DNA from: a virus
Taxonomy: Duplodnaviria; Caudoviricetes
Length of the DNA stretch: 45,987 bases
Direction: 5' to 3' (one strand)
Virus record (IMG/VR): IMGVR_UViG_3300025288_000034
Span: 1 to 45,987 of that record
Shown in pieces: positions 1-45,987 of the stretch. How positions within the stretch are numbered: the stretch's first letter is position 1; each line of letters starts with the position of its first letter. The notes under the pieces are model-generated. The model saw only the letters and a list, made by a program, of their open reading frames with translations. It was not told the origin of the DNA and did not search any database. A program made the position numbers and the translations under genes.

Positions 1-14
1 GTCCACGAGTTGGT

Positions 15-41
15 ACTCCCGCCGTTTTTCTTTTTTTCTTT
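15..41 (+). terminator. 3' arm and U-tract of an intrinsic terminator spanning the window junction (5' arm at 45976-45985)
   Basis: ACTCCCGCCG (15-24) is the exact reverse complement of CGGCGGGAGT (45976-45985) and is followed by TTTTTCTTTTTTTTCTT; it lies between convergent genes. Confidence 0.8.
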
Positions 42-747
42 ATAGCCGATTGAGCGCTTCGCGAATACTGCGCTGTGTGATGATTAGGTCAGTCAATGTG
101 TCTTCCACCTGCTTGAGTTTCGCGGTCAGGTCTTTCTGTTGATTCATAATAGAGGCAAGGTCAGGCAGTGCCGTACTCAGTGCATCCGGCGCATCCGGCG
201 CATCCGGCGCATCTGCGGTTTCTTTCACCGGCGGAAGGAAGTACAATTCGGCTTCCATTTCACGTCTGTTCTTCAGCCCTTTGGATTCGTACATCCTCCC
301 AGAATTGGGATCCATAATATAAATCCATCGCATGAACTGTGCGGTGATTGCCTTGCGATATTCTTCTTTGTCGCGACCGTCTTTGAAAGCTAGGATCTGA
401 TTCGCAAGCGTAGATTTCCGGAAGCGCTGAATGTCGAAGTTGAAGATGAATGAGACAAGCGCGCCGAATTGATTGTGGTTCAGCTGGAAGTTGTTGATTG
501 ACATCCATTGATTCAGTTGTTCCACGCGCGCGCGCACGTCACTGCGTAACAGCGATTCGGCTGCGTCAAGTGTAATGTGCGGCGTATCCGCCGATATTGG
601 TTTGCCGTACAACATGTGCGCATGGCCATAGCCTATGGTCCAGATTCCTGCGTCGTCTTGATAAGGTGCAAGACTGAGCCCTTCCGCCTTCTTGATCAAT
701 TCAAGGCCGGGGCCTGCGTCGGCAAAGATTTTGATCCCTGTTGCCAT
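40..747 (-). CDS. Endolysin, GH24 (T4/lambda-21-type) lysozyme with C-terminal coiled-coil extension
   Basis: E-x8-D-x5-T catalytic triad in AEGLSLAPYQDDAGIWTIGYGH; NQFGALVSFIFN and GLKNRREMEAELY motifs; GGAG RBS. Confidence 0.92.
   Translation of the reverse strand: MATGIKIFADAGPGLELIKKAEGLSLAPYQDDAGIWTIGYGHAHMLYGKPISADTPHITLDAAESLLRSDVRARVEQLNQWMSINNFQLNHNQFGALVSFIFNFDIQRFRKSTLANQILAFKDGRDKEEYRKAITAQFMRWIYIMDPNSGRMYESKGLKNRREMEAELYFLPPVKETADAPDAPDAPDALSTALPDLASIMNQQKDLTAKLKQVEDTLTDLIITQRSIREALNRL
182..213. repeat. 9-bp tandem repeat (GCATCCGGC x3.5) encoding a DAP-repeat linker in the endolysin
   Basis: Seen directly; protein reads ADAPDAPDAPDA. Confidence 0.9.
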
Positions 748-783
748 GTTTGAAGTCTCCTTTGTTGGGGATGTTGGGGTTCA

Positions 784-2133
784 TCAAGAGTCTTTCTGTT
801 CCGTCAAGAATTGCGCGAGGTTGTGGTTGCTCCCGCTTTTCTTCTCGCGCTTCACACGTTTTGCGCTGAGGAAAATGGTGCCCTGTTCATTCTGAGTCTG
901 CACTACATTCTTTGCCAGCACAAGGTCACTCACCGCCTCTACCACATCCTGCGGTCTCGCGTCGCGATGAAATGCCGCGCGCACAGCGGAGGCGCTGACT
1001 GGCCCGCCAGTGGAACGGAGGTATTCCAAGATTCCCTGTTTCAGCTTGGAGATTGGAGACATCCCGAACTGACCCAGCGCATCCGACATGCCCTTTTCGG
1101 TAAGGCGGAGAACAAGATTCGCCACCTCTACATCCTCCCCTTCAATTGTCAACTGCTTCCGCGACGCAGCCAAGGCGAGGGAGAGCTTTAGCAGGTGGGT
1201 GAAACGGCGCGCTTTGTAGTAGCTGAATCGTGGATCCGCTATATCCAATTCTGTGTTATACAGGCCCTCTGCGACACGTTTCGCCGCGTCCGAAATGTTT
1301 ACGGGCCCACGGAGATTCATGTTGACAAACGACAGGGTTTCTTTCAGCGACATAATCAAACTCGCATCCGGCATTGTCGGCCAGATTACGTCCTTGTAAA
1401 CTTCAGCGCCATGTACCAAAATGAATCTACTGAGGAACCCATGTCCGTCAGCGGTGGGAGGGAGAGTGATGCTGATAGTTGCGGGAGTCGTACAGGCGAA
1501 AATATTCATTAGGGTTTCCCGAACCGTAACCTCGCCCTTGGTTGTTTCGTATCGGTAATCATCCCCGTCATATGTCTGTACAAGGAAGTCCATCATTGAG
1601 TGGTTGTGTTGTCCGAGGGGGCCACTCAATTCCGACCAGAAGGCGGAGAGTACATGGCGATCACAGCGATCTAGCATGATCGGGGCCTCCGCCTCGTCGC
1701 CCTCCTCTGTATGATTCCCATTCACCTCCATCCCTGTCAGACCAAAGGGGTCCGCCGTCGCAGCTTCCAACGCGGCAACATCCTCTTTCGTCTGTGCCTC
1801 CTCGGAACCGCGAGCGAGTGCACGAATCAATCCCTGCCGCTGTCCTCCCGTGTCCGTGGGTGCGAAGCGTACATTTGTGGAGTCCTTTAACAACCTGTAA
1901 GCCACGCCCATGGCGGCGGTTTTCCGCGAAGCTGGCGGGCCGACTAGGAGGATGTAATGATTCGGGTAGATTTTCCCCACCATCCCAAAGGGGATGTACA
2001 CCCGCCGTCCAAGAGCAGCAGCCATGGTGCTGACACAGGCCCAGAGGTGGAAGAGTCGTGGAGGTTCTGTGTTTTCCACCGCCTTCATGTAGTTGGCGAT
2101 GTATTCACTGTGGAAGTCAATGTCCACGCGCAT
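784..2133 (-). CDS. DUF3987/VirE-like P-loop ATPase, putative replicative helicase without a primase domain
   Basis: TEPPRLFHLW...ALGRRV...YPNHYILLVGPPASRKT Walker A context; GFLSRFILV arginine-finger-like motif; possible winged-helix C-terminus. Confidence 0.7.
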   Translation of the reverse strand: MRVDIDFHSEYIANYMKAVENTEPPRLFHLWACVSTMAAALGRRVYIPFGMVGKIYPNHYILLVGPPASRKTAAMGVAYRLLKDSTNVRFAPTDTGGQRQGLIRALARGSEEAQTKEDVAALEAATADPFGLTGMEVNGNHTEEGDEAEAPIMLDRCDRHVLSAFWSELSGPLGQHNHSMMDFLVQTYDGDDYRYETTKGEVTVRETLMNIFACTTPATISITLPPTADGHGFLSRFILVHGAEVYKDVIWPTMPDASLIMSLKETLSFVNMNLRGPVNISDAAKRVAEGLYNTELDIADPRFSYYKARRFTHLLKLSLALAASRKQLTIEGEDVEVANLVLRLTEKGMSDALGQFGMSPISKLKQGILEYLRSTGGPVSASAVRAAFHRDARPQDVVEAVSDLVLAKNVVQTQNEQGTIFLSAKRVKREKKSGSNHNLAQFLTEQKDS

Positions 2134-2196
2134 CCTGTGCCCCGGCGCTCGTCTGTTTAACTCTACAGGTTTTGTGTTTGCGAGTCTTGTTTGCGC

Positions 2197-2829
2197 CTAT
2201 GGGCTGGCTGTGGGCCACGCTTCCTTAATCGCGTCGAGGATGGCTTCGGCGGTTTCGTCCAACAGGGCATTCACGTTGGTGATGTCGATTCCGGAAACGT
2301 TGTAGTCGAGATAGTGTCGGGAGTCACCCTTGAACGTACAATCCCGCCGGTGAATGCGAAACAGCAGCAGGTCGGCGTGTCGTTTCATGTTGGTTTTGAT
2401 GTAATCAAATTCGGACTGCCGTCCTACAGTGCAGAGAATCACCAGGTTGGGTGCCTCAAGTTCGCGGACGCGTTTGTGCCACTCCTTTATCAGCCAGAGC
2501 GGATCACCCCGAAGGAAACACACGCGCTCCCAGTGGTGAATCATTAATAGTCGGGGCGTGGTTCTTGCTGCGGTCGTAGGATCGACCAAGCATTCGAGGT
2601 CTTTGCACGCCTGATAGACAGACTCCTCCACGCAGTCAGGAGATATCTCATTCAGGTACTCCCGTAGTGGTTCAACTGGATCCAGTCGCACCGCGTTGAA
2701 CCCCCCAAAGTTGAGTGCGGGCAGGATGAGATTCTCAATAGAAGTCTTCCCGGATTTTGGGGGCCCGCTCAACACAATCACCTTGCTGTTGATGGAGTGA
2801 AACGCAACTCGTGTGGCGTTTGTTGCCAT
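2197..2829 (-). CDS. Deoxynucleoside monophosphate kinase-like P-loop protein
   Basis: N-terminal VIVLSGPPKSGKT P-loop and C-terminal FKGDSRHY motif typical of phage dNMP kinases. Confidence 0.6.
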   Translation of the reverse strand: MATNATRVAFHSINSKVIVLSGPPKSGKTSIENLILPALNFGGFNAVRLDPVEPLREYLNEISPDCVEESVYQACKDLECLVDPTTAARTTPRLLMIHHWERVCFLRGDPLWLIKEWHKRVRELEAPNLVILCTVGRQSEFDYIKTNMKRHADLLLFRIHRRDCTFKGDSRHYLDYNVSGIDITNVNALLDETAEAILDAIKEAWPTASP

Positions 2830-2845
2830 TTGATTCGTGCCTATT

Positions 2846-2890
2846 TTGCTTGTGTTGCTTGTGTTGCTTGTGTTGCTTGTGCTGCTTGTG
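2846..2890. repeat. Intergenic 9-bp tandem repeat (TTGCTTGTG x5, last copy CTGCTTGTG)
   Basis: Seen directly. Confidence 0.9.
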
Positions 2891-2902
2891 CTGTCGAAGG
2901 CT

Positions 2903-2945
2903 AGAAAATCGAGGGAGCCTATAGCCTCGCCGTATAGGCTCCCTC
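2903..2945 (-). terminator. Intrinsic terminator downstream of the 74-aa gene
   Basis: Perfect 13-bp stem GAGGGAGCCTATA (2911-2923)/TATAGGCTCCCTC (2933-2945), followed on the minus strand by GATTTTCT. Confidence 0.7.
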
Positions 2946-3021
2946 AACTCGCGCCCCTTTTATGGAACGCTATTCAGTCCTGCCTAACCACAAGGCAGGG
3001 GGAGAAGCCTGAGGGGGCAGG

Positions 3022-3246
3022 CTAACCCAGGGCTTGCAGGGACTGAATCTCAACCCGAAGCTGCGCGGCTGCGGCTGGGGACATCTCGTCGAGGAAGCCT
3101 CCGCCGCCTTGAGCCGGTGCAGTGTCGGGATTCGGAACGAGGGCGAGGAGCGCGGCAAGATTCGCTTGAAGTTGCGTGAGCACGCCGGTCGCGGCACCCG
3201 TGGTCAAGTAAGAACCGAGTACCTGTACGCCAGTTGTTGCAGTCAT
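3022..3246 (-). CDS. Small Ala/Gly/Thr-rich hypothetical protein (74 aa)
   Basis: Strong AAGGAG RBS 9-10 nt upstream of ATG; collinear with neighbours; followed by a terminator. Confidence 0.75.
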   Translation of the reverse strand: MTATTGVQVLGSYLTTGAATGVLTQLQANLAALLALVPNPDTAPAQGGGGFLDEMSPAAAAQLRVEIQSLQALG

Positions 3247-3304
3247 GTTGGTAGTCTCCTTTGCAAAGGGGGTGGTGTAACACCGAAGGCACCGAAGGCA
3301 GGGA

Positions 3305-5914
3305 TCAAGCGCGAATGCGATCTAAATCATACGGGTCGCCGGATTTCCAGGGAATCATCCCCTTCCCCCAATGCTTCCCCACGTTCGCATCGGTCTTGAC
3401 GCTGACTTGGTGCCCGTTGATGATAATCGGGCGCTCCATTACAAGCAAGAGGTTATACAGGGCTTCTTTCCAGCGGGGCGCGCGTGTATCCAACTGCCCC
3501 ACGAGAGAGTCATGGACCTGCAGGCAGGTCATTAGCCCGAACTCTTTGTCCTCCAATTTGAGGGGTTTCTCCTTCGCGTGCGCGTTTGGCCCATCGCGGA
3601 AGGTGGGGGGGATGTAGCCGAAGCGAATTTCCTCCATCGTGCGATTCATGTTCCCCGCTGTATCGCTTTGGCCATAGAACGCCGTTGCTTCGCGCTGAGT
3701 TCCCGAGTCTGTCGGGGTACCAATGAAGGAACGTGTCATCCCGAAAGCGTTGGTACACTTGCGTTCCTTCTTAAGGCGTTCCGCAATTTCCCCGTACCAG
3801 CCCTTCTTTGAAAGTCGAGGATATAGACCACGGAATCGATGCAACAGGGCTTGACAGAACCTGCACAAGGTTTCCTCATCCCACAACAGAGCTTGGTCGT
3901 AGCCCATTTTCACAGCAGCGGCGATCACAGACTCTCGACCCATGCTCACATATAACGTGCCCCCCGCCATCTGAAAGTTCGCCCCGTGGACAATACGCTT
4001 GGTGATGTTCCGAATCCCCGTGATGGGATGTGTAATCCTTGGGTCGTCCTTGTGGTTGCCCTTCACAATTTCCTCATAGGGGACTTTGAAAAAGAACTCC
4101 CCGTGTATGGCGTGAGAGTCTTGACCTGAGGACATCGTCTTGATGTACTTCTGGTCATTCGACTCATACGCCACAAACACCGCATCACTCTGGGAGTAGT
4201 CCACATCGAACAGGATGTAACCATCGTCCGCCACAAGCCAATCCCTCATTGACTTGCGGATGTTCTGCATGTTGGTACCATCCCAGAAGGGACTCGATGA
4301 GGAACTGTACCGCCATGTTTCGGTGCGCACGCTAACGGAGGAGCGCATCCTGTGAGTCGCTACATGCACATCACACACATTGCTAATTTGTGTGCGGGGC
4401 TCCATAGCGGCCTGCATTGAGTCCGAGACTCTTTTGAAAAACGGATGCTCCGTCGCGATCATGCGCAACGCGAGTTTGCCCGCGCTTTTGCCTTTCCCGG
4501 TTTTCCCTTTGATAATTTTTCCCTTCGCGTTGCGGGGAGTCGCACCCAGCAGGGTGTAAAACAATTCAGCTTTTTGCTGGGGGGAGTTAACATTGAACTC
4601 CGGGTCATCAATCAGACGACGGAAACTCTCGATGTTTGCATTGTATTGTTCTTCCAGTTTCTGCCTCAGCGCCTCGCGTTTTTCGAAGTCAGCTTTCAGG
4701 CCCCGCATTGTCATGGCGAGTCCGCTCAACATCTGCGGAAATTCATTGGCGTAATTGAACTTTACCTCTGGCGTGCCGGAGGCGAGGCGTAGGAGGAGGA
4801 GTCCACTGCACAATGTATAATGGCAATCAAGGCCGTTGTATCGCCAGAATCTCTCCATGTCCCTATCCCTTTGGCGGCCCTTCTCCTCTTTCAACCCCTT
4901 TAAGTCCTGCTTCCAATACGCATAATCATCCAACAGAATGCTCGCGATCACATCGAGAGATTTGTCCAGTTCCGGGTAGAGGGCATGCCACATATGCATT
5001 GTGTCAAGTTGGTAATTGTGCTGCGGCATTCCCCATGTGATGTTATAGGCGGAGTCGTAGGAACCGTTCTGATACACCTTGACTGACGGGTTCGCATTAA
5101 TGCGGCGCACCGTTTCCACGGCTTCTGCAAAGTCCGAGTCGTTCTGCCAGAACACTCCATCAGGTTGGAACTTGTCCGCGAACGGGATTACAAAAGTGCG
5201 CATTTCCCCGGTAGGTTTGAGTCCGGTGTAGCCGCTGCATGAGATGGTATATCCCCCCGCCTCGGCCGACCCCGTGGTTTCCAAGTCGTGGGAACTCAAC
5301 ACACAATCGTGGAGCCAGTGTTCCGCCTGCTTGAGGTCGAAGATTGTACGAGTCACGGAGTACTGGAAGGCTGGGAATTGGCGCTGCTTCCCATGCGCGT
5401 ATCTTGCAACCTTGGCCCAATCCCGTACCCACAACCAGTAGCCGTCCTTGACTTTGTAGACATCGCCCTGCCCTTCTAGGGAGTCTTCCAAGTCCTCATC
5501 CACACTCTTGGTTTTCTGTTGTCGATGAATCGCGGAGATGGGGGGGACAATGATCGAGGGGATACCTCTGTATGAATACACACTCCCCCGTGTCTTGCTT
5601 ATCTTGTCAGCCCCATAGATGATCCCGTTGAGAATCCCTAGTGCAGCACTGCATGAGGTGACAATCAGGTTGGGCTTGACCGTTTGAATCATGTGATCCA
5701 TGTAAGTTTTCACGGCGCGCCGCACACCCTCGTCCCCACTCAGGGTCATCTCCTTTTCATTCCCCCTCCGCTTGAGTGCCCCATCAACCACCTTGTGGAG
5801 ATTCGCAAACTGCACATCCTTGATGTCCAATTTGCAAGCCTGCAGAAGGCGAACGAAGGTGGGCATATAGCCTTCAGTGATTCCCAGAGGGTCGGTGAAG
5901 TAAAGGATTTTCAT
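3305..5914 (-). CDS. polA: Family A DNA polymerase with 3'-5' exonuclease and N-terminal degenerate uracil-DNA-glycosylase-like domain
   Basis: Exo motifs HDLETTG, YQNGSYD, YNGLD; motif A DYSQSD, motif B RNITKRIVHGANF, motif C QVHDS; start set at MKILYF (5914) because the longer ORF start overlaps a terminator. Confidence 0.93.
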   Translation of the reverse strand: MKILYFTDPLGITEGYMPTFVRLLQACKLDIKDVQFANLHKVVDGALKRRGNEKEMTLSGDEGVRRAVKTYMDHMIQTVKPNLIVTSCSAALGILNGIIYGADKISKTRGSVYSYRGIPSIIVPPISAIHRQQKTKSVDEDLEDSLEGQGDVYKVKDGYWLWVRDWAKVARYAHGKQRQFPAFQYSVTRTIFDLKQAEHWLHDCVLSSHDLETTGSAEAGGYTISCSGYTGLKPTGEMRTFVIPFADKFQPDGVFWQNDSDFAEAVETVRRINANPSVKVYQNGSYDSAYNITWGMPQHNYQLDTMHMWHALYPELDKSLDVIASILLDDYAYWKQDLKGLKEEKGRQRDRDMERFWRYNGLDCHYTLCSGLLLLRLASGTPEVKFNYANEFPQMLSGLAMTMRGLKADFEKREALRQKLEEQYNANIESFRRLIDDPEFNVNSPQQKAELFYTLLGATPRNAKGKIIKGKTGKGKSAGKLALRMIATEHPFFKRVSDSMQAAMEPRTQISNVCDVHVATHRMRSSVSVRTETWRYSSSSSPFWDGTNMQNIRKSMRDWLVADDGYILFDVDYSQSDAVFVAYESNDQKYIKTMSSGQDSHAIHGEFFFKVPYEEIVKGNHKDDPRITHPITGIRNITKRIVHGANFQMAGGTLYVSMGRESVIAAAVKMGYDQALLWDEETLCRFCQALLHRFRGLYPRLSKKGWYGEIAERLKKERKCTNAFGMTRSFIGTPTDSGTQREATAFYGQSDTAGNMNRTMEEIRFGYIPPTFRDGPNAHAKEKPLKLEDKEFGLMTCLQVHDSLVGQLDTRAPRWKEALYNLLLVMERPIIINGHQVSVKTDANVGKHWGKGMIPWKSGDPYDLDRIRA

Positions 5915-5934
5915 TTTGCTGCCTTGTTGAACGG

Positions 5935-5976
5935 GAAAAGAGGAGGGGCGAGATTTCATTGTATTCCCACCCCTCC
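5935..5976 (-). terminator. Probable terminator/attenuator hairpin between the SSB-like gene and the polymerase
   Basis: Minus-strand GGAGGGGTGGGA...TCTCGCCCCTCC stem (with G:U pairs) followed by TCTTTT. Confidence 0.5.
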
Positions 5977-6007
5977 AGAGCAAATCAACGTATCGAAACA
6001 ATTGCCA

Positions 6008-6520
6008 CTAGACTGCGATTTGGCCGCTGGCTTTTTCGATGATCGGATTGAGGTTCACAAACGGTCTGTCTTTGTCGTTCGGATTCTTCCGATGCTTCAC
6101 TTGGCCGAGGAATTTGTGTCCATTCAGCCCACCCGACATCAGCTCTTTGAGACTCATACCGGGATTGGGGGCGCCGATGTCCTTGAGGTACGCCTTCAGC
6201 CTGCCAAGTCCTTCGAGGGGATCGCTCTTGAGGATGAAGAAGGTTTCCACGTGAGATTTCCCGACCAGCTTTGCCTGTGATTCCGTGTCCGGATAGTCCG
6301 CCGACGCCACAGACAGTACTTCCAGCACCCGACATTTGACCTTCAGGGTGAATGAATCTCCACTCTTGGTTTCCGCTGTACCGGGCTTGACTTCTTCGAT
6401 TTCAAATCCCGCTTTCATGGGAGGGAGTGAAGTGAATCGCACCTCCACAATGTCTTCCAACGAAACGCCGGCGAGTTCCTCGAAGGCTTCATTGAATGCG
6501 TCGCTTTGCGTGTCAGTCAT
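6008..6520 (-). CDS. Putative single-stranded DNA-binding protein (DUF669-like OB fold)
   Basis: Beta-rich pattern, ETFFI, GRLKAYL, KFLGQVKHRKN; position directly after a Sak4-like ATPase; GAGG RBS. Confidence 0.6.
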   Translation of the reverse strand: MTDTQSDAFNEAFEELAGVSLEDIVEVRFTSLPPMKAGFEIEEVKPGTAETKSGDSFTLKVKCRVLEVLSVASADYPDTESQAKLVGKSHVETFFILKSDPLEGLGRLKAYLKDIGAPNPGMSLKELMSGGLNGHKFLGQVKHRKNPNDKDRPFVNLNPIIEKASGQIAV

Positions 6521-6549
6521 TTTTGTATCGTCCTCTGTTTGCGGTTGTA

Positions 6550-7617
6550 TTAGGAAGGTTTCCGTTTCAGTAATGCCAGTGGACTCGCCGCGGCTTTAAC
6601 AGACGCAGTTTTTCCAACAGGCATGGCGACCGTTCCACCAACCTTTCCTGTGGGATTCAGCACCGAGGTTGTCGCTGCCAAATTCGCAGGCGGTTCGTAG
6701 GGGTCATGGAGAATCAATGCCGGATCACCCTCAAAGGTGACTTGCTCCGGTACCGATCCCCCCGCTCGGCGCACAAGTTCCGCGAATGCAGCATCCTGTA
6801 CAGCGAGTCTCGTTGTGAAGCGACCGCCGGCTGAGCGCTCTGCGGTTGCTCCAAAGTCCACGATGCGCCGATCCATCACATCGATTTCCAGCCATCCCAC
6901 ATCGGTGAAGTAAGATGGGAGAGTCATTGCATGGGGGCGTGAGATGGATTTGGGGACCCATCTTGAAAATTCAATCTCCCGATTCTCTGTCTTCCCTGCC
7001 TCCCTCACGGAGCCCCGCTTGACTTTGTACTTGATAAATTCATCGGGATGGGCGATCACGATTACATGACAGGGGAGGCTGCGGATTCTTGACAACAAGT
7101 CTGTGGCAAAATTGTTGGCGCTGCCATACACTCCCAGTCCCGCCTTATCCACGCTTGATAAATCGATTCCCGCATCGAGAGCAATCGCGGACATCACGGA
7201 GTGGGATACCCCGGTCCAGGAATCAATCACCACAACCCAATCCCCTGTGAGTTTGGAGGCTGTGATGTCGTAGACTCGATCACCCACATCCATGGCTGGA
7301 CGGAGGCCCCGCGTTTTCGTATCATTCCATTTAAAGACTCCATCCGTGAGGAACTTCTTCAACAGCAACGCATTGCGGGGAATGTATTGTCCCTGCTCTG
7401 AGATCATGTCGGAGAAATTGAGGTAGAAGATTCGAGCCAATGCGTCTTTGGGAAGCTGCCCGATGGTGGGGCGGGAAACATCCCCGTCAAGGTACAGCAC
7501 CTTGAACCCCGCCACGGCAGCTTGCCCGGCATAATGAGTCTTCCCTGTCTTGCTGTCCCCCACAAGAAGGAGCTTCACCAGCTGCTCTTCCGGTGGCATT
7601 TCTGTGCCGATTGGCAT
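6550..7617 (-). CDS. AAA_24/Sak4-like ATPase (ssDNA annealing/recombination)
   Basis: KLLLVGDSKTGKT Walker A, LYLDGD, VVVIDSWT Walker B, HVIVIAH, LPSYFTDV. Confidence 0.8.
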   Translation of the reverse strand: MPIGTEMPPEEQLVKLLLVGDSKTGKTHYAGQAAVAGFKVLYLDGDVSRPTIGQLPKDALARIFYLNFSDMISEQGQYIPRNALLLKKFLTDGVFKWNDTKTRGLRPAMDVGDRVYDITASKLTGDWVVVIDSWTGVSHSVMSAIALDAGIDLSSVDKAGLGVYGSANNFATDLLSRIRSLPCHVIVIAHPDEFIKYKVKRGSVREAGKTENREIEFSRWVPKSISRPHAMTLPSYFTDVGWLEIDVMDRRIVDFGATAERSAGGRFTTRLAVQDAAFAELVRRAGGSVPEQVTFEGDPALILHDPYEPPANLAATTSVLNPTGKVGGTVAMPVGKTASVKAAASPLALLKRKPS

Positions 7618-7623
7618 GTGAGT

Positions 7624-7809
7624 CTATTCCTCTTCTTCTTCCACACAAGCTACGTACAAGATAAAGTCTTCCATGTATGCAGAGAAAGGCGCTTGAGCGC
7701 TGCTGTTGAAGTGTTGCGCGGTTGCTGTTTTGCTGTATTGGTCGATCAGCTGTACGACTCTCGTGCAAAATTCAGTTCGTGTCATATGATATGGCTTGCG
7801 GTTTGTCAC
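7624..7809 (-). CDS. Hypothetical protein (61 aa)
   Basis: Fills the gap in the leftward operon; GTG start with GAGG upstream. Confidence 0.55.
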   Translation of the reverse strand: MTNRKPYHMTRTEFCTRVVQLIDQYSKTATAQHFNSSAQAPFSAYMEDFILYVACVEEEEE

Positions 7810-7826
7810 TTGTTGTGCCTCGCCTG

Positions 7827-7919
7827 TTAAAGGAGCGTGATTGTCCAGATAAAGCAGATGAATCCTAAGACGGCGATCAATCCGCCAAGGCCCGCCGCCG
7901 TATAAACCCCATAGGCCAT
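7827..7919 (-). CDS. Possible very small membrane peptide (MAYGVYTAAGLGGLIAVLGFICFIWTITLL)
   Basis: Hydrophobic C-terminal part of track ORF 7827..8132 that fills an otherwise empty gap; start uncertain. Confidence 0.3.
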   Translation of the reverse strand: MAYGVYTAAGLGGLIAVLGFICFIWTITLL

Positions 7920-7957
7920 GATGGCGCCATAGAATCCCGAGGAAACCCAGAGCCAGA

Positions 7958-8305
7958 TTACTCTGCTTCGTGTTGTAACGCCCTCATGTATTCTTGTTTC
8001 GGCTCCGGCAGACCCAGCAATTTTGCTTGCAACTTTACTGCCGGCCAGAAAGCGTCGATTGCCCCGAGATTCTCCAGGTCGTACAACATCGTCACGGCGC
8101 GCCGCTGATTGTTGTATTGTTTCGTCATCCATTGTTCGCCCTCCAAGATGCGTTGATCCTCCGTGGATTCCCCTACAGTTTCCCGCGCCTTTTCCGCCAA
8201 CATATAGAAGTAGAAACAGGCATGTGCAGCGGGGTCTTGTGGAAGGAATCCCTGCGGAGGCAGGTAATCCTTGAAGATCATGGGTGTGAAGAGGAGGTGT
8301 TTCAT
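7958..8305 (-). CDS. Hypothetical protein (115 aa)
   Basis: ATGA overlap with the upstream gene; protein-like composition. Confidence 0.75.
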   Translation of the reverse strand: MKHLLFTPMIFKDYLPPQGFLPQDPAAHACFYFYMLAEKARETVGESTEDQRILEGEQWMTKQYNNQRRAVTMLYDLENLGAIDAFWPAVKLQAKLLGLPEPKQEYMRALQHEAE

Positions 8306-8568
8306 TCCCGGTGTTCCTGTGCCTTTTCGAGGTGGAGGACTATGGACGGTTCATGGCACCACGTCATCGCATTCCGTGCGACTCTGTGAGCCTTGATTAG
8401 TGGATCGATGGGCGGAGCCCCCTTCCCCCGCACCTTTGCGTAATACGCAGCATACGCGCGCACGGCATTGCTTAGATCTAGCAGCGCGAGATAGAGGACT
8501 CCCTCTGCCTGCGTCTGCACGGCGGGAAGGGTCTCCAAATCCAGACCCAATCTGGTTTGTTGAGTCAT
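8302..8568 (-). CDS. Hypothetical protein (88 aa, MTQQTRLG...)
   Basis: ATG at 8568 overlaps the stop of the upstream small ORF (ATGA coupling at both ends). Confidence 0.7.
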   Translation of the reverse strand: MTQQTRLGLDLETLPAVQTQAEGVLYLALLDLSNAVRAYAAYYAKVRGKGAPPIDPLIKAHRVARNAMTWCHEPSIVLHLEKAQEHRE

Positions 8569-8699
8569 TTCTTGTTGTTCCAATAATTACCGTCGGTGCT
8601 GGTGATCCACTCGTAGATCCACATGACGAGACCCATGAAGAGAATCGAAGCGATGATGAGAGGGATAGACATGATGATGGTAATGAGGAGAGTTTCCAT
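8565..8699 (-). CDS. Small single-pass membrane protein (44 aa), not in the ORF track
   Basis: Translated by hand: METLLITIIMSIPLIIASILFMGLVMWIYEWITSTDGNYWNNKK; AAAGGTG RBS; stop coupled to next ATG. Confidence 0.65.
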   Translation of the reverse strand: METLLITIIMSIPLIIASILFMGLVMWIYEWITSTDGNYWNNKK

Positions 8700-8732
8700 T
8701 TTGAGTCACCTTTGGTTGAACACGTTGCTCTA

Positions 8733-9710
8733 TTATACAAGGCCCTTTTCAAGAAAGACATCCGCGACGATCCAGGGATTCCAATCATCCACCTTGTTTT
8801 CCAACTGGTCAAACCATGCTTGGATGTTCCGCGAGTCCCTTGACACACAGATGTCGAGAAATTTGCAGGGATAGTTGAACGCAACGCATCCACTTTCCCT
8901 GCGGGAGAACAGTTCCAACTCCAACATTGATTTAATGGAACGGAATTGGAGAATCTTCGCCGTCAGCCACTCCTGAATGGCGCCCTGCGTCTTTGTAAAT
9001 TCATACACCTGTACGCGGGGCTCAGGGAGGGAGAGATGACAGTCGTGATAGGAGACGTTAAACGACTCCACCGGGTTTCCAAGCAGGTGTTCCACAACAA
9101 CTCCATACGGGATTTGCTGGGAGTTGTACATGTATTCCGCTGTGCGGTCCCGAATCGTTGACTGGTGCGTCTTAATATCGGTAGCGAGAATTTCTTTCGT
9201 TGCCTTGTGCAACAACACCAAGTCGATGTACCCGATGAAAGCGATCCCTGCGAAACCCGGCATCTCGGTGTTGAGGAATCTCAATTCAAATGGTAGCTCC
9301 ACACATGGGACTTCCACCCCATCAGGGCGTTTGAATCTCATGATGTCGTAGTCCCACATATGGAATTGCTTGATCGCCTCCTCAAATGTGGACATCACAA
9401 CATCCCAGGTACGTCGATTCTGTTGCACCGTGAGAGCCAACTCCCATGGGTACGCCCGTAGTAATTCGTAATACGCGCGATTCTCATCATGCGATACTAC
9501 AAACTCCTGATACGCGCGGTGGAACGCCCTACCGACGGCAGCAGGGATGGAGTCATCATCCGGCCGCTCCTTCCCCTGCCCGTAGAGTTTCTGAAACTCA
9601 AACTTGCGGGGGCAGAAGGCGAACGTGTTGGTGGAGGAATGGGAGACTCTCAGCCAAGGGAGTTCCTTGTTTGGAGGCGGGGACATCACGTTTTGTTGCA
9701 TGAGGTTCAC
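8733..9710 (-). CDS. PD-(D/E)XK exonuclease, Cas4/AddB-like with four-cysteine staple
   Basis: SHSS...FCPRKF, G.AFH, ELPFE, GYIDLV, DIKT, Q..Y and C-terminal C-x6-C-x5-C. Confidence 0.85.
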   Translation of the reverse strand: MNLMQQNVMSPPPNKELPWLRVSHSSTNTFAFCPRKFEFQKLYGQGKERPDDDSIPAAVGRAFHRAYQEFVVSHDENRAYYELLRAYPWELALTVQQNRRTWDVVMSTFEEAIKQFHMWDYDIMRFKRPDGVEVPCVELPFELRFLNTEMPGFAGIAFIGYIDLVLLHKATKEILATDIKTHQSTIRDRTAEYMYNSQQIPYGVVVEHLLGNPVESFNVSYHDCHLSLPEPRVQVYEFTKTQGAIQEWLTAKILQFRSIKSMLELELFSRRESGCVAFNYPCKFLDICVSRDSRNIQAWFDQLENKVDDWNPWIVADVFLEKGLV

Positions 9711-9768
9711 AGAAGTTGACTCCTTTAAAAGGAACTTGTCTTAAAAGCCTTGCGCTGTCTTTCTCCGG

Positions 9769-10086
9769 TTATTCCGTCACACGCGGCAGCGCCCGCAGAC
9801 GGAGAGATTCCTGTTCGCTCAAAACGCATGCACTGCCCTGATTCTCTTCCCATTGTGCGGCGTGATCGATCAATTGCTTGGCGATCCCGCGCCAGAAATT
9901 TCGCAAGTTGTCGCCCATCAGCCCGTAATACGTCAGAGCGTCGGCCTTGCCGTGCTGCCGCGCTAACTTTTCGGCAAGATTCGAAAGATGCGGCGTGCCT
10001 TCGTAAAGCGCCTCAGCGAGTTGATCGACGGTTAGTTTAGCTTTTAAGTCCTTCACGCTCAGGACCGATTTCGATAAGTCTTGCAT
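9769..10086 (-). CDS. Hypothetical protein (105 aa)
   Basis: AAAGGTG RBS; collinear in operon. Confidence 0.7.
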   Translation of the reverse strand: MQDLSKSVLSVKDLKAKLTVDQLAEALYEGTPHLSNLAEKLARQHGKADALTYYGLMGDNLRNFWRGIAKQLIDHAAQWEENQGSACVLSEQESLRLRALPRVTE

Positions 10087-10092
10087 GCGGCT

Positions 10093-10221
10093 TCACCTTT
10101 CCGATTTGAGGGCGTCTGAGATCGCGTCGATTCCATGTACGATGTGATCGGCGGCGTCGGCCAAAAACCCGGCCGCTTTTAAGCCGTTGACCAGGGATTC
10201 AAATTGTGCCTTGTCAATCAT
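10093..10221 (-). CDS. Small hypothetical protein (42 aa), not in the ORF track
   Basis: Translated by hand: MIDKAQFESLVNGLKAAGFLADAADHIVHGIDAISDALKSER; fills the gap exactly (2 nt after the upstream stop, 6 nt before the next start). Confidence 0.6.
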   Translation of the reverse strand: MIDKAQFESLVNGLKAAGFLADAADHIVHGIDAISDALKSER

Positions 10222-10223
10222 GG

Positions 10224-11054
10224 TCACAATTCTACTCCCAAATCCCCAAGTGCATCCAGCAATTCCGCTTGAAATGCAGCAGCGGATTCCTGCTTCGCCG
10301 ACATCGCGCGGGATTTGCGTTTCCCCGCCGCAGCAACTGCGGCTTGTTTGCGGAATCCCATAATGTACTTCATCCGTCTAACGATGATTGTGACATCCTC
10401 ATCCACCAGCAAATTTGCAAGGATGGGAGTCTCTCTCATCTCCATCATGATATTCTGCACCGCTCCTTTAATCGCATCCTCGTTGTGGTGCATTGTGTGC
10501 ACGGAGTCGAGAAGGTCCACAAACGCGAGCTGTTGCGCAGTCATTTCCGGGGAGAGCTGGCGGGTGGGTGCATCAACGGGAGTCTCGTCAGCAAACTCCA
10601 ATCTACCGAGGCCCCCAATGCCGTCTGCATCAGACTCCGCAATACCAGCCAGCTCGGAAAAGTCCGGAGCCTGCGCCGATGGTGTTGTCTGCGTCTGCGC
10701 CATTGAGAGCGTCGCGCTCGCGCTCGCATTTGCTTGCTTCTTCATGAGACTCGCAAGCGAAGCCGTGGCTGAAACTGGGGGCGCCGCTTTCTTCGAGGGC
10801 TTCATCTCTTGTGCTTTTTCCGTTGCTTGCACTGGTGCCTGTGTGAGTCTTTTGGCCAATGCTGCAAAACCAGAGCGAGAAACCGCCACTGTATCCAGCG
10901 GAGCGTCTACCTGTGGTACCTGTTGCGGCTGCTGTTGCTGCGTTGGCGGTACATTCGGTATCGGCTGCGGACTCGTTTTGCCTTGCGCTTGTTGCGCTTG
11001 CGCCTGCGCCTGCGCCAGTTGCTGTTGTTTAATTCTCTCAGTTAGACTTGCCAT
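10224..11054 (-). CDS. Hypothetical protein, Gln/Ala/Pro-rich disordered N-terminus and helical C-terminal domain (276 aa)
   Basis: AGGAG RBS; long ORF in operon direction. Confidence 0.8.
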   Translation of the reverse strand: MASLTERIKQQQLAQAQAQAQQAQGKTSPQPIPNVPPTQQQQPQQVPQVDAPLDTVAVSRSGFAALAKRLTQAPVQATEKAQEMKPSKKAAPPVSATASLASLMKKQANASASATLSMAQTQTTPSAQAPDFSELAGIAESDADGIGGLGRLEFADETPVDAPTRQLSPEMTAQQLAFVDLLDSVHTMHHNEDAIKGAVQNIMMEMRETPILANLLVDEDVTIIVRRMKYIMGFRKQAAVAAAGKRKSRAMSAKQESAAAFQAELLDALGDLGVEL

Positions 11055-11448
11055 ACGGAATCGCTCCTGTCTGTTCCAACATTTCCTGCGTCGTGTGCCG
11101 ATCAGTGACCACCCGTTTGACTTTCACGAAGTCCTCACCCCCGTTCGGGGCATCCGGCATAGGTGTCACTTGAGATTCCAATCGAAACCTCGCAATGTAT
11201 TTTTGCTCCGTTTCGAGCAGGCGGCGCGCGCGAGAGATTCTCATCCTCGCTCGCTGCAACAGCACCTGCCCACGACTAAGCGGGCACGTGAACAAAGCCA
11301 CGCTGTCGGGCTCTTTCGTGTCCCTCAGAATGTGCTCAGTCAGGCTTGCGGAATCCCCGTCCACATCAAAGAAGGGGACCGTGCGCCCCGCATCAATAGC
11401 ACGCGCGATCTCCTCCAGAGGGCTAAGGGTTTTGTGTGAATCTTGCAT
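11038..11448 (-). CDS. Hypothetical protein (136 aa, MQDSHK...)
   Basis: Start placed downstream of the internal promoter, GGAG upstream; overlaps the next gene start. Confidence 0.7.
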   Translation of the reverse strand: MQDSHKTLSPLEEIARAIDAGRTVPFFDVDGDSASLTEHILRDTKEPDSVALFTCPLSRGQVLLQRARMRISRARRLLETEQKYIARFRLESQVTPMPDAPNGGEDFVKVKRVVTDRHTTQEMLEQTGAIPYGKSN

Positions 11449-11489
11449 AGCAGGGCAGGCTCCAATTGGGGGACTACTGTAGCAGGGGT

Positions 11490-11519
11490 ATAATAACCAC
11501 AAATAACACTGTGTGTCAA
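11490..11519 (-). promoter_or_regulatory. Internal sigma70-type promoter
   Basis: Minus strand TTGACA-N18-TATTAT in an AT-rich intergenic gap. Confidence 0.7.
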
Positions 11520-11920
11520 GTCATTTCTTTCCACCTGCGCAAGGAGTCCCGATGGAAGAGGGCCGTGTCCATCTCTGGAAGAGTCACCAGCGTATGGTTG
11601 TCCGGAGCGAGGCCGCCGCCTTTCCCGTAGGGGAGGGGCATGAGAAACCCCTCCCCGAGTGACTGTTCTTCTGTGACTCCCTTCACCAACCCATGCAGAT
11701 TTTTCCCCGCCTCCACAAATGTATGCGCGCATGAGAATCCCAATAACATGCAGGCGAAGGGATTACCGTCCGCCAATCCATACCAGAGAAGGAAATCAAT
11801 TCCCGCGCGGAGGCAGTCATGGCACAGCAAGAGGCCGGACGGCAACTGCGCAATACAGTCACCTCCTCGGCCACACGAGGAACATTCGGTAAGGGTGAGT
11901 CTACGAGGATACAGCATCAT
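11516..11920 (-). CDS. Hypothetical protein with C4 zinc finger
   Basis: CSSC-x16-CHDC; start uncertain (11920 or 11959). Confidence 0.6.
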   Translation of the reverse strand: MMLYPRRLTLTECSSCGRGGDCIAQLPSGLLLCHDCLRAGIDFLLWYGLADGNPFACMLLGFSCAHTFVEAGKNLHGLVKGVTEEQSLGEGFLMPLPYGKGGGLAPDNHTLVTLPEMDTALFHRDSLRRWKEMT

Positions 11921-12158
11921 TGCCGTCAATTTCACTTCGCTTGGATTCCCATCTAGCAAAGAGGTGATCCACTCCGCATATGATGAATTTGTCGGGGAGC
12001 ACGTCGAGTCTTATATGCAAGACACTCGATTTGACCCCGATCACTTTGCCGTAACGGGCGCCCTGCATCCACAGGTCCAACCATGGTTGAATCTCCACAC
12101 GGTCCCCTACCATGAAGTCGTTTATGGTGAAGGGGCCGTAAATCTTGCATTCACTCAT
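11901..12158 (-). CDS. Small hypothetical protein, possible SH3/KOW-like fold (85 aa)
   Basis: GAGGAG RBS before ATG 12158; FMVGDRVEI...YGKVIGV pattern. Confidence 0.7.
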   Translation of the reverse strand: MSECKIYGPFTINDFMVGDRVEIQPWLDLWMQGARYGKVIGVKSSVLHIRLDVLPDKFIICGVDHLFARWESKRSEIDGNDAVSS

Positions 12159-12171
12159 GATGTGACTCCTC

Positions 12172-12879
12172 TCACAGACCGTATTTAACCCTGCATATGG
12201 GACCGATCCCCAAGGAGATGGACTCCTCATTGGTTAGTATTCGTCCGCAGCATCCGCACTCCCCGGTCTCTTTTCCATACGCGCGCAGCATGTATTCAAT
12301 ATCTGCGACGCTGGAATTCTCCAGCCGCATAAATGCTTGTATGACCCGGAGATTCCCGCCACGATTCCCGCCACCCGGAGGAAAGAATTGCCCCCGCGTA
12401 TCAACTTTGCCACAGTACACGCCATGCATATCTCGGAGATATAGACAACCTGGATTCGTGCTGTGATCCCCGGCGCAGACGAGTCGTAATTCGTCAGTAC
12501 CTGAGAAGAAACCAATTTTTGGGTATTGAATCCCGTTTTTGCGCGCCGACTGCATTACAATCTGAAATGCCGTGTGTCGGGGTTGGGAGGATTCCTTGTC
12601 GGTAGGGGACATACGAGCCGGTGCCTCTGCCCCAATCTCGGTTGTGAAAGGGATTCCATCGGGAGGCACAACCAAGGGCGGGCCGTTGAATGCCACAAAT
12701 ACATCTTTGACTTTGATTGCTTGGAAGTCTTTCCCAATGACGAGGCGGGAACTGGATTCTCCATCAACAGTCAAGTTCGCGGCTTCCACCAATTCAGATT
12801 CTCTGTCCGTGACGATCTCCACCTCGACAATGTGGTTCCCGAGAACGTATTCTTTGATTGTGGTCTGTAAGGTTGGCAT
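12172..12879 (-). CDS. DUF6011-like zinc-ribbon domain protein
   Basis: C-terminal CGCCGRILTNEESISLGIGPIC signature; start 12879 (alternative 12912). Confidence 0.75.
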   Translation of the reverse strand: MPTLQTTIKEYVLGNHIVEVEIVTDRESELVEAANLTVDGESSSRLVIGKDFQAIKVKDVFVAFNGPPLVVPPDGIPFTTEIGAEAPARMSPTDKESSQPRHTAFQIVMQSARKNGIQYPKIGFFSGTDELRLVCAGDHSTNPGCLYLRDMHGVYCGKVDTRGQFFPPGGGNRGGNLRVIQAFMRLENSSVADIEYMLRAYGKETGECGCCGRILTNEESISLGIGPICRVKYGL

Positions 12880-12913
12880 GATTCTGTGCCTTTCGTTAGT
12901 TGTTGGTGCCATA

Positions 12914-13171
12914 TCAATTCAGCGTCGGTTTCTCCCGCGAGTTGTTTCGCATCTTCACCGCGACTTCCTGAAACATCAGATCCATTTCATTTCTGCAAGC
13001 TTCACACGGTTGAATCATTATCCCTATCTCATTTGTGTCTGTATCGAGAATTCTAAATATTTCAGGTCGCCTACAGAGACGGAATCCCAAATTGAGAGCC
13101 GTATATGATCCAATCTCAAACACTGTACACTTATTGGGGTCGATGGAATCATTTTCGGGTTGTTTCGTCAT
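12914..13171 (-). CDS. Hypothetical protein (85 aa)
   Basis: AAGGAG RBS; directly follows the helicase stop. Confidence 0.65.
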   Translation of the reverse strand: MTKQPENDSIDPNKCTVFEIGSYTALNLGFRLCRRPEIFRILDTDTNEIGIMIQPCEACRNEMDLMFQEVAVKMRNNSREKPTLN

Positions 13172-13174
13172 GAC

Positions 13175-15271
13175 TCATAGCTCCTTTGCTTCTGGCAATT
13201 TCGGCTCCTTTGGTCCCAGTCCCTTGACCTCGCGGATTTCCCCCATTGACTCCATGTACTGGCGGAAAGACTGGACTTTCTCTTCGAGAGTCTTTCCCTT
13301 GACCCTCTGGTTGGCAAGGGCGCGCTGCAATCCACGGGGTGTGTACAAGAGGAGAATCTTTTCGCTCGCGCGAGTACACGCAGTGTAAAGCCATTCCCTT
13401 GACAGCATACGCCCGAATACTTCGTGGCAAATCACAATTGTTGTGGGACATTCTGCGCCTTGCATCTTGTGACAAGTGGAGGCGTAGGCGAGTTGTAACG
13501 ATTCGGTTTCCCCGCGGGTGCGGAAATGCACAAAGCGATGAACTTCGACGGAAGAGGAGGAATCTGCCTCATCATCCTCCTCGTCTGTTGATCCAATTGC
13601 TTCGCATGCGTGGAAGTCCACGGTGATGGAGTGCGAGGCTTCGCCTTTCAAGTAAGATTCCTTCTGTTTTTCCTGTCCACCATCCTGCAGTTTCTGGTGC
13701 AGCATCGCCTCGAACTCTTCGGGATCGAATCCCTCGCGGTCAATTTCTGCTTGTTCCGCCATGTACTTCTGCACAGACTCCCAATCCCCCACTGCGCGAG
13801 GATCTCCCCCATACGCCCCGTTCTTGGTGATCTCAGTGATGATTCCCATCATCCCATTCGTCACCCCGGTGGCGTAATCGTTCTTTGTCGCCATCACCTT
13901 GTCGCCCACGGCGAGCAGTTTGCGACTCCTCCCACAATCAATCATCACGCGTTTTGCGTCGGGATTGAAGAACATAGAGAGGGGCGTGTTGAGGGGAATC
14001 TGTCCGAGAGGAGCGGTGGGTGACTCTGGCTTGTCTCCATTCACCGCAGTGATGATGTTGTCGAACAGTTCGTTGTAGACTCCCTTGCGCTTCAGTCCTC
14101 GAACGAGGGCGAGAACCTGCTGCGAGGCTTTCAATGGATCACGACTCAATGCCATCATGCGGAAGTTGCCGTCGTCCTGGGGAGTCTTTCCTTGCAAAAT
14201 ACGATGCGCGTTGGGGACTATCTGGTCCTTAGAACCCACCTGCCGGTGCACATGCGTGAGTTCTGCAACGCCCCATTTTGCCATTGCGAATCCAAAGACG
14301 CTTTTCCCGTGCACTGGGGGCAATTGGTTGATATCCCCGATCATGTACACACGGGTTCCATCTTGCATTGCGGCGATGAATCGCTCCCACAAATCCAGCG
14401 AGACCATGGAAGCTTCGTCCACAATCACCACATCCCACGGCATTTTGTTGGACTCCGTGTGCCAGGGTTCGAAGATTCTCTTTGTAACAAGCGCGCCGTT
14501 TTCATCCATACCTTCCACCATCACGGGCATGTAACGCAGCGCACGGTGGATTGTTTTGATATTCCCGTGCCATGATTGAGGAAAGTTCTTGCGAATCTGC
14601 CTTACGGAACGCCCGGTGAAACCGCACAACAGGATAGAAGGAATCCATCTTTCGGGGACATTTGTGGAGTCTTCCCCTGCGAGCAGTTTTTGTTTGCGCT
14701 CCACATAATTCGCGTCTACGCTTTTCACGGTGTTCGCGATGTGTTGTACAAACGCTTTTGTGCAAGTGGTTTTTCCGGTTCCCGCTGCGCCAATGAGACA
14801 GCCGCAGGAACGGAAAGCGAGTTTTTCCAAAGCGCGTAATTGGGAGTCGTCGAATGTAAAGCCCTCGGGAATCAGGGTGCCCCCTTGAATTGACAAGGCC
14901 AGTACAGGCGTTTCAAGTGCCTGGGGCACAATGGTAGCCTTCAGGGCGAGACTCTCCACATCCTCTACCTTTGCCGGGAGCGCCGCATCAAGTATTGCAC
15001 GTTGCGCGATGCGTTGCTGTGCCACATTCGCACCCTGCGATTTAAGGGACTCCATCACGGCGAGTGCCTGGGGGACTCCCAACAACTGATCCCTCATTTG
15101 GGCGGGATTGACGTGTGGGAGTCGTTGCGCGCGCATTAACGTGGGTGGGAGCGGCGCCTTTGGCAACGCGGTTTGGGAAGAGAGCGCTTTGATGTTCCCA
15201 GAGAGTCGCGACAGCGCGTCCTGCGCCTTTGGTGACAATGCCGGCGCGCGTGTGGGTGCTTTGGATTTCAT
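13175..15271 (-). CDS. SF1B RecD2/Dda-like DNA helicase
   Basis: GAAGTGKTT, TIHRAL, VIVDEASM, IGDINQLPPV, GDKVM, AYASTCHKMQG, LYTACTRA motifs. Confidence 0.93.
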   Translation of the reverse strand: MKSKAPTRAPALSPKAQDALSRLSGNIKALSSQTALPKAPLPPTLMRAQRLPHVNPAQMRDQLLGVPQALAVMESLKSQGANVAQQRIAQRAILDAALPAKVEDVESLALKATIVPQALETPVLALSIQGGTLIPEGFTFDDSQLRALEKLAFRSCGCLIGAAGTGKTTCTKAFVQHIANTVKSVDANYVERKQKLLAGEDSTNVPERWIPSILLCGFTGRSVRQIRKNFPQSWHGNIKTIHRALRYMPVMVEGMDENGALVTKRIFEPWHTESNKMPWDVVIVDEASMVSLDLWERFIAAMQDGTRVYMIGDINQLPPVHGKSVFGFAMAKWGVAELTHVHRQVGSKDQIVPNAHRILQGKTPQDDGNFRMMALSRDPLKASQQVLALVRGLKRKGVYNELFDNIITAVNGDKPESPTAPLGQIPLNTPLSMFFNPDAKRVMIDCGRSRKLLAVGDKVMATKNDYATGVTNGMMGIITEITKNGAYGGDPRAVGDWESVQKYMAEQAEIDREGFDPEEFEAMLHQKLQDGGQEKQKESYLKGEASHSITVDFHACEAIGSTDEEDDEADSSSSVEVHRFVHFRTRGETESLQLAYASTCHKMQGAECPTTIVICHEVFGRMLSREWLYTACTRASEKILLLYTPRGLQRALANQRVKGKTLEEKVQSFRQYMESMGEIREVKGLGPKEPKLPEAKEL

Positions 15272-15486
15272 TTTAAAAACCTCAGAATCTCTGCTACACT
15301 TTTGCGTTGTTTGTGATACAGCACCGCCACATCACGCACACAGTAATTTTCCGTTGCATAATTCAGCGCATCGCGCAGAACGCGGGGCAGTGCGTCAAAC
15401 AAGCGCAACTCATTTTCGATACTAACGACTCGATTTAACGCGGGGTCAGTATCTAATGCGGTATTGGTATTGGTATTCGTTTTCAC
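15268..15486 (-). CDS. Small hypothetical protein, possibly DUF6525-like (72 aa)
   Basis: FDALPRVLRDALNYA motif; coupled overlaps with both neighbours. Confidence 0.6.
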   Translation of the reverse strand: MKTNTNTNTALDTDPALNRVVSIENELRLFDALPRVLRDALNYATENYCVRDVAVLYHKQRKSVAEILRFLK

Positions 15487-16469
15487 AGTTTAATTCTCCC
15501 GCCTTTCACTCCGCCTTGGTGAATTGAATGTTTGAGGCGTTCGGCGCGCTCCATCTGTTTCAGCATCTTTGTGCCGTAATCATATGAAGAGGGACGCGGA
15601 GGCGGGCGGAGAGTCGTGTCACCCTTCTTCCGCGTATCCATCTCGATACCCGCTTCAAGCAACGCATTGATGAAGATCATGCGAGATTCTTGTGCCTCCC
15701 GGTCTTTCCGCCGTTGGCGAAGCGTCGCCGCGCTCAATTGTGGAGAGGCATTCCCGTCAGGAATGCGGGAGAGTTGCAATCCCACCGCATGTCGCGCGTA
15801 ATATGTACCACTGCGCGCGCCGTTTAACCGCGCCTCTTCAATCTCGGCGTCACAATGTGTGAGGAGTCGCGCGAGGGATGCCTTGAAATCTGTGAGGAAG
15901 TGCTGGAATGAGAGTCCCACCGGGGGCGCTATCGTGTGAAGACCGCGCCGCGCGTCTAATTCCAGTAATGAATCAAGTGCGAGGGAAATCGTCATTTCTG
16001 GCAATTCTGCAAGGTGTTGGAATAATTCGATTTTGCGCGCGATGAATTGATTATGCGCCTGCACAGATTCCCATCGCGGCATGTATGTCTGTTGTGCCTC
16101 TTCCGCCTTGAATGAAGTACTCTTGTGGGTGTTTTCCATCGCATCGAAAACGACTCCGCATAGGTAGACCGTCAAACCCACGGGGTCACTTTCGCGCAGA
16201 GCGGTATAAGAGTCTCGTCTCTTAATGATCCACCCAGGCCCCATGCGCGTAGCCGCCAATGTCGCTTCGCGTATGCGCATCGCGTCTGAGCGAATGGACA
16301 GGGGAATTGATTCCCACATTTCTTCCGTCATGACTCCCATCAATCTTCCCGTGGCACGGCAATAAATGCCCCGCGGGTTGAATGTTGTGACCGCGCTCGC
16401 TTCATGTGCGTCATGTGCGGATGCGTCATAGGTGTCTGTTAGGTTGGTGTGCATGAGACTCTCATTCAT
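15483..16469 (-). CDS. Hypothetical protein (328 aa), first gene of the leftward arm
   Basis: Long ORF immediately downstream of the leftward promoter. Confidence 0.8.
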   Translation of the reverse strand: MNESLMHTNLTDTYDASAHDAHEASAVTTFNPRGIYCRATGRLMGVMTEEMWESIPLSIRSDAMRIREATLAATRMGPGWIIKRRDSYTALRESDPVGLTVYLCGVVFDAMENTHKSTSFKAEEAQQTYMPRWESVQAHNQFIARKIELFQHLAELPEMTISLALDSLLELDARRGLHTIAPPVGLSFQHFLTDFKASLARLLTHCDAEIEEARLNGARSGTYYARHAVGLQLSRIPDGNASPQLSAATLRQRRKDREAQESRMIFINALLEAGIEMDTRKKGDTTLRPPPRPSSYDYGTKMLKQMERAERLKHSIHQGGVKGGRIKL

Positions 16470-16505
16470 TTCTGTGCCTTAGGGGCCGCGACGCCCCGAT
16501 CATCC

Positions 16506-16534
16506 ACCCTAGCACACTTTCCCTTGCATGTCAA
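16506..16534 (-). promoter_or_regulatory. Leftward sigma70-type promoter for the replication arm
   Basis: TTGACA-N17-TAGGGT with extended -10 TG. Confidence 0.75.
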
Positions 16535-16574
16535 CCTATGTTATAACATTTTTTCTCGACTCTCTCCTTCGGTT

Positions 16575-16874
16575 GCGCGCATGAGTGCGCACGCGCACGC
16601 GCATGAGTGTGAATGTGTGAATGTGTGAATGTGAATGTACCGTGCGTGCGCATGTGAGTCCCTGCACGGGGGTGTCCCTGCACGGGGGTGGGGTGGGGTG
16701 GGGGGTGTCCCTGCACGGCTACAGGTCGGCGCGTTTGCTGCGCAAACGACTCATTCCTACATACATGCCTGTCCGGGGGGCGCCGCCCTCTTCTGTGAAT
16801 GGGACATGGACATGGATGTGAATGGGACATGGATGTGGATTCGCCCCGCTGTTACCGTTGTTACAGGTCGGCGC
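16575..16874. repeat. Field of short direct repeats
   Basis: GTGTGAAT x3+, GTCCCTGCACGG x3, GGGGT runs, GTGAATGGGACATGGA x2, TACAGGTCGGCGC x2. Confidence 0.85.
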
Positions 16875-16907
16875 CCCCCTTGCGGGGGGAGTCATTTTGT
16901 CCCTTCC

Positions 16908-17273
16908 ATAACATAACTAACATAACCACTTCCCAACCGCCCCCGCCCCCGCACGCCCTGACCTCGCTCTTTTGCATAACATGTAGGTATATGATTCCAC
17001 CCCCATGTTTCCCCTGTATTCCCCACCTGTATTCTCAAGGGCGTTATTGCTTTTACAGGGCGTACACAAGTTTTTTAAAGAATTAAATTGTTTTTGAGGG
17101 AGTCCCTTTGCCATTTTTTCGCGGGGGAGGGGAGTACAGGTGCTGTTGTGGATGGGATTCACATCCCCCCCCACGCGCGCGTACTCATACACCTATGCGC
17201 AATTCCGCGAGGTCAGGCCGGCAGGGGGCCCCCCGCTTGTGAAATGGTTATGTTAGTTATGTTAGTTATGTTA
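16908..17273. repeat. Large interrupted inverted repeat centred on an AT-rich core; candidate replication origin
   Basis: Four nested arm pairs (16908-16928/17245-17265; 16957-16967/17207-17217; 16984-16994/17185-17195; 17024-17034/17132-17142) centred near 17083-17090. Confidence 0.75.
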
Positions 17274-17436
17274 TTCTCATTGTAGGTGATTCCCTGCCAT
17301 TCCACTTGTAGGGGAAAAACGTGCTGAAAGTGTCCCAATCCATTTACGCCCCGCGTGCGCGCGCATTTTCATGCTGCACTGCAACATTTTTTACCCCCGG
17401 AATACCGGCCTTTTTCGGGCTCTTCTCGCGTATGCG

Positions 17437-17466
17437 CTTGACATCCCCCTCGCGCGCGCGTATGTA
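17437..17466 (+). promoter_or_regulatory. Rightward sigma70-type promoter for the early cassette
   Basis: C-TTGACA-N17-TATGTA; same architecture as the promoter at 19213. Confidence 0.65.
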
Positions 17467-17522
17467 TAAGGGGCGATGCAATTCCGCGTCGCTTCACAAC
17501 GCGAAACAAAAGGGTTCAAGCA

Positions 17523-18422
17523 ATGAATACCAATGCACAAGCGCAAGCACTAGCACAAGCGCAAGAAGTCACGGCCCCGGCCACGGCTCCGGTCGGCTAT
17601 AAAGAGATGACCAAGATTCCGGTTCGCACAATCCTTAGCGCGCCGGAGGACGGATCGGACTCGCATATAAACACGCTTCGAGTCATGCTGGCGAAAATCT
17701 TGCAGACGCCCGGCGCAGTGGAAACCCGCTTCGACATCGCCGGACTCGACCGAGATAGCGGCGAGGTTGATTTCTCTGTTTATGCGGGAAAAGACATCTA
17801 CATCTGCCGCGTGATGAACAAAGGCGCAGACATCAGGACGATTCTTGTCCAGCCGGTCCCGCGCCTCGCGGACGTGCTGGAAGCGCCGAATGCTTCGCAG
17901 TGGATTGCTCACACGTTAACGCGGGCGCTAGCGCAACAGCTTGTGCGCCCGATTCGGAAGCCGTCGAATGCGGAAATTGATCCGGGCATTACGGCGGACG
18001 CACTTGCTGCGATTCCGCTGTCAATCGACGATTATGTGCTCAGCCGTGCCGGCGCGGGCAGCAAGTGGACCGTGTGGAAGTCGCACGCGAAAGCCCTGAT
18101 CGACACGCTTGCGGGTGCTTTTGCCGAGTTCCGCGCGATCCGAGTCACGCAAGACCTGCTGCGGCAGGTTCTCGCTAGCAAGGCATTCGCCGAGCGGGTA
18201 TTCCCGGCGATGGAAGAACGGGGCGTGTTCGTGAAAGTGATCGGCGCTCTGGTGAAGCACGCGGCGAAGGATGGGGTTGAAGACTCATTGCCGCGTGAGT
18301 GGTTGGCGACGCGCGATAGCGTAGGGGCGGACATCGAACTCGAAGCCGAAGGCGAAGAGGCGGTTGACTTGGACCTCCTTTTCGGCGATGACGACGACGA
18401 GGACGAGGACGACAACGCATAG
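17523..18422 (+). CDS. Hypothetical early protein with very acidic C-terminal tail (299 aa)
   Basis: Own promoter and terminator; ends DIELEAEGEEAVDLDLLFGDDDDEDEDDNA. Confidence 0.85.
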   Translation: MNTNAQAQALAQAQEVTAPATAPVGYKEMTKIPVRTILSAPEDGSDSHINTLRVMLAKILQTPGAVETRFDIAGLDRDSGEVDFSVYAGKDIYICRVMNKGADIRTILVQPVPRLADVLEAPNASQWIAHTLTRALAQQLVRPIRKPSNAEIDPGITADALAAIPLSIDDYVLSRAGAGSKWTVWKSHAKALIDTLAGAFAEFRAIRVTQDLLRQVLASKAFAERVFPAMEERGVFVKVIGALVKHAAKDGVEDSLPREWLATRDSVGADIELEAEGEEAVDLDLLFGDDDDEDEDDNA

Positions 18423-18459
18423 TTGCTCCGCCTACGGACGATGTGACTCTAACAGACTG

Positions 18460-18497
18460 GCGCGCCGCGATGTTCACTCACCGCGGCGCGCTTTTTT
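18460..18497 (+). terminator. Intrinsic terminator
   Basis: GCGCGCCGCG/CGCGGCGCGC 10-bp stem followed by TTTTTT. Confidence 0.85.
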
Positions 18498-18498
18498 G

Positions 18499-18527
18499 TT
18501 GCATCGCGCCGCGCGCGGGTGTAGGGT
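18499..18527 (+). promoter_or_regulatory. Sigma70-type promoter for the 70-aa gene
   Basis: TTGCAT-N17-TAGGGT; the -10 is identical to that of the leftward promoter. Confidence 0.55.
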
Positions 18528-18570
18528 GATTGAGTCGACAACACACACACATGAAAGAAAGGCGCAGACC

Positions 18571-18783
18571 ATGCATGTATTCACAAACAATCTAGACGAA
18601 TACCGGGCCGCTTGGCTTCGACACGTCGAGGAGTTAAGGCCCCTCGCTTTCACGGCTGGAATTGACACCGAAGAATGGAACGCAACGCGGCAGCGCCTAA
18701 CCGATTGGGTGGACAAGGCGGCGGCGGCGATCACACCGAGGGCAGCCGAGGCGACTCCGGCGGCGGCGCACCCAGCAGAGTAA
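18571..18783 (+). CDS. Small hypothetical early protein (70 aa)
   Basis: AAAGG RBS; flanked by promoter and hairpin. Confidence 0.7.
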   Translation: MHVFTNNLDEYRAAWLRHVEELRPLAFTAGIDTEEWNATRQRLTDWVDKAAAAITPRAAEATPAAAHPAE

Positions 18784-18814
18784 TTGTCCGCTTCGCGCAC
18801 CGCGCGCCTCCCCC

Positions 18815-18851
18815 AGGCCGGTATTCAATCCAACGAATACCGGCCTTTCTT
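18815..18851 (+). terminator. Hairpin/terminator after the 70-aa gene
   Basis: Perfect 12-bp stem AGGCCGGTATTC/GAATACCGGCCT followed by TTCTT. Confidence 0.65.
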
Positions 18852-19212
18852 ATATAGCCTTTCTGCGACTCATTCTCATTCTCAAAAATCCTCACTCGCT
18901 ACGCTCGCTCGAAGTAAGGAGTCGGGCTGGTCGCCCGACAAGTCATTCTTTCAGCGCAAGGCGACTCGCTAGTCGCTCGTCAGGTTTTTCTTGAGCCTTT
19001 TTCTGGCGAAGGGGGGAGGGTATCCCCCCATGATGAAATCGCGGCCTCACTCTTAATACGACCCCCGCCCTGTCCTCACAAAAAAATAAAAAACCTTCAC
19101 GATTCCACTGCCGGACGGAAATAACCGTCGGGGGGAGTCACTCTTTGCGGGGTGCATTCCTTCCAACGGAAATAACGCTCCAGGGGAATCCCTTCCTGTG
19201 GAACGATTAACA

Positions 19213-19242
19213 CTTGACTTGGGCGGAGAATGCACATATGTG
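19213..19242 (+). promoter_or_regulatory. Promoter of the virion arm
   Basis: C-TTGACT-N17-TATGTG upstream of the small terminase RBS. Confidence 0.6.
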
Positions 19243-19294
19243 GGGAGGGTGGAGTGTGTGGATGTGGGGCGGTGCGCCCCGCTCGGAGGCGGTG

Positions 19295-19906
19295 ATGTTG
19301 ACGAATCAACAGGTTGCGGAACTCTTGGGTCGGGAGGTGGAGGAGATTCATCTCTCGGTGGCACTGCATGAGATGCAGGGGATTGACTCTGCTACGGTTG
19401 CCGACATTTTCGCGGTGCCAGAGGAGGAGATTCTTGAGATCATTGCGCTTCCGGAGTACCAGGAGGTAAAGCGTTGCGTTGCGGTGCACATGGCGCAGTA
19501 CTCGGCGCAGACGGATGTGTCGTGGGACTCCCTGGAATTTACCGCACTGAAGAAATTGCAGGACACATGCAAGTATTCGAATGACCCGGAGTTTCATCTC
19601 AAATTGGCGGCGGTCGCGAATAAGGCGCAGCGGCGCAACCGGAAGACCGCAGGGACTCTTTTGAACGCGGCAGAGCCGGGATTGCGAGTGAATCTCACTC
19701 TTACAGAGCGATTTGTTAACAAATTGATTCACGGGAGTCAACAAAACGAGCAGGTGCGAGCGGTGGAGCGGCGTATTGACATTGAGCAGGCTTCGAAGTA
19801 TAAGATTCCTGCGAATGCGTTACAGAAGCTGTTGGCGCCGCGCGTGGATACCGACGCGATTGATATTGCGTTGGCGGAATCATTCGGTCTGGCTGCGATT
19901 GGGTAG
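19295..19906 (+). CDS. terS: Putative terminase small subunit
   Basis: HTH-like N-terminus (IDSATVADIFAVPEEEI), position directly before TerL, GGAGG RBS before ATG 19295. Confidence 0.6.
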   Translation: MLTNQQVAELLGREVEEIHLSVALHEMQGIDSATVADIFAVPEEEILEIIALPEYQEVKRCVAVHMAQYSAQTDVSWDSLEFTALKKLQDTCKYSNDPEFHLKLAAVANKAQRRNRKTAGTLLNAAEPGLRVNLTLTERFVNKLIHGSQQNEQVRAVERRIDIEQASKYKIPANALQKLLAPRVDTDAIDIALAESFGLAAIG

Positions 19907-19920
19907 ATGAGTGCACGCGC

Positions 19921-21474
19921 ATGAAGGCAAAGCCTGATTTAATCTATGATTTGGATGATCGAGTCTCCACGGTAAGTGCGCAAGCATCTGTGGCGGAGAT
20001 CGATCAGCGCCTCCGTGTGGATTATGAGTTCTTCGCGGAATTCTTTATGCCGGACAGTTTAGATATTGAGATTCCGGAGTTCCACCATCAAACATGGGGG
20101 AACATGATTGACCCGGAAAAGAAGCGGGTTATTGAGGCGATTCCCAGGGAGCACGCGAAAACCACACAGGCAAAACTTGCTGTGGTGTATCATTTCCAGT
20201 TTCTCCCACACAGATTCTGTGTGTATCTGTCTAACACGAATACCATCGCGTTGAATGCCTGCAAGGACATTTTCGCGTTCTTTAATTCCCCGAATTACAC
20301 AGCGGTGTATGGGCCGATTGTGGTGGAGACCGCGAGCGAGGGCAATTCCTTGTGGATTTTCCGTATAAGACTCAGGAACGGAAGGGAGAAACGGTGCATT
20401 TTGCGCGCTGCGGGTGCCAACCAACAGATGCGGGGAATCAACATTGACAACCAGCGCCCCGATATTGCGGTGGTGGATGATGTGGAGGACCTTGAGAATA
20501 CAGAGTCGGATCGATTGCAGAAAAAGCTGGACAAGTGGATCTTCGCCACGTTTCTCAAGGCCCTTGCGCACAAACACAAGGTGATCTGGATTGGGAATAT
20601 GCTGCGCAAAACTTCTTTGCTGGCGAGGTTAACGACTCGCCCGGAGTTCAAGGAGACGTGGCACTCACTCGTGCTGGGCGCGATCATTATGAATCCCACC
20701 ACGGGACAGCTGGAGTCGCTCTGGCCTGCCTTGTGGACTCTTGATAAGCTGATTGCGGACTTCCAGCAATACGCGGCAATTGGCCAGACGGAATCATGGT
20801 ATTGTGAGATGATGAACATGCCGGGGCTTGGAGAGGCGGGATTCCAAGTGGAGGACATGAGATACGAGGTGGTGGCAAATCCGGAAGATTACCTCGCGAC
20901 ATTCATCACGGTGGACCCCGCGTTCGGGCTGGACCCGGAGGTGAATGACTCCACAGCGATTGTGGTTCATGGGATTCCTAATACTGGCCCCCCGCAAGTG
21001 CTGACGTACAAAACCGGGCACATGTCTGAGGTGGACATTTTCAATCAATGCATTGAATTTATGCGGTACTGGAAGTGTTTCACGTGGGGGATTGAACATG
21101 TGGCGGCGCAGCGGGTGTTGCTGACTCTCTTTGAGGTGCTGCTCCTGAGGAAACAGGAATCGCGTGTGCTGGTACTTCCTTTGCAAGCATCTACGAATCA
21201 ATCGAAGGCAATGCGGATCAAGACGTTTGTCAATTTGATGAAAGACGGGGAGTACAAATTGCCTCACGGGGAGTTCGAGGCGACGACTCAATTCCTTCAA
21301 TACGACATGCGTAAGAAGGATCAAGTGGATGATCTTGTAGATGCGATTTCTTACGGTCCACAGATGTTGATTCGTTACAAGTCACAGATTATTGATAATG
21401 CCTACGCGGCATTAAATCTGCCCACGTCTGCCATGGCGGGGGCGAAACAGGGATTGGAGATCGCCAATGTCTAG
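19921..21474 (+). CDS. terL: Terminase large subunit
   Basis: PREHAKTT Walker A, MRG, IAVVDDVE Walker B, ITVDPAFG and DDLVDA RNase-H-like nuclease motifs. Confidence 0.93.
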   Translation: MKAKPDLIYDLDDRVSTVSAQASVAEIDQRLRVDYEFFAEFFMPDSLDIEIPEFHHQTWGNMIDPEKKRVIEAIPREHAKTTQAKLAVVYHFQFLPHRFCVYLSNTNTIALNACKDIFAFFNSPNYTAVYGPIVVETASEGNSLWIFRIRLRNGREKRCILRAAGANQQMRGINIDNQRPDIAVVDDVEDLENTESDRLQKKLDKWIFATFLKALAHKHKVIWIGNMLRKTSLLARLTTRPEFKETWHSLVLGAIIMNPTTGQLESLWPALWTLDKLIADFQQYAAIGQTESWYCEMMNMPGLGEAGFQVEDMRYEVVANPEDYLATFITVDPAFGLDPEVNDSTAIVVHGIPNTGPPQVLTYKTGHMSEVDIFNQCIEFMRYWKCFTWGIEHVAAQRVLLTLFEVLLLRKQESRVLVLPLQASTNQSKAMRIKTFVNLMKDGEYKLPHGEFEATTQFLQYDMRKKDQVDDLVDAISYGPQMLIRYKSQIIDNAYAALNLPTSAMAGAKQGLEIANV

Positions 21475-23479
21475 CACACAGGACAGGATTCGTTTGTCGG
21501 ATGTAACATTGGCGGAGGCGCCGGCCTCGTTGCCGAAGACACATCCTCTGGTGAATGCAGATTCGCACATGAAGTTGATGGACTTCGTAATGCCACGTTT
21601 GCGTGCGGCCAAACTGGGGCGGGAATCGAGACTCGCGAGGCTCATCCAGGCGGACAAACAGATCTATGGGTGGATTCGCCTCACGTCAGCGGACCAGAAG
21701 CGCAAAGATCGGAAGGACGCCAATGGGCAGCCTTATGCGATTGATCAACACATGCCGCTGGGACTCGTGAGATTGCAGGACGCGATTTCGTATTTCAGCG
21801 GCATATTCGCTCCCACACGGGGGATGTTTCAGCATGTGGGGGATAAGAATCAACAGGAAGCGGGGAAAGACCTGTTGAAGGTGATGAATCAACAGGCACA
21901 ACACGCGGGGTATTATAGGCAGTTGATGCGGGCTATTCTGGACATCCACAAGTACAACATGGGGGGACTCATCGTTGAGTGGGATACAGAACCGGGGCTG
22001 GAGATTTTCCGCCGGGATGGTGCCGTGGAAGTGTCTCCCACGATTGTGTGGGAGGGGAATCGAACTGAGGCGGTGGACCTGTACAATGCATTCTGGTCTG
22101 CAGGAGTCCCTCTGCTGGAGATCGATACGAAAGCGGAGTTTTTCGCCACCACGCGGCTGACAAACTACTTTGAGTTGCAGAAGAAGGGGGCGGCGGGGGA
22201 GTGGTTGAATCTCCGTGAAGCTCTGGGCGAGACGGGGGCGGGTGCTGGGACGGGAGGAACGCGGCGCGCCACGGCCGCCGGGGTGACCAAGACGAGTCTT
22301 TACAAGTATCCCCCCGCGGAACTCCAGTTGTCGCAGGATGCGCTGACTTCCTCCGCCAGCGAGTGGGCTTTCATGTCATACGAAGCGGGAATACAAGGCG
22401 GGGAGGATGGATTCACCTCCATCAACGGCCTGTTTGAATTCACCCGCGTGTGGATTTGGCTTAATCCGGTGGAGATGAAGCTCGTTGCGCGTAATGCGGA
22501 TAACAAGCGGACTCGAAATCGCCTGGAATTATGGAAACTCGGAATCGTGGATGGCGCGTGGCTGGTAAGTGCCGAGCATGTGCCCAACATCCACGCGAGA
22601 ATCCCAGTTGCAATGGGCTCCCTCAGCATTGATGCGCTGGAAGAATGGCAACGGTCGAGCTCGGAAGTCTTGCGGCCCCTGCAAGACTTCCTTTCGTTCC
22701 TGTTGAATACGCATGTGAAGGGGGTACGGAAGAACATCTGGGGACTTACCTTTTACAATGCAAATCTTGTGGATATGAATCAACTTGAGGAAGGTGAAGT
22801 TGCCGGGGCAATCCCGGTGAAGCCTGGTGCGAGCGATCTCCCCCTCGATAGAGTCATTTTCAAAGACAGCCGAACGGTGGACACGTCACGGACAATGCAA
22901 GATTTTACCTCCCTGCTAGGGGTGATGCAGCAATTGATTCCCACACAGGCGCAACCTTCCCAAATTGCGGGGATCGACCGTGCGGTGGATCGACAGGTGG
23001 CGGCGGTGATTCAAGGAGGGAATCGACCTCTCCTGATGAATGCGAGGATTCTGGACGAGACGATGTTGCGCACGTGGAGGACCTTGTTGTATTTCAACCT
23101 GATTCAGTTCCAGGATGATGTGGAAGTCGTGGATACGGACGGGTCCAAGAGGACAATTGAAGGGAATCTACTGCAGGACATCAAACTGGAATACGTGTTG
23201 GGGCAGGGCCTCAAAGCGATCGACAAGCAATTGGTGGCGCAGGAGATTCAACGGGTGCTGTTCGCTGTGCTGCAATCGCAGTCTGCGCTGGAACAGATTG
23301 ATGTTGTGGGATTAATGGATGCGTGGTCGGATTACCTAGATGTGGAGTTGGATTTGACTCAGTTTAGGATCCAACAACCACAGCAGGCAGCGGGGGCTGA
23401 GGGCGGAGCGGCGGCAGCGGGATTACCTGCGGAAGCGGCGAACGCGAGTCTGCCGCCAACATTGGGCTTGGGGGTATAG
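21467..23479 (+). CDS. Portal protein
   Basis: 670 aa directly after TerL; helical podovirus-portal-like pattern with Q/A-rich tail. Confidence 0.8.
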   Translation: MSSTQDRIRLSDVTLAEAPASLPKTHPLVNADSHMKLMDFVMPRLRAAKLGRESRLARLIQADKQIYGWIRLTSADQKRKDRKDANGQPYAIDQHMPLGLVRLQDAISYFSGIFAPTRGMFQHVGDKNQQEAGKDLLKVMNQQAQHAGYYRQLMRAILDIHKYNMGGLIVEWDTEPGLEIFRRDGAVEVSPTIVWEGNRTEAVDLYNAFWSAGVPLLEIDTKAEFFATTRLTNYFELQKKGAAGEWLNLREALGETGAGAGTGGTRRATAAGVTKTSLYKYPPAELQLSQDALTSSASEWAFMSYEAGIQGGEDGFTSINGLFEFTRVWIWLNPVEMKLVARNADNKRTRNRLELWKLGIVDGAWLVSAEHVPNIHARIPVAMGSLSIDALEEWQRSSSEVLRPLQDFLSFLLNTHVKGVRKNIWGLTFYNANLVDMNQLEEGEVAGAIPVKPGASDLPLDRVIFKDSRTVDTSRTMQDFTSLLGVMQQLIPTQAQPSQIAGIDRAVDRQVAAVIQGGNRPLLMNARILDETMLRTWRTLLYFNLIQFQDDVEVVDTDGSKRTIEGNLLQDIKLEYVLGQGLKAIDKQLVAQEIQRVLFAVLQSQSALEQIDVVGLMDAWSDYLDVELDLTQFRIQQPQQAAGAEGGAAAAGLPAEAANASLPPTLGLGV

Positions 23480-23578
23480 GAAGGCAGTCCGAGCGCAGCG
23501 AGGACAGAACACGGTACGCATGACGCATGACGGCGACAATCCGATTCACAGGACAGGCAATACTAGAGGAGGCATATC

Positions 23579-23866
23579 ATGTACATGAGGGCGTTTGAGA
23601 GTGAGGAGTTCGGGGGGCATAGGGAGATTCTCCGGCAACCCGCATTTGTGGAGGCGCTCAAAAAGCTGTGTGAATTGGCGAAGCTGGAGGCGTTGAAGCA
23701 GAGCGCCGCGGATGCGACGGCTGTTGGGAAGAGTCAAAAGACCTTTGGCTCCCCAGACTACACAGATGTATTGTCGTCTTTTACGATAATGATGACATCT
23801 GTGGCGGAATTGGAGGAGTTCTTGACCTATCTTAGGAAGACGAGACTCGCTTCGATAGAAGATTAA
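23579..23866 (+). CDS. Hypothetical protein (95 aa), head module
   Basis: GAGGAGG RBS; typical small gene between portal and scaffold. Confidence 0.75.
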   Translation: MYMRAFESEEFGGHREILRQPAFVEALKKLCELAKLEALKQSAADATAVGKSQKTFGSPDYTDVLSSFTIMMTSVAELEEFLTYLRKTRLASIED

Positions 23867-23896
23867 CCTAGAACACAACAGAAGGAATCAAGGGCT

Positions 23897-24661
23897 ATGG
23901 AAGACGAAATCTTTGGGGCTGTTGGAAGCAGCGGCAATGGGGGCGGGCAACAGGGCGGGCAAGACGGGGCCGCCGGTTCGCAAGGGCAACAACAGGGGAA
24001 TCAAGACCAGCAGGCCGATAACAGTGGTGGTGATGCTGATTTGTTGGCAGGGTTCTGGGATGCAGACGAGAGCGGGGAGAGTGAACAAGGAGGCCAGCGT
24101 GGTGCACAGCAGAATCCGTCAACGCAGACGGCTCAACCTGCACAGAATCAGACTCAGACGCAAGGCGATGCAACGGCGGCGCTCCGCAACGTCGTAGAGG
24201 CGATGCAGATTCCAGACATCATGACGGACGACGTCATGACGCAGCTGGCGAACAACGACACGAAGGGATTCAATGACAGCATCAAAAACTTGCAGCGGAA
24301 TGTTTCACAACAGACGCTCACACTGACGGGGCAGATGCTGCAGGCGATGCACGAACGGATCATCGGGGACGTCAAAAAGACTCTCTCCGCCCAATTCGAC
24401 AGTCGTGACAATATGGAGTTTTTGGATACGCAGCTACCGCGAGTCGATGCAACGGCCAAACCTGTTGTACAGGCGTTGTTTCAACGAGCGTTGGTGCGGA
24501 CAAAGGGCAACAAAGAGAAGGCAGCCATTATGACGAAACAGATGCTTGGGCGTCTGGGAATCGCCAGCGGCAGTCAAAGTGAAAACGAGGCGCAGGCTCG
24601 AACGGCCCAGAAAATCGATTGGGCAAAAGAACTGGGGCTCACAGCGGACAATAGGAGATAG
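23897..24661 (+). CDS. Putative capsid scaffolding protein
   Basis: G/Q/D-rich disordered N-terminus, helical C-terminus, directly before the capsid gene. Confidence 0.7.
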   Translation: MEDEIFGAVGSSGNGGGQQGGQDGAAGSQGQQQGNQDQQADNSGGDADLLAGFWDADESGESEQGGQRGAQQNPSTQTAQPAQNQTQTQGDATAALRNVVEAMQIPDIMTDDVMTQLANNDTKGFNDSIKNLQRNVSQQTLTLTGQMLQAMHERIIGDVKKTLSAQFDSRDNMEFLDTQLPRVDATAKPVVQALFQRALVRTKGNKEKAAIMTKQMLGRLGIASGSQSENEAQARTAQKIDWAKELGLTADNRR

Positions 24662-24670
24662 GGATTCAAG

Positions 24671-25846
24671 ATGGCTATCAAAGGTTTGTTTTTGTCAAAC
24701 GCAGGAGTCGTCAGCGATCGCATCGGCGATTTTGCTGGTGCACTCCTGCAACTTCATGCGGGAGGCACGGCGCCTTTGCTGGCCATTTCAAGCGGCATGG
24801 AGTCTGAAGAAGGTGGCGACACGGTATTTGCGTGGTTCGAGGAAACGAAAATCACAGGCCGCACCAATGTCGTCAGCGGTGGTACAACGACTTCCGTGAC
24901 GGTCGGGGATGCGTCCTCGTATGTGGCCGGCACGGTACTCCTGGTGGAGGAAACCGGGGAGGTCATGCTTGTCACGGCTGAGGCGTCGAATGTCCTCACT
25001 GTGATTCGTGGCATCGGCGGCACTGCGATTGTGTCCCTGACGGGATCGCACAATGTGGTCAAGATCGGGTCGGCATTCGAGGAAGCTTCGAGTATGCCGG
25101 TTGCGGTCATGAATCAGGGCGTGGTATACACGAACTACCAACAGATCTTCCGCAACTCCTGGAGCGTGTCTGGCACTGCCAAGGTGGTCTCGTTCCACAC
25201 GGGGGACAAAGTCGCGAAGTCGAAACGGGAAGCGGCGGGATTCCATGCCGAGGACATCGAACGCGCGATGCTCTGGGGCGTGAAACACGTGGGGTCGCTG
25301 AACAGCAAACCATTCTTCATGATGGACGGGATTCTACAGCAGATCAAAGCCCGTGGCGGCAAGGTTCGCGCGCAGGCCACGAATGTGACGATGGCGGAGT
25401 TCAGGGACTTTCTGCGCGATATCTACAGCACGAACATTCGTGGTATGCCGAATGAGAGAATCGCGTTCGGTGGCAACATTGCGTTGCAGACGCTCAACGA
25501 GTCTGCCCGCAAAGACGGTGTGCACCAATTTGAGACCGGGGAAACTGCGTTCGGACTCAAATTCACCAAGTTCGTCAGCGCCTTTGGCGACTTGACCATC
25601 CTCACGCATCCGCTGATGAATGAGTCGCCGCTGTGGCAGAAAGAACTCTACGTGCTGCATCCCGGCGCCATCAAGACTCGGTGGCTGCGTCGCACCTTCC
25701 GGGATGACCACGACAAATCCGGGTCTCGCTCCAACGGGAAGGACGCGGATGAGGGAGTCATTACCTCGCAGACTTCGGTCAAGGTGCTGGGTGCGCAGAC
25801 CATGGGCATCTACACCGGCATCGACACTTCAGCGGCTTCGGCGTAA
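24671..25846 (+). CDS. Major capsid protein (DUF5309/SU10-like HK97 fold with inserted beta domain)
   Basis: F.WFEE, NYQQIFRNSWSVSGT, DIERAMLWG, MDGIL motifs; size and position. Confidence 0.85.
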   Translation: MAIKGLFLSNAGVVSDRIGDFAGALLQLHAGGTAPLLAISSGMESEEGGDTVFAWFEETKITGRTNVVSGGTTTSVTVGDASSYVAGTVLLVEETGEVMLVTAEASNVLTVIRGIGGTAIVSLTGSHNVVKIGSAFEEASSMPVAVMNQGVVYTNYQQIFRNSWSVSGTAKVVSFHTGDKVAKSKREAAGFHAEDIERAMLWGVKHVGSLNSKPFFMMDGILQQIKARGGKVRAQATNVTMAEFRDFLRDIYSTNIRGMPNERIAFGGNIALQTLNESARKDGVHQFETGETAFGLKFTKFVSAFGDLTILTHPLMNESPLWQKELYVLHPGAIKTRWLRRTFRDDHDKSGSRSNGKDADEGVITSQTSVKVLGAQTMGIYTGIDTSAASA

Positions 25847-25968
25847 GCTGGGGGGTTTGACTCGCGCATTGGTGTGTGGGTGCACTGGAGCGCGAGACAA
25901 TGAGTGGGCGGGTAGCACTGTGCCTGTTACCCGCCCACAACATCATGGCACAAGAAGGAATCACAAGC

Positions 25969-26352
25969 ATGGCTGAGAAAGTGGCGGTGCCGGCGGCGGG
26001 GGTGGAAGTCCCCTCTGTTTTTGTGTGTACCCCCATCAAGGAGTTTAAACTCGGGGAGTACCAGTTTCATAACGGCAGGCTGGAATTTACGGACGCGAAG
26101 GCTGCTCAGAAATTCGAGGAGTTTCTGGCAGGACTCGCGCCGCAAACGCGCGGAATGGTGAAGCAGGTTTCGCTGGAAGTCGCGGAGAAATTGGCTTCGA
26201 CTTTCCTTTCGAAGGACGCGACGGCCATCTCTGGGGTCGCCACCAGTGACTCAATGCGTGCGGCGGCGAAGATCGCGGAAGATCAGGACACAGCCAAACG
26301 GAATGCTGCTTCGCTTGCCGCGGCAGTTGCAGCCGCTACGGCGCAGAACTAA
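25969..26352 (+). CDS. Hypothetical virion-associated protein (127 aa)
   Basis: GAAGGA RBS before ATG 25969. Confidence 0.75.
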   Translation: MAEKVAVPAAGVEVPSVFVCTPIKEFKLGEYQFHNGRLEFTDAKAAQKFEEFLAGLAPQTRGMVKQVSLEVAEKLASTFLSKDATAISGVATSDSMRAAAKIAEDQDTAKRNAASLAAAVAAATAQN

Positions 26353-26367
26353 GGACGGACTCACGTC

Positions 26368-27072
26368 ATGACCACCTTCAGCCAGCTTGTTGATAGGGTT
26401 GCAGCGCAAACGTCGCGTGTGGATCTGCTCGACACGCTGGCTTCTTATTTGAATCTCACAATGCGGGAACTGTTTTCCAACGCGAGGAACTTGCCTGTTG
26501 TATATGGAGCTTCCCGTGTGGAGGAGCAGCTGGCTGCGAATCTTGAGACAGGGTTTGTGTGGAATCCCGCAAAGCCTTTCCTCTTCCAGATGCTGGAAAC
26601 TGCGCGCTATGACAGCGTGCTTGACCACAATGGGTGCCCCATTTACCCCGAGGAAGTGAATCCCGGCAGGCAGGTCAATCGCAAGGACTGGTTCTACTAT
26701 CGCACCGGCGATGCTTTCGCGTTTGCGGGTTATGGGGGACTCGGTTCCCTGATCTCCCTCTCGTATTTTCAATACGTCCCCTCCTTGAAGTATTACCCGC
26801 AGGGTGCGACTCGTCCAGCGAATTTCGACATCGTGGATGGGTGGACGTATAACGCCCCGTTCGACGTGGACTCAGCAGCGAATCTCGCCGGGCAAGCCCT
26901 CGTTACGAATTGGCTCCTCATGCGGTGGAGTGAAGTGATTGAGGAAGGGTTGAGGTCGAAATTGTACAAGCATGTGGGAGATGATGCTAGGTCGAGAATC
27001 TCTTTCTCCTTGTATCAGAACCTGAAAACTCAGCTGCAACAGTCTGAGGCAATATCTTCGTTGCGGCAGTGA
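26368..27072 (+). CDS. Putative head-tail adaptor / tail tubular protein A
   Basis: MTTFSQLVD.V....R.DL N-terminus and TNWLL...Y C-terminus typical of podovirus adaptors. Confidence 0.65.
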   Translation: MTTFSQLVDRVAAQTSRVDLLDTLASYLNLTMRELFSNARNLPVVYGASRVEEQLAANLETGFVWNPAKPFLFQMLETARYDSVLDHNGCPIYPEEVNPGRQVNRKDWFYYRTGDAFAFAGYGGLGSLISLSYFQYVPSLKYYPQGATRPANFDIVDGWTYNAPFDVDSAANLAGQALVTNWLLMRWSEVIEEGLRSKLYKHVGDDARSRISFSLYQNLKTQLQQSEAISSLRQ

Positions 27073-27111
27073 TCGCGGGGGAGTAGCAATGGTAAAGAAG
27101 AATGAGTGGTC

Positions 27112-27396
27112 ATGGAAGAGGTCTTCTTGCAGTATGGGCCCTTGGGCGGTGCGGTGGTAATCCTTATAGCATGGGTAGGCCGAATCCAACACCGCACCGA
27201 CAAATTACAGCAAGAGCTGTCAGATGTGTCGGGGCAGACAATGACTCGTGCGGAGTTCAAGGCTGACTTGAGGTCGTACAAAGAGGATGAAGTGCGCCTG
27301 CAAAAGGCGCAACACCACATGCTTGTGGAACAGATGAATCAGGTGCGTTCTGCCCTTGAACGGATGGATCGGCGTCTCGACAACCTTGTGGAATAG
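27112..27396 (+). CDS. Single-pass membrane protein with coiled coil (holin/antiholin-like)
   Basis: YGPLGGAVVILIAWVG hydrophobic segment followed by a heptad-rich tail. Confidence 0.55.
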   Translation: MEEVFLQYGPLGGAVVILIAWVGRIQHRTDKLQQELSDVSGQTMTRAEFKADLRSYKEDEVRLQKAQHHMLVEQMNQVRSALERMDRRLDNLVE

Positions 27397-27408
27397 AAAG
27401 GATTCACA

Positions 27409-27825
27409 ATGGCTAATGCATTGTATAACAAGTTTAAGGAGCAGCTGTTGCAAGGGGGAGTCAATCTCTCGACGGCTGTGGTCAAAGCCGTGATTGTAGA
27501 CACAGCCGGCGGCGCGACCAATTACGCGTTCTCCCAGACTCACGAGTTCCTGTCGGATGTTGCGGCGGGTGCTCGGCGGGGCACGACGGTTGCGCTGACG
27601 GGAAAGACGTTTACGAGCGGGACATTCGACGCGGCGGATATTCCGGGGGCGTTTGCCTCTCTGACCGGCGGTGCGGTCGAGGGGGTGATTTTCTTTGTAG
27701 ACACAGGCGTTGAGACAACGAGTCGCCTTATCGCTTTCTTCGACACTGGTGGGGGGCTGCCATTTACCCCCACAGGGAATAACGTGGACATGATCTTCAA
27801 CGCCAGCGGGATTTTCTCGTTGTAG
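27409..27825 (+). CDS. Conserved small virion protein, putative fibre subunit (138 aa)
   Basis: MANALY...H.FLSDV...GKT...G.FDAAD...LIAFFDT..GLP.TP.G...IFSL pattern, recognised from phage minor structural proteins. Confidence 0.7.
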   Translation: MANALYNKFKEQLLQGGVNLSTAVVKAVIVDTAGGATNYAFSQTHEFLSDVAAGARRGTTVALTGKTFTSGTFDAADIPGAFASLTGGAVEGVIFFVDTGVETTSRLIAFFDTGGGLPFTPTGNNVDMIFNASGIFSL

Positions 27826-27860
27826 CAGACCGCAGCTGCAATAAAGAAAGGAAGACTCAA

Positions 27861-28103
27861 ATGCATTATCGGAACGGCCGCGAGGCCAAGAACGGCGACA
27901 AAATCGTGCAACTCAACGGCGGCGAAGTTGTCGCTTTCGGCGTGTTGCACAGCGCGACGGAGGGCAATGACTACTGCAATGGGTACATTGCAACGATTCA
28001 GCCTGCGGCCCAATACGCCTGCATGTGTGATTGTCTGCATGTCGATGATGTGGGTGAGTTGCTTGCGGAGGCAGAATTGGACAAGCGCCCGCCAGGGCTG
28101 TGA
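27861..28103 (+). CDS. Small Cys-containing hypothetical protein (80 aa)
   Basis: AAGGA RBS; MHYRNGREAKNGDKIV N-terminus; CMCDCLHVDD. Confidence 0.75.
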   Translation: MHYRNGREAKNGDKIVQLNGGEVVAFGVLHSATEGNDYCNGYIATIQPAAQYACMCDCLHVDDVGELLAEAELDKRPPGL

Positions 28104-28143
28104 TCGCGCCGGCGATAAAGAACGCCTCCAGTAGGTGAACTTG

Positions 28144-28182
28144 AGGGAGTCCACCTGTAGACTGGCGGACTCCCTATTTTTT
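28144..28182 (+). terminator. Intrinsic terminator upstream of the long fibre gene
   Basis: AGGGAGTCC/GGACTCCCT stem followed by ATTTTTT. Confidence 0.75.
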
Positions 28183-28206
28183 ATTGCGCGAAGGACTTGA
28201 TGGAAA

Positions 28207-31200
28207 ATGGCGTTCCCGCAAATAGTTGGTTCGGCGATAACGACAGAGGCTTCGCAAGGCGGGGATCCGCACACGGTTAATCTACCGGCCGGGATTCAAT
28301 CCGGCGACCTTCTCGTCATGGGCGTTTGTCCGCGCGGTACGTCTGGCGCCACATCGACAGGATGGACGCGATTCGACAATCCGCTAACGTCCAGTCCCAA
28401 CGCGCGCGTTTTGTGGAAGATCGCCGACGGGACTGAAGGCGCAACGGTTTCGGTCTCCGCCGCCTACAACAACATTGGTGCGGTTGTATTGCGAATCACC
28501 GGGCATGACTCGGTGAATCCGATCGAGGCGGCTGCATGGGTGAACGTCGATGGCGGCGTGGCGCAATCCATCGACCCGGCTGTGTTGACTCCGACGGGCG
28601 GGGCGAAGGATTATCTGTGGCTGGCGTTCGGCGGTCATGAAGCGCAGAGCACCGACTACTGGCTGTCAGGTCCGGTTGTACCTGCGAATTATACGGAGAT
28701 CGCTCGCTCCGCCTTCATCGCGCAGTTTGCGCGCGCAATTTTTGGCTCGCGAGAGTTAAACGCAGCGAGTGAAGACCCGGGGCTGATGGATTTCGGCTCC
28801 GCAGATTTTGGCAAGCGAGCGTTGACTCTCGCGATTGTACCCGCGGCTGCCCCACAAAACGACATTCTGAATGTCCCCGCGCTGGGTAGTGGGGTTGTGC
28901 TCAGCGCGCCCGTCCCCACTGCGCAGAGCAACGAGACTCTCTCTATCCCACAGAGCAGTTTTGGCGCGACACTTCACGCCGTTTCCCTCGTGGGACAGGG
29001 GAACGACTCTGTAGCCGTGCCTGCATTACCAGCCGGTACGATCACATTTGTCCCCTCGTTAACGAATCAAAGCAACACCTCTGTCTCCATACCGGCGTTG
29101 GCCTCTGGGACTGCCCTGTTTGTGCCCACCCTAACGGGGCAGGGGAATGATCAGCTTGTAGTAGCGAATCTTGCACCAACAAGCGGTTTGTTTTCGCCTT
29201 CACTTGTTGTACAGAACAATGAAACATTAGACATTGTTGCGTTGGTTTCCGGTACGGTACTCAACCCCGTCGCGCTGCAAGCCTCCGGAGTCGACGTGTT
29301 GGCAGTTCCCTCTCTGGGGCCCGACACGTTAACATTTGTTCCTGCGTTGCAGGGGCAGGGGAATCAGGGTGTTGTGATACCCCTGTTTGTGGCGGGGAAT
29401 GCCGTCAGCGCACCCGGGCTAACTGCGCAGGGCAATGAGTCACTTGCCTTGGCAGCCATTGCATCAACGTCTGCGTTGTTCGTTCCTGTTCTGCAGAGTC
29501 AAAACGACCAAAGCCTTGCCGTCCCCGTCTTGGCCTCTAGCGGTGCCATCGGGGGCGCCACGTTTGTTGATCAGGGCGCAGATTCCCTGGTTGTCTCTTC
29601 AGTGGTTTCGGGCGCGTTGCTGTTTACACCCGCATTTACGACCGTCGATGCGTTGCAGATTCCATCAATTCCTGCAGGTACCGTACTTGGTCCTGTCGCG
29701 TTGATGGATGCGGTCGTCGGGATCATATCCCTGCAGACTCTGACTTCCACGGTACGCCTGAACCCGCCTTCGCTGGAGGATGCGCAGCTTTCATCCTTGC
29801 GAGTGCAGAGTCCGGGCCTCCAGGGGGTGGAGTTAAACCCTATTCCCCCGAATGTGCCGGTGGAATTGCAGGACCTCGTGCCGGGGGAGGTGTTCAATCA
29901 CTTCCAGAATATGCAGGAGATTCTCCATGAGACATATGAAGCGTTGCAGAGCGGTGGCGTCGCCCTGCCTGCGCATGTCTTGAGATTCTACGACATCGAA
30001 CCTAGGTTTGAGGTGGGCTCCGAGGCCAAATTTTTGCACCAGCAGTGGGGATTCCTCTCTGCGACATATGTGCAATTCGGGGAGGATGTGCAGATCGGAG
30101 CGCCCGCCGCGCTCTCGCGTGCATTCGACGGACTCGTTACAACCAAAAAAGCTGATGCGGTGGTGGGGACGGAACTCGGTTTGGTGACGGTGTTTAGTCC
30201 GCCTCCCGCAAGGTCGTATGGGTGGGTATTGACTCGCGGGAGGAACCTACTTCCCCTCACCTCAGACTCTACTATCACGCAGGGCGATGAATTAGGGTGG
30301 AGCGCGGACGGTCGTTTGGCGGAAGCGCAGAATGGTCTCGTAGTCGGGCGGTACGTGGGCGAGGAGGTGATTCTTCAAGGCGGCACTATCAAAGCTGGGG
30401 AGTTGCTTGTCGATGTGCAAAGCAGTGTGGGGAACAAATTCATTGTGGACATTGCGTCCATCAACGCGAGCCTGACACTGATTCAATCTGTCGCGGATGG
30501 ACAGGCATCTTCGATTCTCAACTTGCAGACCTCACAGAACGGCGCGGCGGCCGCGTTGCAGGTAGAGCGTGAAGTGAGAGTCGCTGGGGACGCTGCACTT
30601 GCGAAAAGCGTTGAGTCGCTGGGAGTCTCTCTCGAAGACAAGGCCAATGCGTTCCTTGTAGTTGCGAAGCAGGCCGTTGTGGACGGGGATTCCGCTGTGG
30701 TGTCGTTATTGGAACAGGCGCGTGCGGAATTTTTCAACGCCCTCGTGCCGTTTGAATCCGCGATTGCTACAGCGCAGACGGAGTTGTCAACGCTGGCCGC
30801 GGCGGGACAGGCGGTGTCCAAAACGCTCACTGGAGTTGAAGCGCGGATTTCCAACGACGGGATCAATCTGTTCCCGGATCCCAACTTTGGGAATGATGAC
30901 GGGGGATGGGAGTCTCTCTCCCCGCAACACGATTTTGTCAGTGATGTACTGGCTCCGCCGGTGTTTGCCAAGGTGGTGCAATTCATAGCGAATGGGGCGG
31001 TAAATGACTCGGTAGTCATTATCATCCCAGTCACTGCGGGGGAGAAGCTGTTTGCGGAATACCATGCATTGAAAGGCGCTGGAGTGAATGTCGGCGCAAC
31101 CTTCGGGGTGGTGCTGGAGTTTCTTGATGCTGTGGATGCGACGGTCTCGTTTGGGACGATTTTCGTGGGTGAGTCTCAGTTGTCCACAACGGCATGGACT

Positions 31201-32892
31201 CCCTTCAAGAGCACGCTTACAGTGCCGGTGGGAGCGGTTAGCGCCAAACTCACGTTGACCAACCGAGAGACTCATACGGCGGGGCTGTTGTATCTGGGCG
31301 CGCCGCGCCTGTTCCGGTTTGAGAGTGGGGCGGATGTAACCGCGACGGCCTCGGCTTTCACGAGTCTTGAGGCTAGGGTTACAAGTGCGGAGGGGACGAT
31401 TACCTCGCAGGCCAGCGCGATTACTGCGCTGAACGCTGTAGTGGATTTGAGGAATCGTACCTTCGTACAAACAACCGCTCCGACGGCGGACAACGTGGGT
31501 GACTTGTGGTTTGACAGTGACGACTCATTTAAGCCGTACCGCTGGAATGGCTCCGCGTGGGTTGCTGTACAGGATTTGCGTGCGGCGAAGACGTTTGCGC
31601 AAGGGACTCAACCCACGGCGACAACGGTTGGGGACCTTTGGATCAATACGGCTGACAACAATCGAGTCAAACGATGGAACGGCACTTCGTGGGTTGACTT
31701 GGCGGATGCGCGAGTTGCTGCAAACGCATCTGCGATTTCTACTCTTGACACAAGAGTCACAACCGCAGAAGGAAATATCACCAGTAATGCCAGCGCAGTT
31801 ACTGCGGTACAGACTCAGGTTAATGGGGGTCTTGATGCTTCGGGGGTGTTGAAACCTGGGGTGCATTCCCTAGCGTCACTTCTCGATCGACTCGCGGGGA
31901 ACATCCAATACGCAGGGGGGCAATCAGTTGAGTCTCTGAAACCTGCCGTTGCAGGCGCGGATACAACAGCTACAGCGACGGCATTCACTTCTCTGTCAGC
32001 GACAGTTACGACGCAAGGGAGTCAATTAACGACCGTACGCGCGCAGTGGGGTGTTGTTGTTGATGTCAACAACAGGATTACCGGCGCGCTCAAATTGGAT
32101 GCGTCGTTGACGGAGTCTACATTCGATGTGCTCGCGAATAAATTCCGCGTGTTTAACGGTGCCACAGACGTCCCGACTTTTGCTGCGATTGGGGGGTCTG
32201 TTTTTCTAAATGGGATTCCCCTCACACAAGATGTACAAGCAGATGACGGGGCGTCATTACGCGCAATTGGTGTGGGAGTCGGAGATCAAGTCGCGTTTCA
32301 CGGAGTACCTGTTACGTTTTCTAAATCGTGGGGTACGATTCCTACGATTCTTTTCCCATCAGGGGGTAAAGCACGACATTCTGCGTTCTCTGACGCGCAG
32401 GAGCATGTATACAAGGCGACTAACATTACATTGTCGGGATTCACTCCTAGCCTGTTGATCCGCGATCCTGTAGGGACGGATACGCCTGTAACAGACTCTG
32501 GAGCAATTTCTGCTACCGACGGACCCACAACGCGTATTCTCAAAAGTGCGACGTTGCCTGATAAAAACGACTCATACCTGTTTACTTACAATGTCACAGT
32601 GCCAGCCGGAGAGGTGGTGGTTGTAGTTTTTTGGACTCGCTTCACTGCAACAGGTGCGTGGACACAGAGAGATTCTGTGGTACATAACGCCAGCGGCAAC
32701 GGTAAAACGCGATTTGTCGTGGTGGTTGGATTGGGTGCAGCCGCGGAGTTTGGACTGTCTACGGGACTCGGTAGCGTAACATTCACTTCCGTGTCGTATA
32801 CCACCAACAGCGGGGCGTTAACCACATCGGCCACGCCTGCTGGTTCGTCGGGAGTCCCGTATTTTATTATCGGAAACAAGGAGACAGTGTAA
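28207..32892 (+). CDS. Large modular fibre/receptor-binding protein (1561 aa)
   Basis: 24-aa repeats, coiled coils, CBM-like NLFPDPNF domain, two GDLW...RWNG..W repeats, DUF1983-like segment (WGVVVDVNNRITG...FDVLANKF). Confidence 0.85.
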   Translation: MAFPQIVGSAITTEASQGGDPHTVNLPAGIQSGDLLVMGVCPRGTSGATSTGWTRFDNPLTSSPNARVLWKIADGTEGATVSVSAAYNNIGAVVLRITGHDSVNPIEAAAWVNVDGGVAQSIDPAVLTPTGGAKDYLWLAFGGHEAQSTDYWLSGPVVPANYTEIARSAFIAQFARAIFGSRELNAASEDPGLMDFGSADFGKRALTLAIVPAAAPQNDILNVPALGSGVVLSAPVPTAQSNETLSIPQSSFGATLHAVSLVGQGNDSVAVPALPAGTITFVPSLTNQSNTSVSIPALASGTALFVPTLTGQGNDQLVVANLAPTSGLFSPSLVVQNNETLDIVALVSGTVLNPVALQASGVDVLAVPSLGPDTLTFVPALQGQGNQGVVIPLFVAGNAVSAPGLTAQGNESLALAAIASTSALFVPVLQSQNDQSLAVPVLASSGAIGGATFVDQGADSLVVSSVVSGALLFTPAFTTVDALQIPSIPAGTVLGPVALMDAVVGIISLQTLTSTVRLNPPSLEDAQLSSLRVQSPGLQGVELNPIPPNVPVELQDLVPGEVFNHFQNMQEILHETYEALQSGGVALPAHVLRFYDIEPRFEVGSEAKFLHQQWGFLSATYVQFGEDVQIGAPAALSRAFDGLVTTKKADAVVGTELGLVTVFSPPPARSYGWVLTRGRNLLPLTSDSTITQGDELGWSADGRLAEAQNGLVVGRYVGEEVILQGGTIKAGELLVDVQSSVGNKFIVDIASINASLTLIQSVADGQASSILNLQTSQNGAAAALQVEREVRVAGDAALAKSVESLGVSLEDKANAFLVVAKQAVVDGDSAVVSLLEQARAEFFNALVPFESAIATAQTELSTLAAAGQAVSKTLTGVEARISNDGINLFPDPNFGNDDGGWESLSPQHDFVSDVLAPPVFAKVVQFIANGAVNDSVVIIIPVTAGEKLFAEYHALKGAGVNVGATFGVVLEFLDAVDATVSFGTIFVGESQLSTTAWTPFKSTLTVPVGAVSAKLTLTNRETHTAGLLYLGAPRLFRFESGADVTATASAFTSLEARVTSAEGTITSQASAITALNAVVDLRNRTFVQTTAPTADNVGDLWFDSDDSFKPYRWNGSAWVAVQDLRAAKTFAQGTQPTATTVGDLWINTADNNRVKRWNGTSWVDLADARVAANASAISTLDTRVTTAEGNITSNASAVTAVQTQVNGGLDASGVLKPGVHSLASLLDRLAGNIQYAGGQSVESLKPAVAGADTTATATAFTSLSATVTTQGSQLTTVRAQWGVVVDVNNRITGALKLDASLTESTFDVLANKFRVFNGATDVPTFAAIGGSVFLNGIPLTQDVQADDGASLRAIGVGVGDQVAFHGVPVTFSKSWGTIPTILFPSGGKARHSAFSDAQEHVYKATNITLSGFTPSLLIRDPVGTDTPVTDSGAISATDGPTTRILKSATLPDKNDSYLFTYNVTVPAGEVVVVVFWTRFTATGAWTQRDSVVHNASGNGKTRFVVVVGLGAAAEFGLSTGLGSVTFTSVSYTTNSGALTTSATPAGSSGVPYFIIGNKETV
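28858..29787 (+). repeat. About 13 tandem 24-aa protein repeats (72-bp period)
   Basis: Consensus N(D/E)SL.VP.L.SG..LF.P.L..Q(G/S/N), aligned by eye. Confidence 0.85.
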
Positions 32893-33287
32893 TGCCGCCG
32901 TGGGAATTGAGAACATATGAGAGCGACATGCGAGCTGCACGAGTTGTACCAGCGCGGCGCCTTCAAGCGATCGTGCGCACGCATGTGAATCAGAAAAACC
33001 CCCTTGCTGTAGCAGGCGCGACATTCTATCGTTGCCCTATTTGCGAAACTCCGCGGCCGCCTTTCGCTTTGGTGGAGGTGTCGAGTCTTCCGCATGAACT
33101 GACCGGAGGCGCTGCCTACGCCTGCGATGGCTGCTGGACGAAATGGGAGCGGGAGGAGCGGGTGTTATCGGATGGAAGAGTCTTCGACGAAGCTTTGATG
33201 TATGAGATTTTCAATGCCCCTCCCACAATGATTGCGCAGACGCGGGAGTCGATTGCCTCGGTCAAGGCGTTACGCCGTATACGGTGA
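32892..33287 (+). CDS. Zinc-binding protein, possible fibre assembly chaperone
   Basis: CPIC and CDGC pairs; TAATG coupling to the fibre gene. Confidence 0.65.
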   Translation: MPPWELRTYESDMRAARVVPARRLQAIVRTHVNQKNPLAVAGATFYRCPICETPRPPFALVEVSSLPHELTGGAAYACDGCWTKWEREERVLSDGRVFDEALMYEIFNAPPTMIAQTRESIASVKALRRIR

Positions 33288-33393
33288 AACAAAAGAGTCT
33301 CTGTTTTCTGTTGTATAACCATGTACCCACCGCATACATTGCGCTAAGCTGTGTACACCAAACGGCTTGAGAAGCAACAACGGAGCAAGAAAC

Positions 33394-33549
33394 ATGGACC
33401 CGACTATTGACCCCGGAGTCATTGCGATCATTATGTTGATCAGCCAATTCATCGGCCGTCTCATTCCGGACGGCGTGGGCGGGGTGCTCGGCGCCATTCG
33501 CCGGATCGCCAAGACTGTCGGAGTCTACACGGACAATCGAAAAGAGTGA
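33394..33549 (+). CDS. Putative holin (51 aa)
   Basis: Hydrophobic segment(s) and basic C-terminus; directly before spanin-like genes; GGAG RBS. Confidence 0.55.
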   Translation: MDPTIDPGVIAIIMLISQFIGRLIPDGVGGVLGAIRRIAKTVGVYTDNRKE

Positions 33550-33559
33550 GCGTGAAGCT

Positions 33560-33787
33560 GTGATGTCAGCGCTGCTGTCACTGTTGGGGGGTCTGTATAA
33601 GAGTCTTATACAGACCCTCCTCCCTATTCTCTACGGCGCCTCGGTCGCAAGGAACAGGGAGTTGAGGAAAACAAACGCGGAGTTGAAACGTCATGCGGAA
33701 ATTGATTCTTCTCCTGTTACCCCTGATGATGCTGTTGCAGGGTTGCGCAATTTTGGGCGGAAGAAGCGGGGCGACGCGCCCGATTGA
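33560..33787 (+). CDS. Putative inner-membrane spanin (Rz-like)
   Basis: Hydrophobic N-terminus plus short coiled coil; 3' end overlapped by a lipoprotein gene. Confidence 0.55.
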   Translation: MMSALLSLLGGLYKSLIQTLLPILYGASVARNRELRKTNAELKRHAEIDSSPVTPDDAVAGLRNFGRKKRGDAPD

Positions 33788-33950
33788 GGCGTTTCCACCG
33801 TTCCCTCCGCCGTCGGATGCGGCACTAGACTCTCTGGAGCAATGCCGCAATCCCGCGCTGGATGAATGGTTGATCGAGTTATGCAAGTTGTGCGAGAAAC
33901 TCGACAAGGAGTGCTCATGCGAGCAGAATACAGGTTCCACAATGGATTAG
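33693..33950 (+). CDS. Putative outer-membrane lipoprotein spanin (Rz1-like)
   Basis: MRKLILLLLPLMMLLQGC signal with LQGC lipobox, Pro-rich segment, GGAG RBS, +1 frame overlap. Confidence 0.75.
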   Translation: MRKLILLLLPLMMLLQGCAILGGRSGATRPIEAFPPFPPPSDAALDSLEQCRNPALDEWLIELCKLCEKLDKECSCEQNTGSTMD

Positions 33951-34387
33951 TTCTTCCCAACTCCTTCACGGATGCTGGGTTGGACGGGATTCTCAAGGGT
34001 GCGCTTCGCAATGAATGGCCCGCCGGGGGCCTCTTTGTGGGGCTGTGTTCTGCTGTGCCATCGCGCGGGCTTACACTGGCAGATTTGCAGGAACCCACAG
34101 TGGGAGTCAATGGCTACGCGAGACTGGCGCTGGCGCGAAGTGCTGTTGCATGGCCAACTGCGGGGACTCAGAATGGGGACCCCTTCCTTGAGACAGAGGA
34201 TCAGGTATTCACTGCCACGGGAGGGCCGTTCGACAAGGGAATCTTCCGCATGTTCCTCACCGATCAGGCTGTCGCGACGGCTGGGAACGTCTGGGCTCTC
34301 AGCGCGGCCCTGCAGGTTGAATCCGTGATTGACGTGGCCACTCCGGTGGCGGAGCGCACATTCAACTACCGAGTGTATGGGGTCTAG
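33917..34387 (+). CDS. Small virion/fibre-type protein (156 aa)
   Basis: LFVGLC...EP...NGYAR...W...FTA.GG pattern of small phage fibre proteins; AAGGAG RBS. Confidence 0.65.
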   Translation: MRAEYRFHNGLVLPNSFTDAGLDGILKGALRNEWPAGGLFVGLCSAVPSRGLTLADLQEPTVGVNGYARLALARSAVAWPTAGTQNGDPFLETEDQVFTATGGPFDKGIFRMFLTDQAVATAGNVWALSAALQVESVIDVATPVAERTFNYRVYGV

Positions 34388-34398
34388 GGAGTCACAGA

Positions 34399-36108
34399 AT
34401 GCCCACCACCACTGTACAAGCGAGGGACATCAAGGGACTGACTCCAGCAGTCAATGCCGTCAATTCGGACGGCACCTTCGTGCTGAGTGGGAAGAATTAT
34501 GTGTTTGATTCCCGGGGGCCCAAAAGTGCCTTTGGGTCTCTCCTTGTGAATGACAACCTTGTTCAGGCGCCAAATGGATTCCAGGTGGTGCAGGTGTTGG
34601 GGGGCCACTTCGTTTGTACCAACGAGGTGATTGCGAGAATCAATCCGGTGAATTTCCAGCTTGAACCTGTGTTGGTGTTTGAGCCCTTTCAGAAAGTGGG
34701 ACGGTGGACTACGGGGTTCCTGAATGGGGTGCAGTACTTCTGCCATCCTGGGATTGGGGTTTTGTACTGGAATCAACGCAATGGGCAGCGCGGGCTGTTG
34801 GATGTGCCGGGCCTGCCGGGCGCGCCGATTGCGATTGTAGTGGACAATGGAAGACTCGTGGTGTTGGATGAGTTCTCCCTCGTGTGGAGTGCGTCCAGTG
34901 ATGGAGGGAATTTCAATCCACAGATCGGCGGCCCCGGCGCACAACTGGTTTCTGATAGAGTCTCCGGCACTCCCGTTATGGTGACTTCCTATGGAAGGGG
35001 CGTGTTCACCTGGACTACCGCCGGGGTGATGAGGTCGGAGTTCTCCGGTGGCTCAGAAGTGTATCGGCATCGGGGAATCAACACTGAATACAGCCCCGTG
35101 AACAGTTTTTGCGTCGTGAAACTGGATGATGAGACTTCAGTGATTCTCGACAGCCGAGGTCTGTTCTCCTCGCGCGGGGAACCCCCAGTTCCTTTCACCG
35201 CGGTGTTCAATGAATTCTTAATAGAGGAGTTGAAGAAGAATGACTCTCTCAAGGAAAACAATCTCCGGCTGGAATGGGACCCCTTCTCTCGGCGAATCTA
35301 TATCTCGCGTTCGTTCACCCTCACGGGGGAACTCTACGATCACGCATTCGTCCTATATGCGCCGCTTGAAAAGTGGGGCGATTTTTCATCCAAGCATTAT
35401 GGATTTGGGCACGGATTCTGGCTGGGGGACGATCAGCGCCTCCGCGTTTTTGGCGGGACCCCGCATCACCAAACGCCGTCTGTAGACAAGGGCGGGTATT
35501 CTTTTGATGCGCGCCGCTTGTACCCCGAACTTGCCCAGCGTCAAAGACAGACGAAGAGCTTGTCATCCACCATTCGGCTAGCTGGATTGCCGGAGTCTCA
35601 GAACAGCAGTTTCAACGTTCCGGGATTGTACGTATTTGACGGGAGCGCCCTTGCATCGAAGAATCGCGTCGGTTTAGACGCAAAACTCGTTGTGGGGCAT
35701 TTCAGGCTTCAACAGGGATTCGCTGGAGATGAGATGTCCCAGGTGAATGAACTTATCATTGGGAGCGTGGAATCTCGTGCCCTCAGTACTTCGGATGTAG
35801 ATTACAACATCGTCCCCGACGGGGTTAGTGATGCGGATTACAACGTCGGTACCGGGAGTGCGGATTTTGGCCTCAACCCCCTCACGTTTGTGAATTTCGA
35901 CCTTACAATGCGGGGCTCCATTGATGGGGTTTCCACCTTTGATGTAAAGCAGCCTGCAATGAACAGATTCTCACAAGCCATGCGTTACTACTCCGGGGGC
36001 ACCGCCGGTATCTGGCATCAGGTTGAGATGGTCGCCGCCTCCGCCGGGGACTTTTTCCATGTGCAGAGTCTCCAGTTAAATGCCGTTCCTGCGGGGAGAT
36101 TGTTGTAA
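34399..36108 (+). CDS. Putative tail nozzle / tail tubular protein B (beta-propeller)
   Basis: 569 aa, beta-rich, GRLVVL...WS propeller-like blades; position in podovirus tail module. Confidence 0.65.
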   Translation: MPTTTVQARDIKGLTPAVNAVNSDGTFVLSGKNYVFDSRGPKSAFGSLLVNDNLVQAPNGFQVVQVLGGHFVCTNEVIARINPVNFQLEPVLVFEPFQKVGRWTTGFLNGVQYFCHPGIGVLYWNQRNGQRGLLDVPGLPGAPIAIVVDNGRLVVLDEFSLVWSASSDGGNFNPQIGGPGAQLVSDRVSGTPVMVTSYGRGVFTWTTAGVMRSEFSGGSEVYRHRGINTEYSPVNSFCVVKLDDETSVILDSRGLFSSRGEPPVPFTAVFNEFLIEELKKNDSLKENNLRLEWDPFSRRIYISRSFTLTGELYDHAFVLYAPLEKWGDFSSKHYGFGHGFWLGDDQRLRVFGGTPHHQTPSVDKGGYSFDARRLYPELAQRQRQTKSLSSTIRLAGLPESQNSSFNVPGLYVFDGSALASKNRVGLDAKLVVGHFRLQQGFAGDEMSQVNELIIGSVESRALSTSDVDYNIVPDGVSDADYNVGTGSADFGLNPLTFVNFDLTMRGSIDGVSTFDVKQPAMNRFSQAMRYYSGGTAGIWHQVEMVAASAGDFFHVQSLQLNAVPAGRLL

Positions 36109-37208
36109 TGACGCAACGGGTACAGATTGCCGGTGGACCTGCTACCACGCAGAATCAACTGATCGGCTTCGCGCGCGAGGTGACGGCGGTTGAGGACTCT
36201 CATGAACTGCGCCTTCATGACGGGGCAACTGTAGGGGGTCATCGATTCCTTCCCAAATCAATCAATGACGCGCTGTATCAGGCGCGCAATGTTGACCTCG
36301 ACGCCCTCGCGCAGTTGAACACCAAAGTGGGACTCGTAACGCGTTTGGGCCCCCAATCCTGGACGACGCGCAAGGTTGTGGGGACTCTTGGAGAGGTGGA
36401 CATCGCGAATGGGAGCGGGGTGTTTGGAGACATTTCGGTCTCTCTCCCTGCGGTTATTAACAAGACAGGACTCCAGTTCCAGCAGAGCGTCACATTCTCC
36501 GCGGGGTTAGTTGGGAATGTGACAGGGAATGTCACGGGGAATCTGGCAGGCAACGCCGTCGGTTCTCACAGCGGGTCATTCATTGGGAATGTTGATGTGC
36601 GGGGCGCCGCGCTCCAACTCGACAACGCACAGATTCCTTTGGCAGCCCTCGCTGCTACCCCGGTGCTGGAGGGCGATCAGAGGCTCATTCCACAGGGCGC
36701 AATCTTGTTGTGGTCTGGTTCAGTGGCGACAATTCCGGCCGGATGGGCGCTGTGCGATGGCACGCAGGGGACTCCCAACCTCGTGGATCGTTTCCTTGTG
36801 GGAGCTTCTGCGGCTGGCGCGTTCCCGGTGGGGGCAACAGGCGGAGCGCTTACCCACAGCCACGCGATTACCGTGACTCCCGCCGGGGCACACACGCCTG
36901 TTGTCACCGTCAACGCCCACACGCTGACGATTGATGAAATGCCGGCACATGAACACGGGAATGGCTACGGAACCAGTAACCCCGACGCGCCGCTTCACAA
37001 CCAGCGCGCGTGGCTTGGTACACGGCGATTCGACAACAATACAAACAACCCCACAATTGAGGCTATGACTGACATTGTGGGAGGCGGTATGGGGCATTCC
37101 CACGCAGGGAGTGTCGCGAATGTCCCAGATCACATACATGCGGCATCGTCTGATTCAGTTGATCACAAACCCCCATTCTACGCGCTCGCGTATATCATGA
37201 AATTGTAG
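36108..37208 (+). CDS. Short tail fibre with Mtd_N-like N-terminus and tail-collar domain
   Basis: E.T...LRLHDG.T.GG N-terminus; IPQGAILLWSG...PAGWALCDG...TPNL.DRF collar; HxH motifs; PPFYALAYIMKL end. Confidence 0.85.
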   Translation: MTQRVQIAGGPATTQNQLIGFAREVTAVEDSHELRLHDGATVGGHRFLPKSINDALYQARNVDLDALAQLNTKVGLVTRLGPQSWTTRKVVGTLGEVDIANGSGVFGDISVSLPAVINKTGLQFQQSVTFSAGLVGNVTGNVTGNLAGNAVGSHSGSFIGNVDVRGAALQLDNAQIPLAALAATPVLEGDQRLIPQGAILLWSGSVATIPAGWALCDGTQGTPNLVDRFLVGASAAGAFPVGATGGALTHSHAITVTPAGAHTPVVTVNAHTLTIDEMPAHEHGNGYGTSNPDAPLHNQRAWLGTRRFDNNTNNPTIEAMTDIVGGGMGHSHAGSVANVPDHIHAASSDSVDHKPPFYALAYIMKL

Positions 37209-37219
37209 GAGATTCTTCC

Positions 37220-38104
37220 ATGGGACTGTTTGGCCTCACAGGCAGCACGAGTAAATCCAAATCGACCTCTACCACAAATGAGTCGAGGAGCGAAGCTCTA
37301 TCTGGTAGCAAAAGCGGTGCCAGCTTTGGGAGTCAGACGACTCAACAGCAAGGTAGCACAACTGGCACGCAGGCGACCTCCCAGACTGGGAGTCAGGCTG
37401 GTACGTCCGTCGCGCAACAACAACAGCAACAGACACAGAGGTTGTTCAGCGGCGGGGCGCTTGCGGGGATTGAGTCGTTTTTCAACTCCTTGTTGGGCGG
37501 GGGCGGTGCCGCGCAAAACGCCAATGTGGAGGCGGTGAATACCGCATTGGGTGCGGCGAGGGGATTCGATCCCGAAGCGTTCACCAAGGGTATCGTGGAT
37601 AGCGCGCGCGTGAATCTCGAACAAGACACGCAAGGCGGGATCAACGCCTTCAACAGCGCGATCGGCGGGAATGAGTCAACCAACACGATTGCTGCGTTGG
37701 TGGCGGATCGCGCGCGGAGGGACCAGGCGTCGACTCTCGGCGGGATCGCGAGTGGAGCGGCGGGGCAAGCGGCTCAGATCTCCACGCAACTGTTGGACTC
37801 CGTGTTGAATGCCGCGCGCGCGGCTGGGGTGGAACCCATCGTTGCGATTGGGAATCTCCTCAAAGGCGGTGTCGCATCGTCCACCGGGCAGGCCGCATCG
37901 CAGCAACAACAGGCGCAGCAAACTGCGCAGGCCGGTACGGCGACGACGGCGGAACAGACGCAGACGATCCAGCAGCAGCAGACAGCCGAATTGGTGAATG
38001 AAATTGTGAATCAATTGCTTGCTGCCGAGGGAACCTCAACGACGAAATCAAAGGGGAAAAATTCGTCTCTCGGTTTTAGTGCTGAGATTCCGTTTTCGCT
38101 CTAA
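37220..38104 (+). CDS. Putative internal virion/ejection protein (294 aa)
   Basis: S/T/Q/G/A-rich, MGLFG start, first of three large genes at the end of the virion arm. Confidence 0.65.
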   Translation: MGLFGLTGSTSKSKSTSTTNESRSEALSGSKSGASFGSQTTQQQGSTTGTQATSQTGSQAGTSVAQQQQQQTQRLFSGGALAGIESFFNSLLGGGGAAQNANVEAVNTALGAARGFDPEAFTKGIVDSARVNLEQDTQGGINAFNSAIGGNESTNTIAALVADRARRDQASTLGGIASGAAGQAAQISTQLLDSVLNAARAAGVEPIVAIGNLLKGGVASSTGQAASQQQQAQQTAQAGTATTAEQTQTIQQQQTAELVNEIVNQLLAAEGTSTTKSKGKNSSLGFSAEIPFSL

Positions 38105-38118
38105 CAGGAGCCACCATT

Positions 38119-40671
38119 ATGCCTGGTTTTGTAGATTTCAGCCTCAAACCTGAAAAAACTCCAATCGAGAAATTCGGAGAAGACACGGCTTTGACTCCAC
38201 AGGCGTCTCAAGTGCCTATGGTTGAGATCCCAGTCCCTCTGAATCTCGCCTCTGCGTTGGACGGACAGGCGCGCGCGCGCAATGCTGTGGATGAAACCTC
38301 GTTCAATGTTCGCAATGCGATTAAGCAAACGGACATTCAAATACAAGCGGGGAAAGAAAGACTCTCCGCGTTACAACTCGCTTCAGAGGCCGCGGAGGAA
38401 CAGGAGCGAATTGACTCCAGCAAGGGAATCGTTACCGGTACCATCAAAGACATTTTTGGCAAAGGCGGGAGTGTCAAGCGCGCGGTGAATGATATTTTCG
38501 GTGTGAGTCAAGCGAGGGCCACAAGAAAGGCTCGCACGGCCAAGGATACTCTGTTGATCTCCGACGCCACGGCGGAACAACAGCAACTGGAATTGACTCG
38601 TGAAGTACTTGTTAAAGGCTCCCCGTTTGCGCAGCGCGCCGCCGTTGAGAAGATTGCGGAGGAGGATGAGGCGAGGAAGAACCGGCAGGCGGGGATAGAT
38701 CTTGAGCGGAAACGGCTGGGATTGAGTCAACAACAGTTCGCTCGTCAAGTACGGGATGATTTAGCTGGTGATCTGTTGGCGCGCCCGGCCTCGGAAACTG
38801 CACAAATGATTCAATTCCTGGAACAAAACGGGCAGAATGGATTCACCCACACCGATCCCGGTACAGGGATTACGAGAAAATTTTCCATTCCTGAGTTGAA
38901 ATCCATGCAGATGAAACAGGAAACAGCAGAGTTGAATCTCTCTGGAGCCCGCAACGCTGCGTTGTTGAATGACCTCAAAACGCAAGACGAGTTCAATAAG
39001 CGTTTCATTGGGGGGCTGACTCGGGCGCAAACCGTACAGGTTCTCCAAAACAATGGAGTCTTTCAGCCCGCCGATGGGGGAGACCCGGTGCAACTTGATG
39101 TGGCGCAGTTGACGGAGCACTTTGGGGTAGTGAATGCTGCGAGAGATGCGGTGTTCTCGGCAACTTCCGCGCGAGCAATCCTCGATCCTGCCACCGGAGA
39201 AACGACTCTTTCCGCCCCCGTCGAACGGATGCGCGTCAAATTGGAGGGGTTTGAGAACAGCGTTAATAGTTTCCAGAGTCGTGTGCAGGCAATGTTTCCT
39301 GGAGGGACTCCGCCGGATGTGGTACAGGAGCGGCTGTTACAGTTCCAGTCTTCCATCTCCCAAGCAGCCGAGTCTCTTGTTCAACTTTCAAGTGGAGAGG
39401 CGGAACTGACGCCGGGACTTGAGGAAGAAACTGACGAGGAGTTTGCGCAACAACGCAAGGCACTCAGGGAGACTGTGGACGAGATCGCAACCTCGGTCGC
39501 CGGGGACTCCAAAGCTGTAAAGCGCTTTGTCGCATCAACGCTGCTGGGAGAGACTCCCTCCACCGCCGACGCGCGTGGGGTTATTGAGGACGCAGCATCA
39601 TCACCGCAATCAAAGACTGTGGTACGCGCAACAGCGGCGAGTCGTGGAGCGGTGCAGGCATTTGCGGATGTAGGCAAGAGCGCGCTGGCGAAGCAGGTTG
39701 CGGCGGACTCCAACAACACCAAAACTCTGGACCCAAATGCGTCTTTTCAGGAGTCGCTCCTCGCGACTTTCGCTGGAAGCAACCGCACCGACAAAGCAGC
39801 AGCGGAACGTGATGCCGCTAGAATCAGAGCAGAGGCGTTCCAAGCCGTTGCGGATCGCTTCGCTCTTATTGTCCCAGGCGATGTGTTTGCCGGGGACTTG
39901 GGGAATATCTCGCCCGCGCAGGCTGAACAACTCAGGGGCCATCCGTTTTTCAGCGAGGTGAATCTGTTGGGGGTAACGCAACAGGCGAACGCTGCGCTGG
40001 AACAATTTGCGAGACAGAGGAATCTCCCGAGTACCTCTCCGGAGGTGAGGACACAAGCCTCCACGGAATACGCGAAAGCGCTGTTACAGACTCCCACAAA
40101 TGACCCAGAGTTCCCCCGCGCTTTTGACGCCTTTGTTGACTTGATTCAACGTGGTGGCCTTGATGTGATTCGGGAGGGGTTGACTGGTGTTGGTGCGGTG
40201 GGGAGTCCCCTCGATGCGGCTCTCGCGCAAGAGGCGGGTCCGCAAGCGGCTGCGGCGACATTGGTATTCGCGGAAGATATTGTGAAGCAAGGGCAGCAGT
40301 TGTTGCGCAACAAAGCTAAGGTGAAACCCACAGCGGATAATGTCTTCCTTGGGGCTGGCGGGGGGAGACTCTACCTGGATGAGATGCTCAGAGCGATTGC
40401 GGCGGACGGTACCTTCGCGACGCAGGAACAGATTCAGCAACTGAAGCCTGCGCTGTCATCAGATACTTTCCCATCACGCAATCTCGGCGGAAGTGCACTT
40501 GGTCCACCGGCAGGACCTATAACAAACACGCCATCCGTCATCCGTTCTAGGGTTCTCAATCAATCCCTCGCGAATCCGGAGCTGGAAAAAATCCGGAAGC
40601 GCGTTGCAAAGGCGTGGCCTGTGTTCGAGCAGACTGTGATCGACCAGCAGTTTTTCGCCACGGAGGAATAG
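38119..40671 (+). CDS. Putative internal virion/ejection protein (850 aa)
   Basis: Ala/Gln-rich helical, Cys-free; AGGAG RBS; position. Confidence 0.65.
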   Translation: MPGFVDFSLKPEKTPIEKFGEDTALTPQASQVPMVEIPVPLNLASALDGQARARNAVDETSFNVRNAIKQTDIQIQAGKERLSALQLASEAAEEQERIDSSKGIVTGTIKDIFGKGGSVKRAVNDIFGVSQARATRKARTAKDTLLISDATAEQQQLELTREVLVKGSPFAQRAAVEKIAEEDEARKNRQAGIDLERKRLGLSQQQFARQVRDDLAGDLLARPASETAQMIQFLEQNGQNGFTHTDPGTGITRKFSIPELKSMQMKQETAELNLSGARNAALLNDLKTQDEFNKRFIGGLTRAQTVQVLQNNGVFQPADGGDPVQLDVAQLTEHFGVVNAARDAVFSATSARAILDPATGETTLSAPVERMRVKLEGFENSVNSFQSRVQAMFPGGTPPDVVQERLLQFQSSISQAAESLVQLSSGEAELTPGLEEETDEEFAQQRKALRETVDEIATSVAGDSKAVKRFVASTLLGETPSTADARGVIEDAASSPQSKTVVRATAASRGAVQAFADVGKSALAKQVAADSNNTKTLDPNASFQESLLATFAGSNRTDKAAAERDAARIRAEAFQAVADRFALIVPGDVFAGDLGNISPAQAEQLRGHPFFSEVNLLGVTQQANAALEQFARQRNLPSTSPEVRTQASTEYAKALLQTPTNDPEFPRAFDAFVDLIQRGGLDVIREGLTGVGAVGSPLDAALAQEAGPQAAAATLVFAEDIVKQGQQLLRNKAKVKPTADNVFLGAGGGRLYLDEMLRAIAADGTFATQEQIQQLKPALSSDTFPSRNLGGSALGPPAGPITNTPSVIRSRVLNQSLANPELEKIRKRVAKAWPVFEQTVIDQQFFATEE

Positions 40672-40677
40672 AGAGTC

Positions 40678-43600
40678 ATGGTTGAAAGCTTTTTCTCAAA
40701 GAATGTTCCTGACCTCGCAGATGACTCTGCGTCGGTCGCTCCTGATTCGTTGCGTCGCCCCGAAAATCGGCCCATTCGGCGCACGTCAGGTGTCGGGGCG
40801 CTCGCCCGGACTACCGGAGCCGTGGCCGTCGGTGTGGCCCCGGACCTTATTGACTCCGCTCTTGCCAGCGTGTCCAATTTCACCCCGCTGGACTTCGAGA
40901 GATTCTCCCTCACAAAGAACATCCCCCTGGCGAATGAACATCTTGGTGCGGTGGAGATTGCGTCGGGAGTCGCAGGACTGGCCGTTGGCGCGTTTGTGGG
41001 CCCCGAAGTCGCCGGGCTTGCATTGGTTGACAAGGCGATCAAGGGAAACAAGGCACTGCGATTCGCTTTTGCTACAGCAGACGAAGCAGAGACTGCGCGC
41101 AAAGCGTTGTTCCGTGTAGATTCTGTAATCGCTCGTCAGGGGGAACAGGGGATTGACGCGCTGCGCGGCTCGGCAAACCTGTTTGGCGCCAACGTAAAAC
41201 GGCCGAAGATTGCGGGTGCCGCAAGACTCGCGGCAGCAAAGAAGACATTCAAGGATGGGGTGACCACCGAAGCGTTGATCGCTGCGACTCTCAATGAAAA
41301 TGCCGTAGTGGTTCCGGACGATGCGACATTCACCTCGGTGGCGGTGTTTGCAGGACTGGGAATCGTATTGCCGGCCGTGTTTGAGCAAATCGCGGTCGGT
41401 GCGAGCTTTCGTCGGGGACTCCAAGCTACAGAACTGCTGCGCAGCCGACAGGCCGCTTTGGGCGCGGGGAGTGGTATGGCGGAGCTGCGGGAATCGGCTT
41501 TCGGAAAGGCCGCCTCGTTGCGGAAGGACGCGGCGCCCCGAAATGTAGAATTGGCCGGAGACTTCGATGTTTCCATCCCCCTCAGTCGGAGCGACCAGAT
41601 TACCGTTGCTGCTGTGGAATTACAGGCCCAGCGTCGCACCCCCGTCCCTTCCACTACCAGCGGTGCGATTCTGAGAAGGAACCGCGCACAAGCCTCGGAA
41701 GCGAACTCGAAGGAGATTCGGGATCTCACCAACACATTGACTGTGCGCGGAGTTCTTGGCTCCAGGGAGGAAACAAGATTCCTGCTCAAGGACGCCCCTG
41801 CGGAGGCGCAGACCCTCAATGACGCCATCAGGCAGGATCCGTTTTCCATGTTCGGCGTTGTGTCCCTCGGGAGGATTCCCGAGGGCGAGGAGGCGGTCAC
41901 GAAATTGATCACCGCTCACAGGGAGGCACTAGAAAGTGCGCGGTTTGAGTCCGAACTTGTGGTGCAATTGCAAGCGGGGAAGGTGGATAAAAAATCCATC
42001 GCCGCGGTGGAAGAGGCGCAGGCCCGCCTCGTGGCAATTAGGGAACAGGAGAAGAATCTTCCTGTTGTATTCGTAGATGGGGAGGTTGTTTCTGCCACCC
42101 AATTCGCCAAGCTGGGGACGAAGTTTGATTCCAAGCGGGTAGTGACACGCGGCGGTGGGAGAGACGAGGCAACTCTCGCGACGGACTCCCTCACCGATGT
42201 TACCATTCGGATGGAAGACGGCGCCCTCACACTGCCTTTGGGCAAGGCGAGATTCAATGACCTAACAGCCACGGAAGCGCGCTCCGCCTTTGGCCTTGGC
42301 CGGATGTTTGTGGATAAACTTCCCGCCAACAAGGTATTCAAGGTGGGGAAGAAACCGGCCTTTTTCCAGCTGGATTTGGCGGAAGAGTTGATTCGTCGTC
42401 GCGGCAGCGCCATCACGGTGGAGTTCCCCGCTGGCATGACGAGGGAGAGCGCTCAGCTGGAGTCATTCGCGCAGAAGGTCGATGCCATTCGGGCGTTGGG
42501 GCCCGGCAAGTTGGATTTTGACGAGATTCCCGCACTGCGGCAGAAATTCAATCTCCCGGCCGCGACGGAAATTCAACGCCTTGAGGCGGCCATCGAGGAC
42601 ATCACTCCACTGGAGAATCTCATTTTCAAGGGCCTAAAAGGCAGCGATGTTCGCAAAATGTCGTTGGATGATTTGCAACGGAATCTGGCGCTCGCGAGGA
42701 AACGAGAGGGTTCCCTTCTCTCCGAGGGTACCGGACCGGAAGTGGCGGACTTGATGGGCTCCCAATTCAGTTCGAGTCTCGGGGTGTCAGGTTTCGCCAA
42801 GGGGCCGGTGGTAGAGACCGCGCCGGTGTTCGCGATGCGCCGCCCTCTCACGTTGAATCAACTCGACGCTAGTGCAATTCAGATGCAGCGCGCCGAGGAC
42901 CTTGCGCAGACCTTCGCGACTCTTACAAACCCCAACACCGCCCCCGCTTCCATTCGTCTGGTCGCGCAGCAGGTGTTGGAGAGCAATGAGTTGAAGGAGG
43001 TAATCAATTTGTCGAGGCTGGATGATTCCACCCTCGTAACCTCTCTGAGGGATCAGGACATTCGGCAGGGGTTGGGAGCATTACAGGACTTGGCTGCGGC
43101 CAATAATCCAACGATTCTTGCTGCGCAGCGTTTGTTCCGCACGGCCTCGTTTGTTTTTGAAAAGAATTTCGACGACTTCCTCGACACGGCCTTAGAGGGG
43201 AGTGCCAAGACGATTCGACAGTCTCTGGAGACTATCCAGATTGCGTCGAATCGCGAGAGTCGTTTGTTGGTCGAACAATTCGCCGAGGCGCGCCGGGGGT
43301 TTCAACTCACAGGCAAGGTGAGACAGGCGGAGGACGGGAAGTTCGAATTCCTTCTCAAGGACACTGAGGCGAATCGGGTGCAATACGAGGCAGTCACAGG
43401 AGTGGCGCGATTGCCGAAGGATGCGACGCTCCCGCTCAGCAATGGTCAGCCCTTGGGAGTCAATGCGGAAGGGCTGGACGCGCTGAATGCGCTGAGCGCA
43501 ATCGCGAACAAGGAACGTCTAGACAAGAATGCAATCCTCCGCGCTAATGGACTCCCCTCTATCGGTGTCGAACCATTCTACATTCCCCCTCCGAAAGGGG

Positions 43601-45942
43601 AGTTCCGTGCATTCATCATGGATGGGAACGGATCGACAGTCCGTCAGATCACCGCTGACAGCGCGCAAGGGTTAAAGAATCAAATTCTTGCGCAGGAACA
43701 AAACCCTGCATCCTTCCTCAACAAAAACAAGGACAAAGGATTCCTCATCAAATCTGAGAGTGAATTGCAGCAGAGCGCCTCAATGCTCTCCCGCGCGGAA
43801 GTGGAGTTCCTCGACCCGGGGAATCCCTTTGTGCAATCCATCAAGGGATCGACTCGTACAGGTGCGGGCGCTTCGCCTTTTGCTGTGGGTCGTAATGTTT
43901 CTCAGATTGTGCAGCAATTCAAGACTCGTTCGCAAGACACTGCAAGGGAGTTGATGGAAACGATTTTCCGCCCCCAACTGACCGAGGCGCATGCGAGAGT
44001 CGGCATTGCTGTATCACGGAATCAAAGATCGCGGGGCACAGGACTTGGTGCGGCGGGCCAGCCAATTGAGGAGTTGTTTATCAACACCCTCACGGGAAGA
44101 CAACGCGCAACTGGGGCAAGTTCCAACACAGGGACATTCTTGCGCACGATAGACAATGCGCTTCAGCTGGGACTCAATCGCGCGCATAGTGTGTTTGTGC
44201 ATGTGGGCGGGCGCAAGGTTGAGGAGGCGTTCATCAAGCAGGGATTCGAAGAAGCTGTGGCCAAGCTTGGGACGAGGACTCCTTTTGAAACCGCGACGGA
44301 ATTATTGGCCGAAAAAAACCTATTCAAAACCCCACCAGCAATCGGCGCGTTCGCCCAGAAGTTCAACTCTCTTGCGACTCACTTGATGCTCCGTTACGAC
44401 ACGGGCCACGCGGTAACAACCCTCGCTGGCGTGGCTGCAACAATGCCGGGCGTTGCCGCCGCCCTGCGTGTGCGTCCGGGGGAGACTCTGGCGAATGTCG
44501 CTGGCCGGTTGGGGCGCTCAGCCGATGTTTTCGCCGACTCCTCTCAAGGCGTGGTCGCTACCACATGGAGTGTTGAGAAGGAAATGGCAGGTGCGATTCA
44601 TGATATGTTCACCGCCGAGGGGCAGGAGATCATGCAACGGGGCGCTCGCTTTGGGTATCTCGACGCCGCCATTTCTGAAATGCACAGGGACTTGGGGAGA
44701 ATCAAAGATGCATCAACATTCTCCAAGGTGATGCAGGGGGCGGATAAGACGCTGGGATTCCTCAGCGACAATGCGGAGCAATTCGCCGTCAACTGGTCCT
44801 ACATGACGGCGCAACGGCTCCTCAAACGAATGGGCGTGGAGGATGTTGCGATTCGTGACAACATGGCCCGCCAGTTTGTTGACCAGGCGATCGGGAATTT
44901 CAGTCCCCTGAATCGTCCACAGATCTTTCAATCCGGCGGCCTTGGTACCACAATGGGCCTGTTCCAGACCTTCACATTCAATTACTATGGAAGGCTGTTT
45001 GGGTACATTGAGAATCGACAACACCGGGCATTAGCTGTGCAGGCTGCGGTGCAGGCTCAGTGGTTTGGGCTCAACTCGGTACCGGGTGTGACTCAGTATC
45101 GTGATTTCGTATTCGGTCTCTCTCGCGGGGAGAATGACCCCACGGCGGATCTTTACAACAAACTGGATTACCGAATTGCGGATGCGCTCTTTTATGGAAC
45201 ACCCGCCACGGTGGGACTCATCTTCGGCCTCTCCCGTGATAGTATTCCGGATTTAACATCCCGAGGGAATGTGGATCCGAGAGTGCCCTCCATTACAAAC
45301 CTCCCCCCGGGGTTGAGTGTTGCCCGTACAATTTTTGAGGGACTGGGGGCAGGATTTAACCTAGGTCGGAGGGACAATCCCGGAGTGACGAGTCAACAGT
45401 GGGGTGAACTACTGCAACGTCATGTTGCCAATCGTCCATTGAGCGCTGCGATTTCCATGTTCTGGACAGATGCGCTGGTGGATCGGAGTGGGAATCTGGT
45501 TGCGGAGGAAACTCGCACAGCGCTCGGAGCGCTCGTTCGCCTGTCTGGTCTGCGTACGGTTCAACAATCAATGCAACAAGCTGCGAATTCAAGATTCCGC
45601 GCGTCTGAGGCGATGCGGAGGGAAAGAATCACCACGCTCGGGGCCGGTTTGAAGGCGGCGGTTCGTGGTGGGGAAATCAATGAGAAACTGTTGCTCCGTT
45701 CGTATGAACAATTTCTCAACACCGGCGGGACTCCGGATGAGTTCGGGAGTTTCCTCAAGAGGACATTCAAGGCGGGGCTACAAACAGAGGCATTCCGTGC
45801 ATTGGAGTCCCTGCTTGGCAACCCCGACAAAATCGAGTCTCGTACCGACGACATCATGAAATTGTTTTTCGCCTTACGCACGTCGCAGGCATTTAATAAT
45901 GCAGAAGCGTCGGATGCGGAGGAGGAATCACCAAGTCAGTAA
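40678..45942 (+). CDS. Large internal virion/ejection protein (1754 aa)
   Basis: Largest and last gene of the virion arm, helical, with C-terminal GLFQTFTFNYYGR segment typical of large podovirus core proteins. Confidence 0.7.
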   Translation: MVESFFSKNVPDLADDSASVAPDSLRRPENRPIRRTSGVGALARTTGAVAVGVAPDLIDSALASVSNFTPLDFERFSLTKNIPLANEHLGAVEIASGVAGLAVGAFVGPEVAGLALVDKAIKGNKALRFAFATADEAETARKALFRVDSVIARQGEQGIDALRGSANLFGANVKRPKIAGAARLAAAKKTFKDGVTTEALIAATLNENAVVVPDDATFTSVAVFAGLGIVLPAVFEQIAVGASFRRGLQATELLRSRQAALGAGSGMAELRESAFGKAASLRKDAAPRNVELAGDFDVSIPLSRSDQITVAAVELQAQRRTPVPSTTSGAILRRNRAQASEANSKEIRDLTNTLTVRGVLGSREETRFLLKDAPAEAQTLNDAIRQDPFSMFGVVSLGRIPEGEEAVTKLITAHREALESARFESELVVQLQAGKVDKKSIAAVEEAQARLVAIREQEKNLPVVFVDGEVVSATQFAKLGTKFDSKRVVTRGGGRDEATLATDSLTDVTIRMEDGALTLPLGKARFNDLTATEARSAFGLGRMFVDKLPANKVFKVGKKPAFFQLDLAEELIRRRGSAITVEFPAGMTRESAQLESFAQKVDAIRALGPGKLDFDEIPALRQKFNLPAATEIQRLEAAIEDITPLENLIFKGLKGSDVRKMSLDDLQRNLALARKREGSLLSEGTGPEVADLMGSQFSSSLGVSGFAKGPVVETAPVFAMRRPLTLNQLDASAIQMQRAEDLAQTFATLTNPNTAPASIRLVAQQVLESNELKEVINLSRLDDSTLVTSLRDQDIRQGLGALQDLAAANNPTILAAQRLFRTASFVFEKNFDDFLDTALEGSAKTIRQSLETIQIASNRESRLLVEQFAEARRGFQLTGKVRQAEDGKFEFLLKDTEANRVQYEAVTGVARLPKDATLPLSNGQPLGVNAEGLDALNALSAIANKERLDKNAILRANGLPSIGVEPFYIPPPKGEFRAFIMDGNGSTVRQITADSAQGLKNQILAQEQNPASFLNKNKDKGFLIKSESELQQSASMLSRAEVEFLDPGNPFVQSIKGSTRTGAGASPFAVGRNVSQIVQQFKTRSQDTARELMETIFRPQLTEAHARVGIAVSRNQRSRGTGLGAAGQPIEELFINTLTGRQRATGASSNTGTFLRTIDNALQLGLNRAHSVFVHVGGRKVEEAFIKQGFEEAVAKLGTRTPFETATELLAEKNLFKTPPAIGAFAQKFNSLATHLMLRYDTGHAVTTLAGVAATMPGVAAALRVRPGETLANVAGRLGRSADVFADSSQGVVATTWSVEKEMAGAIHDMFTAEGQEIMQRGARFGYLDAAISEMHRDLGRIKDASTFSKVMQGADKTLGFLSDNAEQFAVNWSYMTAQRLLKRMGVEDVAIRDNMARQFVDQAIGNFSPLNRPQIFQSGGLGTTMGLFQTFTFNYYGRLFGYIENRQHRALAVQAAVQAQWFGLNSVPGVTQYRDFVFGLSRGENDPTADLYNKLDYRIADALFYGTPATVGLIFGLSRDSIPDLTSRGNVDPRVPSITNLPPGLSVARTIFEGLGAGFNLGRRDNPGVTSQQWGELLQRHVANRPLSAAISMFWTDALVDRSGNLVAEETRTALGALVRLSGLRTVQQSMQQAANSRFRASEAMRRERITTLGAGLKAAVRGGEINEKLLLRSYEQFLNTGGTPDEFGSFLKRTFKAGLQTEAFRALESLLGNPDKIESRTDDIMKLFFALRTSQAFNNAEASDAEEESPSQ

Positions 45943-45972
45943 TTGAGAGCCCTTGTTACTGAACGTGTGATG

Positions 45973-45987
45973 AAGCGGCGGGAGTCC
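45973..45987 (+). terminator. 5' arm of the junction-spanning terminator
   Basis: AAGCGGCGGGAGT pairs with ACTCCCGCCGTTT at 15-27. Confidence 0.75.

Follow-up and report, generated by a model that had tools for sequence, protein, structure and literature searches.

Textbooks treat the Glu steric gate as invariant among family A polymerases, and the locus described here raises the question of what it means when a phage polymerase carries Asp in its place: a gate that admits ribonucleotides, or one that has been rebuilt. The window analysed (45,987 nucleotides, IMG/VR record IMGVR_UViG_3300025288_000034) is a complete, circular PaP2-like podophage genome with 46 ORFs and no tRNA genes found, and its family A enzyme, P0001 (884 aa; 3305..5959, minus strand), is the sole DNA polymerase of the phage. 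We found no paper on a phage PolA with His762 or Asp710 (E. coli Pol I numbering) in a search that left most subscription papers outside its coverage and excluded the logos and supplements of PMC10201439 and one bioRxiv supplement, where such residues could appear. The term "His762" is absent from PMC6302109 and PMC9069017, and viral surveys describe just Tyr, Phe and Leu at this position.

The polymerase and its replication module

P0001 was called with a start at 5959 in a minus-strand ORF of 3305-6001, where an upstream TTG at 6001 would give 14 aa more. It matches Pfam DNA_pol_A (PF00476; E 5e-20, above the cut-off), and its AF2 model (pLDDT 91) superimposes on Klenow (1d9d) with Z 27.4 and an r.m.s.d. 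of 4.6 over 561 aligned residues. A family-4 UDG-like domain forms the N-terminus (5387..5920, minus strand; model residues 14-191 against 1l9g, Z 12.2, r.m.s.d. 3.2, 142 aligned), followed by a proofreading 3'-5' exonuclease domain (4715..5368, minus strand) and the polymerase domain. The UDG-like domain is likely inactive, judging from degenerate residues at the positions scored, which we take to be the family-4 catalytic motifs. As originally predicted, the catalytic and exonuclease residues are intact: D225, E227, D302, Y374 and D378 (Exo I/II/III) are invariant in 119 homologues, and D587, R650, K654, D817 and the TGR Arg R550 are conserved. The gate Glu is replaced by Asp592, a variant that gives no ground to exclude the protein from family A.

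Motif A reads DVDYSQSDAVFVA and motif B RNITKRIVHGANFQM. Alignment with Pol I of E. coli MG1655, from which our numbering derives, equates S591 with I709, D592 with E710, H658 with F762, N661 with I765 and F662 with Y766; an alignment with KlenTaq is gap-free across motif A. Both the residue mapping of the original prediction and its substitutions S709, D710, H762 and F766 stand. On the minus strand, the motif A core D587-Y-S-Q-S591-D592 lies at 4184..4201 (codons of D587 at 4199-4201, S591 at 4187-4189 and D592 at 4184-4186), and motif B (R650...K654...H658, N661, F662, Q663, the last four equivalent to F762, I765, Y766 and G767) at 3968..4012 (H658 at 3986-3988, N661 at 3977-3979, F662 at 3974-3976). 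The motif 6 residues A760, Q764 and T767, equivalent to N845, Q849 and A852, sit in a modelled helix (752-780) at 3659..3682, and motif C, QVHD, lies at 3509..3520 (D817 at 3509-3511), both likewise on the minus strand. The pocket carries further changes that the original prediction had overlooked, namely N845A, A852T, I765N, G767Q and R712V. An assembly error can be dismissed for these residues because contigs from two other studies cover the region: X2, from a second study, spans 3510-4216 with 0 differences, and X3, from a third, spans 3823-4127.

The surrounding genes form a replication module in which the UDG-PolA with H762 is followed by a DUF3987 gene (784..2133), with Sak4, exonuclease and Dda genes upstream, all on the minus strand. 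Next to PolA lie a dNMP-kinase-like protein (2197..2829; phrog_139, E 7e-17; profile match to T4 dNMP kinase 1dek, E 3e-4) and a conserved 170-aa protein (6008..6520; family 5, 46 loci) with neither a Pfam nor a PHROG match, whose position alone suggests an SSB. Beyond it are a Sak4-like ssDNA annealing ATPase (6550..7617; AAA_24, phrog_124) and, from Pfam/PHROG profile scans, a PD-(D/E)XK exonuclease (8733..9710) and a Dda/RecD2-like SF1B helicase (13175..15271). A 9-bp repeat occurs at 2846-2890. We rejected it as a candidate for a conserved iteron origin, since 27 Asp loci showed no similar array in the 1.2 kb downstream of PolA.

The closest known polymerases, at 26-28% identity, belong to PaP2, 119X and PaMx41 (Pseudomonas; Fredfastierviridae, Jamesmcgillvirus), Tiera (Polaromonas), EBPR podovirus 3 and Aeromonas P5, and form the sister clade of the window's PolA (support 99); likeness to Fredfastierviridae was compared via PolA (26%) and DUF3987 (29%) only. 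Both sides have the gene order Dda, exonuclease, Sak4, PolA, DUF3987, large virion gene, as well as a small residue at 709, H762, N765, A845 and no primase. The PaP2/Tiera group, however, keeps E710, Y766 and S852, whereas the clade of the window carries D710 and T852, in part also F766, and in most cases the dNMP kinase. We found no biochemical study of the PaP2/Tiera-group polymerases in the literature. The N4-like UDG-PolAs of cluster 17 (Czernecki et al. 2023, PMC10201439) share with P0001 an N-terminal family-4 UDG fold whose catalytic residues are not conserved, an active exonuclease and a length of 800-900 aa, but carry Phe at 762 where P0001 has His658; N4-like phages are absent among 36 tblastn matches.

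Distribution of the Asp gate

The substitutions are not chance, because S709, D710, H762 and N765 each occur in 120/120 of the top homologues; position 766 is Phe in 118 and Tyr in 2. Among 151 pattern-free representatives at 50% identity, the 142 that could be scored at the gate comprise 115 with Asp, 27 with Glu and none with another residue. Asp710 marks four separate phage lineages, cultured phages included, with four changes on the tree, and the combination of an Asp gate with a His762 pocket is fixed in over 100 sequence clusters. Counts at 762 come from the top homologues and the pattern-free representatives, not from loci L005-L083, where His is biased by their collection with patterns of alignment A1, one of which contains His762. 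Glu and Asp also meet in a close sister pair (L059 against L047, L068 and L077).

Several carriers are cultured phages. Microcystis phage Mel-JY34 and Vibrio phage VS-ABTNL-3 have A709-D710, H762, N765 and a DUF3987 helicase directly downstream, but differ in their separate branch (about 22-24% identity), Y766, V852 and an encoded N6/N4 DNA methylase. The PolAs of phiAsp2 (Pas55), Woodruffvirus (TP1604, Mischief19), JustBecause and WaterT have D710, H762 and mostly N765, and differ in belonging to a distant clade with V/A709, Y766 and an adjacent or fused primase of TOPRIM-like or AEP type.

Tyr766Phe, which the original prediction counted as part of the signature, is by these alignments a subclade trait only. 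Tyr is kept in 88 of the 115 Asp representatives (F 26, G 1), and Phe766 was accordingly rejected as a necessary compensating change. It occurs in 47/133 Asp and 0/82 Glu sequences of the 215 family PolAs, and the paired test of Asp against Phe766 (p 0.5-1) has just 2 independent pairs on a tree from which 22 of 84 rows (one truncated, near-duplicates, overlapping fragments) had been removed beforehand.

A second residue switches with the gate

We compared position 852 across the same 215 PolAs (one further row lacks the motif). Asp at the gate is accompanied by Thr852 in 131 sequences, by Ser in 1 and by a gap in 1, and Glu by Ser852 in 78, Asn in 3, a gap in 1 and Thr in none. The large Asp clade and the Glu group are separated by 17 columns, and an Asp lineage of five members that branches within the Glu group (support 99-100; SH-aLRT, quick tree search) matches the Asp clade at only 2 of them, the gate and 852. 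Thr852 also occurs in 4/5 of the unrelated actinophage Asp clade, and Val852 in 3/3 of the Mel-JY34 clade. Such residues are not exclusive to Asp, with Ile in Glu-gated Kuura, Val in Glu-gated LS06 and Ala in Asp-gated phiAsp2, and a sign test would need more than the two independent switches available. R668 (215/215) and Q849 (214/215), known partners of the gate, are invariant.

The joint switch of Asp710 and Thr852 suggests a gate that was rebuilt, not opened. On balance we favour this reading, in which ordinary DNA would still be made and rNTPs would mostly be excluded. The bulkier Thr852, one helical turn from Gln849, is predicted to hold the shorter Asp710 in position by packing under it; His762, Asn765 and Ser709 may form a polar substitute for the hydrophobic core that Phe and Ile usually provide, and loss of the hydrogen bond between Glu and Tyr would make Tyr766Phe permissible. 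In favour of the rebuilt gate, position 710 is only ever Asp or Glu, while published engineered ribo-permissive enzymes carry Gly (Taq E615G, pol theta E2335G) and Asp is described as a conservative change that is tolerated and leaves activity intact.

How leaky could the gate be?

An unlikely but credible alternative is a truly leaky gate, with rNTP insertion far above that of Pol I or T7 gp5 and a genome studded with rNMPs, which the phage would tolerate or put to use, for instance against host nucleases. Asp is one methylene shorter where the gate faces C2', Ser709 is similar to the hydrophilic replacements at I614, such as I614K, that let NTPs in, and the aromatic "assistant" at 762 is lost; the repeated gain of Asp could moreover be adaptive, and its strict conservation would equally be expected if selection favoured a new and looser optimum. 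Taq E615D is reported to raise rNTP incorporation. Against the rebuilt gate, the small residue at 709, the lost aromatic at 762 and N845A each point toward lower selectivity in Pol I mutagenesis, as with I614K and the role of 762 as gate assistant.

Other evidence speaks against such leakiness: the gate drifts to Gly, Ala or Ser in 0/142 representatives, it switches together with a space-filling residue at 852, and the proofreading residues are intact. No rNMP-handling gene tracks Asp, nor was an RNase-H-like or base-modification gene doing so found among the loci compared; an Rv2179c-like nuclease occurs in 9/16 large-clade, 4/4 second-lineage and 18/40 Glu loci. Some leakiness is possible. 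A large, widespread clade whose ribo-tolerant PolA makes ribonucleotide-rich DNA genomes, or lays primers itself with the MCM-like helicase at its side, appears improbable.

Primase absence does not follow the gate

According to a Foldseek search with its AF2 model (pLDDT 89), the DUF3987 protein (PF13148) is an MCM-like AAA+ helicase: 40/40 matches listed are MCM subunits (best E 2e-8). It bears the PHROG label "DNA primase" without having a primase domain, and on the strength of the MCM-like fold we rejected it as the primase. The original prediction of a genome with no recognisable primase is borne out by profile and six-frame searches. Toprim, Prim-Pol and DUF3854 (at E<=1) are unmatched in the window, Toprim_2 and Prim-Pol are each found in 0/5 clade genomes, and five cultured-phage primase domains (phmmer, E<=0.05) matched nothing in six-frame translations of the window and of five clade genomes, where both controls were matched. 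A novel primase is possible, since the orphan ORFs at 15483-16469 and 17523-18422 could be assigned to no usable family with the ESM Atlas. The 1754-aa virion protein was rejected as a primer-making RNA polymerase, DxDGD being present in 1/51 homologues and absent from the window copy.

The original prediction linked this absence to the gate, proposing that the polymerase lays its own RNA primers. The missing Toprim, Prim-Pol and DUF3854 domains, in the complete window as in near-complete clade genomes, would fit, as would the MCM-like helicase beside PolA in 60/60 region-spanning loci, an arrangement resembling the priming CCPol beside its helicase, but we hold the proposal to be very unlikely. 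The Glu-gated relatives PaP2, PaMx41 and Tiera are equally primase-less: three complete Glu-gate genomes (G009-G011) have no Toprim_2 (0/3), and all that PaMx41 and PaP2 carry is the DUF3987 helicase, wrongly annotated as a primase. Conversely, the Asp710/His762 actinophages phiAsp2, Mischief19, TP1604, JustBecause and WaterT all have a primase gene, which adjoins or is fused to PolA in 5/5; for these two residues, this is what the original prediction had named as evidence against itself. CCPol, the only PolA known to prime, does so with dNTPs and keeps E710/F762.

CCPol-MP of SCCmec (PMC7581432) resembles the window in having a PolA beside a helicase and no classical primase, but CCPol lacks most of the exonuclease domain and requires MP, whereas P0001 has the full domain and D710/H762; the helicase beside CCPol, Cch2, is D5-type, that of the window MCM-like. 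The Asp gate, occurring with and without primase in the sequences compared, is not tied to primase absence. dNTP self-priming may extend across the whole PaP2-like family and would not depend on the Asp gate. We regard priming as a separate matter that concerns the whole family and likely draws on host primase or transcripts, or on recombination-dependent starts (Sak4, exonuclease, Dda), rather than on the gate.

A pocket tuned to a non-standard nucleotide, also part of the original prediction, seems very unlikely: Tyr766Phe is common to both DpoZ clades, a dNMP-kinase-like gene lies beside PolA in 19/24 large-clade and 0/55 Glu loci, and dCTP deaminase occurs in 4/4 spanning loci of the second Asp lineage, but that lineage has the kinase in 0/5, the deaminase is also found in 11/40 Glu and 0/16 large-clade loci, most Asp lineages retain Tyr766, Taq with the Tyr-to-Phe change functions in vivo in the absence of the Z genes according to the DpoZ paper, and no PurZ, thymidylate-synthase-like, hydroxymethylase or 7-deazaguanine gene, nor any base-modification pathway, was found among the 46 window and 140 neighbour proteins scanned. 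DpoZ (phiVC8-like, Wayne-like) shares Phe766 with P0001 (F662), here a subclade trait, but has no UDG fusion listed, whereas P0001 carries a UDG-like domain; purZ and datZ have no match among the 46 ORFs of the circular genome, a scope that leaves out short or unannotated ORFs.

Implications

PaP2-like phages replicate without a recognisable primase, because the protein annotated as "primase" has the fold of an MCM-like helicase. If the gate were leaky, these phages would have ribonucleotide-rich DNA, and the enzyme would be a natural counterpart of the engineered Taq RNA-polymerase mutants and a source for modified-sugar synthesis. Cultured Asp-gate phages exist (TP1604, WaterT, Mel-JY34), and Asp710 together with position 852 offers a natural two-residue model for the re-engineering of sugar selection.

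Polymerase pocket

The window's family A polymerase (P0001, 884 aa) is a called protein encoded on the minus strand at 3305-6001, with motif A reading DVDYSQSDAVFVA and motif B RNITKRIVHGANFQM. Over 3510-4216 the sequence agrees, with 0 differences, with a contig of another study. Alignment to E. coli Pol I, taken from MG1655 as the numbering reference, gives a pocket of S709, D710, V712, H762, N765, F766, Q767, A845 and T852, which bears out the substitutions originally noted at 709, 710, 762 and 766. The catalytic D705 and D882 and the exonuclease carboxylates are intact, as had been claimed, and R668, R754, K758 and Q849 are also kept. The AF2 model (pLDDT 91) has the Klenow fold (1d9d, Z 27.4, rmsd 4.6, 561 aligned), preceded by an N-terminal family-4 UDG fold (1l9g, Z 12.2) that is degenerate at what we take to be the UDG motif positions.

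The Ser-Asp and His...Phe residues are conserved in the clade: S709, D710, H762 and N765 each occur in 120/120 of the best 120 homologues, and F766 in 118. Among 151 pattern-free 50%-identity representatives, 142 of them scorable, position 710 (the steric gate) is Asp in 115, Glu in 27 and nothing else in any; within the 115, His (94) outnumbers Tyr (20) and Phe (1) at position 762, and Tyr (88) outnumbers Phe (26) and Gly (1) at position 766. From these counts, a small 709 side chain, His762 and Asn765 are family-level features that the Glu-gated PaP2-like phages have too, Asp710 marks a deep clade and Phe766 is a trait of subclades. Phe766 is found solely with Asp (47/133 Asp vs. 0/82 Glu rows, which are not independent), and this fits the loss of a Glu-Tyr hydrogen bond such as E615-Y671 in Taq (PMC6158600, partial text).

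Twenty Asp-gate representatives carry Tyr762 (P0236, P0244-P0247, P0259, P0261 and others); four of these were placed on the tree, where they group as a single clade inside the His762 rows, a pattern suggestive of reversion to an aromatic side chain. In the Glu group, the PaP2-like relatives keeping Glu710 (e.g. L002, L028-L083), the D-x-H motif has Tyr in place of His734 in 66/82 sequences and Tyr706 is often Asn, both being pocket changes in cultured phages.

Recurrence of the Asp gate and residue 852

Trees were built by quick IQ-TREE with trait columns removed and SH-aLRT support only. Five Asp loci (L047, L066, L068, L077 and L083) sit within the Glu group with support of 99-100 (62/84 rows), and four Glu/Asp changes, unpolarised in direction, are needed on a broader tree built from 61 selected rows. 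The four Asp lineages are the window's large clade, this nested lineage, a clade with the cultured phages Mel-JY34 (Microcystis) and VS-ABTNL-3 (Vibrio), and an actinophage clade in which all five phages checked (phiAsp2, Mischief19, TP1604, JustBecause and WaterT) combine D710 with H762. The VS-ABTNL-3 polymerase (L106:13956-17090) is in two halves separated by an unrelated 184-aa ORF.

Across 215 family polymerases the gate and residue 852 (Q849+3) pair as D+T in 131, D+S in 1, E+S in 78, E+N in 3 and E+T in 0, with 2 gaps. The large Asp clade and the Glu group differ at seventeen alignment columns, and of these the nested lineage takes the Asp-clade state at just two, 710 (the gate) and 852. 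Residue 852 is Thr in 4/5 of the actinophage clade, Val in 3/3 of the Mel-JY34 clade, Ala in E. coli and Gly in T7. Because Glu-gated Kuura (Ile852) and LS06 (Val852) and Asp-gated phiAsp2 (Ala852) break a strict rule, a beta-branched 852 looks permissive for the Asp gate, not diagnostic of it. In the AF2 model 852 lies one turn from Q849 on the same helix, and in pol theta Q849 hydrogen-bonds the gate carboxylate (PMC6158600, in part). The methylene lost at the gate may be made up by the 852 side chain beneath.

Sugar selectivity

Every single pocket change favors some leak in its direction, because of the literature on the gate, I614K and the 762 assistant, and because Taq E615D reportedly increases rNTP use. 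In the portions available, that literature describes ribo-permissive PolAs that carry either a Gly gate or I614K (PMC6158600; PMC4215692), Asp at the gate as a substitution retaining activity (PMC4215692) and, in a bioRxiv paper, the aromatic ring at 762 as a gate assistant, with only Tyr, Phe or Leu in viruses. A markedly leaky gate is nevertheless a rather unlikely prediction for P0001: Gly and Ala are absent at 710, partner residues are invariant and 852 co-switches, which favors a compensated pocket. We predict that the gate has been rebuilt and is probably largely closed.

Genome organization

Because a single contig of sequencing run X1, which may be of the source sample, joins both ends of the window (1-2875 plus 40232-45987), the window is a complete circle; its CheckV completeness is 97%. 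Its structural genes encode a terminase, portal, SU10-type capsid and 1754-aa virion protein, and several further ORFs are orphans. The replication arm runs Dda/RecD helicase, PD-(D/E)XK exonuclease, Sak4, a conserved 170-aa protein, PolA, dNMP kinase, DUF3987 and endolysin, a layout also seen in the PaMx41 and Tiera records. The closest cultured PolAs (EBPR podovirus 3, Tiera, PaP2/119X/PaMx41 and Aeromonas P5) are 26-28% identical. The DUF3987 protein (784-2133, minus strand) is labeled 'DNA primase' in PaP2, 119X, PaMx41, Tiera and phrog_14296; we rejected this PHROG and GenBank label, as the model (pLDDT 89) folds as an MCM-like AAA+ helicase, with only MCM AAA+ subunits in the 40/40 matches listed.

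Directly after PolA lies a 74-aa ORF (3022-3246, minus strand), a candidate accessory protein; towards its C-terminus it is similar to a small family (18) that follows PolA in 12 Asp-clade loci and 0 Glu loci. Between PolA and the kinase/helicase genes, a 9-bp tandem repeat (x5, 2846-2890) shows no conservation in related loci. In single genomes the PolA-helicase slot holds a GT2 glycosyltransferase (L022:13014-13988), a 211-aa protein (L025:12927-13562) or a dATP/dGTP diphosphohydrolase (L018:13113-13745). The long, poorly coding region 16470-19200, with short tandem repeats at a gene-direction switch, is a possible origin or genome end; the orphan 299-aa ORF inside it (17523-18422) has no family or Atlas match. 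PaMx41 PolA (L001:13803-15944) ends before motif C (713 aa plus a 95-aa downstream piece; PaP2, 801 aa), probably through a frameshift in the record.

Priming and modified nucleotides

The original prediction was of an enzyme possibly making its own RNA primers in a primase-less genome. Searches of the window and of near-complete clade genomes for a Toprim, Prim-Pol, DUF3854 or RepB-type primase found none, and the whole PaP2-like family seems to be without a recognisable primase: Glu-gated relatives carry the PolA-DUF3987 module in 40/40 spanning loci, and Toprim matched in 0/3 of their complete genomes. Occurrence of the same residues in primase-encoding phages had been named as counting against the idea, and D710/H762 is present in 5/5 primase-carrying actinophages. 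TOPRIM-like DUF3854 matches in phiAsp2, where it is fused to PolA, and in TP1604, and the N-terminus in Mischief19 is homologous. The JustBecause primase shows a RepB-type domain that scores under the Pfam cut-off, and that of WaterT is a Prim-Pol; a primase is also listed for the woodruffvirus Geonosis (PMC11536984, partial text). The gate residue does not track primase loss. Moreover, CCPol, the one PolA known to prime, keeps E710/F762 and uses dNTPs (excerpts of PMC7581432), whereas P0001 has D710/H762. Gate-dependent RNA priming by P0001 is thus very improbable. From their gene set, PaP2-like phages would borrow the host's primase or its transcripts, or start replication through recombination; self-priming with dNTPs is possible.

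A pocket tuned to a modified base, the other use proposed, shares Phe766 with DpoZ but is very unlikely, since Phe766 is functional in ordinary Taq (PMC8599892, in part), no synthesis pathway for modified nucleotides was found among 46 window or 140 neighbor proteins, and the dNMP kinase (E 3e-4 to T4 1dek) does not track the gate, being confined to the large clade (19/24 loci, against 0/5 nested Asp and 0/55 Glu). A GT2 glycosyltransferase (L022) and a P-loop nucleotide kinase (L006) are scattered singletons, and dGTP diphosphohydrolases occur in Asp and Glu loci alike.

Our literature search found no description of a pocket with Asp gate and His762. Neither residue is mentioned in the 19 cluster descriptions in the running text of PMC10201439, nor do 'PaP2' and '119X' occur in its available text; PMC13697223, in the part available, covers active-UDG PolAs of T-modified phages. 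Newly described here are the window's clade, the four-lineage Asp pattern and the 852 partner, while the enzyme itself is of a known kind. The self-priming mechanism is unsupported by gene context, and P0001 stands as a real enzyme variant.
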